A stretch of 64,000 nucleotides of DNA from the NCBI GenBank assembly GCA_040143965.1, contig JASJQH010000004.1, positions 1 to 64,000 of the forward strand, in the 5' to 3' direction. Both the position numbers and the translations under genes were made by a program. The DNA comes from Basidiobolus ranarum (lineage: Eukaryota). Below the pieces are notes generated by a model, which worked only from the letters and a program-made list of their open reading frames with translations, was not told the origin of the DNA and ran no database searches. Below are positions 1 to 64,000 of this stretch, piece after piece. Position 1 is the first letter of the stretch. Each line of letters starts with the position of its first letter.

Positions 1-837
1 ACGTTTAAGGAGCAGTGAAGTTGCCCATCGGTCTCTTACCTCGTATATTTTACTATGCGTAGTGATACCCTATAGTATTACCCTTGTTACTGATGATGCA
101 TATTAGAATGATCGCTCAATCAAAGGTGCAGATATGGCCGGGTTCAAGATCAAAGGAGATATCGATGCAAGTATCTTGCTCCTGCATTTTTAGGATTAAT
201 AATTGAAGAACATCGACGATATAAACTTCGGGTATTGATTCTACGATCCTTCAAGAACACTTAAAAATAAACCCTTTTTATCATGAAAATCACATCATTC
301 TTGATATTCTCGATAATAACTTCATGGACAAGGATTCGATATGTTGGTAAGGCACGCTGCACTCTTCTAACTCTACGTACCTGGTGATAAGTATGTAATT
401 GGCAATTCCGTTAAAATGTATATACAACATAAGAATTTACAAAGACATCGAATCAGTCTTGCACTGTAGGCTTCTAACTCTTTTTGGAAACCCTCTACAG
501 AAACTGTCTCAAACAATAAACATTTATAAAAATAACCGGGAATTGGACGCGGGACCTTCACAACCCAAACGAGGAATCATACGACTAGACCATTGAGCCC
601 TGGTTATTAATGTTAGAGATAACTCATTTCAATTTAAGAGAAACCACTATTTAAAAGAATAGTTGATCTTAATAGTGTAACATTGTACATGACATATTAT
701 GGAACAATGACGATGGCTATTCTCGAATATTGAAGCAATCAGGAGATCTATGTTTATTTGATTCAACTGGGCTAAACAACTCAGATGATCCTGACTTGTT
801 ATGAGTCCTCACTGCAGTAGTCAACACAACTATTTGC

Positions 838-3047
838 TCATTTTATTAAAACATGAGGAGTACACATAATAGAGGACCCGAGTTGGATTTTTTCTAGGTG
901 CGGGCTGTCAGGAGGAAGTGAGAGGGTATACCTCCTAACTTGAAAGGTCAGAGTGAGGATGGAACAAAATTAAGTGGAAATTAAGAGTTTGAAAGCTGCA
1001 TACCTAGCATAGATACTACCACTTTGATCTCGTTCATTGCAAACTTTCTACCAGCGCCTATAAATGATGTATCATTAATTGGAGATCTTCAGTACTCCAC
1101 TTACACACACATTTTACTTACACATTCTCTCGCCATTGATGAAAGAGCCCCATGCGGGTGGGTTCGGAATAAGCTTATCTGAGGAAAATCATCGAGTAGG
1201 GTCAAACTTTGTTGGGTCTGGCCAATATTTCTCATCACGATGCATAGCATAAATGTTCAGTGTGATCAACGAATTTTTTGGGATTACTACCTTACCAAGC
1301 AGAGTGTCTTGAGCAGCTATGCGCGTGGGTATTAAAGGAATTGGTACATATATGCGCATTGCTTCCTTGATCACAGCTTCCAAGTACTTCAATGCTAGCA
1401 AGCAATGGTCAGCTTTGCATTGACGAGGAAGTAGTAGTTATTCAAAGCGTACATTGCAGTTGCGCCATAGAAGGTATTTCCAACGAAGATGGGTCGAATT
1501 TGAACTCGCTTTCAGCCTCTTCTCTAACCTTGGTTTGGATTTCTGGGTATTTGGCCAATATGTACATAACCGATGAAAGGGCACTTGCAGTTGTATCTTT
1601 CAATGTAGAATTAGTAAGTAACCCAACCTCTGCGTAAAAGAAACTCCTTGTTACCATGGCCAGCGCTGATGAGAGTAACCATTTCACTCTAAGGGAAGCA
1701 TTTGATTAGTGTGGTAATTCAATTATGAGTATTGAAGTTTCTATTACAATCATATCCTCAAAAGTCAATGTTTTATTCATCCATGCTATCACGAGCACCG
1801 TGAGCAAGTCACAATCCGCTTTTTCCATATTGCACTGCTCATTTTGATTGATATTGACTTACGCAAATCCGCAATGGCCTGGCGTTCCTTGAACCTTTTT
1901 CCAAAGGGGAAGTGATCAAGGATAGGGAATGCTAAATACATTACATTGAAAGCGGCATTGGAAGCAGTATTATACAAAGCAACATGCTCGTTGTTAGGGC
2001 GATTAATGGCCTGTTGGAGTGTTCATCATTGCCAGATTACATGTCGGCAGTATTGGTTATAAACTGACAGTTAGTAGCCGTCAAAATGTCAAAGTGGCCT
2101 GTGATGGGAGTACCTCAAAATTAATGCCAAAAAGAACTTTCCCTAGGATATCTAGTGTTAGGCTGATATTTTTAGAATGTAAGTTATTACTCTTGACAAA
2201 TCTATCTTCATCCGACCACTCACAGTTGCATTGTATGAAATATATCCGGAACTGAATCCACAGTCGAGAGATGATTAAGAAACCCATAGATTATTTCGCC
2301 AACATTAGCGGGTTCCCAGCCTGCACGTAATAAGGGGCTCATCATATCGCGGCGCACCTTCCAATCCTACAAACATGATTTCTGTTAGTAAGTACCTAAC
2401 GCCCCTGTGTCTACCTATGGAATCTGACCTTGCCATTACTGTGTAGAAAGCCAGAAGAGAGCTTAGTAATCAGGAATAAAGATGTAGTGATTAAACTCGT
2501 GATGCTTACGCAGATACAACATTGTAGCCTAGAAAGTGGCTAATCAAAGTATGCGGAGCGGCGGTGTAAGATAGCTTCGGGAAGGTTTCTATAAACCGTT
2601 CTTAGATAGCGTGCTTGGGAGTATGATATATTGGTAATTACTCACCAGTGTTTCGCATGATATATAGGTAATACTCCTGGTTGGAAATCTAAACAATGAT
2701 TGAGCATTGACTGCTCAATAGATGCTGAAATCTAAATAAGCAATACCATAACTCCAGATTGCCCTTTGAAATAGCTCTGTAGAAATCTCGGGTTTAGGTA
2801 TCATCAGAGAAGAGTTTTATATTCGTGGGGTAATACGTACTCTAGCTATACCATCTTCACGTAGCGAAGGAATGTAGCATGAATCAAAGACATCGACAAT
2901 ATCTCTACCGAGGAGCATTTGAAATACAGCATACAGATCCTTGGTTTTTGGAAGATTTTGAAATTCCTTTGAGAAAGAGGTCCTACACCATCTGTATTTA
3001 ACAAAGATAACCGATAGAGCAGCGAGGGCGATGTAAAACAGTTCCAT
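838..3047 (-). pseudogene. Cytochrome P450 (multi-exon), probably pseudogenised by an in-frame TGA before the heme-binding exon
   Basis: N-terminal hydrophobic anchor (MELFYIALAALSVIFV), spliced I-helix AGHDTTAS, ExxR (KEAMR), PERF-like FDPTR, and spliced heme motif FINGERM-C-AGRKFAMNEIK. The last exon ends at TGA 838-840. An in-frame TGA lies at 1189-1191, directly after FDPTR. Not every internal exon boundary was verified. Confidence 0.8.
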
Positions 3048-3599
3048 CTTGATATCTGAATAGTGTTAGTTTAATTCAAAAGAGGAGCTGGTTGTCTGAC
3101 AAAAACCAAAGGACGAGCTAGATTATATGGCTTCCAGATCTGTCAAGTGACTGAATCTACATCATGATGGCTGGGTTAGCAAGGATGCGTTTGGTGGACT
3201 CCGCAAACCGCTTGTCTTAAAGCTGCATAGAATTTGCTACTAGTAAGGGGTAAGTAGCTATTAGAATGGGATATTACGCAACCGGCTCATTGTGGGCATG
3301 TCTTAATTGTGAACCTAAAAGGACAAAGATCTATGTTACGCATAATCTCTGAGACCGAGATTTTTTACCCGGATTAAATGTTGGAACCTTCGACCAATTA
3401 ATTCTCTCAAAATTTAATAGGCGTGGACAACCTCTGTTAGTTAGGTAGCATACCCAAATTTGGATTGTCTGTAAAATACCATTAAGTAAGATAACTAATA
3501 ATTCATAATTACGGTGCAACCCAAGTATTGGGTCGAAAAGTAAGTCGCACTTACAATAACATTTAGAGTTCTGATTTCACCTTTGAAATATCAAAGAAT

Positions 3600-6500
3600 G
3601 CTGCTTAGGCACTGCTAAATTAGGTGCCTAGTATGAAGTTGGAATAAGGAGCGAATGTAGGGATGTTTTATATGCCGAGTCCATTAGGTAACTTTTTGAA
3701 ATGTTGCCAAACAATAAATTCCATCATATATCTCTAGATATATATAGTTAGTGTTTAATATTAGTACTTAGTGCAAGGAGTCTCACCATTCAGCTACATA
3801 GCTTTACCTATCAGTAAAACCATATTCTAATTCACAGACCTGTGAACATTTCAAAAAGCCAAGCCATTTTTTAAATGCTTGCATTTCAATTCAAACACAA
3901 GTAGATATATCAAATATTCATTAATGGTTTTGTATAGTATAGACTTCTACTATAGTAGGATGGAATTACTGCAAAATTTATATGGATATTGTACTTGATG
4001 GAAGAATAATTAAAAGACATACTCGATTATAAGCTCAATATATATCCCTTGGGACAATTTCTAATAGTATTTATCAATACACTATGCTTTAGAATGTCTA
4101 CATACAGAATCCTCAAGTCTAACACTAAAAATTATAAAGATAGTGAATGTTTCTTACTCCTCCTTATTTTATCAGGTATTAGTGAACACCCGGTATATAG
4201 ATATAGTAATGAGTGAGTTTTCTCTATTTTCTAGATATCCGTCACAGAAGGCTCTTTTATATGAGCTATCCTTAATGCCCTTTCTAATATATCAAATTTT
4301 GCCTCTTCTGATTGCATATTTCTTTTACTTTACCAATCCTTCATCAACTTCTCTGGCAAAATCAGGCAAGAATGAACCTCTTGTGTCCAAGAGAAGAATA
4401 ATAAAAAGTCCTGAACTCCACTGAACTAAAAAATCAATTAAGTGCTGAATGTCAGAGCCATCTTAAGCAGAAGATATTAGCAGAGCTGATCTAACTAATA
4501 TCAGTCTTGAGAATAGCAATGATCTTGCTATAACAATAGAGCTTAGGCTTACTAGGCAGCCAGATTTGGTGTTCTGTTGATAGTAGAGGATACTAGGCTT
4601 TAATAGAAATGAGAGGGGATTATTAAAATAGCTAATAGACACTAAGCAGTTGATGACAATAATTATTGAGCTATACTGTTATGTCAAAGAGAAAAAAGAT
4701 AAATAGTCTTGAAGTTGACTGAACCAAAGGAACAATTAATCGCAGAATCCTAGAACCATTTAAGCAAGCAATATTAGCAGAGCAGACCTAGCTAATTAGC
4801 AGCAGTTTGCTATTAAACAAAAGAGAGTAGGTTTGCTAGGCAGCTATGCATGATGTTCTGTAGATACTAGTGAATACTAGCTTAAGAACATATAGTTTGT
4901 CATGTGATAGGTTACATGATGGAGTCATTGGATAAGGCCAGGTGAGTTGTTAGCAATGGTGATTAACTAAACAAATGCTTATGCTAGTAGAATAGGGACA
5001 GTGTAAGTTATGTAACTTTGTATATAGGTGCACAACAGTGCTAATAAAATAGATTACTGACTCTGATAGAAGAGAAATATGATTGGATATATCAAAAAAT
5101 AGGTAAACAAGTTATGCTCAGTGGAGGTCTTGGTAGGGAAAGATTTTTGGGTATAACTCTCATGATTCATATTTACCTATATCTTGGCAGATTCAATCAA
5201 AATCATGTAATAGGTCAATAGTATGACATAAGTGATAATAGAATATAGATTTAGTGTAGTGGCATGTCACATGAGGGAGTCCCTGGATAAGATCAGCAGG
5301 CTTGTTAGTTGTAGAGATTAACTAAAAAGATACTTATGCAAGTTTAAAAGTAATTGAATAAGTCAAACAATATTTGTATATTGGTTCAAATGAAACTTGT
5401 GATATTTCTAGCAACTGTGCCTATATTAATAAACCCTTATAAAAATGGCGAATATGTATTACTATCACCTAACATTGTATTTTATCATTGCCAGCAAATA
5501 GGAGTGTCTACAAAATGCTATAGTGAGGGTTGTAAAATGGTCTCTGGATAACATTTCTTGTATACAGGGCTTGTTCCCAGTGATAGTGCCAGATTGTGCT
5601 GTATAAATCATATTGGATAATGTATTCTAAAATATATATGGCACAAATTGGTACTGTCCAGCACCCTCTGGCATAATCAGTTTCAATTGCAATTACTCTA
5701 ATATACTGAGCCAAGTTCTGATAAATCCTGTCACAATGGAACAAGTCCACAGTACAACAAAATGATCAGTCAATTCATACAAATTGAGGCAGGACAACAA
5801 AATTTCTTTGCAGGTGCATAATGCTATCAGAGAACTATGTATCAAAAGTAAAGTTTGAAGGTTCATATCAATGACTGTAGGTGAAATAATTATATAATGC
5901 ACAAAATTCAGCAAAGAATTTCAAATATACAATAAAACTAGAATATAGCTCTAGAGTATGTCAAGGAGCATTAGGACTAGATTCAACAATAATCTGCAGT
6001 AAGTGATGTTCACAATGTTTTAACTGCTGAAATACATGTTTATTATTTCAATATGGCAAAGGTCAGCGCCTAGGCATCGGGTGAAATTAACTTAGTATAT
6101 GATTGCTCCTGATTCAAGCTATTTGGCTTATTCAAATTTAGTGGAGATTTCAAAGTTGTCCTGAAGCCCCCAACTTTGTAAATAGTATCGCACATGTTTC
6201 CCACTGTGGCCTCACTCTTTGCTTCTGGTATCTTAGACACAAGTGCAAGTACCAAAGTTTCAACTAATTAACCGAGAAGTGAAAACCTTACTTTCTTATC
6301 ATGGTTTGTATCACTCTCAATCTCCTTGCAAGAAGTAAATGCTGCAATGATCAGCTCAACTGTGGGAAAGCTTGTTGGGGATTAGTATGATTTCTTTAAG
6401 TTCAAGATGCATGTTAAGCTAGATTACTGGGGATTAGCAGGTGTAGTGATAGGTTTTGCAACGGTTCCTGATCAAACCTCTTTTTGTGATGTTTACCAAG

Positions 6501-6870
6501 AAAGAGAGACCTATGCCTTTAACACATGCTGTAGGGTCACTGAGGATCTGTCATTATTAAATATAGAAAATTAGCCCATATCTACACTACAAGGGAGTGC
6601 TGTTCTCAGGTAAGAAGCTCTTTAGAATACTCTATGAGATGAAGATGTCATCATGAACCTTCAGAGTAGTCATGTGGAAGAATGTTTCATGATTAGAGTA
6701 ACTTTGGAAACATATTTGGACAAATCAAGATTGAAGTATTTGGATGCAAGACTAGCTGACCTATAAAGCAGAAGCAAAAGTTTGAATAAGCTGTAGGATT
6801 ATAGTCCTTTTAGAGTTAGAAATTTTTGCTTTAGTATGCCCAAAATTTCGCTCTCAGCATAAACCCTTAG
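3600..6870. mobile_element. Degenerate AT-rich, CpG-depleted tract, probably a decayed repeat or transposon relic
   Basis: No intact long ORF, CG dinucleotides almost absent between ~4440 and 6050, many TAG/TAA triplets, and internal diverged repeats. No transposase or RT motif recognised. Boundaries are approximate. Confidence 0.4.
4460..5390. repeat. Two pairs of diverged direct repeats (~300 bp and ~350 bp spacing)
   Basis: 'atattagcagagctgatctaactaat...actaggcagc...gttctg...atactag' (~4474-4596) resembles 'atattagcagagcagacctagctaat...gctaggcagc...gttctg...atactag' (~4771-4880). 'catgatggagtcattggataag...tgttag...gattaactaaa...cttatgc' (~4915-4985) resembles 'catgagggagtccctggataag...tgttag...gattaactaaa...cttatgc' (~5270-5340). 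Confidence 0.6.
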
Positions 6871-6911
6871 GATATGAAGATCAGATATAAATATTACTTG
6901 ATGAAGATTTG

Positions 6912-8040
6912 GACCAGGAGAACTCTCTCATCTGCCACCCAGACTTCTATTGAGATTGATTCTTTATTCGAGGTAGTTGATTTCTACACCTCATTAACCT
7001 GTGCCAGATTCGAGGAACTCTGTCAGGATTTGTTCCGCTCCACAATGGACCCAGTTGAGAAGGTTCTCCGTGACTCCAAGATTGACAAAGCCAATGTTCA
7101 CGAGATTGTTCTTGTTGGTGGATCCACTCGTATCCCCAAGATTCAAAAACTGGTTTCTGACTACTTCAATGGCAAGGAACCCAACAAATCCATCAATCCT
7201 GATGAGGCTGTTGCTTATGGAGCAGCTGTCCAAGCAGCTATTTTGTCTGGAGATACCTCTGAGAAGACTCAAGATTTACTCTTACTTGATGTGGCTCCAC
7301 TCTCATTGGGTATTGAGACTGCGGGTGGTGTGATGACTGCTTTGATCAAGAGGAACACCACTGTTCCCACCAAAAAATCCGAGACATTCTCTACCTATGC
7401 TGATAATCAGCCTGGTGTATTGATTCAAGTGTTTGAAGGCGAGCGTGCCCGTACCAAGGACAACAACATTCTTGGTAAGTTCGAACTCTCCGGAATCCCT
7501 CCAGCCCCTCGTGGTGTTCCTCAAATTGAGGTTACCTTCGATGTTGATGCCAACGGTATCTTGAATGTATCCGCTTTGGATAAGACCACTGGTCGTTCCA
7601 ATAAGATCACCATTACCAATGATAAGGGTCGCCTTTCAAAGGAAGATATCGAGCGCATGGTCTCTGAAGCTGAGAAATACAAAGCCGAAGACGAAGAGGC
7701 AGCCTCTCGTATCTCGGCCAAGAATGGACTCGAATCCTATGCTTACTCACTCCGCAACACCCTTCAGGATGAAAAAGTTACTAGTCAATTAGAAGCAGAT
7801 GACAAGAAGAAACTCGAAGAGGCCATCAACAGCACTATCAGTTGGTTGGACGCAAGTCAAGAGGCTTCCAAGGAAGAGTACGAAGAGAAGCAGAAAGAAC
7901 TGGAAGGGGTTAGCAATCCTATTATGACTAAGATGTACCAAGCTACAGGTGGAGCCCCTGGTGGCTTCCCTGGAGCTGCTCCCCCAGGGGGATTCCCAGG
8001 TGGTGACAACAATGAGCCAACTGTTGAAGAATTGGATTAA
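6912..8040 (+). pseudogene. HSP70: Cytosolic Hsp70 (Ssa-type), 5'-truncated: end of NBD, SBD and EELD tail only
   Basis: [18 protein letters not shown]...[12 protein letters not shown]...[16 protein letters not shown]...GGFPG...EPTVEELD. Homology starts abruptly at ~6912, and no N-terminal ATPase exons (GIDLGTT) were seen upstream. Confidence 0.85.
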
Positions 8041-8960
8041 GCTAAAATCTTGTTCTTTTGATCTGTTTATAATCATGTATAGTATTTATAACCTCGACTA
8101 TTATGAAGTCAATATTAATAAACATTAATAACATTTAGATTTTGTATTTCACATATTATACCACCTTGAATGTTTTTCAGTTGCTTTGTGTACTAGTAAG
8201 GGATAGATAAAGCAGTAAGCTTCCTAGATAATGCAAGCAGATAGACAGACGGATTACTTGCACTAGATATTATCTATGTTATGTTGAGTTACTAACCCTT
8301 ACCCTTGTCAAAGATCGACTTAACCCTAAATTTTCAAATATATCTCGTACTTACAATGATCATGCCTTACTGCGCATTCCACAACAACTATGTGAAATAA
8401 GAACACTGATATTGATCTTTACTTGGTAGCACTACCGCTATGGACTTGGGGAGGGAATGCTAAATTTATAATGCAGGCACTTGCTGAAGTGGGATTGTCT
8501 TCTTCGTTTGAGTAGTTGTCAAGCAATGTAATACTCACTTTCCCTCTTTCCAAACGAGCAATTCATTCAAGATTAAGCCCCGTAGCGTTCAAAACATTGG
8601 CAAATTTATTAGATACACAAATAAGATGAGACAGCCTCTATCTGCTAACTATTGTACTTCTTGAGCACCAATTAACCTCTAATAACCAGCCAGCTCTTCT
8701 CACGTCTGTGGGCTTTTCACCGGAAATAAGTATTTCAAATGGAAGGAAAGGGGACGTACCCTCGACGACGTCGTGTGGAATTAGTAAAGATTTGAGTGTG
8801 AACGAGAGGGTAAGATGAAGGAGACGCTTTAATGGATGTCGGAAAGTGGCTCATCACATGATTGTAAAACACAGGACGAGCACATGGAGACCAGATATCA
8901 AATATGTAATATACATTTTCAGGTTTCGAGCGGTAATAAATTAAGTTCACGTTGAGTGTA

Positions 8961-9810
8961 TCAATCGGAGTCGATGTCCGGTACATCTTGCATCCTCATA
9001 AATACTCCCGAATCACTCTTCACAAGGATGGGTGGATTAGAGTACTGCTCTTTATATTGGATTAGTGTCTCGAGGGATATATCTACACCCCCGGTTATGA
9101 CTACGACGATGTTCATATTTTCGTCAAGGTTGGGCAGGAATTTCTGTATACTACGACTGTACAAGACTGATAAGGCGGCACCTGTACCTGCATCAACAAT
9201 CATTTGATGGTCATCTATGAAGGGTTTGGAAGATCGGTTAAAACGAAAGAACCCAATGACGGAAGGGTGAACAACAAGAAGATACCAGCAAATTTACAGC
9301 ACGCATCGGCCGCCATAGAGTCGGTGACGGAGAGAGGTAAAGAAGGATGCATGAAAGCCAGCTCCAAGGCTCGACTACATACTTGGCGAATCTCTAAGCC
9401 TTTAATTAAGGCTTGTGGACGGTCTAATTTAACAGATTGACCGGCTCTTATGGAGGCCTGGAAACTATTACTTTGATGGGTTTCTGCTACAATCACGGGA
9501 ACTGTTTGTTGAATGAAGAAACACGGACAGGTTAGAGACAGCAATCATGCAGTTTGCCCAAGTTGAATTGTGTACCTTTCGCCCAGCCACAATTTCGTAG
9601 ACCTTCGATTACCCCGCTCATTAAATCACCCCCACCCATCGGGCAAATCACTGCATCTGGGCATTGAAATGGAGCATTCTCGCTAAACTCATTTATCATG
9701 GTGGATATGCCCTCCCAGATATCTGGATCATCATATGGATGGATGTATTTCGAGTTTGGTGTGTTTTTGACGAATTCTCTTGCCAAACTCTCTGCTTCCT
9801 CGAACCCCTA
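8961..9810 (-). pseudogene. L-serine/threonine dehydratase-like (PLP fold type II), C-terminal half only
   Basis: Exons encode YIHPYDDPDIWEG, DAVICPMGGGDL, VPVIVAETHQSNSF, VTDSMAADACCKFA, MIVDAGTGAALS and VVVITGG. No upstream exon with the PLP-lysine (SFKxRG) motif was found before the next gene. Confidence 0.7.
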
Positions 9811-10207
9811 TCAAATTGACCCGATGATCAGTAAATAATATTCATTTTCTCAGGAATGGTAAAGGGGTTTAAGGAGTACAAAATCAGCATCTGTAAAGGA
9901 AAGCTCATCGGAATGAAAATTACTTTCACTTACTAATGAAGCCATCAAAAAATATGCTAATTTAAGCTTCAATTACAAATCAACATGGTTGCTCAGCACC
10001 TACTGTCTAACCGAGGATTATGCCAGGTCCGAGTTTATAGAGAACAATGCTCTCCGAAGATCAACAAACGAATACTGTTCTTCTCACCAAAGCAAGCATT
10101 GTTGGATCAGTTTAATAGTAATGTAACTAGTACATCATTTTATTGATAATAATACTTATACCGTTATATAAAGCTTAGGAAATACCACTTCAATAGCAGT
10201 ATTTGTT

Positions 10208-10705
10208 CTATTTTTCACAGTTCATATCACCTTTATCATTTCCATCAGCACCGCCTTTGCCCCCGCCATTACCATTATCTTCTCCATTACCATTTCCACC
10301 ATTAAAGGTATGCATAGTATCATAGGCACCAGCTTCGTTGTCTCCATTACCACCACCACCATTCATGATATGCATAGTATCATAGGCACTAGCTTCGTTA
10401 CCTCCATTTCCAGCAGCACCGTTAAAGGTATGCATAGTATCATCGGCACCAGCTCCGTGGTCTCCATTACCACCACCACCATTCATGATATGCATAGTAT
10501 CATAAGCACCAGCGCCGTTGTCTCCATCTCCCGCACCGCCATTGTCACTTTCATTCCCGCCATTGCCATTATTTCCTCCATTAAAGGTATGCATAACATC
10601 GTAGGCTCCATCCTTTCTCGCCTGTAATCTACGATTAAGAGTTACCCCATTGATAGCGGTGAGTCCAGAGAGAAGACATAGTAGTTTAGCAGCGGAAAAC
10701 TTCAT
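10208..10705 (-). CDS. Small secreted Gly/Asn-rich repeat precursor with five decapeptide cores (candidate peptide/RiPP precursor)
   Basis: ATG at 10705 gives MKFSAAKLLCLLSGLTAING (signal-like), a basic pro-segment NRRLQARK, then cores GAYDVMHTFN, GAYDTMHIMN, GADDTMHTFN, SAYDTMHIMN and GAYDTMHTFN separated by G/N/D/E spacers. Intronless, 165 aa. Confidence 0.85.
   Translation of the reverse strand: MKFSAAKLLCLLSGLTAINGVTLNRRLQARKDGAYDVMHTFNGGNNGNGGNESDNGGAGDGDNGAGAYDTMHIMNGGGGNGDHGAGADDTMHTFNGAAGNGGNEASAYDTMHIMNGGGGNGDNEAGAYDTMHTFNGGNGNGEDNGNGGGKGGADGNDKGDMNCEK
10301..10609 (-). repeat. 60-bp tandem coding repeat with 120-bp higher-order alternation
   Basis: 'tgcatagtatcat' recurs at an exact 60-bp period (10311, 10371, 10431, 10491). 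Units alternate HTFN/HIMN, and a fifth offset unit lies at 10580-10609. Confidence 0.95.
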
Positions 10706-11089
10706 TATTATTGAAAGAGATTTTCTAATATCCAAGGAAGATACTTTATTGTGATTTTCATGCAAAATAAGGAACTTTTTATAGGTATAAATGTTCCAAC
10801 ATCTTGTTTACTTCTTGATATTACTTCTCCTATATCAGAAATGCGTATGCATGGGGTAAGGTACTTGGATCATGGATATTATCCCACTCCACACTTGCTT
10901 CTTCACTATTCCTGGAGTTGGGATTCTTAAAGTTTCAATTTATCTTGATTTTTATAGATCAACCCAACCGACTATTTATGCCGTTTCATATAGAGTTATA
11001 TGAGGTAATAGGTAGGATGATTTATTGAAATAAGAAAACACATGATTATTTAAGTGGGGAAGCATGGCTATTGAAACGAGAAAATATGG

Positions 11090-14000
11090 CTATTTAAATC
11101 TGAAACACATGAATTGAGTTGATGTAGCTGCTCTAGTAGACTCCAATAACCTCTTTACATTCTCCACTTGTTCTTTTGATAAATCACGTTTACCATTACC
11201 ACCGGTATTTCTATTGGCCTCTTCCAAAGTGGTGTAGATCAATTTAAACGTTTCCGAAGCGGTGGTCGTGAAATAGGCAGCTAAGATTTGATTGAAGAAC
11301 TCCACTTCTAATGTCGCTTGCAAGAATCCACCTGCACCCACTTTATCCAGCTCACGGAATGATTTTAGCAAGCATTGCCCTAAATTGACTAGTAATTTCG
11401 ATAAAGCACGTGAGATGAGTTTCTTCGAAATGGAGTTGATCTCCGAGTGAGCTAGCACAATCTGCAGTAATGCTTCAAATACGTAGGGCCGTATAAAAGT
11501 AGGTTCATTCGGTGTATTCCAATCAAAGCCACTGAACAAAATCCCCGATTTGATGATTTCGTTGATTGGGGCGCCAATTCGTTTTAAATATTCTTCAAAG
11601 AGAGAGGAATCCAAACTGTCCACTAAATCAACCAATTTCTACAGGGAAATGGATAAATGAAATTGTGCTTGACATGGGGAGTGAAACGGCGCACATACCT
11701 GAACTATATCTGAGGTATTTCCCTTGAACGAAAGCTCAAATACTCTGGTCAGCTCCAGGATAATCATGGCTCGGAACTCACCCAATGTCTCTAGTGTGTG
11801 GAGTATAACAACGTTCTACGATCGTTTAAATATGGTGTTAAATAAAAAAACATGTTAAGTAGGAGCCTACCATGGATACTTTCTCGGGAGTACTCTCTAG
11901 AGTAGACGCTCCTTGATTGTCTTGACCAAACACTGCATGATTCAATGCGTCTAAGAAAGAGCACATTGTTTCGTAGAACGCTTGCTTGATGTGCTCATAA
12001 ACCTTTGATGACATCTAGTGTCGAATACATCGATCAGTTTCAACGGAGTCTCTATGGTATGAATGAGTGAGCCTTACCTGAGTGCCTCCACTTTCGTCGA
12101 TGTTCTCAGTATCCACAATGGAGCTTAGCGTGTGGATAGCATATCTCTGGAATTGAGTGAAGTCCTTCAATGAAGTCTTGCTTGAAGAATGGCGATGAAC
12201 CTCTGACAAGAAGAATTGCTTACAATCTAGTGCAAGTATGTTAGAAGTGTTGAGCTGAACTGAGGTTATGGATGGTACCAACCGTCTTTCCAACAATGAC
12301 AAAAGTAAGCGACAAAGTTCCATTTCACCATCTTGAGCAAATCGGCCAACTCGTTAGCAACTTGTCCGGCCATGGCCATTGCATTTAGCTCATTAGAGAA
12401 GGTGGTGAGATGGGTGATGATTTGGGTAAGGAAATAGCCGGTTAAGTAGGTATGAGTAGAAGGCAATTTGATTGGCATGCTGGCTTCGGAGGGAGAAACT
12501 CGGAAAGGGTTCTCCGGCGATTGATCAACAAAAAAGTCGGTATCAATAGAGAACACCTTGGATATCAAGCAAGCATAAAGCGTGAGGATTTGGTTGGCCA
12601 TTTCATGGCATTGCTCAACCTTTTGGATATTAACACCGTTGCGACGTCTGCGCAATTGATTCCATATGTTTCCGTTCTACATAGTAGAGTGGAGATGTAG
12701 TGAGGTGTAGAAGAGTCAGGTACATAACAACTTACCTTCTTAAACTTGTCATCGATAAACGATCTGGCAATTTTCCAATAATCTGGTAACGATTTGAGCA
12801 CCACATCAGACAAGGCTTTGACTACGTTAGCAATACCAAGCCAAATGCGAACACTATTATCCACTCCTATAAAGGTAAATGAACTTAACATGAGCCTACT
12901 CGAGACCAATATATCCGACTACTTACCAGAAACGCCTTCACCGCCTTTAGATTCGATGGCCTTTCGGAGCAAGGCCATTCTCTGAGCGGGGGTAATCTCT
13001 ATCTCAGTGAGATCTGCAAAGCAATGTGTTATCCCCGAGCACTATTGCACGCTGTTTAATAAAGTCACCTTACCATTTAGTTTTCGGCATTCTTCCTCGA
13101 AAGTGGTGTTTAAGCTTTGGACAATGAATTTGAATTGGCTTTCAAGATAAAACCAAACAGGGTCTATTTTGGAGTCCAACTCGAGTAAATAGCTGTCCCA
13201 TAGAAGTTGTTAGTAACGTGCAAATGAACCACCATAAACGCAACCAATCGTACATAATATTCTTCTCTTGTACCTCCATAGGTACGCTAGTATCCCCAAG
13301 TTGCTTGAATAAGTTTGTTCTCAGATGCATGACGATATCCTCGACCTCCTTCCAAACTTTATCCAAAAGTCGTTTGATGGACGCATCCTCAAATTCTGCC
13401 ACTGCATCTGTTGCTTTGTCGGTCGCTGCATGCTCTTGATTCTCTGGGTCGAAAACTGCGTTGGTGAATGATTGCATCGCCACCTTTCCTTTCTTATAAT
13501 CGTAGACGGCAACTTCGAATTTTTTCTAGCGAAAAGATCAACAATCTGACCATACAATAACCAATAGAATAGAAGCTACGAACCTCCTCGATAGACTCAA
13601 GTAGATTGCAAGGAAGATTGAATAACAACCGATAACGATCAATGGCCGTCAGCGTGCTTCGGATTTTGAGTCCCTTTTGAATGCGTTGCATGATGGGACC
13701 AAATGCTTCATGAGCCTTGTCGGTGGTTTCTAATCCCGGTACAAAGGTAGAGACTAAATTAAGGAGCCACTTCAAATCAAAACCAGACAGTCTTACCTTC
13801 GAGACACTGACGCGTTACTTTGGTTCCATACTCCTCCTTTTCGTTTAAATTCTTGGATTTCATTTCCGTGTAGACAACTAATTTCAACGCCAATTTAGCT
13901 CTGCTTTCTTCCCTGGCAGTATAAAAACGATCAAAAAGTTCCTACCTTCCACTGTATTCTTGGCGCAAACAAAACGATCGAAATTGTCTTTGACCAGTGT

Positions 14001-14650
14001 CTTGAGTGCCTCAGAGCGTTGCTCAATCGTTGCACGTAAATGATACTTTCCGTGAACTAGCTCTGTGTAAGTAGTATCCAAGTGGAACTGTTTCATAAAC
14101 AACGTCGGATCGAAATATCGGTCGGTAATGAACACTGAAGCTCTTCCTAGAGTAAGGGAAGGGATAGGAAATAAATTACACTATGTATCAGTAAGGTATT
14201 GTTAGAAAGGTCATTGTTACCTCTTGATTCTCTAAGTAAACTTTCTCCTCTAGATAATCTCTTTTCACCCATGAGACTTCTACAAAGCCAATATTCTTAG
14301 TGAAGAGCATATGGAACTGAATTTAACAAAATAGAACAACCTTAGATTCCCTTCTTTTAAACCTAAAGGGTCTCCTTCATCTTCTAACAACTCCTCCTCC
14401 TCGACCTCCGGTTTAGAAGTTCTAGCGTATGCAAAATTTGGAACCGCCGACCAGGCGAATTCTTCGATGTCAAGCTCAGGTGTATCTGTTTCAACCCAAG
14501 AGTTTGGTTGTAAAGTGTCCAAACTGTAGTGACGTAATACTTGAACGAGATAATAAAGGTTAATTTCAGGGTGAGAGCAGAGTCTATTAAACAAAGAAAA
14601 AGAAAATAATTCGTACACTCTTCTTCGTCGAACCGTTTAAAGTAGCTCAT
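11090..14650 (-). CDS. SEC5: Exocyst complex component Sec5/EXOC2 (multi-exon)
   Basis: Start MSYFKRFDEEE; DPLG motif; FDPTLFMKQFHLDTTYTELVHG...LKTLVKDNFDRFVCAK; RYRLLFNLP; IRPYVFEALLQIVLAHSE; GGFLQATLEVEF; C-terminal TSTQFMCF. Confidence 0.92.
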
Positions 14651-15221
14651 TGGGCTGACTGATTTCAAGATGAGTCCGATAGGTCTCACAAAGTGAGTAG
14701 TTTTTATTAATCAAGTGGGCAGAAAAACTCTCGGTGTTTTCGTAGTATGGCTTCACCGATACTTATTGTAACGAATAGTGATGTAGTTGGTTAAGATTTA
14801 GAAATAGAAACTACGAATATTATTTAAAGGTGAAGTTTAGAAAGTCTCATTTAGTATAAATATTAGCACTTCATCGCATAAATTACGATTGAAATTATGA
14901 ATGTTTACTTGGGTATTTCATATGGTAACTGCGTGAAATTGAACTCATCTCCATTCATCGAGGAGCTTCATGTGATTCTATTCAGTTCATAAGGTTTATA
15001 TAGGTGTGACTGATATGAATTTCAAATCGTAGTCCTAACAATAATCCATACTAAAAGAAAGCGCTACTTTGTGGATACGTGCTATTTTTAATGAACCATT
15101 CTAAATATATGTATATAAGTTCAAATAGCAAACAGTACAATATCTCGAATACACATCATTGCTTAAGGAACGTATGATAAAATCCAAGTTAAATATGAAG
15201 AAATTTATCAAATTCGCTATT

Positions 15222-15864
15222 TCAAAAAGGTAAAATTGGGTTGAGTTTTAAACCATTCTCGAGTTCTCTTTTCTTCTTTAAAGCTTTTTGTTTGCGATTC
15301 TTTAATTCATTTAATAGTTCTAACGAAAGAGTACAATTGTTCAGTATTTATTCAGAAAGATGAATGGAAATTTTTCTCTCTCTTCCTACCATATTGTGGA
15401 TATATATATATAATAGGAAATGGAAAGAAACTTACCTTCTTTTTTATCGGAGGTACGGTAACGAAGTAAAAATTCTTGAAAACCAACTAAGGGGGTTTCC
15501 AGTTCCTAAGCAATTCCCATTGTTATAAAGGGAGTTTTCAACAAAGAAACAAACAATTTGAACTACCTTTTGAAGGATTTTCAGCGTTGTTTGTCTACGT
15601 TCAAGTAAATCCTCCAAGTTCTTTATGGAACTTTGTAAACTCTCAGAGTGAGAAAATTGGTTTCTCAAGTGTGTTACAAGCAAATCTAATCTATATTTCA
15701 AATGAATCCTAGAGTTGACAATGCTTAATACAAAAACACCAAACCATAAAAGGCCACACACAATGTACTAACAATTCCTCACTAGTTACTGAATATTCAG
15801 TTTCTGATGAAAAGGCTGTATGCATTCCAGCTAATGTATCCTCCAAATACTTGGCGTCTTCCAT
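15222..15864 (-). CDS. Small four-exon coiled-coil protein of unknown function (~133 aa)
   Basis: Manual splicing with GTTAGT/GTAGTT/GTAAGT donors and TAG acceptors gives one continuous frame: MEDAKYLEDTLAGMHTAFSSETEYSVTSEEL/IHLKYRLDLLVTHLRNQ...KILQK/ELETPLVGFQEFLLRYRTSDKKE/ELLNELKNRKQKALKKKRELENGLKLNPILPF*. Confidence 0.55.
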
Positions 15865-16164
15865 TATTGCGGTTGGACCCAGAATGTATCTGAACACTCG
15901 TTTGAAAGAATTTAATTTTAAATGCTTAAGCAAGCAATCACAATCATGTGATGCATGGATATCATTAAAGTGTTTATTAAATCGAATGAATTTATCAGAA
16001 ATAGATGGTAAAATAAGTAAATGGATTTCACGAAAGAAAGGCGACAAAGTAGCGATAAGTAATATTTACAGGAAAGAGCATCTCGAAAAGGTAGAGAGGA
16101 TCAAGTCTTACTCGAAAGAATGAAGGTTATTACTCCCAAATTTTCAAGGTGACTTTTGAATTGC

Positions 16165-19100
16165 TCACTTTTTGGGCGGAGGCTGTTGCTGTTGCTGAGC
16201 ATACGCTCCACTATGGTGTGGAAACATGCCAGGCATACTCATAGGTGCCATAGTATTTGAATATGTAGGATTTTGGTTACCCGGAGTAGAGGTCATGGGG
16301 TGGAAAATCTGTGAAGACGTGGATGGTGATTGCATTGACATGTGAGGGTGACGAGGGTATCCAGTTCCAACGGGAACCACTGGTGACTGTGGTCTACGAC
16401 CATATTGGCTCACATCCATAACAGAGGGGGAAGTTGTACGTCGATAGTGGCTTGCGTCTATGGTAGCGGGCGATGCGGTACGGCGAATTTGAACTCCATC
16501 TAAAACAGCCGGCGAAGTGGTTCTGTACCCGGATTGATCTAAGATCGCAGGCGATCCTGTTCTGTAAGGGGTGTTGTCAAGTATAGACGAGGAGTCCCGG
16601 TGTAAAGATCTAGATTGCTGAGGTTGAGGCTGTTGATATTTTGGAAGTGAAACGGGTGGGTACACGAAGGAAGAATTGTTGTTAATATTTTGACCGACAG
16701 GCGTTGAGCTACGGTGAGGTGGCTGAATGTTTTCACCATAGCGTGGTCCTAAGGAGCTTTCTCGGGCATCATAAGTATGCTGACTAGAAGAGATTTGTGG
16801 AGATTGTCGATACATAGATTGATGGCCAACATTCGAATGTGGTAGTGAATCAGCTGAAAGATTTGGCGATGGTGCAGAGGAGTGATATCCTTCCTGAGAA
16901 TGAGGAGCTCGGTGACCATGTTGGAAATTCACCGCTCCTTCCACAATGTCGGATCCAGAATAAGTCTGATGCTGATTTGACCTGGTTTGTGGATAGTTGA
17001 GATGATCAGAAGTAAAAGGAGACTGATGAGGGCTATTAGAGACTGCTTCTCTTGTATTTTGCGAGAATATAGGTTGGCTTAGGTCTCTTGTACGGCCAGT
17101 AGACACTGGGGTAGAATGGCGAATTGGTTGATTAAGCGGTTGAGATGAATGAGAGGAAAGTTGTACTGGTAAAGATTGTAGTTGTGAAGGGTTTGAGGGT
17201 TTACGTGAGTGGCTAATCGGTACGGGTTGAAGGGGGCTTGATGTCCGACGAGGTAGAGCTTGATGAGGTGAAGGGAGGCTCATAGCCGGTGACTGAGAAC
17301 GAGAATAAACATTAGTTTGTTGGGGCATTCCGGGAGAAGGTTGAATTGATGGGTGACTTGGACGTTGATGAGGGATGGGTGCATGATAACTAGATTGGTG
17401 AGAAGACTGCTGGTGTAGAGATGGGTGAGGGTATTGTGTTTGACGTGCTGAGTTATCCACAGATGGGATATGCACCTGAGAAGGATGTTGTATTGGTGAC
17501 TGAGATAGAATTCGGGAGTGAGATGGTTGTATTTGTGACTGTGGTTGTAGCTGAGGTTGGACGAGCGCACGCGGCTTTGATTGAGTCTGCCTTCCTTTGG
17601 TAGAAGTTCGAGAAGTTTGTGGAATCGAATTTTGGTTTACTAGCTGTGCAATAGGTACTTGAGAATGTGATGAAGTCTGAGAAGGAATTTGGCTTAACGA
17701 AGCTTGGCGTGCAAGTTGCCCGTGATTTTGAGGTTGAGAAATTAACTGGCTTTGGCTACCAGCTCGGCGACGAGATTTACCAGCAGCTTGCGGTTGTACC
17801 GTTGCGGTTTGAGTGCCTGATTGTGATGTATTCAATCCTACTGGAGGTGATTGCAGCTGAAGAAGTTGAACTTGCGGTTGGGTCGATGGATTGCTTTGAA
17901 GGTGTACAGGTTGAGATGTGGTAGCTTGCTGTCTCATCATCTGTATAGGATCCGCACTGGAACCATGGATACTTTCGATCGATCTGCGATTCAAGTTCGT
18001 ACCAGGATTCACTTCGGGTGCCGCCATAGAATAGGTTGGCGGTTGAGTCTTATACGATGTAGAGTAAAGATCTTGCATATAGGAATAAGAGTTGCTGGGA
18101 GTTGTAGACTGACTTTGGCTAGTAACAGGATTTGCGTTGAATTGAGATTGAATGTGACTATTCTTGGATTCAATCACATTTGGTGAATTGAACTGCTCCG
18201 GTGATGAGACTGGTCCAGCATCCTCTCCAAACCAATCCATTAACGCGTTCTTACCTACTTTGACAGTTTTGGGCTCATCTTCAGTAGGTGCATTCAGTAA
18301 GGAAAAGATATCTGTTACGCCTCTGGCTCGTGGAGGAGCAGGTTTTGGAGCGGCAGGTCGAGTTTCTTGTCGATCGACATCGAAGTATGCTGATTCTATT
18401 TTTGAACTCATTGAAGACGTAGAGTACTCTGATCTAGTCGGAGATATTACAGGAGCTTCCACAGAAGCAGGATGATTGAGAATCCTGGAAACCGAGGATT
18501 GTTTCTTATATTCTTGTGGGAAATCACTACGATAATACTCCGATCGATTTTGAGACATCGACGTACTCACCGAGGGAGTTGGCATTTGGGTACTAGGATA
18601 TGTATAGCCAGGTGGTGCTTGATCACTGGGGGTAGCTTGGTATGTAAGATTGGGTAAAGCAGATCCTTGTTTGGTTGGCCCCATTTTCTCGCTGTTCATT
18701 GAAGTAATGTGAGAAGCCGATGAGTTTGTTGTGTTCGGTACATATCTAGTTAAAGGTATGGTAGGTTGGGCCTCTATTCTACGAGATGATTCAGAAGTAC
18801 TTGGTGGAATACTTCCTAACAACGGATTCTCATGAGGGTAATGCAATGTGGGCTTGACCGAACTTTGACTATATGCAATAGTTGGTCCAGTTGAACTAGT
18901 TGCAGGTGGATAATTGCTAGAAGCTGATGATACAAGAGGCTGTGCTCTGGTATCTACAAATTTCGTATTGTTACTTGGTTGAGGATTGATAACACTAGAT
19001 TGATGAGCAAAGTTTGGATGGTTCGTCATACTATATTGCTGCCGGGATTGCTGAACGCCTACACTATCAGATGTGAGACCAGTTTGATGAATAGTAGAGC

Positions 19101-22100
19101 CTTCTTTGCTTGCTACGGTCGTTCTGAATGCCCCCATAGGTTGAACAGATGTTGTTAAAGCATTCTCACTAGCACTACTAATCTCCCATGATTTTTTACG
19201 ACTCTCCAGTAAAGTATCATTTGTTGGTGTTGACGTGATCGGAGAAGACGAAACTTGAGTTGATGAAGACTCCATAATCTGCTGTGTCACCGATTCACCA
19301 TACTTCCTAGAGGCAGAAAATTGACTTGAAGGATCCTTGTTCACTTGATTTCCAGACAGTGGTGCGAATGAATTGTTCACAAGAGAATGATGGGAAAGGG
19401 TTTTCCCGAAATATGAATCAAATCCAGATGGCTCGACAGCCTTTTCATAAGCTGGCGATGTTTCAGTAGAAACAGTATTATTTATACTATTCATGGCGTC
19501 CACATTAGAGGTCGGGTATTTGCCTTGAGGGTGGGAAAGGCTAGGATTCGATGCACGTGACTGCGGAGTCGTATTCCTAGTTGAAGTAGTTACATTCACC
19601 GATGGAGAGTTCGAGAGAACTGTGGTTGATTGTTGTGAAGAAACGCTGAATGGTTGATATGCAGGTTCAGATGGTGTAGGAGCGCCTTTGTTGATCAATA
19701 ATTCACCTTTATCCGACGTAGATCTAATAACTGAAGGCTGATTAAAGATCTGTCCCGAAGGAATCACACCATATGGCAGAGTTGTTGGGATTGTTTTAAC
19801 TCTGGAGCTATCTTCATTGATGGACGGAGATCTAGAAGCCTGAGTAGTCATAAAAGCAATTGAGGTCGAACCGCTCTTAGATTGGACAGGGATAGGTCCG
19901 TCATTAACTGTAGGTATAATTGATGGAGCAGTGGTAGGTACATCTCGATTATTCGGAAGACTTGAATTGGTATTTGATGCAAGGGTCTGTTGTGAAAGTA
20001 TATTGATCGGATTTCCGGATATATTCTTATCTAGTAGGCCATCTGGTATGAATTCTTTCTTGGGATTTACTTGAGCAACAGCGTCAGGGTTCATTACCTT
20101 CGTCGTAGTCATATTTGAAGATTCATCTGAACTCTCTTGTACATTTCCGGTATATGTAGGAGATTTAGCTCTAGTCCCAACAATAGGCAAAGGCAAGTTC
20201 GCTGCTGTTTCTAAGCTTTCCTGAGCAATTGACTGAGAATGAGACACATTTGAAGTTACATCCTGTGGTTTCGAAGAATCACTGCATACAGTAGAAACTC
20301 TAATCTCCTCATCGACAACAGCAGAGGCATCGGAATTGGGTTGAGAAGTAGGATATGCACTATGCGCCTTCTTTTCCACATCTTCGTCAGAAGAGCTCTT
20401 GGTTAAAGCATTGGGTTGGTTATAAAGAGAAGAAACATCTTCAGATCCTTCCAGCAATTGCGAATTGACCGTTGAATGAAGTGCAGAATCAAGGACTGAA
20501 GACGAACTAACATCGGTCGCTTCTTCTTGCGGCAATTTGCTCGTATTTTCTTCAAATTCCCTCACCAATTCTTCTAATGACAATCGATCAATATTACTAG
20601 AATAATATTCTTCAATATCAGATGGCTTCTTGGATTTGACACGCTCGGCAATTCTGATCCAATCCTTCCCGTATAATCGAAGGCATTCAACGAATTCAGC
20701 TTGCTCAAAAGTAGACCAGCTATCTAATACTGTTGACATAGCAGCTTCAGATATAGGCTTAGTCTCTGAGCTCGTTTCGTCTTCATCATCCGTAGAAGAT
20801 GCTGATAAAAGTGCTCTATTAATTTCCTCCTCTAACAAAGCATCATCTTCATCAACAGTTTCGGAAGTCTCTCTTTTCCGATCTAATAATTCCTCTTCAT
20901 CAGAGCTAGGAATATCTAGTGAAAGATCAAAGTCTTCCACTAAGGGCTGAGAAGCGGTGACACTTGGAGTACGATCGGGCTCCATCAACTTGTTACTTTC
21001 GTTTATAGAACTAGGAGAAAGAGATATACTAATAGATCCTTCAACAGGTTTGCTCTCACTTTGATCAGTAGCGCTGGGCGGAGGTACAATAAAAGCTGTT
21101 CCTTCCTCCTCAACAATAGTTTCTTCTTCATCTGAACTGTCTTTGTCAAGTATATCCTCAATGGCGGCGTTAAGCTCATCAACAATATCCATCTCGTCCT
21201 GTGAAGAAGACTCCTCTTTCTCTGCGGGAAGTGATTCCGTTTTCTTTTCCGGAAGTTTCTTCTTATCTTGAAAGGATAATCCTTCCTTTTCCGTAGGACG
21301 CGACTCTCTCTTCTCTTGTGAAAACAACTTCTCTTTTTCTAGAGGGGGTGGTCTCTCCTTCTCCATGAGGAGAGATTCCTTCCTTCTCTGTGGAGGCAGC
21401 TCATTCTTTTCCTGAGAAGGAACTCCTTTCTTTTCTTGTGAAGGTAGCATTCTTCTTTCTTGTGCAGAGAATAGTTTTTTCTGTTGAGATGGCAATCCTT
21501 TTTTTTCTTGATGAAGTTCTTTCCTTTCTTGAGACGATAGTACTCTTTTCTCTTGAACAGGCAATGTCTTTTTTTGCGACGGTGATCCTTTCTTGTCTTC
21601 AAGAGTTTTGGCTCTATACCCAGCTTCCTTTTCATTCTGGACAAATTTTCCGCTTAGAGCTTTGACAGGAATAGGCTTCGTAGACATATTTCGATTAAAG
21701 CCAGATTTGACAACCCCTGGCTTTCCAATAATAGGCTTACTAGGCTTAATAAATAACTTCCCTACAGCACTCTCATTATGAGGTTGATGCGATTTGATAC
21801 CAAAAGGCTTATGAGGAGTAGGTCTAATAGATGAACTGTCTGAACCAGTTGGTTTTGCCATAAAAGATTTCCCAATAGTAGACTCAGCCTTGCCTGAAGC
21901 AGGTTTGGTACTTTGAGATTTGGCAGGTGTAAACCGAGTAGTATTTCCCTCATCTGCCATGGCCTTTTCAAATGGAGATTTGGTGTGAACGGTAGTACTA
22001 AGCGCAGTTTTCGTGTGATCCAAGTTTTCTTCGTTAGTACCTGATTTGCCAACTACCAAATCCAAACGTGAGTCGTTATCGTTATTCTGTTCATTTACTA

Positions 22101-25100
22101 CCATATTTTTGATAGAAACATTCTCCACAAGTACATTTGAGCTTTCTTTGGGTAATTTTTGATCATTTTGATTGCTGTTCTTCATGCTAGAAGTGTCCTC
22201 AGGTAAAAGACTCACAGGAGCAGCGGAATCAATAGGACAATGTACATTAGGTTCTTGATTCTTTGGTAGCATTCTGGTATTCAAATGTTTAACCGAAGGC
22301 TCGGTGGCAGTAGGCTCAGATTGAGAGGTCTCGACAAGATCTTCATCTACTTGGAGAGGCTTGTTATACACTTCCTCATTGGATTTTAAATCAGGAAGAT
22401 TAACTTCTGAGCTCTTGGTAGCCTCATCAGATTTTGGTGGATTATCGTTCTCTCTGGATTGTTGAGTACCATCAGTAACAGCGCCTGAATCAGATTTTGC
22501 AGGTTGAGTGCTTGGCTTCTCAATTGTAGCCTCCAAAAACTGTTGTTTTGAATCAAGTGAAGTATTTGGGCTGCTTCCTTTCCGAGTATGGAGAGAAGGT
22601 TGAGTAGCGATATGTGTAACCAACCCTGAATCCATTGGGCTTTCGCTCCCTTCAGCTATTTTGAGTTTCCCTAATCGATGCTTAGTTGGGGCAGACTCTG
22701 TAGGCTTCACACTGCTATTGAGGGAAGAGTCATGGACATGATCCAATCGTTTTTTCTTTTTAAACGTTGGCAGAGTATCAGGAAGATCTCCTACTTCTTC
22801 AGAGTTTTGGGATCTTGAAGCAGCATCAATATCCTGAAGCAATGCATTACCTTTACTCTTATTACTTCTAGAAGTACTAGATTTGCTGATATCCTTTCGT
22901 GCCAGTTGTCTTCGCTTCTTACCACGACCAGCAATTAACCCTTTGAAGTCGATCGACTTCTTCTCCCTGTAATAATATAGAACACATTGACGAGCATTCT
23001 TATTTTTCAGGAAAGTTGCAATTTTACCAAATTGCTTAGGGTACAGAAGGTATTTCTTAACGAAAATATCACGCTCTTCTTTCGTCCATTTATCTCCGGA
23101 GCCTCCACAATGGTAATGTATGTATGGATTTTCAATAAGATTATTACGGTTATCGTACTTCGTGAGTTCCCTTTTGCAAGGATCTAAAACCATCGGCGGT
23201 ATTGTAGCCACAGTTCTAAGGCATCGGACACTAGGATTGCGAAGGTCTTCGTTCTCAAGAGATTGAATAATTTCGAGCAGCTCCGCCTCACTTCGAACAG
23301 TATCACTATTGTATGGACCACCATGCCGTTGTGCTCGGGAAACAGAAAGATTGCTAGGACCGGAAGAAGATAACAGCTCATCTTTAAGATACCTTCTTCC
23401 CTTTTTCTTCTCTTTATGTCTATCCAATTTGACGATACGGACTTTCCATGCTTCCAGATACTGCTTATATTTTTGTCGGAGTTCATTTTCTTTTTGCTCA
23501 AGGGAATCATATTTATGACGCATATGATTGAACATCAAGCTTCGGATTTTCTTATGTGATTCAATGTTCTCGCAATAAAATGGATAGTCCTCAAACTTTC
23601 GAAAAATAGGGCCCAAAGAAGGTTTAACATTAGCTTGAACTAGCATCTGATTCTCTGCATATATTCTTTTGTGTAGAGAACATCTCCTGGATTTTTGAGC
23701 TTTCCCATTAGTAACTTCATTACTTTGGGTACCATTTAATTCGCCAACTGCATTTTCAGGGAGTTGGGTAATCATGAGCTCAGATTCTTGCTCGGTAATC
23801 TGGTTTTCTAGCAGGCTTTCGGGCTCGCTTGCTTTCTGTATTTCACTTGAACTGTTAGATCCCTCGATACAAGACTGCTTGTTCTTTCGAATCTCAACCA
23901 AAAGATCTTCGTAGCGCCCTATTTCTGAGTCTATTTTATCTATCATGGCGAATATTGTCTCTTGTGTTAAAGAGGCATCGAGGTTTAAGGGGGCCACTTC
24001 TGTTTCTGACTCATCTTGAATCTCTCCAGGCTCAATATTGGCATTTTCGATAAGTACTGAATCTTCTTCGATATCAGGAACTGATGTGTTCTCCACAGTA
24101 ATCTCTTTCGTGAGTGCATCAGGGATACTGGACTTTTGTGGCTCCGATGGAGTATTCTCATACTTTTCACCAATACTAGATGAATCCTCTAAATGCATTT
24201 CTTCGTCGATGTTATCCTTAGACTGACCAGAATACTCAGGAATCTCATTCTGAGTGGCTTCTACGTTCATACTACTACTAGATATCGTTTTGACCTTGAC
24301 ACATTTTGGATATTTGAGTTTATCCATATGAGTAGACACATCATACGATTCGGGGCTAACTGTCACGTTTGCTTCGGAAGATGACTTATCTAGCTCGAAG
24401 CTAGCCACCTTTTCATCATCGGAGTTATCATCCAATATCTCTCCAGTCTCACCTTGTACAGAGCTCATAACTTGAATCACTGGGACAGGTGGGGGATCGC
24501 TGATACGATTAGTATCTGACGACACTTTAGAGGGATACTCGGGCAAGTTGGCTGTGGATTTTTTGTGAGTTTCGTTAAGGATATTTCGAGCGGATTCCGT
24601 GGCTTCAATATCAATTTGAATATCGTTATTGAATGGCTTAGCACCGTTGGTATCCGATTTGACCTCGAGTGTAGTAACCACTTCAGCATTAGATATCTGA
24701 CAGTGACTTGCTTCTGAACGAGTCGATATTATATTTGTTTGCTTTATCTCGTTGTCAGAGAGAGTCGGGGTAAAAAGAGATTTATCACTCTGCAACTCAT
24801 TACATACAGGATCTATTTCACCTGGCTCTGGAGATTCAATAGGTTCGTCAAGGATTTTGGGAGTAGATAAAGTTGATGTTTGGTCATTGGTTATTTCCTT
24901 TTGCTCGTCAATTACAGAAACTCCATGAGGTCTGAAATCCTTGTGTACTGAGGCTTCGGCAACAGTCGGAGATCTGGCATTGTTGTTTTCACTCTTAACA
25001 CTACGTTTGGCCTCGTCAAGGAGATTAGACTTGGCAACAGACGGTGATTTAATCTTCGGTTTCTGTTTTAATTCTAATGTCTCCTCTCTACTCAGGTTCA

Positions 25101-27195
25101 TCCTTGTACTACTAGAAGCAAATGTCTCACGTCTGGGCCATTTTTCATCCTCAAGTGTATTATCAGTAGAGTCAGAAAGTTCTGAAACACCTATTTCCCC
25201 CTCTTCAAGCTGATCGGATAGTTCTTCTTCATTTCGTTTCACTGAAAGAGAATCTAAACGCTCCTCGCTATTTAAATGTGTTTTCGAAATGGGGTGAATA
25301 GTGAGATTCGTATCAGGCTTAATACTAGTCTGTTTATAATTGTCCGGTTTTTTAGAATACTTATTTACATAGGCTTGATTAGGATAGGCCCTTATAGGTT
25401 CACGACTTCCCGAAGTATCCTGTTGCTCAATTAACATTGGAACCTTGGGTTTCTGTTCCGGACTCAAGTGACGGCTTGGTTCACGCTCTTCTTCATGTAG
25501 TGGCTCAATGTCACCATCTTTGGGTGGATCCCGTGGCTCACTACTGCCACGGTCATCTTGAGGGCTCAAGTATACTTTTCGCCTCTTTTCATCACGTAAT
25601 TCAATTTCATTGGAACGTTGAGTATCAAGGGATTCTTCAGGCATCATAGAGGAAGAGGAGATTTCACTTGATAAAGAGTTTTCACGAACACGCTTTCCAT
25701 AAGGCCCAGCCATGGATGAATCTTGAGCATCAGCATGGCAATTTTCATCCAACGATTGGACCGTGCTATCAATAGAATTGGTTCGGGTTTCTCTGCCACT
25801 TACAACTCGGCGCTTTTCTGAGGATTTAGTAGAATCAACACTACTACTTCTACGATCAGGAGTAGCAGATCCAAGAGAACCTTGATAAAAATCACCACTC
25901 TCCTTTTTGCTAAGTGTGGAATTAGAATCTCTACGGTAATCACGATATCCTTCGCCAGGTCGATAGTTATCCCCTTGCTCAAATCTACCAGTAGGCATAT
26001 CTGGTCTTTCTCGCTCACGAAGTCGTTCAGTATCCCATCGTTCTCGGCCTCTATTCCGTTCACGATTTCGATCTCGCTCCCATCTCTCACGATCTCTGTT
26101 ACGATCTCGCTCTCGTTCCCGAAGCCCGGGAAAGAGATTTGGCCCTCTAGCTATATGATCTCTATTATCCATGTGACGAGTAAAATAACTAAAATCCCCA
26201 CTTCTAAAATCCCTATAAGGCATATTTCTGCCCCCACTATCTCGAACCGAAGAACCAGAAGGCGGTCGATTCATCTTATCAAATGCTACTGATGGAAACA
26301 TCGAGGCTCTTCCTCTAGAATCTCTAGAGGCTCCAAACCCTTCATTGTGTTTTGGCCTTCCCTAAAAGTTTACAATTGAAATATTAAATTTACTAGGCAT
26401 TTCAAACCTAATTGGTATAAGCTTCTCCATTACTAACCTCCCTATCAACCATTCCAGGGAAAACGATATCCAATGGGGCAATGTCGGCTCCCCCACTACG
26501 CATGAGAACATTTCCACTGGTAGGATCACGACTGATAACAATCGGAGGAGGGCCGTTGGTATTGCTACTACGACGATTAGCAAATGCTGACATTGAAGAA
26601 CTCCCACTTGCTCCACCTAACCGCTTGTTTTCTTCGAAGTCAGCGCCAGCGCGACGATTATGTGGATAATATGACGAAGGAATAAATGGATGATTAGGCC
26701 CATGAGGTGGCGGACGATCTTCACGATGAAGCTCTCTATTAAGGGTAATATAGTAAGATAAAAACTCTTTCCAAGGTATAATAAGCGAAACCAACCTGTC
26801 ATTTCTTCGACGGAAACGATCTTCTCTCTCTCGCTCTCTCCGATCATCACGCTCCCTGGAAGGTCTATCAATGTAAAGTATATCGATAAATAAAGAGAAA
26901 ACAACATAGAATTGAATTATGACGTAGAAGCAGAAAGTTGTTTGTTCGCATTTGAAGTAGGAATTTACCTTGAGAAATTGTAAGGATCAAATCTAGAATT
27001 TCTAGAGGTGGCGTATGACGGAGAATCATTGTGTAAGGGATTTTTTGGATGAGAAGTGGGCACGGGAGAATTTGAGCGAGAACGGGTAGATTTTGAGGTG
27101 GTATTGGTTATGGTGTGGAAGGATTGTTCAGAAGTTGATGATTTAGACTCTGGGGGTTTGGAAGTATTTATCGGGGGTGATCGCCCGTGATCCAT
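16165..27195 (-). CDS. SNT1: Snt1/NCoR-like SANT-domain corepressor scaffold, long paralog (>3400 aa)
   Basis: IFAMIDKIDSEI coiled coil; RIYAEN; GPS2-binding-like helix; DTVRSEAELLEII...ATIPPM; SANT1 WTKEERDIFVKKYLLYPKQFGKIA...CVLYYYREKK; second SANT WSTFEQAEFVECLRLYGKDW. The first exon is 26965-27195. The GTGAG at the ORF end may be a donor to a tiny last exon. Confidence 0.85.
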
Positions 27196-28558
27196 CTGTG
27201 GTTACGAAGTAAACTGTTCAGTCGAATATGTACTTGGATTTGTCGCAATGACGGGGTTGGATCCCTATATCTGGTGGAGGAAAATACTTTATATATGAAT
27301 AGAACAAGGTTAGAGGTGAGGTCTACTAGGAGAGATTTAGAAAATCTGTCAGTTGAGTATGAAAATTCACTCGCAGTGTTAATAGAATGAAAATCGACTT
27401 TCTATTCGAACACTTGTCAATTGTCGTTGGGGGAAAAGGGTAATACGACTACTATGATAATGGGGCAATACTGAGTTAGTATTCTGAAATAATAAAGACA
27501 AGTATACGTCTCAGCGTATTTGCTATGATACTAATTAAAGGGCACAAGTCGAAGAGAAAGAGTTAGAAGATAGAATATTGAAAACTAGATGATTGAATAT
27601 CTCGATAGTAAACATTCAAGGTGGCGAATGCATATAGTCAGGGATAAATTTTCGGTAGAATCCCCCAAAACATACAATAGGTATATGAATGGGCACGTCA
27701 ACTCAACTAAATACGCAATTTATTTAGAATAGGATGTAATACTGCGAATCAATTAGGGCAAATATCCCATGTTTCCTCAATGGAAGAATCGCATCATCAC
27801 GATTTGCAACAATTGCCAATCGTAACACAAATTTAAATCAATCGCTATTAATTCACATGGCACAATTGTCACAGTGATCTCTGCTGCAAACTATTATCAG
27901 CTGAAACGAGCGATTGATTTTGATTCCAACTCAACCTATGTTGCGGTAGCAGTAGACTTGAGTGCCACAGCGATTACTACAAGAATGGCGTAAGTTGGAT
28001 TATATGTCGAGGGAATATTCTCCGCTTATTGCAGAGTGACAGGTAAACTAGTACTTGAAGTGTGGGAAACCATTGTTGCTCGTAAATGTCACTCAGATCT
28101 TGCTCCTACCAACTCATTCAATATTAGTCAGGCGAACACGACACGTGGAGTCGGTATGTACAATTGCGGTTTGGTATATCCACTCTTCACGTGATTGAAG
28201 GCCATAAATGCCATCATTTGTAACGTACTAATATATGATTATTTGCCAAGCAATTGTTTAAGGTTAAGCCGAGTTCTACACACTTAGTTATACTTTTAGG
28301 CCAATTGGTCTATATGAGGTTAGTTAATGGGTTAAGGAAATTTGTCTTATTTTGACTTAAACTAATATATCTGCTTATCGAGTGAGTTACAATTGTTTTA
28401 ACCGGGGTTGTGCTGATTTGGCCTGATTTCATTTCCAACCAAACTGATAAAAAAATTTTGCAAAATTTCTGATTGAACTTCTATCATTGTAGTTTCAATC
28501 TTATCAAGGCTTGCTTTAGACATTGATAGCTAAAGAGCTCGTGTTATTTTGCCTCCAG

Positions 28559-29215
28559 ATGAACTTCTCACTTCTTAAAACCTCAGTGAGTGCTAGCAGA
28601 CTTACTTCGAGACTTGCGGTATCCGCTTTGTTGCCCAAACAGCGTGCTGTTCGTTGTTTTGCTTCCGAATCCCAGGGTACTAAAGGGACTGAAAGTAAAA
28701 CCGAAAATGTTGAAGGCAATGAGTCCAAAAAACATACCGATTTCATTTTAGAGACATTGCGTGGTATCGGCAGTAATCCTGGTAAGGCTGCTCGTGCTGG
28801 TTCTATGGGTACTTTGCCATTTGATTTATCAGCACCCAACTTCACTTCACAAAAGGACCAAGGCTTTACTCACTGCCTATCTGTTCATGCCAGTTATAAC
28901 AACACTATTGTAACTCTAACCAATCCTGAAGGTAAGGTTCTAGTCAACGCTTCTGGAGGTACCTGTGGCTTTAAGAAAGCCAACCGTGGTGGTTATGAGC
29001 CCGCCTATCAAGCAACTACCAAAGTCATCGAAAAGACTAAAGAGCTTGGGTTGAACATCAGTGGTTTGCATATTAAATTAAGAGGATTTGGCCCTGGTCG
29101 AGATGCTGCGTTCAAGGCTGTCCGCTCATTATCTGCATGGAACGTCACAAGAATTACCGATACTACCCCTGTTCCCTTCAACGGCTGTAGACCTCGTAAA
29201 CCTCGTCGTTTGTAA
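28559..29215 (+). CDS. MRPS11: Mitochondrial ribosomal protein uS11m
   Basis: Basic presequence, then HASYNNTIVTLT...ASGGTCGFKKANR...LRGFGPGRDAA...ITDTTPVPFNGCRPRKPRRL. Confidence 0.93.
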   Translation: MNFSLLKTSVSASRLTSRLAVSALLPKQRAVRCFASESQGTKGTESKTENVEGNESKKHTDFILETLRGIGSNPGKAARAGSMGTLPFDLSAPNFTSQKDQGFTHCLSVHASYNNTIVTLTNPEGKVLVNASGGTCGFKKANRGGYEPAYQATTKVIEKTKELGLNISGLHIKLRGFGPGRDAAFKAVRSLSAWNVTRITDTTPVPFNGCRPRKPRRL

Positions 29216-29640
29216 ACTGTACAATTTATTCCCTTACACCGCATTTTTCATCCTTCATCTCACTTTTTAAGCGTTAAATAAATTTGCACGATTTTCAAAC
29301 TAAACGAGGAATAAACTGATAACCAATCTGTACTAGATACTTCTCCAGATGTAAACTACTTGCGCCATGTAAAAACAGATCCATCACATTCAACACATAC
29401 CGATTTCTCGATCGAAAGCAAAAATAGATTTTAATAGATTCATGGCAATGAAATTAGAGGGTGTATGTACGGATAGCTTATAATAGTTAGAAGGTGGGTT
29501 GAGCGTATGAAGTGCATGATATAGAGTTGGTGAACAGACTAATCAAGTAAATACACGAATAGACTCTTGTGAACGGAACGAACAAAACCTTTTCTAGCAT
29601 ACAAAACTAACAAAATAACGCAAACTGTGACTACTACGAA

Positions 29641-32600
29641 TTAATTATAGAGAGGAGGATGCAGTGACTGTGAATAGTTTGAGGTAAAGGAGGTGGGGTT
29701 TTCCGGGGCTTGTTGCGGGGCACCAGGTATGTGATACTTTGATTGTGGTGTTGGTATTGTACTCAGGGTTGGCTGACGTGCGACCTGACGGATTTCAAAG
29801 GAGTGCCCAGGCTGATCATAAGAAGGAGGGAATGGAGGGTTGGTGGAGTGGTGAGATGAATTGACTCGGGAAGATTGATGATTGGGCATTTCAAGCGGCA
29901 TGGATTGTGAGAGGGTTGGTGATGTACTTGTGGGAGGTGATTGCAATTGTAAAAGTTGTAGCTGTCGAACTGGCTGTGACTCTCGTTGTTCAACAGCTTT
30001 GTGCTCCATTTGCAAGTGTTCAGCCACCTTATCTTGTACAGAGTGCTGTAACTGATTGGTGCCTTCATATGAATGTGCTCTAACGTTGGTGTGATACGGG
30101 TCTTGAACATAATAGTATTCGCTGTGTGGAGTGGAGGACATTAGTTTCGAGTTTTTATCTGCCGTGGGTTGGGAAAAGTCCAAGGCTGATGACGCTGAAA
30201 GATGATTGTCTCCTCCAAACCAATTCCTCGAGATGTCTTTACGAGCTTTCGTATCGACACGTTCTTCCGACGCCATATTTAGCAGTGAGAGTATATCAGC
30301 AGCATCAATATTATGTTGATTTGTTCGACTCATGGCTTCAGCTTGGCTTACTGAAGGAGTCTCGAAAGATCCCTGATGTGTTCCTGGAGTGGCAACTGTT
30401 GAAGGGTTCCTGGAGTCTAGGGCGGCATATGCGATGGACTTTGGAGTGTTATTCGAGAGCCTCAATTGAAGGTCTTTTTGTGTATCAAAAAATTTCTTAT
30501 TAGCTGAATCATAACTAGAATTAGTGTTCAGATATCTACTCGAGTGATCGACTGCTTTTTCCTCCGTATTCAAAGGGGGAATATGGGCTGTTGTGTTCGA
30601 ATGATGTTTGCCGGGATCAAACCTAACAGGCTCTGAGAATGTTTGTAGTGTTTGCTTTGAAAGATCAAAATCTGGACTCGACGAGGACTGAGCATTCATA
30701 TCAGCAGTTTTAGATAAATCGGCTTCTTGATTAAACGCTGCTTGAACTAGAAGTCCCAGAAAGCTTTCGCAAGGTTCAGCTGGGGCTATATGTGGGGTGG
30801 AATCATTTCTAGACCGTTCTGGGTTTGTGGCAGTAGCTTCGTAGGAAAGGGTTTGGGAGTGTGCGTCCTGGTATGGAGGATTCTTCGATATGTCCGGATG
30901 GTAAACACCTCCTTGGTCTATTAAGTGTTCGATGGTGACATGTCCTTTGGATTGCTCGAACTTTGTATGTTTTATCGGAGAAGGGATATTCGACTTTGTC
31001 GTGTATGGAGAATCCTCAAGATTTTGAAGCCTTGGGCTTTCAGACCTCTTTTGAGTGGATTTTTTATCTATTGGCGGATCCTGAGCAAGAGATGTCTCAG
31101 AAATGGATTTCTCAGAGCTTTTCCGTTTAAGTTTTTGTTGTTTGCGCTCGGATTTGACGGACTCTACAGGAGATTTATGCTTACGTCCCGGTTTACTAGG
31201 CGAAAAAGAGTCATTCGAAAGTGACACTACTTTAGAATCAATTCCTTTCTCAGTAGTCATTTCCAATGGAGCTTCCAGAGCACTCATACCGTGCTTTCTA
31301 CGGAAGTTGTAATAAAAATTTCGACATTGTTCTTCAGTTTTGCTACCAACCACCCTGGAGACCGAGTAAAAGTCTTGGCCGAATTTCTTATAGGCTTGGA
31401 GCGCAACATGTCGATCTTCTTCACTCCATCGAGCTGTGGATGGAGAGGGATGAGGTGGAGCAGTTCTGGTTCCATTTTCTTCCTCATCATCAGGTAACGA
31501 ATTTTGACGATGCTTAGTTCTCGGTTTTCTACGAGACTTCTGAGACTCAGGTAGCGTAGATTCGTCGTCAAATCCCCTTGATCTCTTTCTTTCTGAGAAT
31601 GATGGGGAATCGGGCGGTTCTTCCGAAAGCTGGGTAGATCTTTCGGCTTCGTCAATATCTTGAAGAAGTGAATTGCCTTTGCTTTTCTTTTTCCTTCCTG
31701 CTCTTTTGCCAGCTCCTTTCCGCGCTAATTGTCGTGCTTTCTTTCCACGTCCCGAGATCAATCCCTTAAAATCAATAGACTTTTTTTCGCGATAATAATA
31801 TAGCACACATTGTTTAGGGTCCTTATTTTTCAAGAAAGACGCAATTTTACCAAATTGCTTTGGATAAAGCAAATACTTCTTTATGAAAATATCCCGCTCT
31901 TCCTTGGTCCATTTGTCGACTGACTTATCACAATGATAGTAGTTATAAGGATCTTCGACCAAGTTGTTTCGATTATCGTACTTGGTTAACTCTTTTTTGT
32001 AAGGATCCAAAATCATCGCAGGGATTGTGGCAGCAGTCCTAATTGATCTAACATCTGGATTTCGTAGGTCTTCACTTTCAAGATATTGTATGATCTCCAT
32101 TAACTCGGCTTCACTTCTAACCGCATCCGCATTATAAAAACCTCCGCGACGTTGTGAACGAGCCGAAATCCCGTGGGTATTAGAAGTAAGCAACTCGTCC
32201 TCCATGTATTTTTTGTTTCTTCTTTTCTCTCTACTTTTGTCGAGCTTAATTATGCGAATTCTCCAATCATCAAGATGCTCTTTGTATTCCTGTCTGAGGT
32301 TAGTTTCCTTTTGTTCCAAGGAGTTTGCTTTGAGTTGTAGGTGTGTGAACATCAAGCTTCGGATTTTTTTATGCGCCTCGATATTCTCCGAATAGAAAGG
32401 GTAGTCTTCTATGTTTTTATATACAGGCCCACGGAAAGGCTCCACATGCGACCTGACCAGAGTCTGATTTTCTGCATATATTTGTTGATACAACGAAGGT
32501 TTCTCTACTTTCTTCGCTTTGCTCTCATCATTCACTTTGGAGAGCTGCTTAGGCTTCAATAGGCTTACTGCAGCTTCAACGTTAGGTTGAGAGGAAGCGT

Positions 32601-35305
32601 TTGAAGCTTGGGCAGCAGGTTCAATTTCTGGTGGAGTTTTTGTTGAAGTATAGTCTAAACTCTTTTCATCACCAAGATTACCTTGCGGATCTACCGAGTT
32701 TCCTATATGTAACGCGTCAGTCTCAATGCACGACTCCTTATTCTTTCGGATTCTTGTCAGCAAAGCCTCATAATGACCAATCTCTGAGTCGATATGATCA
32801 ATCATCGCGAAAATTTTTTCTGTAGTTAGAGGAGCGTTTTCCTCATCTGTAACGCTGATCTCATCTTCAGGTTTGGCTACTTCTACAACAGAAACTTCTT
32901 CCTTTTCAACTGTACCAGTGTCTTTGTTCAGTACTTCAAGGGGAATTGGCTCTTTTGGCTTTGTGTCGCGCGATTTCTCAATTTCTAACTTATTTGGTCC
33001 TTCCTTAAGATCAGGCCTTGTAGGTCCGTCAAACGAATCTTCAATCACACTGTCTGGTTCCAAACAACTCGTAGTTTCCACATTTAAGTCAGCAGAAACA
33101 ACCTCTATATCTTGATCTGACCCTTCAAAATCATCCTGCTTGCACTGTTCCGATGATTCGGTTGGAGTATGAGTTTCCTTTAACAATGTGTGTTTTGACA
33201 CTGACTCGATGCACGACTGATCCACTCTATCTTCATCCAAGTCCGTCGGAGCATCATCGACTGCAGTGAATCGATTTGTCTTCCCATTATCTATATTTGT
33301 ACAATCTGATAATGGTTCCTCAAATGAAGCCATTGCGACTTCTGGTTCATCAGATTCCTCACTGCCAGTATTTCTGTGCGGGGCTAACATGCTCGAATCA
33401 AGAGTTGGTTGTGGGGAATTTTCCGCTCCAGCCTTCAGCTCATCTTGTGATAAAGATTGTAGTGGGTTAGGTTCTAGCAAATCGACAATGTGTTCACTAG
33501 CTTTCAAGGAATCTTTTTCATCGCGTCCTGCAACCTCACTTTGCGGGGATTTGCTTTGCATTTCAATATTTGAAACTGCCTCGGACGGTACAAGTACATT
33601 GTTGGATTTCCCATGAGCTATCTCAGGATATGGATTTAACTTGTCGTAATACTCGTCATAAGAGCGATCAGTAGAGACAGAGTTTTGCCGAGTATACGAT
33701 GAATGTTTGCTGTTATCAAACTCTCCACTAGGTCTACTATGACACTGCGCTACTTCACTTCTTGAAGATTTACGTCTTTCAAGATATCTCGTAGATTCAA
33801 CACTACTACTGCGTCTTTCTGGCGTGAGGGAGTTTCGAGAATGAAAATAATAGTCATACGCATCCTTGTTGATAGACTCTCGTCGAAAGTCTCTATAATG
33901 TTCACGTCGATGCATATCTTCATCAAAATATTCACGATCTCTGTCTCCTGGTCGGTAAGAATCCCCGTGCTCAAACCTATCACACCATTGCATATTATAA
34001 ATAGAAATTCTTATCATTGTAAAATGCTTGAGTTTACAAACCGGTTGGGCCCCATATCTCGTTCACGCATTCTCTCCGAATCCCATCTTTGACGCCCTCT
34101 ATATCGATCCCAATCTCGACTTCTGTCGCGCTCTCTCTCCCATCTTTGTCGGTCCCGGTCTCGACTTCGCTCTCTCCCCCATTCTCTTTCCCGGTAACCA
34201 GTAAAAGATCCTACACCTCTAGACGGATAATCTCTTGGTTCCGTGTTCCTTGTGAAGTAGCTGAATTCGCCATTTCTATTGTCGCGGTAATTGTGATTTC
34301 TGGTTGCACTTTCGCGTGCAGATCCGGCCCTATTGATTCTATCAAAATTGTTTGATGGATATCCACGGCCCCGTGAATTTCCAAAACCTTCGTTATATTT
34401 AGGTCGCCCCTATATAAGAAAAAGTTCTTTAGTTCGCATTCCGAAACTGATGTATATGTATGTGACTGTAGGTGTAGATGTATACCTCTCTTTCTCCAAC
34501 ATGTGGAAACATCATATCCATGGGTGCAAAATTGGAACCCCCACTCCGCATAAGTACATTCCCACTACTTGGGTCACGACTGATAACGATGGGTGGCGGG
34601 CCAGTGCTTTCACTTCGCCGACTAGTCTCAAATGTAGAAGAAACTGGTGAACCATTAGTTCCACAATTAAGTTCTTCCGGATCAGCGCCAGCGCGACGGT
34701 TGTGATTATAATAAGAGGGGTTGAAGGAATAACTAGAGTTGGAAGAGGAAGGCCGCTCATGTCGATGTAGTTCTCTAATTTCATGAAAACATAATAAGTT
34801 GGTTTAAAGGTGAGAATTGTGTAGGTAATTGGGTTGAAAAGATATTCTTAAAATCACCTATCAACTCGATGACGAAAATGATCCTCACGATCTCTTCTAT
34901 CTTCACGATCTCTAGAAGAGCGACTAAAGAGGTACAAAACATGAGATCAATGAATAATTCCAAAGGAAAATAAGAAATAATATTATGAGAAGACTGAAAG
35001 AGGTAATCCAGACAGTAAGAAAGTAAGACTTTGCTTGTAAGAGCATAATAAGAGAGAAAAATTCAAGTAATATCCTACCTGGAAAACCCGTATGGCTCAT
35101 AACGTCCTCTATTTGGCTGGTAGGGGAGTGGGTCTTGCCTCGGAAGTTTAGAGTTTAGCTGCTCAGCTGGGAATATATTTTCAAGGTTTACACGATTGCT
35201 TTTGTCTTCACCTGGCGAAGGACTCACTTCTGGCTGAACATATTCACTCTGTTTGTCATCTATAGGAAGTATAGAGCGTGTCTGAAATGGATGTCTAGTT
35301 TCCAT
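29641..35305 (-). CDS. SNT1: Snt1/NCoR-like SANT-domain corepressor scaffold, short paralog
   Basis: Same conserved blocks as 16165-27195 (IFAMIDHIDSEI, QIYAEN, DAVRSEAELMEII, SANT1 WTKEERDIFIKKY, SANT2 WSEEDRHVALQAYKKFGQDF...QCRNFY). Its first exon 35075-35305 is homologous to 26965-27195. Confidence 0.85.
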
Positions 35306-36060
35306 GGTATATGCGACACTTGTTTTGTAAATCTAAACTATTAGACTGGAATGATTCTTAGCTATCTCTTCTCTAGTAAGAGATGGAGAAGAATCAGTTT
35401 GGCTATTATAAAGCTATAGACTATTTAAAATGTATATTTCAGTTGAAATAGATTTGCTCTGTCTGTTCTGTTTGTCGTATTAACACGGAATCAAAAGTGG
35501 AATTGAAACAAGGTCGAATGCTGTCCTGTATGGCTTCAATATAGGTAATACCAAGTCACGAATTAAAATGTATAAAGTTTTTGCTGAAAGAGACAAGGCA
35601 GAATAACAAAAAATGCAAAAATCAACGCGCACTTTCCCGAGGTTTTCTAAAGTGTAAGAGTGAATAAAAAATGTAAGCCTCTTGTTTAAGTTCGAAACGA
35701 AGATAGGAATGGGGAAAGGGGTTTTGAATAGCTAAGCAAAATTCCAAATTGGAAAAAAACCACTCGGTTTAAATTATCCTACAATACGACAATTACGGGC
35801 AATATTTTGGTTAAATACATGCGCAAATGTCGGCTGTGCCAATAGATGGTCAAAATAATCAACACGAAGTGACTTATAGCTATTCAGGTTTGGATCTGGC
35901 TCAGAACTTATACATATAAATGGAGGTTTATTTTAGTTGATATATATAAAAATATCTCGCGAAATGCTAGCTCACAAGAGCCATCAGAGGACTTCGCACA
36001 ATGGTTTAACGTCATAAGAAATAGACTGGATAGTTCTGAGTGTTCGAGTGGTCTCCATAA

Positions 36061-36829
36061 TTATACAGGGAGTTTGAATTTTTTACCGCGCAGGACTTTA
36101 GTAACATAAATGTAGAAGAAATCCAAGTAAAGCGCGGTTTGGACAATACCAGCGAGTATAGCAATCGGATAGTACTTATTTTCATAGAAATAACGATAAA
36201 TCCAGTTTACAAGGTAGAAAGCACGATAAGCGCCAAGAGCACCCAAATAGTGTGTCGTTATAGTCTCCGCCTCTCCAGTGGTTGAAAGCATGTATAATTG
36301 TGGGAGAATAGCTACCGATTCAAGGAATAGAGAAAAGGTCCACAATATCTAGAAAGAATCAATACATGATCTTTACAATAAACAAAATAAGCCAGTACTC
36401 ACCTCATTGAAGGTGTACCATTCTGTGAAAATCAAAGCACAAATAGCAGAAGGCCCAATAAGATACTCGAGACGGAAAGAGTCCTGAGAGGAAGCGTAAG
36501 TAGCTAGGAACTTGGTGCGCATCAAGTAGAGTATATAGGTAGAGGAGGCCAAGAAGAATATCTTCATTAAAGAATTGTAAATAGAGTAACTGAAGTTGGA
36601 GAAAAGGTCTAAATAGCGAGTGGCAAAAACAATAGCGTAAAGTAATTGAGTTTTGAAAGAGATGCCTGATTTGAAGTGATACGAATTAAACAGTTAGCCA
36701 CGGTTACATATGCAACTAAGTAATAGAATCATAGATACCTGCAACTGATCTACTAGATTGTATTTTTAGAAGAAGAATCAAGATAGATGCCAAATGCATC
36801 AGATCGCCAAGTAATCTAAAGATGTTCAT
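36061..36829 (-). CDS. ERD2: ER lumen protein-retaining (HDEL/KDEL) receptor, three exons
   Basis: [13 protein letters not shown]..., [60 protein letters not shown]. Confidence 0.96.
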
Positions 36830-37217
36830 TTCGAAAGAGTGCCACAATAACTGGAGATATTTAGTGTAGAAGCACCTATTAAATAACCCTTCTAAGGAGA
36901 CAGTGTGTTTTCACAACGATAAACTTGCAAGCAGAGTGGTTGTTATGTGAGAAGCTTGAACTCAGGAACAACGGCTTAGAGAGGCTTGAAGCAGCTACAA
37001 CCTGATAAATCTAGTACCAAAAAAGAAATGAGGTAAATATTGAAAATTAAACATCTAATTGATCAATAAATCAGGAACAAATCAGTAATAACATAGACAT
37101 AATTTCGAGGAATAGAAAGCCACCGCGTGTCACTTCATCACAAAGGTGATGAGTGATGTTGAATGAGTAAAATCAATCATTTGATGTCATAGTAGTCACT
37201 TTTTGTTGCCTTAGCTA

Positions 37218-37250
37218 GACAATATCCAAGATCTCCTTTAAACCCTAACC
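37218..37250. repeat. Short degenerate telomere-like (CCCTAA)n run upstream of ERD2
   Basis: taaaccctaaccctaaacttaatcctaat. Confidence 0.5.
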
Positions 37251-37889
37251 CTAAACTTAATCCTAATCATAGTTTATTCCTCGATTGCTTTTTGTAGTTA
37301 GTAGTTACTAGCACAAGGATAGTTCTTTCGTTTCCAAAGCACACAGCTTGTTTCTACAGGTACGTTGTATGTAAAGATTGTTAGTCAATTAGGTTTATTA
37401 CACGTGTGTGTTCGAGGGATTGCTAAATAAATTGGAATGTCAAGAGCGATCAATTGGATGTAAGATTGTAGACTTAGAACTCACTGACGTTAAATATAAA
37501 AGTTTGGTCGTTCAATGATATAGTATAATCGTTCGGTAGATGAAGAGAAATGTCAAGAAACTCATATTTGATCTCTCACTTTCAAACTTTCTTTATGACA
37601 ATTGTCGGTCAATATGAGTAATTGAGATAAGTTGGGTAAAATGTAGTGTTGACGATATACCACAGAAGGCATCTTTTATCTGTGAGTTTACTTACAGTGC
37701 CTGAAACCGTATGGCAATTCGTACATACAGTTGGTGAACCAAGGAGCCCCCAGCCACCACAAACCAGATGAAATTACTATGTTGACATGGCCAAGTCAAA
37801 ACTTAATGCTTAATCTCAACACTAGAAGGAATTCAGCAATACCAAGCAATACCCCAACCCTAGAGCAGTAACCCTAAGTAACACTAAAA

Positions 37890-37956
37890 TGCATGGTATA
37901 AATCATTGTATAAATCATGGTATAATAGAATTAAGCGGTATGGATCATGGTATAAG
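37890..37956. repeat. Short degenerate tandem repeat (catggtataaat) downstream of the defensin-like gene
   Basis: catggtataaat-cattgtataaat-catggtataat...catggtataagt. Confidence 0.55.
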
Positions 37957-38058
37957 TAGATCACGAACCCGAAAATGGGAATTTATTTGACGCTAGATCA
38001 AACAACAGGACATCCCATTTGGATCAAACAATAAGACATTCCATAAGTAAAGGCACTG

Positions 38059-38343
38059 TTAGTAAGCGCTAGCAGAGTTGTTTCCGTTCAACCCGATGAT
38101 CAAGCTGGTAAGATCGTGATTGTCACACCAGCAGAGGACATGGGTTGTTTCCTGACCGTAGCACCTGTTGTACTGGACGTTGTAGTATTGATGTTGCAAG
38201 CAGTATTGTTGACAGTTTTTCTTGGATTTGGAGCAATAAGCATCGGTGGCTGGCTGGTTGATGACTGTCTCCTGGGGATCGGCTGAGACAAGACCAGCAG
38301 TAGCAAGCAGAGCAAGGCAGAACAATGCAGAGAGTTTGAACAT
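38059..38343 (-). CDS. Small secreted six-cysteine protein, CSαβ defensin-like
   Basis: Signal MFKLSALFCLALLATAGLVSA; Cys pattern C-x6-C-x3-C-x12-C-x9-C-x-C (CSKSKKNCQQYC...RC...CWC). Confidence 0.75.
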   Translation of the reverse strand: MFKLSALFCLALLATAGLVSADPQETVINQPATDAYCSKSKKNCQQYCLQHQYYNVQYNRCYGQETTHVLCWCDNHDLTSLIIGLNGNNSASAY

Positions 38344-38933
38344 TTCAATTAGAATGATTCTGGACATTCTCCACATCTCCCTTTATATGTGCTTCGAACT
38401 TGACTGGATGGGAAATGGTCGTATGTATAGAAGGTCAGTCATATGCCAGTAATTTCTCGATATGGCATAGACATTTAGCTTATATTGGTAAGATATGCGC
38501 TGATGACACTTGTTTACGAGGCTAGCATCAAGAGTCAAGTATTAAGTTACAAGTATGAAATCATGTTGTGCTTGCAATTAAGGCTGTATATGGATATATT
38601 AGAAAGAGTGGGTAAGGAGCGGGTAACGGTCAGCTATCATGACTAACGGTATCTATCAGCGTCATCTTGCGCATATCGCAACAAATGTATCTTAGTTGTG
38701 ATGGAGATCTTATGCAGGGGTGTTTCTGTTGTTCTTTTAATCAGTATGCAGAGGATATCTTTGGTTAGAATCGTACTTAAGAATCGACCCAGGATAACTT
38801 TTGATTATCTTAATTAAAAGCCGTTTCGAGCTGCATTCAAAGAAAATCTGCCCAAATAAATCTCGAGTTCAAAACAAACAAACATATCAGTAGATGCTAG
38901 GTACAGGTCACATTTTAGTCTTGTACGCTTGCA

Positions 38934-41900
38934 ATGGATTTTGACGGCTGGGTTGGCTCGCCTTCAGCGAAATTGCGCATTCCGCCACACGTAGTATTTC
39001 TTATAGATTTATCTTTCCTCAAGCATCCTTTTCACAACCCATCCACACCAGAGGTGGCATTCAATCGCCTGGTGATTATTTTGGAGAAAGTATTAGTGTA
39101 CTTCCATCAATATGTTGATTCTAGGTTTAGGTGGGGAGTGCAGTGTTTTGATGCTTTGGACAGCCCGGATATATCTGTTATTTCCCGAGGACGTTTTCAC
39201 GAACTCAACGGACTCAATTTTAAAAGCGTTCTGGAGCAGCTTCAGGTTGAATTCAACAAGATTGTGAATGCAAAAGAATTAAAGAGAAGTAAGCCTATCT
39301 TGGAGAACATTTCTGTCAGGCTTGCACAGGTTCTTTCCGATTTTGCCTGGCACGAAAATCCTTTATTAAATGTACCTAGACTTGAGCCTGAGCGAAGAGA
39401 AAATGAGCCTATACCAGTTAAGAACTATTTGTATGTGTTGTCTTTGCTTCCACAAGATTATTTGGAAATGCTATGTTGGCTAGACGGGAAAATGTTTGAC
39501 ACTTGGAACGATCAAATAAGATATTATATTACTGGACGTAAACCAGACTTCGATACTCTCTCAAACCGTATACAGAGCCATCTTATAACCCGTGGACTAT
39601 GCGAAGGATATTCGAAGTCAGGGATTTCGTTGAACTGGATCAACATACGGAATCTTGTCTCTTCAGTAATATTCAGTATTTCTTCTAAACCCACTTTCGT
39701 TCTCTAAATATTATTTGTTTTTTGTCAGGATACTGAATTAGATGTATTCGGCGATCTGGTAAAGACTTACCTAGGAAATGCCTTGGAGGCTTTTGGGGGC
39801 GCCATTATCCCACTAGAACCATTTCTCACAACATCTACACATGTGCCCTTCTCAGCATTATTCAAGCATTATCGTAAAAAGTTCATTGATCCTGCTATTG
39901 GACCAAGGTTGTTAGAGTCTAATTGCCTTGTAGCAAAACTGAGACACATCGACAGTTCGCACTCCATTACACTGGCCTCTTCAACAGGTATTTTCTATCT
40001 CTCTCGGATTTTTGAACGTAGATTGACGTTCTTTACTTAGGCTGTCAATGCTCGCTGATAATTACAACATTAAATAAGTAAGTCCGACATATTGTATGGT
40101 GGTTGGTTATATATACCTAATAGGCTGCGATCATAGCGATGCACAAACTCTCAAATTCAAGTCTCCCACTAACTTGGAAGCTGTTCAAAGAAAACTCACA
40201 TTCAAAACTGGGGAGATTCTGTACAAATTTCGATCGCACGGTTTACCTTTCGATTGGATCTTGCGCTCGATTGATCAGAAGTTTCTTTGTCATCCAAATC
40301 ATGCTACTCTCGAAGAAACAGCTAATCTCACTGAACTATTACAGTCCTTGTTGAAACATCAACAGGCTCTCATCCTAAAACTTGAGTTGCTAGTCGATCT
40401 ATCGAGCGAAACAACCATGGAGGCTAGCGAAACTTCTACAGAAACGAGATATGGGATTTTGGAGGCGGTTAGTGAAACTTCGGGAATTCTTACGTTACTC
40501 AAGCCTGGTGTTGAGGAACAACATATGATTGCTCTTGGACATCCTATGTTAAAGGTAGTTGATATATTTACCTCTGAAAGCATACTAGCATGGTATCCAT
40601 ACCTTTATTTTCTTCTAGGGAGATGTGGAACGGAAACAAGAAAATCGAGAAACATTCGGTGAGTAGATTTCTTACGATTCGTGAGAGTAAACGATATTCA
40701 TTAAAACTATCTCATTCCTAGTGACTTCATTTTCCCCTTTCTACTTGGAGAATTGGTGGACAGATACTAAACTAAGGGATATAATTGATGATGCGGACGA
40801 CGAACAGGGAAACATTTCTGTTGATTGCGAAGCTCCCATCATACCAGAGACTCAAGTTCGAGAGATTAGGTTTGTCTTGATTCTATTTGGTTTAATACTC
40901 GTTTGTAGTGCTTTGTTCATATTCTGCATACTTCTAGCCCGATTCCTAAGCCTGTTATATCCGAGTCAAAGGATGAAGATAAAGAAAATGTACCTCCTAC
41001 AAATGGCAACGGTAATGGCGACCAAAGCTACGCTGAAGATGTTCGAGGATACATCCAAAATGACTACTTTAATGCACTTTACGATAACAAGGTTTCTCTT
41101 GCTTACAAGAACCACAGCTCACTGCCTATCCTTACTGTTTATACCATTTTAGGTTCAACTGTACGAATTTGTGGAGGCAGCGATGAAAAATCACTTGCTT
41201 GTTGAACCATCCCGAATGTTTGTAAGTATGGACTTTATTCATTAGAGAAAATCGACATTTGGACTAACTTCTCACAGGAATACCTGGAATTTCTCTGTTC
41301 AGACCTGATATTAGACCTGGGAACCCTGGAGGAAAAGTACAAATCTAATATCCCATGTCTGATTAACAACCCAGAATCCTCGGAACCTACACTACTATCG
41401 GACAATGAGCTGAACTATTTTAAAGCCTGGGCGAGGAATAAAAATGAGCCCGATTTCAAGCACAACCATATCCACGAACTGAAGATAAGAGAGTAAGCTT
41501 GTAGATGGAGCAGTTTTCCACGAGTGTCAATTCAAACCATTCCCCTATTTTAGGATTTATCTTCAAATCATCCTATTGTTGGAATTCATGAGAATTAGAA
41601 GAGCATTCAAAGACCACGTAAAAGCATCCCATTCGATCCCCATGAACGTAGACGAAACTAGAATCCTTTCCAAGAGTGAAGTCTTGCGTAGATTGGACAC
41701 CTTCTGGGACCGACTGTTTATCTGGATTTCCATAGGTTCTGGTGGTTTGTTCTCTGTGGAAGAGAAAGAGGATCCTGGGTATGATGCCATGCGAAGATTC
41801 TACAACCACGTGTGCTACAAGTAGTATCCTTTAAACAACAGATTTGTTTTAGAACCTTTTGTACCAAAAGTACTCCTTGACATATGTAACCAGCTATCGA

Positions 41901-42626
41901 TCTAGTATTCCGGAAATCATAAAGGTTATTGTGAAGAAGATCAAATCAGATATGATGCCATCCACGCCTACCTTACCGAAGCCCGAGCCGAAGTTACGGA
42001 GAAGAACTAGAGTAATGAAGGATAAGATTCCAACTGAAAGTCCCAGCCCCCGCAAGGGGAATCGACGAACTATCATGGAGATCAATAGCAAAAGAAACGA
42101 GATCATTTTCAACAACCCACTGTTCAAGAACAGAGAGGTTGCAATTCAAAATCAGATAAAATATGATGAGAACAAGGCTCCAGAAAATGGACAATCGTCG
42201 AAACGTGAGGACAAACAATTACTTGCGATCGATCTCTTGAGCTACTTCTAATATTCAACTAAACTAGGAAAACGTAAACCATTTTCTCCTGATAACTTGA
42301 TCAATGCAAAGACAGCCAGACGTACTATGAAGGTAGGTGCATCATTTGGTGCGAATTCCACGACTATTTACTAATCAATCCATATCATTGCATGTCTTTA
42401 GTCGCCACTTTTGGAATACTCCCAATATAGCACATCTATCGACTCTCCGATTAGCACTCCGGATCAACATTTACGGCAACTAGACAGGTCTAAGCTTATC
42501 GTTGCACAATCACCAGAGAGTAGCCCGCTCCCCATCGAGTCGGAAGACGTTAATTTTATACCGCGAACTCCAGAACGTGTTGTTTCTGATAACGAGGACA
42601 TTTTCGTTGCTGAGTCGCCTACCTAA
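38934..42626 (+). CDS. SLD3: Treslin/Sld3-family replication origin-firing factor (multi-exon)
   Basis: Sld3 core across exons: HELKIRE/IYLQIILLLE, LDTFWDRLFIW, RRFYNHV...IPE. C-terminal CDK sites IPRTP and VAESP. The N-terminus resembles the Treslin N domain (VVFLID...FRWGVQCFD...FHEL...LSDFAW...NYLYVLSLLP). Confidence 0.75.
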
Positions 42627-43386
42627 ATGAAAGCAAGTGCAAGCCTTACACATTTCTTCAACTTTTCGCTTGAACCTTCGAAACTGTACCATTTATGCAT
42701 TTTACTATGTTCTGCTGACCAATGTTGGTTGTTATTATTTACTCCTACCGTCGTCCCTCTATCTCATCTCCTCATAGAAAAGCTTTATTTCTTCATGTAA
42801 TTCAAATTTGATATTTCTTTGCTCCTGCCATCAACTTCCCCACAGTCCACCCGTATTGATAAGGAACCCAAAGTAAACTGCAAAATAATCCTTATTTCTG
42901 GAATATTTATATGGTTGCCCCATGGCATACTCTACTGGTGTATTCTGATCGAAATCATTCTAGAAGATTCATCATTGATTGAATCCGCCATCCATCAAGA
43001 TTTGATTTAATCTGATTTAATTGATATGGATTTGGATTCAAGAGGAAACCATATATGGTTGATGACCGACTGTGGGAAAAAGTTGTTTAATGGAACAAAA
43101 TCAGTTAGCTCTAGGTGGATTCAGTGGATTCCACCTTCGATTCATGTTTAGTTTCTGGTTTGATTTGCGTGTGAAACGGAGAAAGAGTGGAAGGAGTAGA
43201 GAGAGAAAATGCAAGTCAGATATACAATTTATCCGTCTCGCAAAACTAACCAGGGCTATTTCCCATAGGTATTTAGGTGACGTTGGTTGGTAAAAGAACG
43301 GAACGAGCGGGCAAATTCAAATATATTAATCCAAGCCCCCGCTAGCAAAGAGTGACTTTCTCCTATTCTTCCTCAAGTTTGAAAAC

Positions 43387-44333
43387 ATGTCCTCCCTACG
43401 AGTATTAGTTGGTTGCAAGCGTGTAATCGATTATGCAGTGAAAATCCGGGTTAATTCCTCCAAGACTGCCGTTGAGACAGCTGGGGTTAAGCATTCTATG
43501 AACCCCTTTGATGAAATAGCCGTTGAGGAAGCGGTGCGCATGAAAGAAAAGTTAGGCAAGAGGATTTCTGAAGTAGTGGCAGTCTCCTGTGGTACCTCGA
43601 AATGTCAAGAAACTCTTCGTACCGCTTTAGCTATGGGTGCTGATAGAGCTATTCACGTGGATGTGAAAGATGAAGCCAATCTGGAGCCACTGGCTGTTGC
43701 CAAAATGCTCAAGGCGATTGTTGAGAAAGAAAAGATCGATGTAGTAATTGTAGGCAAACAAGCAATTGATAATGATTCAAACCAAACAGGTCAAATGTTA
43801 GCTGGTCTGTTGGATTGGCCTCAGGTGAGTGGGAGATATAAGATATCCTTACAACTATACTGATTCTTTTCGCTATGTAGGCTACATTTGTTTCCAAGGT
43901 GGAAATCAAAGATGATAATAATATTGTGGTAGATAGAGAGATTGATGGTGGTTTGGAGACCATCGGCTTCAAGGCACCAGCGGTTATATCTACCGATTTG
44001 AGGTATATTCATAAAGAACCTCTTATCACGTAAATTCTACTAAGCACCCGAACATAGATTGAACGAACCGCGTTATGCTTCTCTCCCAAACATCATGGTA
44101 ATATCTCTACTATGCTAACGATTTTGTTCGCTTATATTCGCTAATCCGACTCAATATAGAAAGCGAAAAAGAAACCATTAGTCAAGACCACTCCGGAAGA
44201 ACTTTCGGTAGACATTAAACCACGCCTACAAATTCTTGAAATCACCGAGCCAGCCAAGCGTTCCGGTGGCAAGATTGTGGAAAGTGTAGATGAACTTTTG
44301 AATAAACTGAAGAATGACGCTGGTGTATTGTAA
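43387..44333 (+). CDS. ETFB: Electron transfer flavoprotein beta subunit (four exons)
   Basis: [69 protein letters not shown]; stop at 44331-44333. Confidence 0.96.
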
Positions 44334-45112
44334 ATTAGGACATTATCCGCGTACGCTTGAAGTATCTTTCCGTTCATCCAGTTTCCTCAGTTCATATCCT
44401 TTTGAGCACTTGCATCCATTTACAGTAAAAACATAAAGCAATTGAACCATCGGTTGACATTACAAACACAATGAGACTTTATTTAATACTTCTCTATATG
44501 TAACAGTCCCTATCCACCATGCAACACAACGCTGCCCACGATACTGCCTTCAATAAAAAAGAAGTATTATTAGTGGGGAAATGTCTGGAACAAAGAGATT
44601 AATTACTGATTTGCTAGTAACAATGCTCACCAAATGTATTCGTCATACATTGCCTTGTTAATCAAAGTTAACAGAGATCTCTTTGAATGCGTCAACGTCA
44701 GCAATGCATATATGTATCAATTTAAGTAAATGAACGGCGTTGGGATATTTTGTTTACCTTTCATCGCTTTGTATTCTCCCAACTTTTGCTTTAAACAAGG
44801 GTATGATATATATTAGTGAAACATCACATCTACCTTATTCCTCGTTGTTTAATATCCCAATTTGAATTCTTTTATCACAGTGGACGAATCCTATTCTATT
44901 TTCAGCGTAGCCCAATTTGGCCAGTCCATTATAGCTAACCTAAGCGATATTTCAACCAACCAGCTCCCGCCAGTTTGAACCAACCCTCGTACCCACTTTC
45001 CCTCCCCCTAATATTAGTGTGGTGTATCTTTGCTTCTTGTCCTTTAGAACCTGTTCAGCTTATTTCTCTTACCGCTGATTTTCTTTTATTTCTTTCTCTG
45101 TAATAAAGAACA

Positions 45113-46136
45113 ATGTCCGAGTCTTTTGATAACGAAGAGTTGGTTCCTACCACTACCGTTGGCTACAAGCCTGGTGAGAAGAAGACCATCGAAGAACTAA
45201 CTGCCCTTGATGCCGAAGATGAATCTCTTCGCAAATGGAAGGAAAATCTTGGTCTAGGCAAAGCTGCTGGTATTCATCTCACTCTTAGCTTTACGGTTGT
45301 TTATGTGTATATATCTCTAACTGACCCTTCATAAATACATAGTTAGCGCTTCAGATGACCCAAGAAAGGTAAATAGGTGTTGTTTGATCCCTTCATCAGA
45401 TTGCATCGGATTGACTTGTTTGTTAGGTTGTCGTTTTACAACTCGCCTTAGAGGTTCAAGGTAGACCTGATGTTGTACTGGACTTGTCCACGCCTGGTAA
45501 TTGTTCATACGTTGCGTTCCTGTAGAAGGCTTGTTCTAACATATTTATGCAGAGGCTATCACCAAGGCAAAGAATGACGTCATCACCATCAAAGAAGGTA
45601 TCGAGTACAGATTGAAAGTGAAGTTCCGGTATGTTTATTGCTTGTTTTCTGTAAGAGTTTAATTTGCTAAGTGCCTTGTTAGTATTCAACACGAAGTCAT
45701 CTCTGGCCTCAAGTTTCTCCAAGTCGTAAAAAGAAAGGGTATTCCTGGTAAGAGTTCAATGAATATTCGCTGTAGAGAAACCTTTAAACTAATCGGCTCA
45801 TGCCAGTTGATAAAACTGAGGAGATGATTGGAAGTTATGGTCCTTCCGCCGAAGTCTACGAAAAGAAAGTCAGTAGCACTCTCCATTCGCATACTTATTG
45901 GGTCTGCACCCATGCTAACCGACGTTTGATTTCATGTAGTTCTTGACTGAGCAAGCACCCAGTGGCCTTCTTACTAGAGGACGTTATAACGCCAAGGTAA
46001 AGAGCGTATTGCAGTGTTTTTGTTGAAGTCACGCTGTGCTAATAGAAGTTTTTAGAGCAAATTCATCGACGATGACAAGTTCAGCCACATGGAATGGTCA
46101 TGGTCATTTGATATCAAGAAGGATTGGGACAACTAA
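45113..46136 (+). CDS. RDI1: Rho GDP-dissociation inhibitor (about eight short exons)
   Basis: GYKPGEKKTIEEL...DAEDESLRKWKE, TIKEGIEY, EEMIGSYGP, APSGLLTRGRY, WSFDIKKDW. Confidence 0.95.
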
Positions 46137-46846
46137 GCTCCGCCTAAATAATGTATTTACCAATTGACCTATATTGAGGATAATAACGACTATCCCATCA
46201 TACAATACCCGAATTTCTAATTTCTCTACAGCTTCTTTATGTCAAGATTCAATTACCATTTCTCAATAAAGTCGTAGTTGAATTTAATGTGCCATTTAAC
46301 CCCAAGATTGACAGTTTCAAAGCAGAATCCAGCATAAGGTTTCCTAAAATCTGCCCAGGATTTTGATCAATTTCTGCTGGCCCTATTGGCTAATCTGGTC
46401 CCACTCCTACATAATGACGGATACTTCAGCAATCATGTCACGAATCAGAAGTGATCTGGAGGCATTATGGGGGAGGGGTAAGGGGTGAGAGTGAAGAGCA
46501 TTCGACAGATGAGATTTTAGTACAGTTTAGGAAGCATCAAGATTATTTATGTGTTTATAATAGGTGAATGCCAAATCTATCTATTATTTCAGGCTATGAA
46601 ATTCCCTAAGAATCGTTGACCTGAATTACTGTAGGCCAAGTGACTGACACTAAAAAGACTTACTGGCTGTTTTCTCTCTCTCTCTTCCCCTTCTCTATCC
46701 CTTTGATTCTTACCTTTGTTGAAGTTTGATAGTCTTTCAAGTGGTATCCCACTCTTTCTATCTCTCTATTGAAGAAAGTTAATAACAGTCGGAGATTTGT
46801 GTCTTTCCATACTTTTTTTACTTCAACTTTACTCAGGCCTATAACT

Positions 46847-48457
46847 ATGGAGCAACCCATTCTACCAACACCTACTGGTTTTGCGGAGATAATCCAAGAC
46901 CTACACGAAAAAGTGGTTCAAGCACAACCAAAAGACCTCTATCAATTCTGTGCCGAATATTTTCAGGAAAAACTTCGACAACAGCGAGAGGATTTGTTAA
47001 ACCTTGGTAAGTTCAGTCGAAGCTATATACTTTTCCACTTTCCAACTACTTCTCCTTTATCCTACACAAAAATTCCCTATACTTTTGCTAATATATTTTT
47101 GGATGTATTTCTCCTTTTCTTTGTATTATCGAAACTATGTTATAACTCCTAATTTTTATTTTACCCTTTTCTAGCTGCTCATACTAGCTCTGGGAATTCC
47201 TACATTCGAGATATTTACACTCAGAACTCATCAAACCATTTAACTCCAAATAACATCCGTCCCAATGGAATAAACCATAGTCCAGTTGTGTACGAAGATA
47301 GTGATGAGGAAGATGAAGTATACCTCTCTGGTCAAGAGGAAATATTAGAAGAAGGTTTAGAAGAAAATAGTAGGACTTTGGAAATGCAGCCACAAGAATC
47401 GGAAGAAACAATGGCAGATGATGAAGAAGAAGAAGTCGATGATTTAACGGCTGATTCGGAAGATGACGAGGATATCATTATTTGTGACGATCCACCTATG
47501 CCAGTGGCCTACAATCGTGGTCGTCGTACTAGCGTTAGTGCTGAATCCATGACTCCCACTAATGACGGGACTTATGAGAAAATCAATATTCCGAAAGCAA
47601 TGGAACAACGTCAAAGGATCGAAGTTTCACTGGCCAATAATTTCTTGTACAAAAATCTGGACGAAGAGCAATATCGCGATGTAATCGATGCCATGTCAGA
47701 AAAGAAAGTAAGTAATAAAGAGTCGATCATAAAACAAGGGGATGTTGGGGATTATTTCTATGTAGTAGAAACCGGTACTTTCGATGTATTCGTTACTAAG
47801 AATCATGAAGAACCCATGAAGGTGGCTGAATACGGACCCGGTGGTAGTTTTGGCGAATTAGCTTTGATGTATAATGCTCCACGTGCTGCAACAGTTACCG
47901 CTACTTCCGATGCAGTTTTATGGGCATTAGATCGAGTTACTTTCCGTCGCATTTTGATGGAGCGTACCAATACCAAAAGAAGGATGTACGAAGCTTTTCT
48001 AGAGGAGGTGCCACTGCTCGTTTCACTAGAGCATTACGAACGCCACAAGATAGCGGACGCACTCGAGTCCATGGTCTTTAGCGATGGAGACATAGTTATC
48101 CGTCAGGGCGATGTTGGGGATAGCTTCTACATCATTGAATCCGGTGAAGCCAGAGTCACGGTCGTTGACGATGATGGCGTTGAGCATGAGCTTCCTGGAT
48201 TGAAAAAAGGGTACTATTTCGGAGGTACGGTTGTTCACATCCCTCCTCATTAGAACCCATTAACTAATTGCTTTATCATCACTCTAGAGCTAGCACTTTT
48301 AAATGATAGGCCTCGTGCCGCAACCATTTCCGCTAAAGGACGCTTGAAGGTCGCTACGTTGGGTAAGAAAGCTTTTGTTCGACTGCTTGGACCTGTGGTA
48401 GATATTATTAGACGGAACACAGCGAACTACAAGGTGGTATCTCATCATGTTGAGTAA
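46847..48457 (+). CDS. BCY1: cAMP-dependent protein kinase regulatory subunit (three exons)
   Basis: D/D domain (QPKDLYQFCAEYF), acidic linker, RRTSVSAES inhibitory site, and two cNMP-binding cassettes (FGELALMYNAPRAATV; FGELALLNDRPRAATI). Confidence 0.96.
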
Positions 48458-48925
48458 ATTCAATACCGCAAATATAGATATCAATAATAAGTATAATGAA
48501 TATTCGATTTACTTCTCAACGTACACGTTCTTTTCCCTCCAGCCAACAGAAAAGAACGACCCAATTTATCAAAGTGGCAACTGTCTACCTCTTTAATGGT
48601 GCTTTATATTATTTTGTTAGTCAAGTATGTTATGTGACTTTTTTCACTTGTCTTTGTTCCCTACGAAGAACCCCATCTACAACCACAAAATATAAAACAT
48701 CTTACAAAATGGCTTGGCTTTCCTGTTGCTTGGGTAACATAAATACGTTTGTGAAATCGGTTTATTCAGACCACAACATTAGTGAATCGCGTAAGAACGA
48801 GCAAGCTTCTATGAGAAGAAAAGAGAATCCAATCACGATAAGATGCGAGTAAACAAATTGATTTTAGTGTAAAAGGAAGATTGGGAGTGAGTGTATAAAC
48901 CAAACAAGAAGGAAAATGGTGGGCA

Positions 48926-48958
48926 ATTGAATTGAATTGAGTTGAATTGAAATGATTG
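48926..48958. repeat. Imperfect (TTGAA)n microsatellite in the MRP51 3' region
   Basis: attgaattgaattgagttgaattgaaatgattg. Confidence 0.6.
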
Positions 48959-48972
48959 TTTACTGCGATGAA

Positions 48973-49962
48973 TTAATTACTCTTCTTTTTGGATGCGATA
49001 GAAGAGAAGACACTGAGTAAATTTTCAGCGATTTTATCTTCTTCCGATTTCTTTTTAGCTCCCTTAGGAGTATTGGTTGAAGCTGCGAAGGAAGGGAATT
49101 GAATTCTCTCTGGTTGTTGAGAGGCTTTTCTTTCGACGGAAGTTTCACTTGGTTTAGATTTAATCATACTACGTACTTTGGCGAGAAGCTGGTCGGTTGA
49201 AAGACTTTCCTTTTTATCTCCGGCGAATAAGTTGGGCATTTTACGGTAATTCAATCCGGTGGAGGCGGTCTCGGGTTGAGTGACTGATAAGACAACATCT
49301 GGTTTACCCTGACCATCGTATTCCGCCTTAACCACATAGAAAGTCTTCAGGTCACGTGGGTTGGAGCCGATAGACTGTGGTGCTAATCTTGAAGGAAGGA
49401 AGGCAACAATACCGGCAACACCAACGGCGTAACCACCAGTAATACGGTTAAGGATACGTCCCTCTACCTTGACAACGGAGGTATTATTCAAATGGTAGGA
49501 AGGATAAACTGGTTGAGAACCAGAAGAGCGAGAGCTAACTGCGTTCATAAATCTCAAAAATTCGTCTTCTCTATATTTTTTACTTTCTACAGCTTCTCTC
49601 CACTCTTGTTTACGTCCAGCAGCCTTTCTCAAGAAACCAGCCCATTGACGTTCAGATAGTCTAGTAACATTGATAGGGACGTTCATAGGAAGGGTCTCCG
49701 GTGGTTTAGAAGTGGGGAAGTTCTCCTTGAAACGTTTCAAAGTAAGGATATCTCCTTGAGCACTAACAAGAGGTGTTTGATGTTCAAGAGTATCAAGGGC
49801 TTGTACGTCAATGTACTTTGTTCTAAGAGTTACTGGTAAGTTTCTCTTCAAACCCCAATCACCAATATCACGGAAACTACCGAAAGTAGTGTATACTTGG
49901 TTAATCTTCGAGTCATAACTTGCAAGTTTCGAAGTACGAAATTGTCTAGCGAAGGAAGACAT
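48973..49962 (-). CDS. MRP51: Mitochondrial ribosomal protein Mrp51 (bS1m)
   Basis: FRTSKLAS...GDWGLKRNLP...LDTLEHQT typical of Mrp51, plus an S1-like segment VEGRILNRITGGYAVGVAGIVAFLP. Confidence 0.8.
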   Translation of the reverse strand: MSSFARQFRTSKLASYDSKINQVYTTFGSFRDIGDWGLKRNLPVTLRTKYIDVQALDTLEHQTPLVSAQGDILTLKRFKENFPTSKPPETLPMNVPINVTRLSERQWAGFLRKAAGRKQEWREAVESKKYREDEFLRFMNAVSSRSSGSQPVYPSYHLNNTSVVKVEGRILNRITGGYAVGVAGIVAFLPSRLAPQSIGSNPRDLKTFYVVKAEYDGQGKPDVVLSVTQPETASTGLNYRKMPNLFAGDKKESLSTDQLLAKVRSMIKSKPSETSVERKASQQPERIQFPSFAASTNTPKGAKKKSEEDKIAENLLSVFSSIASKKKSN

Positions 49963-50477
49963 TTTTTCTTAAAGAAGGGGAAAGGGAGGGAAAGAGTACC
50001 TTCTATATAATTGTATTGGTTTACTTGAAAAGTACAAAGAGTAAATATCTTTACTCTCTTCAAGTAGACTGTCGATCGAATCTTTCTACTTTTTACCAAA
50101 TCTCACTGGTTTATGGAAAATTTTCACCCCCATACATATCCACAATTTTAATCATTTATCACTCTCACTCTCCCCCTCTCTCCCGTGATAGATGATTACC
50201 CCTCATTCACCCCAATTATCAACAGTTGCATAAACTACTAATTTGGTAGGAATAACAAGCGCGTTATTTAGGCATGTGAAGCATGAATAAGATTGAGAAT
50301 AATCAATTTATACACTTTTATAGAAAATATGAGTGCTAGAATACATAGTATTGTACAGATGGTGACATTGGCTGTTAGTAAGGTTGGGGGAGGGTGATGG
50401 TTGTAAGCATTGAAACAAATAAGACAAAACTAACGAGTGGAGTGATGCGATGATATATGCATTATAGAATGGTGGGT

Positions 50478-53400
50478 TTAGTTGCGATTTCTTGCTCGGT
50501 TCGATGACCAGGAACAGTACTGCTTGAGAGTCGGGCCAATCTTCTCTTTAGTTACGATCTTACTCAGAATAACGTCAAAGAGACCGGCTTGGGGGACGTT
50601 TCGTTCATAAGCCGTAACAGCAATGATGGGTGTATTTTGATTGAGGTTCTTAGTTGATTTGATCATTCGAGCCGCGGTAAAACCATCAACTAGTAAAATA
50701 TTTGGGTTAAATTAACATCGAATACTAAGAATATCTCGATAAATTAAACAGGAACTTACTGATTGGCATCTTGATATCCATAAATATTATATCAAATTTC
50801 ACTTTCCCCATACAACATCTAATTGCCTCAGCGCCGTTGTAGCAAACAACCGAGTTGCAATGAAGTTTTTCCAGAATTCTCTCCAGCAGTTTGGCACTGA
50901 TAGCATTGTCATCGACAATGAGACACTTGGGACTGGTGCGATTGCCGTTACTAGCATTTCTAGACAATAGACCGTAGCCGCTTTTGACGCCGGGTGGAGC
51001 GCATCGAATAGAAGATGCCAGTGACATTGTTCTTGGCCGTGAATGGTTGATCTGCGACTTTCCACACCAGGACATTCTCGAATTAGGAAGTGAGGAGGAC
51101 ATCGTTTCTCCAGAAATCTTCATTAATGAGGAATTCAAGACAGCAGGCACTGAAATGTTTCTAGAGTGTGCTGTAGAGCTGGCAGGGTTTTGATTCTCAA
51201 GATTGGATTGAAAATTGATCATGCTATGTCTTTTCGTAGAGTCGGCAATAGCGGGGTCAGACTTCAGTCTTCTAATAACATCGTCATTGGCTTTAGCCAA
51301 CACCTCCAGGTTTTTGTACGAAAAGTTCCCAAAATCTACCGTATTCGGCTCTGCAGCATTATTCTCAGAAGGCAATGAGTGTGACTCAGAGTTGCTCTTA
51401 GAGTTGGATTGTATGGAGGATCGATCGATCTCTGGCTCTGCTTCCGTAGAAAGTTCTGGATGTTCGCCAGCATCAAAATGAGCCATGGATGCTCCTCTTC
51501 CGTCGAAGTAGTCCGTATCCTCAATACTATCCGGTTGAGGAATAAAAGCTGGTCGCTCGGTTAACAATGTATCCCACTCAATACCAGCAAAAAACGGGTG
51601 ATTCTTGACTTCCTCTACACCATTCGCTCCTAATCTATTCTCAGCATTGGTGCACATTAATTGTTCCATCAGGTCACGTGCTTCGGGGGACACTTGCACT
51701 TGATCTTCGTGCCAATCAATATTCCGCGAGAGAATATTTTCAAACACCTTCTCTGGAGAGTCCGCATTGAAAGGTGGAATTCCGTAGATAAATTCGTATA
51801 AAATCACTCCAAGTGCCCACTAAAGAAATTCCATTAGTAGAAGGTCATCATATTAGAATATCAACCACTACTTACCCAATCTACCATGGCATCTTGCACA
51901 GTACCCAAAATACTCTCTGGCGCGAGGTAATCAGGCGTACCAACACATTTTTTGGGTGCTTCTTCATCCTTTATATTTTGGATAGCTTCGTCGGTTAATA
52001 GTAAATTTCCAAGGGGAGTTCCTGGGATCTCCGACCCACCGATTCCACCTGCTGTGCTATCTGAGGCATTGCTGGTAATGGAGTTTCTTTTGCCGTCCAA
52101 ACCATTCTGAACATGGAATTGTTGTTGGGCCTGTATAACATTATTTGGAGAATCCGAACTTGAGGTAAAGTCGAGGTAGGGGGAAGGAGGTCCATAGGAG
52201 TTTCTATCTCCACCGGAAGTGTTGACTTTTAAGGAAGTGGACTGGTTACGTCTATTGAGAAATCCAATTCTAGATAGGCCAAAGTCTGTGAGTTTAAGAT
52301 GGCCATTCTGGTCAATGAGTAAGTTGTCGGGCTTAAGATCACTGGATAATTGGAAAGAAATGTTAATAATGAATTGGCTGAATAAGGGCTTGGCTCTGTA
52401 GGTGAGCTACTAACCGATGAATGATCCCTTTTCCATGTAGATACTCTAGGCCCAGAACAACTTCTGCTAAATAATTTCGAGCCCATTCCTCAGGTAGCTC
52501 TCCCATGCCTTTGATCAAAGCAGCGCAATCACCACCATTTAGGTACTCCATGACCAAATATAAATAGTCCTTACTTTGAAATGTAAAGTAAAGTTTTACA
52601 ACGAAAGGTGAATCGGTCTGCATAATAAGTGCCTTTCTTTCGGCCTTGACATTCATAACTTGATTTTTGGTAATCATATCGGATTTCTTCAAAACTTTGA
52701 TGGCAAAATACTCCCCGGTAGTTCGCTTCTTAGCGAGATATACTGATCCAAACGCGCCTTTACTAATCGGCTTGATGACCTCGAAGTCCTTAATACTGAT
52801 TTGGGCGGATCGTAGCCCAGGGGTAGCAGGCCCGATAGTTGGAGAATAAGGTATACTATTCAATGAATTATCAGACCAAAGTCTCGATGATTTTGGAGAT
52901 CCAAGGGGGGATGTAACAGATCCCATCTCCTTTAAAGTCAGTCTCGGCCTTCTTGACCTTAGAGAGTTGCGTACAGGTATACTAGCCACTTCTTTTGGCG
53001 CCGAGTTCTCCTTCAATTGTTCACTCTTTGGAGCGGATGGATCCAAACTGAATTCTTCAATATTCTTTTCATCAATCAAACTTCCACCCCATTCCAATTT
53101 GATCTTGGCCTCCCATTGAGCTTCAGCCTTCTCCCCTTTTCTAATAGCGGAGATCATCTCTTGTGTAGCTTCGAGTTTCTCTTTAATAGACAGTTCCACA
53201 TTCCGTAGCAGTTGCTCAATGTTAGGGTCTGCAGCAGAAGGAGTCCAAGCGGAAATCTCTTTCCAGTTAGGTGTATTTTCTAACGGCTGGTCGTCTTGAT
53301 TGTCGACTGCTCTAATTGCCAGACCGAGCTCCAGGATATATTTGGCAGATTTAAGGGCCTCTAGAGTATTCCTATGTAACTCGATATCGTCTGTTGACTC

Positions 53401-56400
53401 TTGGATAGTATTACAAATTCCACATATCTCTGTTCGAATTTCTTGAAGAGAATCATCGCATGTTTGCAATTTTCTTTCGGCTTGATGGGTTTTGGTGCAG
53501 AGCTCTGAGTGGGTTTCGAAAAACAGAGGGGACACCATTCTTTCGCATATATGACAAAGAACATGAGGAGGAAGAGGTTGCAGCGGCATTGGGGAGCCAC
53601 TCTGAGAGCCACTTTCTGAATAGTTTTCCCAGTTTTTCACTCTATCATCTCTGATCAAATGATTTCTTTCCGTGCCTACTGACTCTTCGGTATCAGGAGT
53701 GTCTACATCTTCAAAGTCGTCAACACCAATGGCACTTAACTGGGAATCTTTCCAAGAGTCCTCTTCGGTTTCATTGACTGGTTGAATAACCCAAAGGGTA
53801 TGCGAAGGTTCTCCATTGATATGATCCGAATACCCAAGAATTCCTTTAGCCTCCATCATGGCCCAACCATGGGTTTCCTTATTATCTTCTTCGTCTTTTC
53901 GCAGCAAAGAAAAACGAACCTCAATGGTTTGTGTGTCATCGTACAAAAGTTGTGAAGTTGCGATCGAGAAGATGTCGACGTCACTATCAGGTAAAAACTC
54001 GGATATAGAATGGCCCAGGAGAACATGAGGATCAGATCTAGCCATAAGAAAAGGGATTAGAAGCCTATTGATAGATTAGACATGTTCGCTCAATAACCTA
54101 CCCCATTAATTCCCTCCAAGCTGGACTTAAATAGCGGAGTCGAACATCATTAAGAGTCAATTCCATTACAATACTTACACCTTGGCCTTCCTCAACAGCC
54201 CTGCGAAGTTCCTTGATGTCTTTCTTAGTCTTGGGATCGGAGCGTGGTTTTCTTGCTCGTCGGCGCTTCTGCTGTGGCTTGGATTCTTTCGATGAGCCGT
54301 GATGCGTATGTGGTTTCTCGTCCGTGGATCCATGTTTTTTCCCTATAAGTCGTTCTTGTTGGGAATATTCTTTTTCTAGCTTCTCCGCTTCTCGGAGCTG
54401 GATGCTGATGTTGAGGTATCCCATCAACGTCAATAATCGCGAAAACATATCTTTATGAGGCCAATTGTTTCGAAACCAATCGTTTTGAATCCTAGTCATG
54501 GTGCTTATGTAATTCTCCATTTTCCCTTTGGATAGTCGAGAATGATCAATGTCGAGGATATCTTGACCTATGGAAATAAAATCCATTGCTTTTTGCAAGA
54601 ATGGAGTAGGACAGAATGAATCCTCGGCAATGGGAATAACTACTGATCCATGCCGTTCTGACCGGAAAGAAGTGAGGCTCTCATTGCTAACACGTCTCTT
54701 TGGATTGGATGTAAAATATGGAGCTGTACAATTTTTCATGGGATTTAATAAAGATACATACGAATCTTCTTAAAAAGAAACCCTACCATTGTTGGAACCA
54801 CTCAATATGTGTAGCTGGTTGTCATCGAATCCACTATTTCCCTGGTCATTCAACAGGTGTTCGCTTGTGGCAGTCGGAGCATCAGCCGCAATCATTCTGT
54901 GCGATCTTGAAGGACGTTCGCTATTGCGTGAAGCATACTCATGTTCGTAATCCATATAAGAAATTTGGCCAGGAGATGATGATAGAATAAGTATATCATT
55001 ATTCTCCTCTTCACCACCATGGATAGAAATAGTCGGTGTAGAAGTAAAAGAGCGATTTTCATTTCTATTTAACTCGTTGTTTTCATTCTCATTATGGGCA
55101 AAGTTAAATTCATTCGAGTCGTGGGTGAAATGCACGGGTTGATCTTCTAAACTATCATCTGACACCAAGTCCACATCTTCCTCGTCTTCAACGTAATTTA
55201 AAGTTCCCTCAACAAATTGATTCAGGATCTCAATAAGTTCACGAACCAGCTGGTCACATTGCCTCTTGCGGTAACGAATATCCTTCTCCAAGTTACGTTT
55301 AGACAGTTCCGAAGGAAGAGAAGGGAGCCGAAAGACTTTTCCATTTCCACTAGTTGAGCACCCGGAGTAAGAAACGGCACGAGACATGGGTTCAGGCTCT
55401 GGTAAATGATTAAAGACATGGTGCTTCTTAGATTTGGAGGCTCGGTGTTTCTTTTTGGAGTCAGAATTGGTTAAAGTGATTGGATGAAGCTGTAAGCGTT
55501 TATTGCGTTGAAATTCTTCATAGGTTGAAGGAACATCAAAATTCATGGGTGTTTCTAGAAGCTCGTAGCAAATGTCAACTACCTGATTCCACCACACTAA
55601 GTATTCTCTGTTCCTCTTAAAGAAGTCTAGAGGGCGATCATATCCATCAGCTAGTGGAGGTTCGTAAATCCAATTAAACCAATGTGTTTCTGCTGAAGGC
55701 TTGTGCTTGGACCAATTTTTGGATTTGGTGACCCTCGATTGATACAGCTTACTTGCATAAGGATATGCAGATGACTGCAATAGTGATGATTTGTGATGAA
55801 ATTCGTCGGATTGTAGACGATCTTGTACCCCACCTATGGGAGTCGCTGGTGCGGATGTCGAATATGAATAGATTGAGGGTGGATGTGTCGACTGAATATC
55901 TTTCGATGATTCTTGTTTAGAAGGAGAATAGGTGTCCTGCCATTTCTGACCATCTTGATTTGATTCTTTCGTAGAGCTAATATTCTCGATTCCCAACGCA
56001 TTTCTTCCCCACGACTTCGCTCCATTATCCGCAAACGCTTTCGTTGGTTGGAAATTGATGGGCTTAACATTGCTTACAGAGAGCACTCGACGACGTGTTG
56101 TTTTAGGGAATTGGGAAATCACTGTTTTAGCCATAGGAAGCTTTATCTCGTCATCATTGGCGAAATTGGCATCAATAAACGAGGCACGTTTGGATTTAAC
56201 TAAATATCTTCCACTAAGGGTTGAAGGGGAATTGGCGAGATTGGTTGACGTTATTGCTAAAGGAGATGTAGGCCCTGTGCTCCATTCAGTAGGGGAGCCC
56301 TCGCCATTGTATGATGTAGTACGAATTCTTCGCCAAGAGTTGGGGTCAGGGTCGTTGGAGCTAGTACTAACGTCTTGTGCCTTACGTATATTCTCAGAAA

Positions 56401-57751
56401 ACTTGTTAACATTCATAACAGTATCTATCAAGGATGATCTTCTAGATCTGTACCATCCCCTGCCATTGGTCAAGGGGCTAGCTACTTTTGGAGATAGCCG
56501 ATTAGCACTATGCTCGTCTTCGGGATAATTCTCTTCCGTAACAATAGAGGAATCTCGGGAAGTCAAAGAGAGACGATTAGGAGTAACTAACGGAGATCCG
56601 TGTGATCTTGGAGAATTAGACTTTTCTGTAAAGTTAAACTCACCAGATCCAGCTGAAGATGAAGAACGGCTCAAAGGACGAACAAGTAAAGGTTCAGGAA
56701 TCGGAACACACCTGATTTTAGCACTGTCCGGCACTGGCGACAGTGAGAGTTTGGGCGACCTTGATAAGGAATCATAGCTATGAACCTTCTCTTTTTCTGA
56801 TTTTCTCTCTTTTCTTGGGTAAATTTCAGCGGACTTCTTGGGAGAATATGAAATACTTACTGGAGCTGTGGGCCCCGTAGAATTGGATTGCCAAGGAAAG
56901 TATTCTAGATGTTGTTCCTCGTCACGATTGTTCTCGTATTGGCTTTTGTCTTCAACAGGATGGAGATGAGAGCTGTGGTGTTCATTATCTGAAGAAGCAT
57001 TGGAAATCGATTTGTTGCCTAGCTTGTTATTTTCGGCTATATGAGAAAGAGAGTCAACAATACGTCTCCCACTGTCAACGTGCATATTTGGTACGGATGT
57101 AGTTGTCATGGATGTAGTGGGTTGTAAAGACACGGTATCATTTTGCTTATCAATAAGTTTTGGCTTCTTGAAATCCTCGTGATTATTAGGGCCTGAAAAT
57201 CTGTTGGGAGAGAAAGATAGAATATCTCGGTTACTGTGATCATCTGCATTTGTACCTCTCTGGGAATCAGAAGAATGAGTATTAGCCTCCTCTATCCAAT
57301 GAGTTTCAGATTCAGAGATACCAGTAGTTCTTGAAGGAAAAGTGTAAGGAATATGTGGTGGAATGTCGCTTTCAATGTCGTCATTCGGTTTCGTATCGTC
57401 CTTAGTGGAATGTGTGCCTTTGCTAGACAAAGAGCCGGACTTAAAGAAGTTTTGTATTCCAGAAACTAAACTACTTTTCTTTGGATTCACATCTTTTTTT
57501 GAGTCTACATCTTTCTCTTTGTCAGTTTTACTGAATGGTTTGGAACCTAGCTTTCCCAGAAAACTAGTTGAAGATTTGAGTTTGTTTTTTTTGGGAGACT
57601 TCGGTGGCATTAAGCCTTCCAAATGAGGGGTGTCGGTTTCTTCTGCTTGCTCAGTTGCAAGATTGGGAGTCGACTTACTTTTGGCATCGATAAAAGAATC
57701 CGCGAACGTTTCGGGAGAAGACATGCTAAACAGGAATGAGGTTAGATACAT
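50478..57751 (-). CDS. RIM15: Rim15/Cek1 (Greatwall-family) kinase with PAS, zinc finger, split kinase and receiver domains
   Basis: PAS (RYLSPAWRELMG), CHIC...H...C zinc finger, IKDFEVIKPISKGAFGSVYLAKK, insert followed by VGTPDYLAPE, AGC C-tail DTDYFD, and REC (LIVDD...FMDIKMP...IIAVTA). The start could be 57751 or the next Met (MSSPETF). Confidence 0.92.
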
Positions 57752-58758
57752 TTGTTTGGAAAGTGGATAAAAAATGAAAGGGATTAAAGTAGAGAATTAT
57801 TAAGAATAAAGAATAATAAGATATATACCTAGAATATGATAAGCTTGGAATATGATTTAAACAAAATCAAGCAAAGGGCATCTCTTTTTTACTAACTTCA
57901 CTCGCTTTGTCTTAGAGCCTTTATAAAAAGAGCGTTAAAGAACTCTAAACCTGAGACAAAATTCATAATTATTACGATTTCCTTTCAAATAGGTTGAAGA
58001 AAATATGTAGATACCTTACAGAGAGTGTGTTAATTGAGAGAAGGTCAAGACAAACAGGAATGTGAACGAATACTAATTTCTTAAGCAGACAGACGATATT
58101 TCGCCCAAGTGCTCGGAATATAAAATAATGAAAAGAACAAAATAGAGGAGCCAGCTAACTAAAATATCGAGGATGACCAAGCGTGTCAGCGGGCATTTAA
58201 CAAGAGGAAACATCGATCTATCGAGTGATTGCCATATATGGTCGGAACATAGGATACGATTACACTTCCACTGAGAAACAGCCTGATCGGATTATTCTCT
58301 GAAGACGCCGCACAATGCAACCTTGAAGTTCACGCTATAGTGCCTCCTGTCTACTAGATCATGCACCCACACAGAAGCAGGAAATGTGTCTCTAACCCTA
58401 ACCCTAGATATTAAGAAGAAGTGTGTGAGATGACTCAAACATACCTCAATTCATGTCACTTGAGTTAGTTCTAACACAATATTTAATGAGATTTAGACTA
58501 GGATCCTAAACTACTACTATATATCGATGATCAAATGACTTCATATTTTCACCATTCCCACCATTTCTGCCATTCTCACCACCACATACTATTTCATAGT
58601 CTCTGCCTAGTGATCGTAAAATCTTTGTTTACTAATTTATCATTATTGACTCATTCAAAACACACAACAAATTTTCTGATGCTATATTTCTATCTTCCTG
58701 CTACCATACAACTACTCCATAACATCGTCTCTTCTGTTTTCTAGCCTTGCATATCACA

Positions 58759-61224
58759 ATGCACCAAGCAATTAGCCGCTATCACGTAGATGCTAGGGAC
58801 TCTGCCGCTGAGCAGCAGGTATACTATCACTGTTTGTTATTAGCCGAGGCTGCTTTTTTTCTGATGGATTTCATTTAGCTCCGGAGAGGTCTGGACCTAG
58901 TCCAAGAAGCTTTTGACAATAAAGTTTTGCATATGACAGATGAGGTGAATCACTGGAAGCAAACTTGCAACGCTCAAAGACAGCAGGTATTACTTTTTTA
59001 TTTGGAAAACCTCTGTAGCTTTACTTTAGCTTAACTTCTTTCCAGATAACCTTACTCCAAAACGAGAGTGAAGAGCTTAAACTTAAACTAGATGAAATGA
59101 CCAAGTCTTCAACAAGCGTCATAGCTGAAAGACGAGCTCTTATGGTCTCCCGAAATGCTTTACTGGAGAAATACAACACACTTCGCAAATGGGTTTGTTA
59201 TGTCCACTACCTTAATGAATTAATTCAGTTTGTCCTAATTGATATATATTTCTTAGGCACTTCAACTTGAATCCTTTAAAAAGGTATAGTTGTCTTTTCT
59301 GAAATTGCCTTTATTACACGTAACTAAGATGAACTTTAGACTATTTTTCAAATGTTTCAAGAAGGCCCACAAGCCCCTATGTCCATATCTGATCTTGAAA
59401 AGACGTACTTTAGTGAATTTGAAGGTGGCTTGAGTTCACACCTTTCTGAAGATATCGCCCCTGCTACAGTTGTTGAGGCTCAAAGAGAGGAACCAGAGCC
59501 AGAACCAGACAGCATGTTCTTGGCTGAATACATGGTAATTGTGGAAATATATTTAGAAAAAAGCATATACTAACATCCTCATCAGGTTCCACAGGAGGAA
59601 TACGAACCGCAATACGAAAATGAGGGTGCTTATCATGAATCTGCTCCTCAATTAAGCTCGTTCTTAGGTCATGACTCAGATATAGCGGAATACGAGCCTA
59701 GCTCTCAAATACATCAATCAGAGAATGAAGAGCCAGTGGATTATCACTCTCTCCATCACTCGAATCATGATTTAATCCATGTCAGTTCGTCTCAACCTGA
59801 ACATTCAAGCTTCATGCCAGATCTCTCAGCTCAGCCAGAGAATCCCTATAGAGCCTCCGCTCTTGAAGGCGCGTATGTCTCTAACTCGACCCCTCGACAC
59901 ATTGAAGAGAATATTGCTAGATCTCCAAAAGAAAATGCCGATTCTTTCCTTGGCAACTTCTCTCTCCACTCTGATTCCAATTCAAGAGTGGAGCCATCCA
60001 AGTTAAACTCTAGTACTGGCCATAATCCGATTATATACGATCAAGATGATAGTTCAAGTGAGTCTGGCATAGCTATCACCGCAGATATGAGGGACCAAAC
60101 CTCTGATATTGATGAGCCCGAAAACTACGGCGTCGGCAATGGGATGTTGGACTTAAGAAACTCTCGAGAGATACCTACAATGGAGCATTCACGCCAAAGT
60201 AATCACTCTCACTATTCAAGTGAACAGGAGCCTGTCAATGACAGAGCCGACTCGAGCCAGCACAATGATGACATGGACAAGTCTATAGAGAACTCATATC
60301 AAAGGTCTACACCAAGTCAGCCGCGTCGAAGTAATTTTTCTGATCAAGTAAAGTTGGAAAACTCATACGAGGATGGCTTGAACCATTCGACTTTGAACAG
60401 ATCACATCAAAGTAATGCATCTCTCCACCAATCAAAGTCCCCGACCCACGTCTCCAAGCTCGACCTTTCAACCTCTAGTCGTCACAGTCAACAAAGGAGC
60501 TCTCCAAAGACGCCAAACATGAACAGTGAGTAAGATTCATGACAGAAATTTTCTATTCTTGTCCTAACACATTATTCATAGTCTCGCGCTCTAGCAGTTC
60601 ATCACAAGGTACCAGCAACAGCATTTGAATATTCACCCTCCTTGACAAGCGTACTCACCCTTTTGTGTGTGTTTGACAGCATCTCCTAAGGCCCAATCCC
60701 CAAAATTGGATCCGAAAAGCAATCACTTGACTGACTTTGCCAACACTTCCAATGGTAAATCCACCCACATTCAATCCTGCAATAATCTTAAACTTACATT
60801 ACCTTGAGTAGTCTCTCGAGCCTCGCATTCCTCACAACGCTCCAATGGTCATCAAGTAACCCCTGTTAGAGCCCCCACTAAGGCAGGCTCCCCTGATAGC
60901 GCCAAATACTCTGATGTCTCTGTTGCATCAATCCTCTCCACCTCTTCTGGAAGGAAAATGTCCAGAAAGGAATTATATGGCGAAATCAAAAGAACTTTGG
61001 ATCAGCAGGAATTCTCGGAATTTGCCAAAAGTATGTTGTCCCTGTATTTGATAGCCACGCCTCTCACCACTAAAGTAATACTTCTTCATATAGCTATCGA
61101 TGATTTCCATGGCCAGCGCATATCCCTGCCTCAAGCAGAACAGCGCATGCAAGAACTTATTCATGATCAGTCTTTGTTACGCCCTATCCTTAAAATGCTA
61201 AGAAAGAAAAAAGTGGATGCTTAA
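58759..61224 (+). CDS. Coiled-coil protein with At4g15545-like N- and C-terminal domains (multi-exon)
   Basis: Spliced N-terminus ...VQEAFDNKVLHMTDEV...KYNTLRKWALQLESFKKTIFQMFQE, an S/E/H-rich linker, and C-terminal helical domain SRKELYGEIKRTLDQQEFSEFAK/IDDFHGQRISLPQAEQRMQELI. Confidence 0.6.
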
Positions 61225-61967
61225 GCACACGTCCAATTTCTCTAATGTGTACGCTGGCGATGTATTTTAGATGAATTTTGTTTGTTGCTTCATATATATA
61301 TATATACTATAAATTTCTCTTCATTCCGAAATAATCCAATCAAGAATACTGGAATTATCCGAACTGCGTTTACTTGGATGAACTTAGGATTAGTGCCAAG
61401 CTCTATTTGTTATATCACTTTGTCGATCACATGCCCAAATTTTCCTGTGCTACTAAATAAGGATGGAGCAGCAGAATAGGTTTCAGCATCAGCACGCCTG
61501 CACATACACCCATACCCACAATACGCAAATAGTATTGACTGACTCATTTACCATCTTTCTTAGTCATGTCTTTTTGTTGAAGCAATGATCAGCAGCTAAT
61601 TTGTTACGCTTCCCCATTGTATGATCATGATTTATGGTATTTAGAGTTTCTCACGTGATCTACAATCCTTATCAATCGATCTATCGAATGAATACATTTT
61701 TGGGTATATCATATATTTACTATTCTGTTTCGACTGCATATTGCACATTGAATGCTAGTAATTTTCTTGATATAAATCCACCATAGTTGCACAACTGTAT
61801 GTTCCCGACTTTTGGGCATTCCCATGTATTGATTTTCCTTGACCTCTACCTATTTATCCGCTGTATACGTCGTATCGTATTCTAGTTTCTCCAGTTTATC
61901 AGCTTCACTCCTTTGCACAAGAAAGGTCCACATACAGATTAATCCCATTTTACTGTTCAACATTAGT

Positions 61968-63316
61968 ATGCCAACACTAGGCTATTTGGTGTCTTCCACT
62001 CTAAGACACACCCGTAAAACAGTAAGTTTCTCATAACGCTCGTACACCTCTGAATTGTATCCAACTAATGCTTGGAATAGGAATGTTTTACTAGGAAGTG
62101 GTCACGATTTTACAACAGTGCTTCTAACCAAGCACATTTCTACAACAATCGTGTCCTTGACAAATATCTTGTACAACCAAGTCGAAAACTAACCTTGCGT
62201 CAACTGGCATTCTATGGTCGTAATTTAACAGAGGAGCGAGTCATTAATAGTGGCAATTATGTCAGAACTGAGCTCCCAGTAAGATTAGCCCACAGAATTA
62301 GAGATATGCAAAATCTTCCATTTATCACAGCGACAAATCCACACTTGGAGACCGTGTACAATCTTTATTGGCAGGCGTTTGATAAGTTTCGAAGTGTGCC
62401 CCAAATCCAGAGCATGGAGGATAATCGTCACTTTTGCGAACTCCTCAAGTCCCTTATGGAGGAACATTTATATGTAATCCCCAATCTAGCGATATTTTGT
62501 TCGGAGAGCTCCCATTACTTGGTCCGACAGCAGTTAGATCAATTCATGAATGAAATCCTTCGTTCTCGCATCTCTCGTCGTGTTCTTGCTGAGCAGCATA
62601 TGGCTATTTCGGATGCTCTGGAAAATCAAAAAACTGCCATGCAAGATGATCATATAGGCATCGTATTACCTCGTTGCGTTGCTAGTGAAATCGTTCAGAA
62701 GTGTGCTAATTTGGCTCAATCGGAATTCAAAAGTGCCTATGGAATAGCCCCCAAAATACACATCAATGGGCACGTAGATACTATTTTTCCGTATATTCCA
62801 GACCATGTGGAATATATCATACACGAACTTCTAAAGAATTCCATCAATGCAGTGGTTCGTAAACACGGTAAAGGCAAGAGTCTACCTGACATTGTGGTAA
62901 CTATTTGTGAGGGACAACAAGATGTGATCTTTCGAGTCTCCGATCAAGGAGGAGGGATTAACAAAGAAGAGTTAGATACCATCTGGTCTTATGGATGTAA
63001 CAAACTCAAATCTGCAAACTTCGAAAAAGTCCCCAAAATGGCAGCAAAGATGACCGAGAGTAGCAGTATCGTGTCGCCTCTGCTAAGTTTAGGGATCGGC
63101 CTGCCAATGTCGAGAGTCTATGCCAATTACTGGGGTGGACGTCTTGAAGTGAGCACTATGGAAGGATTTGGCACCGATGCTTATCTGCATCTTTGTAAAC
63201 TGGGCAACTTGCCAGAAAACATAGACCTCGATGATCCAAGCGAACATGCCGGCCTGATGATGACCAACAAGCTAGGCCATAAGCAAACAACAATGGCTAC
63301 ACCCATATTTAGGTGA
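61968..63316 (+). CDS. Mitochondrial alpha-ketoacid dehydrogenase kinase (BCKDK/PDK family)
   Basis: Short presequence exon, intron 62022-62080, then LTLRQL...ELPVRLAHRIRDMQNLP...ELLKNS...RVSDQGGGI...GIGLPMSRVYANYWGG. Confidence 0.92.
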
Positions 63317-63787
63317 CGAGCCATGGATATTTAACTCCTACCAAATGTTTAATATATGAGAAAACCATTTTGTTCATAATAATCTTTAAAGCTCAGATTG
63401 ACACTAAGCGACCAATAACCCCCCGTATGTACAGTATTATACTAAACCGCCATCTTTGAATGAAATCTCTCGTTATTATCCTCTTGACGTAGTAAACCCT
63501 AATTAAAATCCATTTAAGAGCCCCAACATTTCCCAGCAATTGAATTATTTAGTTGATGTAGCTACGCGTTAACTCTATGGTTATCGTTAGCAACATCCTC
63601 ACATTTCTTCTCAGCTTTATAACCAGCCTATTACTAAAGAATACAAAAGACTGTTTGGTTAGGTAGAGACAAGGGCTATTGGCACAGTTTTACACTAAAC
63701 AATCTATTTTATTGATTTCTTTCGTTATAAAGGGAGATTTTTCTTAAACACACTCCAAAGTGAATCATACGGTTGAGAATCCTAGTT

Positions 63788-64000
63788 TCAATCCTGTTTG
63801 TTAGTTATTCTTCTTGCCACTTTAGCGACTTGGTCTAGACGATTGATCACTTCCCATACACCATCCTCAAAGCTGGTACAATGATAATGGATTGAATATT
63901 TCTCACAAATCTTCTGAACTTGTGGTTGAACTTTATGGAAACTATGACGAGGAAGAGCTGGGAAAAGATGATGTTCAATCTGGTAATTTAACCCACCAGT
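63788..64000 (-). CDS. 3' end of a front-end (delta-6/delta-8-type) fatty acid or sphingolipid desaturase; continues beyond the window
   Basis: Manual translation TGGLNYQIEHHLFPALPRHSFHKVQPQVQKICEKYSIHYH...NKQD*, containing the QxxHH third histidine box of cytochrome b5-fusion desaturases. Confidence 0.9.
   Translation of the reverse strand, partial: TGGLNYQIEHHLFPALPRHSFHKVQPQVQKICEKYSIHYHCTSFEDGVWEVINRLDQVAKVARRITNKQD

Follow-up and report, generated by a model that had tools for sequence, protein, structure and literature searches.

The closest described systems are the Kex2-processed repeat proteins (KEPs), a fungal class defined by Le Marquer et al. and Umemura 2020 (PMC7329392). In the KEP survey, members carry at least three tandem repeats of at least 8 residues, none above 100 residues, separated by KR, KK, RK or RR, and Basidiobolus meristosporus, with 43 KEPs, has the most among the 1461 fungal strains surveyed (PMC7329392). 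That survey describes STE13 as trimming XA/XP dipeptides in alpha-pheromone-type KEPs, and a core Tyr as needed for the ether cross-link of dikaritins such as the ustiloxins (PMC7329392). Four classes of fungal RiPPs are recognised according to a second paper (PMC9233826).

Against this background we analysed a gene within 64 kb of Basidiobolus ranarum DNA (positions 1 to 64,000 of contig JASJQH010000004.1, hereafter the window). Positions 10208–10705 of the minus strand hold an intact 165-codon open reading frame (ORF; P0001), read as an intronless and complete coding sequence of 165 residues followed by TAG, with no splice donor of consensus type inside it (Table 1). An earlier note on this DNA had proposed a secreted multi-core peptide precursor here, and its ORF, coordinates and five decapeptide cores agree exactly with ours; a six-frame scan of the window with the core motif returned these five copies and no more. 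The start codon has A at −3, and two B. ranarum homologs with the same N-terminus support the minus-strand frame; for that reason a plus-strand frame, open for 151 codons across the repeat, was set aside. From these features we take 10208–10705 to be a real gene. Its exact 165-residue product is absent from a public collection of 15 billion proteins, in which two other ORFs of the window (28559–29215, plus strand; 48973–49962, minus strand) are present, and the ESM Atlas holds a letter-for-letter match; the repeat gene probably lacks annotation in the public record that contains those two ORFs.

Table 1. Features of the repeat gene and its surroundings, in window coordinates
Feature	Positions	Strand	Basis or remark
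TATA-box-like element, TATAAAAAG	10775–10783	−	begins 78 nt upstream of the ATG; putative promoter element
Start codon ATG	10705–10703	−	ORF reading
Signal-peptide-like N-terminus MKFSAAKLLCLLSGLTAING, aa 1–20	10646–10705	−	hydropathy and −3/−1 heuristic
Basic pro-like segment VTLNRRLQARKD, aa 21–32	10610–10645	−	R25, A29 and R30 invariant in three proteins
Core 1, GAYDVMHTFN, aa 33–42	10580–10609	−	alone among the cores with a clear homolog counterpart
Core 2, GAYDTMHIMN, aa 66–75	10481–10510	−	
Core 3, GADDTMHTFN, aa 86–95	10421–10450	−	
Core 4, SAYDTMHIMN, aa 106–115	10361–10390	−	
Core 5, GAYDTMHTFN, aa 126–135	10301–10330	−	
Hydrophilic G/N/D/K tail, aa 136–165	10211–10300	−	sole Cys is Cys163
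Stop codon TAG	10210–10208	−	ORF reading
AATAAA, possible polyadenylation signal	10139–10144	−	64 nt past the stop; putative role
Tandem array, period 60 nt (20 aa) nested in period 120 nt	10281–10543		Tandem Repeats Finder
Cytochrome P450 exons	1189–1705	−	
Hsp70	6871–8040	+	
PLP-dependent enzyme (PALP, serine/threonine-dehydratase-like), C-terminal two thirds	about 8964–9807	−	downstream of repeat gene
Sec5 exons	11090–14180	−	upstream of repeat gene
3378-codon ORF with Myb domain	16165–26301	−	

The leader contains the hydrophobic core LLCLLSGLT, its top Kyte–Doolittle 9-mer (2.18) lying at aa 8–16, and candidate signal cuts compatible with the −3/−1 rule fall after aa 13–22, both by heuristic only. 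On this footing the protein is probably secreted, in agreement with the suggestion of a small secreted precursor bearing five near-identical decapeptides. Successive cores are separated by Gly/Asn/Asp linkers of 23, 10, 10 and 10 residues, and the repeat unit, a decapeptide plus its linker, measures 20 residues. Beyond aa 20 the chain has a pI of 4.36: acidic residues outnumber basic ones by 21 to 7, Gly makes up 28% and Asn 16%. It has one N-x-S/T sequon and does not end in a GPI-type hydrophobic C-terminus, the last 20 residues having a mean hydropathy of −1.64.

Structure prediction gives a mean pLDDT of 44.7 and a pTM of 0.17 in AlphaFold2 (three-sequence alignment), with a sole modelled helix at aa 5–31, and a pLDDT of 0.48 in the ESM Atlas model; a sequence search of the PDB returned nothing meaningful, just a chance match (E=0.13) to a beta-glucosidase. 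By these models the protein is predicted to be disordered, with no predicted fold. An RTX-type calcium beta-roll, considered for the GGxGxD-like linkers, was rejected: the period is 20 residues and not 9, and there is neither a Pfam match nor an AlphaFold fold.

The protein matches no Pfam family even at E≤10, and the strings of the core motif do not occur in roughly 8.4 million searchable papers and preprints or in the KEP survey's supplementary tables (PMC7329392), which bears out the remark that the family was not a recognised one. Neither the whole protein nor aa 1–45 found a match in word-indexed homolog searches, and relatives were recovered only by an exhaustive phmmer scan and a two-sequence profile search. 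The former, run against 1.84 billion representative proteins, returned four proteins at E≤1e-3, of which P0002 (96 aa, E 1.1e-8) is the one credible relative; the other three, long bacterial or unnamed repeat proteins whose E-values sum 3–14 copies of one weak stretch, were rejected. The profile search adds P0006 (103 aa, E 9e-18). P0002 and P0006 are partial hypothetical proteins of B. ranarum at NCBI (KAK9709718.1 and KAK9701114.1), and neither has a Pfam match. Further afield, a metagenome scan with the family alignment gave 67 pattern matches, none of them confirmed, the nearest ESM Atlas clusters (0.76–0.78) lie below the level that shuffled proteins reach, and structural matches in that atlas align only to signal-peptide helices. 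On these searches the gene is best placed in a Basidiobolus-restricted, hitherto uncharacterised orphan family, whose conservation is thinly sampled with three members, two of them partial and missing their later parts.

In pairwise BLASTP, aa 14–49 (10559–10666, minus strand), which comprise the end of the leader and core 1 with the pattern NGVT.NR...DG..D..FT.N.G, are 42% identical over 36 aa to one blade junction of DUF5122 (PF17164), and the phmmer matches P0003 and P0005 are DUF5122 proteins. A DUF5122 origin was rejected: the unit HMM scores the protein at just 9.4 bits and the two relatives at 0.8 and 1.6, Pfam is silent and, unlike the bacterial DUF5122 beta-propellers, the protein shows no significant multi-copy profile match. 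We judge the resemblance to be chance.

Comparison of the three family members shows that the signal-like N-terminus is their best-conserved part. BLASTP of the N-terminus gives 24/42 identities (E 4e-15) with one relative and 26/41 (E 5e-18) with the other, a leader identity of 57–63%, and the common leader, MKFS..KLL..LSG...IN..T..R...AR..GAYDV...F, gives way to a low-complexity chain rich in G/N. Invariant positions comprise the signal peptide, R25, A29, R30, G33-A-Y-D-V37 and F41, whereas the RR pair is kept in two of the three proteins and the RK pair in one. The refuting outcome named in the earlier note, homologs that do not preferentially conserve the cores, is half realised: the relatives retain the G-A-Y-D-V..F of core 1 but carry Ser-Asp or Thr-Asp at its Met-His position, and its tenth residue is Thr in P0002 and Asn in P0006. 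Downstream, both relatives run into irregular G/N/Y-rich sequence with GGYGAG, APDYSG and GGYGPG stretches, in which later 'cores' are reduced to one GAYDT or GADDT, 49 and 63 residues on. The conserved family unit would then be the leader plus G-A-Y/D-D-V/T and not the decapeptide, the Met-His...Asn half being, as far as the three sequences go, private to the 10208–10705 gene; the relatives have the look of a glycine-rich secreted protein rather than that of a regular peptide cassette.

This comparison bears directly on the chemistry that had been proposed for the cores. Copper transporters and the prion protein bind Cu(I) through Met/His motifs, and the acidic, flexible chain after the leader counts 8 Met and 6 His among its 146 residues, with M-H in every core and M-H-x-M in two. 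It is thus conceivable, though we consider it doubtful, that the protein or its peptides bind Cu or Zn through the Asp-x-Met-His(-x-Met) motifs, or that a cut after the core Asp would yield (T/V)MHxxN hexapeptides whose N-terminus presents an X-X-His site of the ATCUN type; such binding overlaps with, and is compatible with, either an intact chain or a precursor. The relatives, however, have not a single His along their 96 and 103 residues and lack the Met-His pair, so that metal binding by Met-His cannot be the conserved function of the family, and the specific chemistry proposed for the cores is not supported. Binding by Met-His may be a property of the 10208–10705 member alone.

At the DNA level, the repeat is a tandem array, the sole one scoring at least 80 in the window. 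Tandem Repeats Finder describes it as 4.1 copies of a 60-nt period with 82% matches and 0% indels, or as 2.1 copies of a 120-nt period with 88% matches, and core repetition far above chance is explained by this duplication of DNA. The two IMN-type units are identical at 28/30 nt in the core and at 28/30 in the linker, and the latest duplication appears to have copied a TFN-type plus IMN-type pair as one 120-nt block. Greater conservation of cores than of spacers, as claimed in the earlier note, is in this setting only weakly true: across the in-register units 2–5, 7/30 core columns vary against 13/30 linker columns (Fisher p=0.17), but across the interior units 2–4 the figures are 7/30 and 7/30, with no difference. 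The apparent contrast comes mainly from unit 1, with its 23-residue spacer, and from the C-terminal tail. Linkers are built of runs of GGN/AAT codons, with TRF periods of 6 and 12 nt at 10266–10298, and faster change in them could come from replication slippage alone. For the most part, the tidy 'cores' result incidentally from recent tandem duplication. A hint of constraint on the decapeptide itself comes from core 1, which remains identical to the other cores at 22–26/30 nt though the spacer of its unit differs in length and sequence. Summed over all core pairs, 14 synonymous and 24 nonsynonymous codon differences are compatible with some constraint, in numbers too small to test.

The array also raises the question of whether the gene works at all. 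A young or decaying ORF held open by a stop-free minisatellite would account for the recent duplications, for the opposite strand being open over 151 codons and for the exact product being missing from the large protein collection in which the two other window ORFs are found. Such an origin seems quite unlikely to us, given a leader that matches two annotated B. ranarum proteins in its hydrophobic core and Arg positions, the lack of any frame-breaking indel across four units, the synonymous share of the core differences, and a start context, TATA-like element and AATAAA that are all plausible.

We then consider the surroundings of the gene, where enzymes that tailor peptides might be expected from the precursor proposal. 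Stop-to-stop ORFs were scanned against Pfam, comprising 32 of the 61 of at least 65 aa in 1–16200, 28 of the 53 of at least 90 aa beyond 26300, and the longest ORFs, a scan that short exons could escape. Among the window ORFs scanned there is no DUF3328 (UstYa), tyrosinase, legumain (Peptidase_C13), prolyl oligopeptidase, methyltransferase or BURP domain. A cytochrome P450 is the one candidate from the earlier list of co-occurring enzymes; about 8.5 kb, with two unrelated genes (Hsp70 and the PALP fragment), separate its exons from the repeat gene, and there is no sign of a functional link between them. The other genes seen in the window are of the housekeeping kind, namely those for ribosomal proteins, the KDEL receptor, ETF (electron transfer flavoprotein), a PKA regulatory subunit and protein kinases, and a BCKDH-kinase-like gene.

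Several neighbours are of interest in their own right. The PALP gene matches positions 111–262 of the 295 in the Pfam profile, and no piece matching the first ~110 positions, within which the PLP-binding lysine presumably lies, is present at 9807–11089 on the minus strand; the gene may be a pseudogene truncated at its 5' end, the lost part having been where the repeat gene now sits. The absence of any PALP-like piece in that interval also led us to reject the repeat ORF as a PALP exon or as a passenger in a PALP intron. Two uninterrupted minus-strand ORFs of 3378 and about 1470 codons (16165–26301 and 29641–34062), ~3 kb apart, each combine a weak match to DUF7952 with a Myb DNA-binding domain and may be a duplicated pair encoding giant Myb proteins. 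At 50728–54075, also on the minus strand, protein-kinase pieces precede a response-regulator receiver domain (Pkinase + Response_reg), an architecture that we take to be that of Rim15-type kinases.

Turning to processing, the protein could be a multi-core precursor that does without Kex2 sites, in which removal of the signal peptide and a cut near the R-x4-R segment would be followed by a linker endoprotease and Ste13-type trimming of X-Ala. The five short peptides so released, of the type YD(T/V)MH(TF/IM)N, would serve in signalling, as antimicrobials or as substrates for RiPP formation. A conserved leader with diverging cores is the pattern of many precursor families, and here the leader with R25, A29 and R30 is conserved while the cores are uniform within the gene and differ between paralogs or orthologs. 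The signal-like leader, five cores of equal length at 20-residue spacing and the retention of core 1 beside a diverged spacer fit as well, and four of the five cores have two X-Ala dipeptides ahead of Tyr or Asp, XA/XP being what STE13 recognises according to the KEP survey, which also shows the genus to be rich in KEPs (PMC7329392). Against this, the dibasic pairs of the protein are confined to aa 25–26 (RR) and 30–31 (RK), both before core 1; no KR, RR, KK or RK lies between cores, just as the earlier note had observed, and the published KEP definition (PMC7329392) therefore fails. Linkers match the cores in length and are about equally conserved within the array, the homologs have no regular cores, the core motif is missing from the supplementary and literature sources searched, and none of DUF3328, tyrosinase, methyltransferase, legumain or prolyl oligopeptidase was found among the window ORFs scanned. 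Taken together, we regard such a precursor, the main rival to the reading preferred below, as unlikely, while giving it appreciable weight. A particular Kex2-free route, which would be a novel way for an early-diverging fungus to make peptides from a repeat protein, with Asx cuts in the G/N linkers and X-Ala trimming yielding secreted metallophore-like or signalling Met-His peptides in the animal gut that Basidiobolus inhabits, we hold to be improbable; its short peptides would possibly bear an N-terminal X-X-His copper site.

Excision of the decapeptides by an asparaginyl endopeptidase with head-to-tail cyclisation, or amidation via the following Gly, had been suggested by the layout of the cores: Gly opens four of them and Ser the other, and each ends in Asn with a Gly next to it. 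The composition of the chain makes this very improbable. Asn-Gly is the commonest dipeptide type in the linkers too, 18 of 23 Asn and 10 of 16 Asp in aa 20–165 lie outside the cores, and every core has an internal Asp, and therefore an Asx-specific enzyme would shred the chain instead of singling out the cores. The first cores of the homologs, one ending in Asn and one in Thr, and the lack of a legumain domain among the window ORFs scanned argue in the same direction, and amidation would need a cut after Gly, where there are no basic residues.

The reading that we prefer, and to which we give an even chance, is that of a lineage-specific secreted, acidic, disordered Gly/Asn/Asp-rich protein acting as an intact chain. 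The 20-residue unit of decapeptide and G/N linker would have been amplified by recent tandem duplication into five 'cores', the final step copying the two-unit block, and the protein would work outside the cell, as a wall- or matrix-associated low-complexity protein, trimmed at most N-terminally near the conserved R-x4-R segment. A short Tyr/Asp/Met/His motif would be presented several times over on flexible G/N linkers, and its Tyr, Asp and Met-His pairs may serve as points of multivalent contact, cross-linking or metal ligation. For this reading speak the conservation of whole units and not of cores alone, the lack of inter-core dibasic sites, and surroundings (Hsp70, the PALP fragment and Sec5) with no adjoining tailoring-enzyme domain. 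Points against it are that no wall anchor was found (no GPI-type tail, a single sequon), that the invariant R25 and R30 and the X-Ala pairs in four of five cores fit a processed precursor, and that peptide-from-repeat biology is common in Basidiobolus according to the KEP survey (PMC7329392).

On present evidence this is an ordinary orphan low-complexity repeat protein, a new peptide system is not demonstrated, and the RiPP or signalling-peptide interpretation as a whole is partly supported. Fungi commonly have secreted repeat proteins confined to one lineage, most of which lack an explanation, and the 10208–10705 gene offers a clean small example. If its product were cut into peptides, surveys based on dibasic sites would be missing a class of fungal peptide precursors, and five Met-His peptides would be ready to test for metal binding.

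Set beside the known systems, the protein resembles KEPs in its ER-signal-like leader (by heuristic), in a repeat of five 10-residue cores in 20-residue units, which lies within the published bounds, and in the X-Ala dipeptides ahead of its putative peptides, as in alpha-pheromone-type KEPs; it differs in having G/N/D linkers of 10–23 residues in place of short protease sites (PMC7329392). Among the papers listed for Basidiobolus and RiPPs, none apart from the KEP survey deals with such a precursor (PMC7329392). With the precursors of ustiloxin-type dikaritins, for example UstA (PMC7329392, PMC9233826), it shares a putative signal peptide and a repeated short Tyr-containing core, yet Tyr is present in four of its five cores, core 3 carrying Asp instead, whereas the dikaritin cross-link asks for Tyr in every core (PMC7329392). 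Also unlike dikaritin precursors, it is a repeat protein without Kex2 sites and with no DUF3328/UstYa, tyrosinase or methyltransferase in the window ORFs scanned.

Plant cyclotide and PawS-derived precursors are multi-core proteins that are cut and cyclised by asparaginyl endopeptidases, and the cores described here, starting with Gly or Ser and ending in Asn followed by Gly, are laid out in a similar way; the Asn/Asp-filled linkers, the Asp in every core, the absence of core cysteines and the loss of the terminal Asn in one of two homologs set them apart. Secreted glycine-rich low-complexity proteins are also found among plant cell-wall GRPs and in the Gly/His-rich shepherin precursor. With these the protein has in common a putative signal peptide, a Gly content above 25%, predicted disorder and Tyr/His motifs scattered along the chain, and its B. 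ranarum relatives, with their GGYG-like stretches, come especially close to such proteins in look. It differs from them in being Asn/Asp-rich and acidic with a regular decapeptide, and the likeness is so far one of general character.
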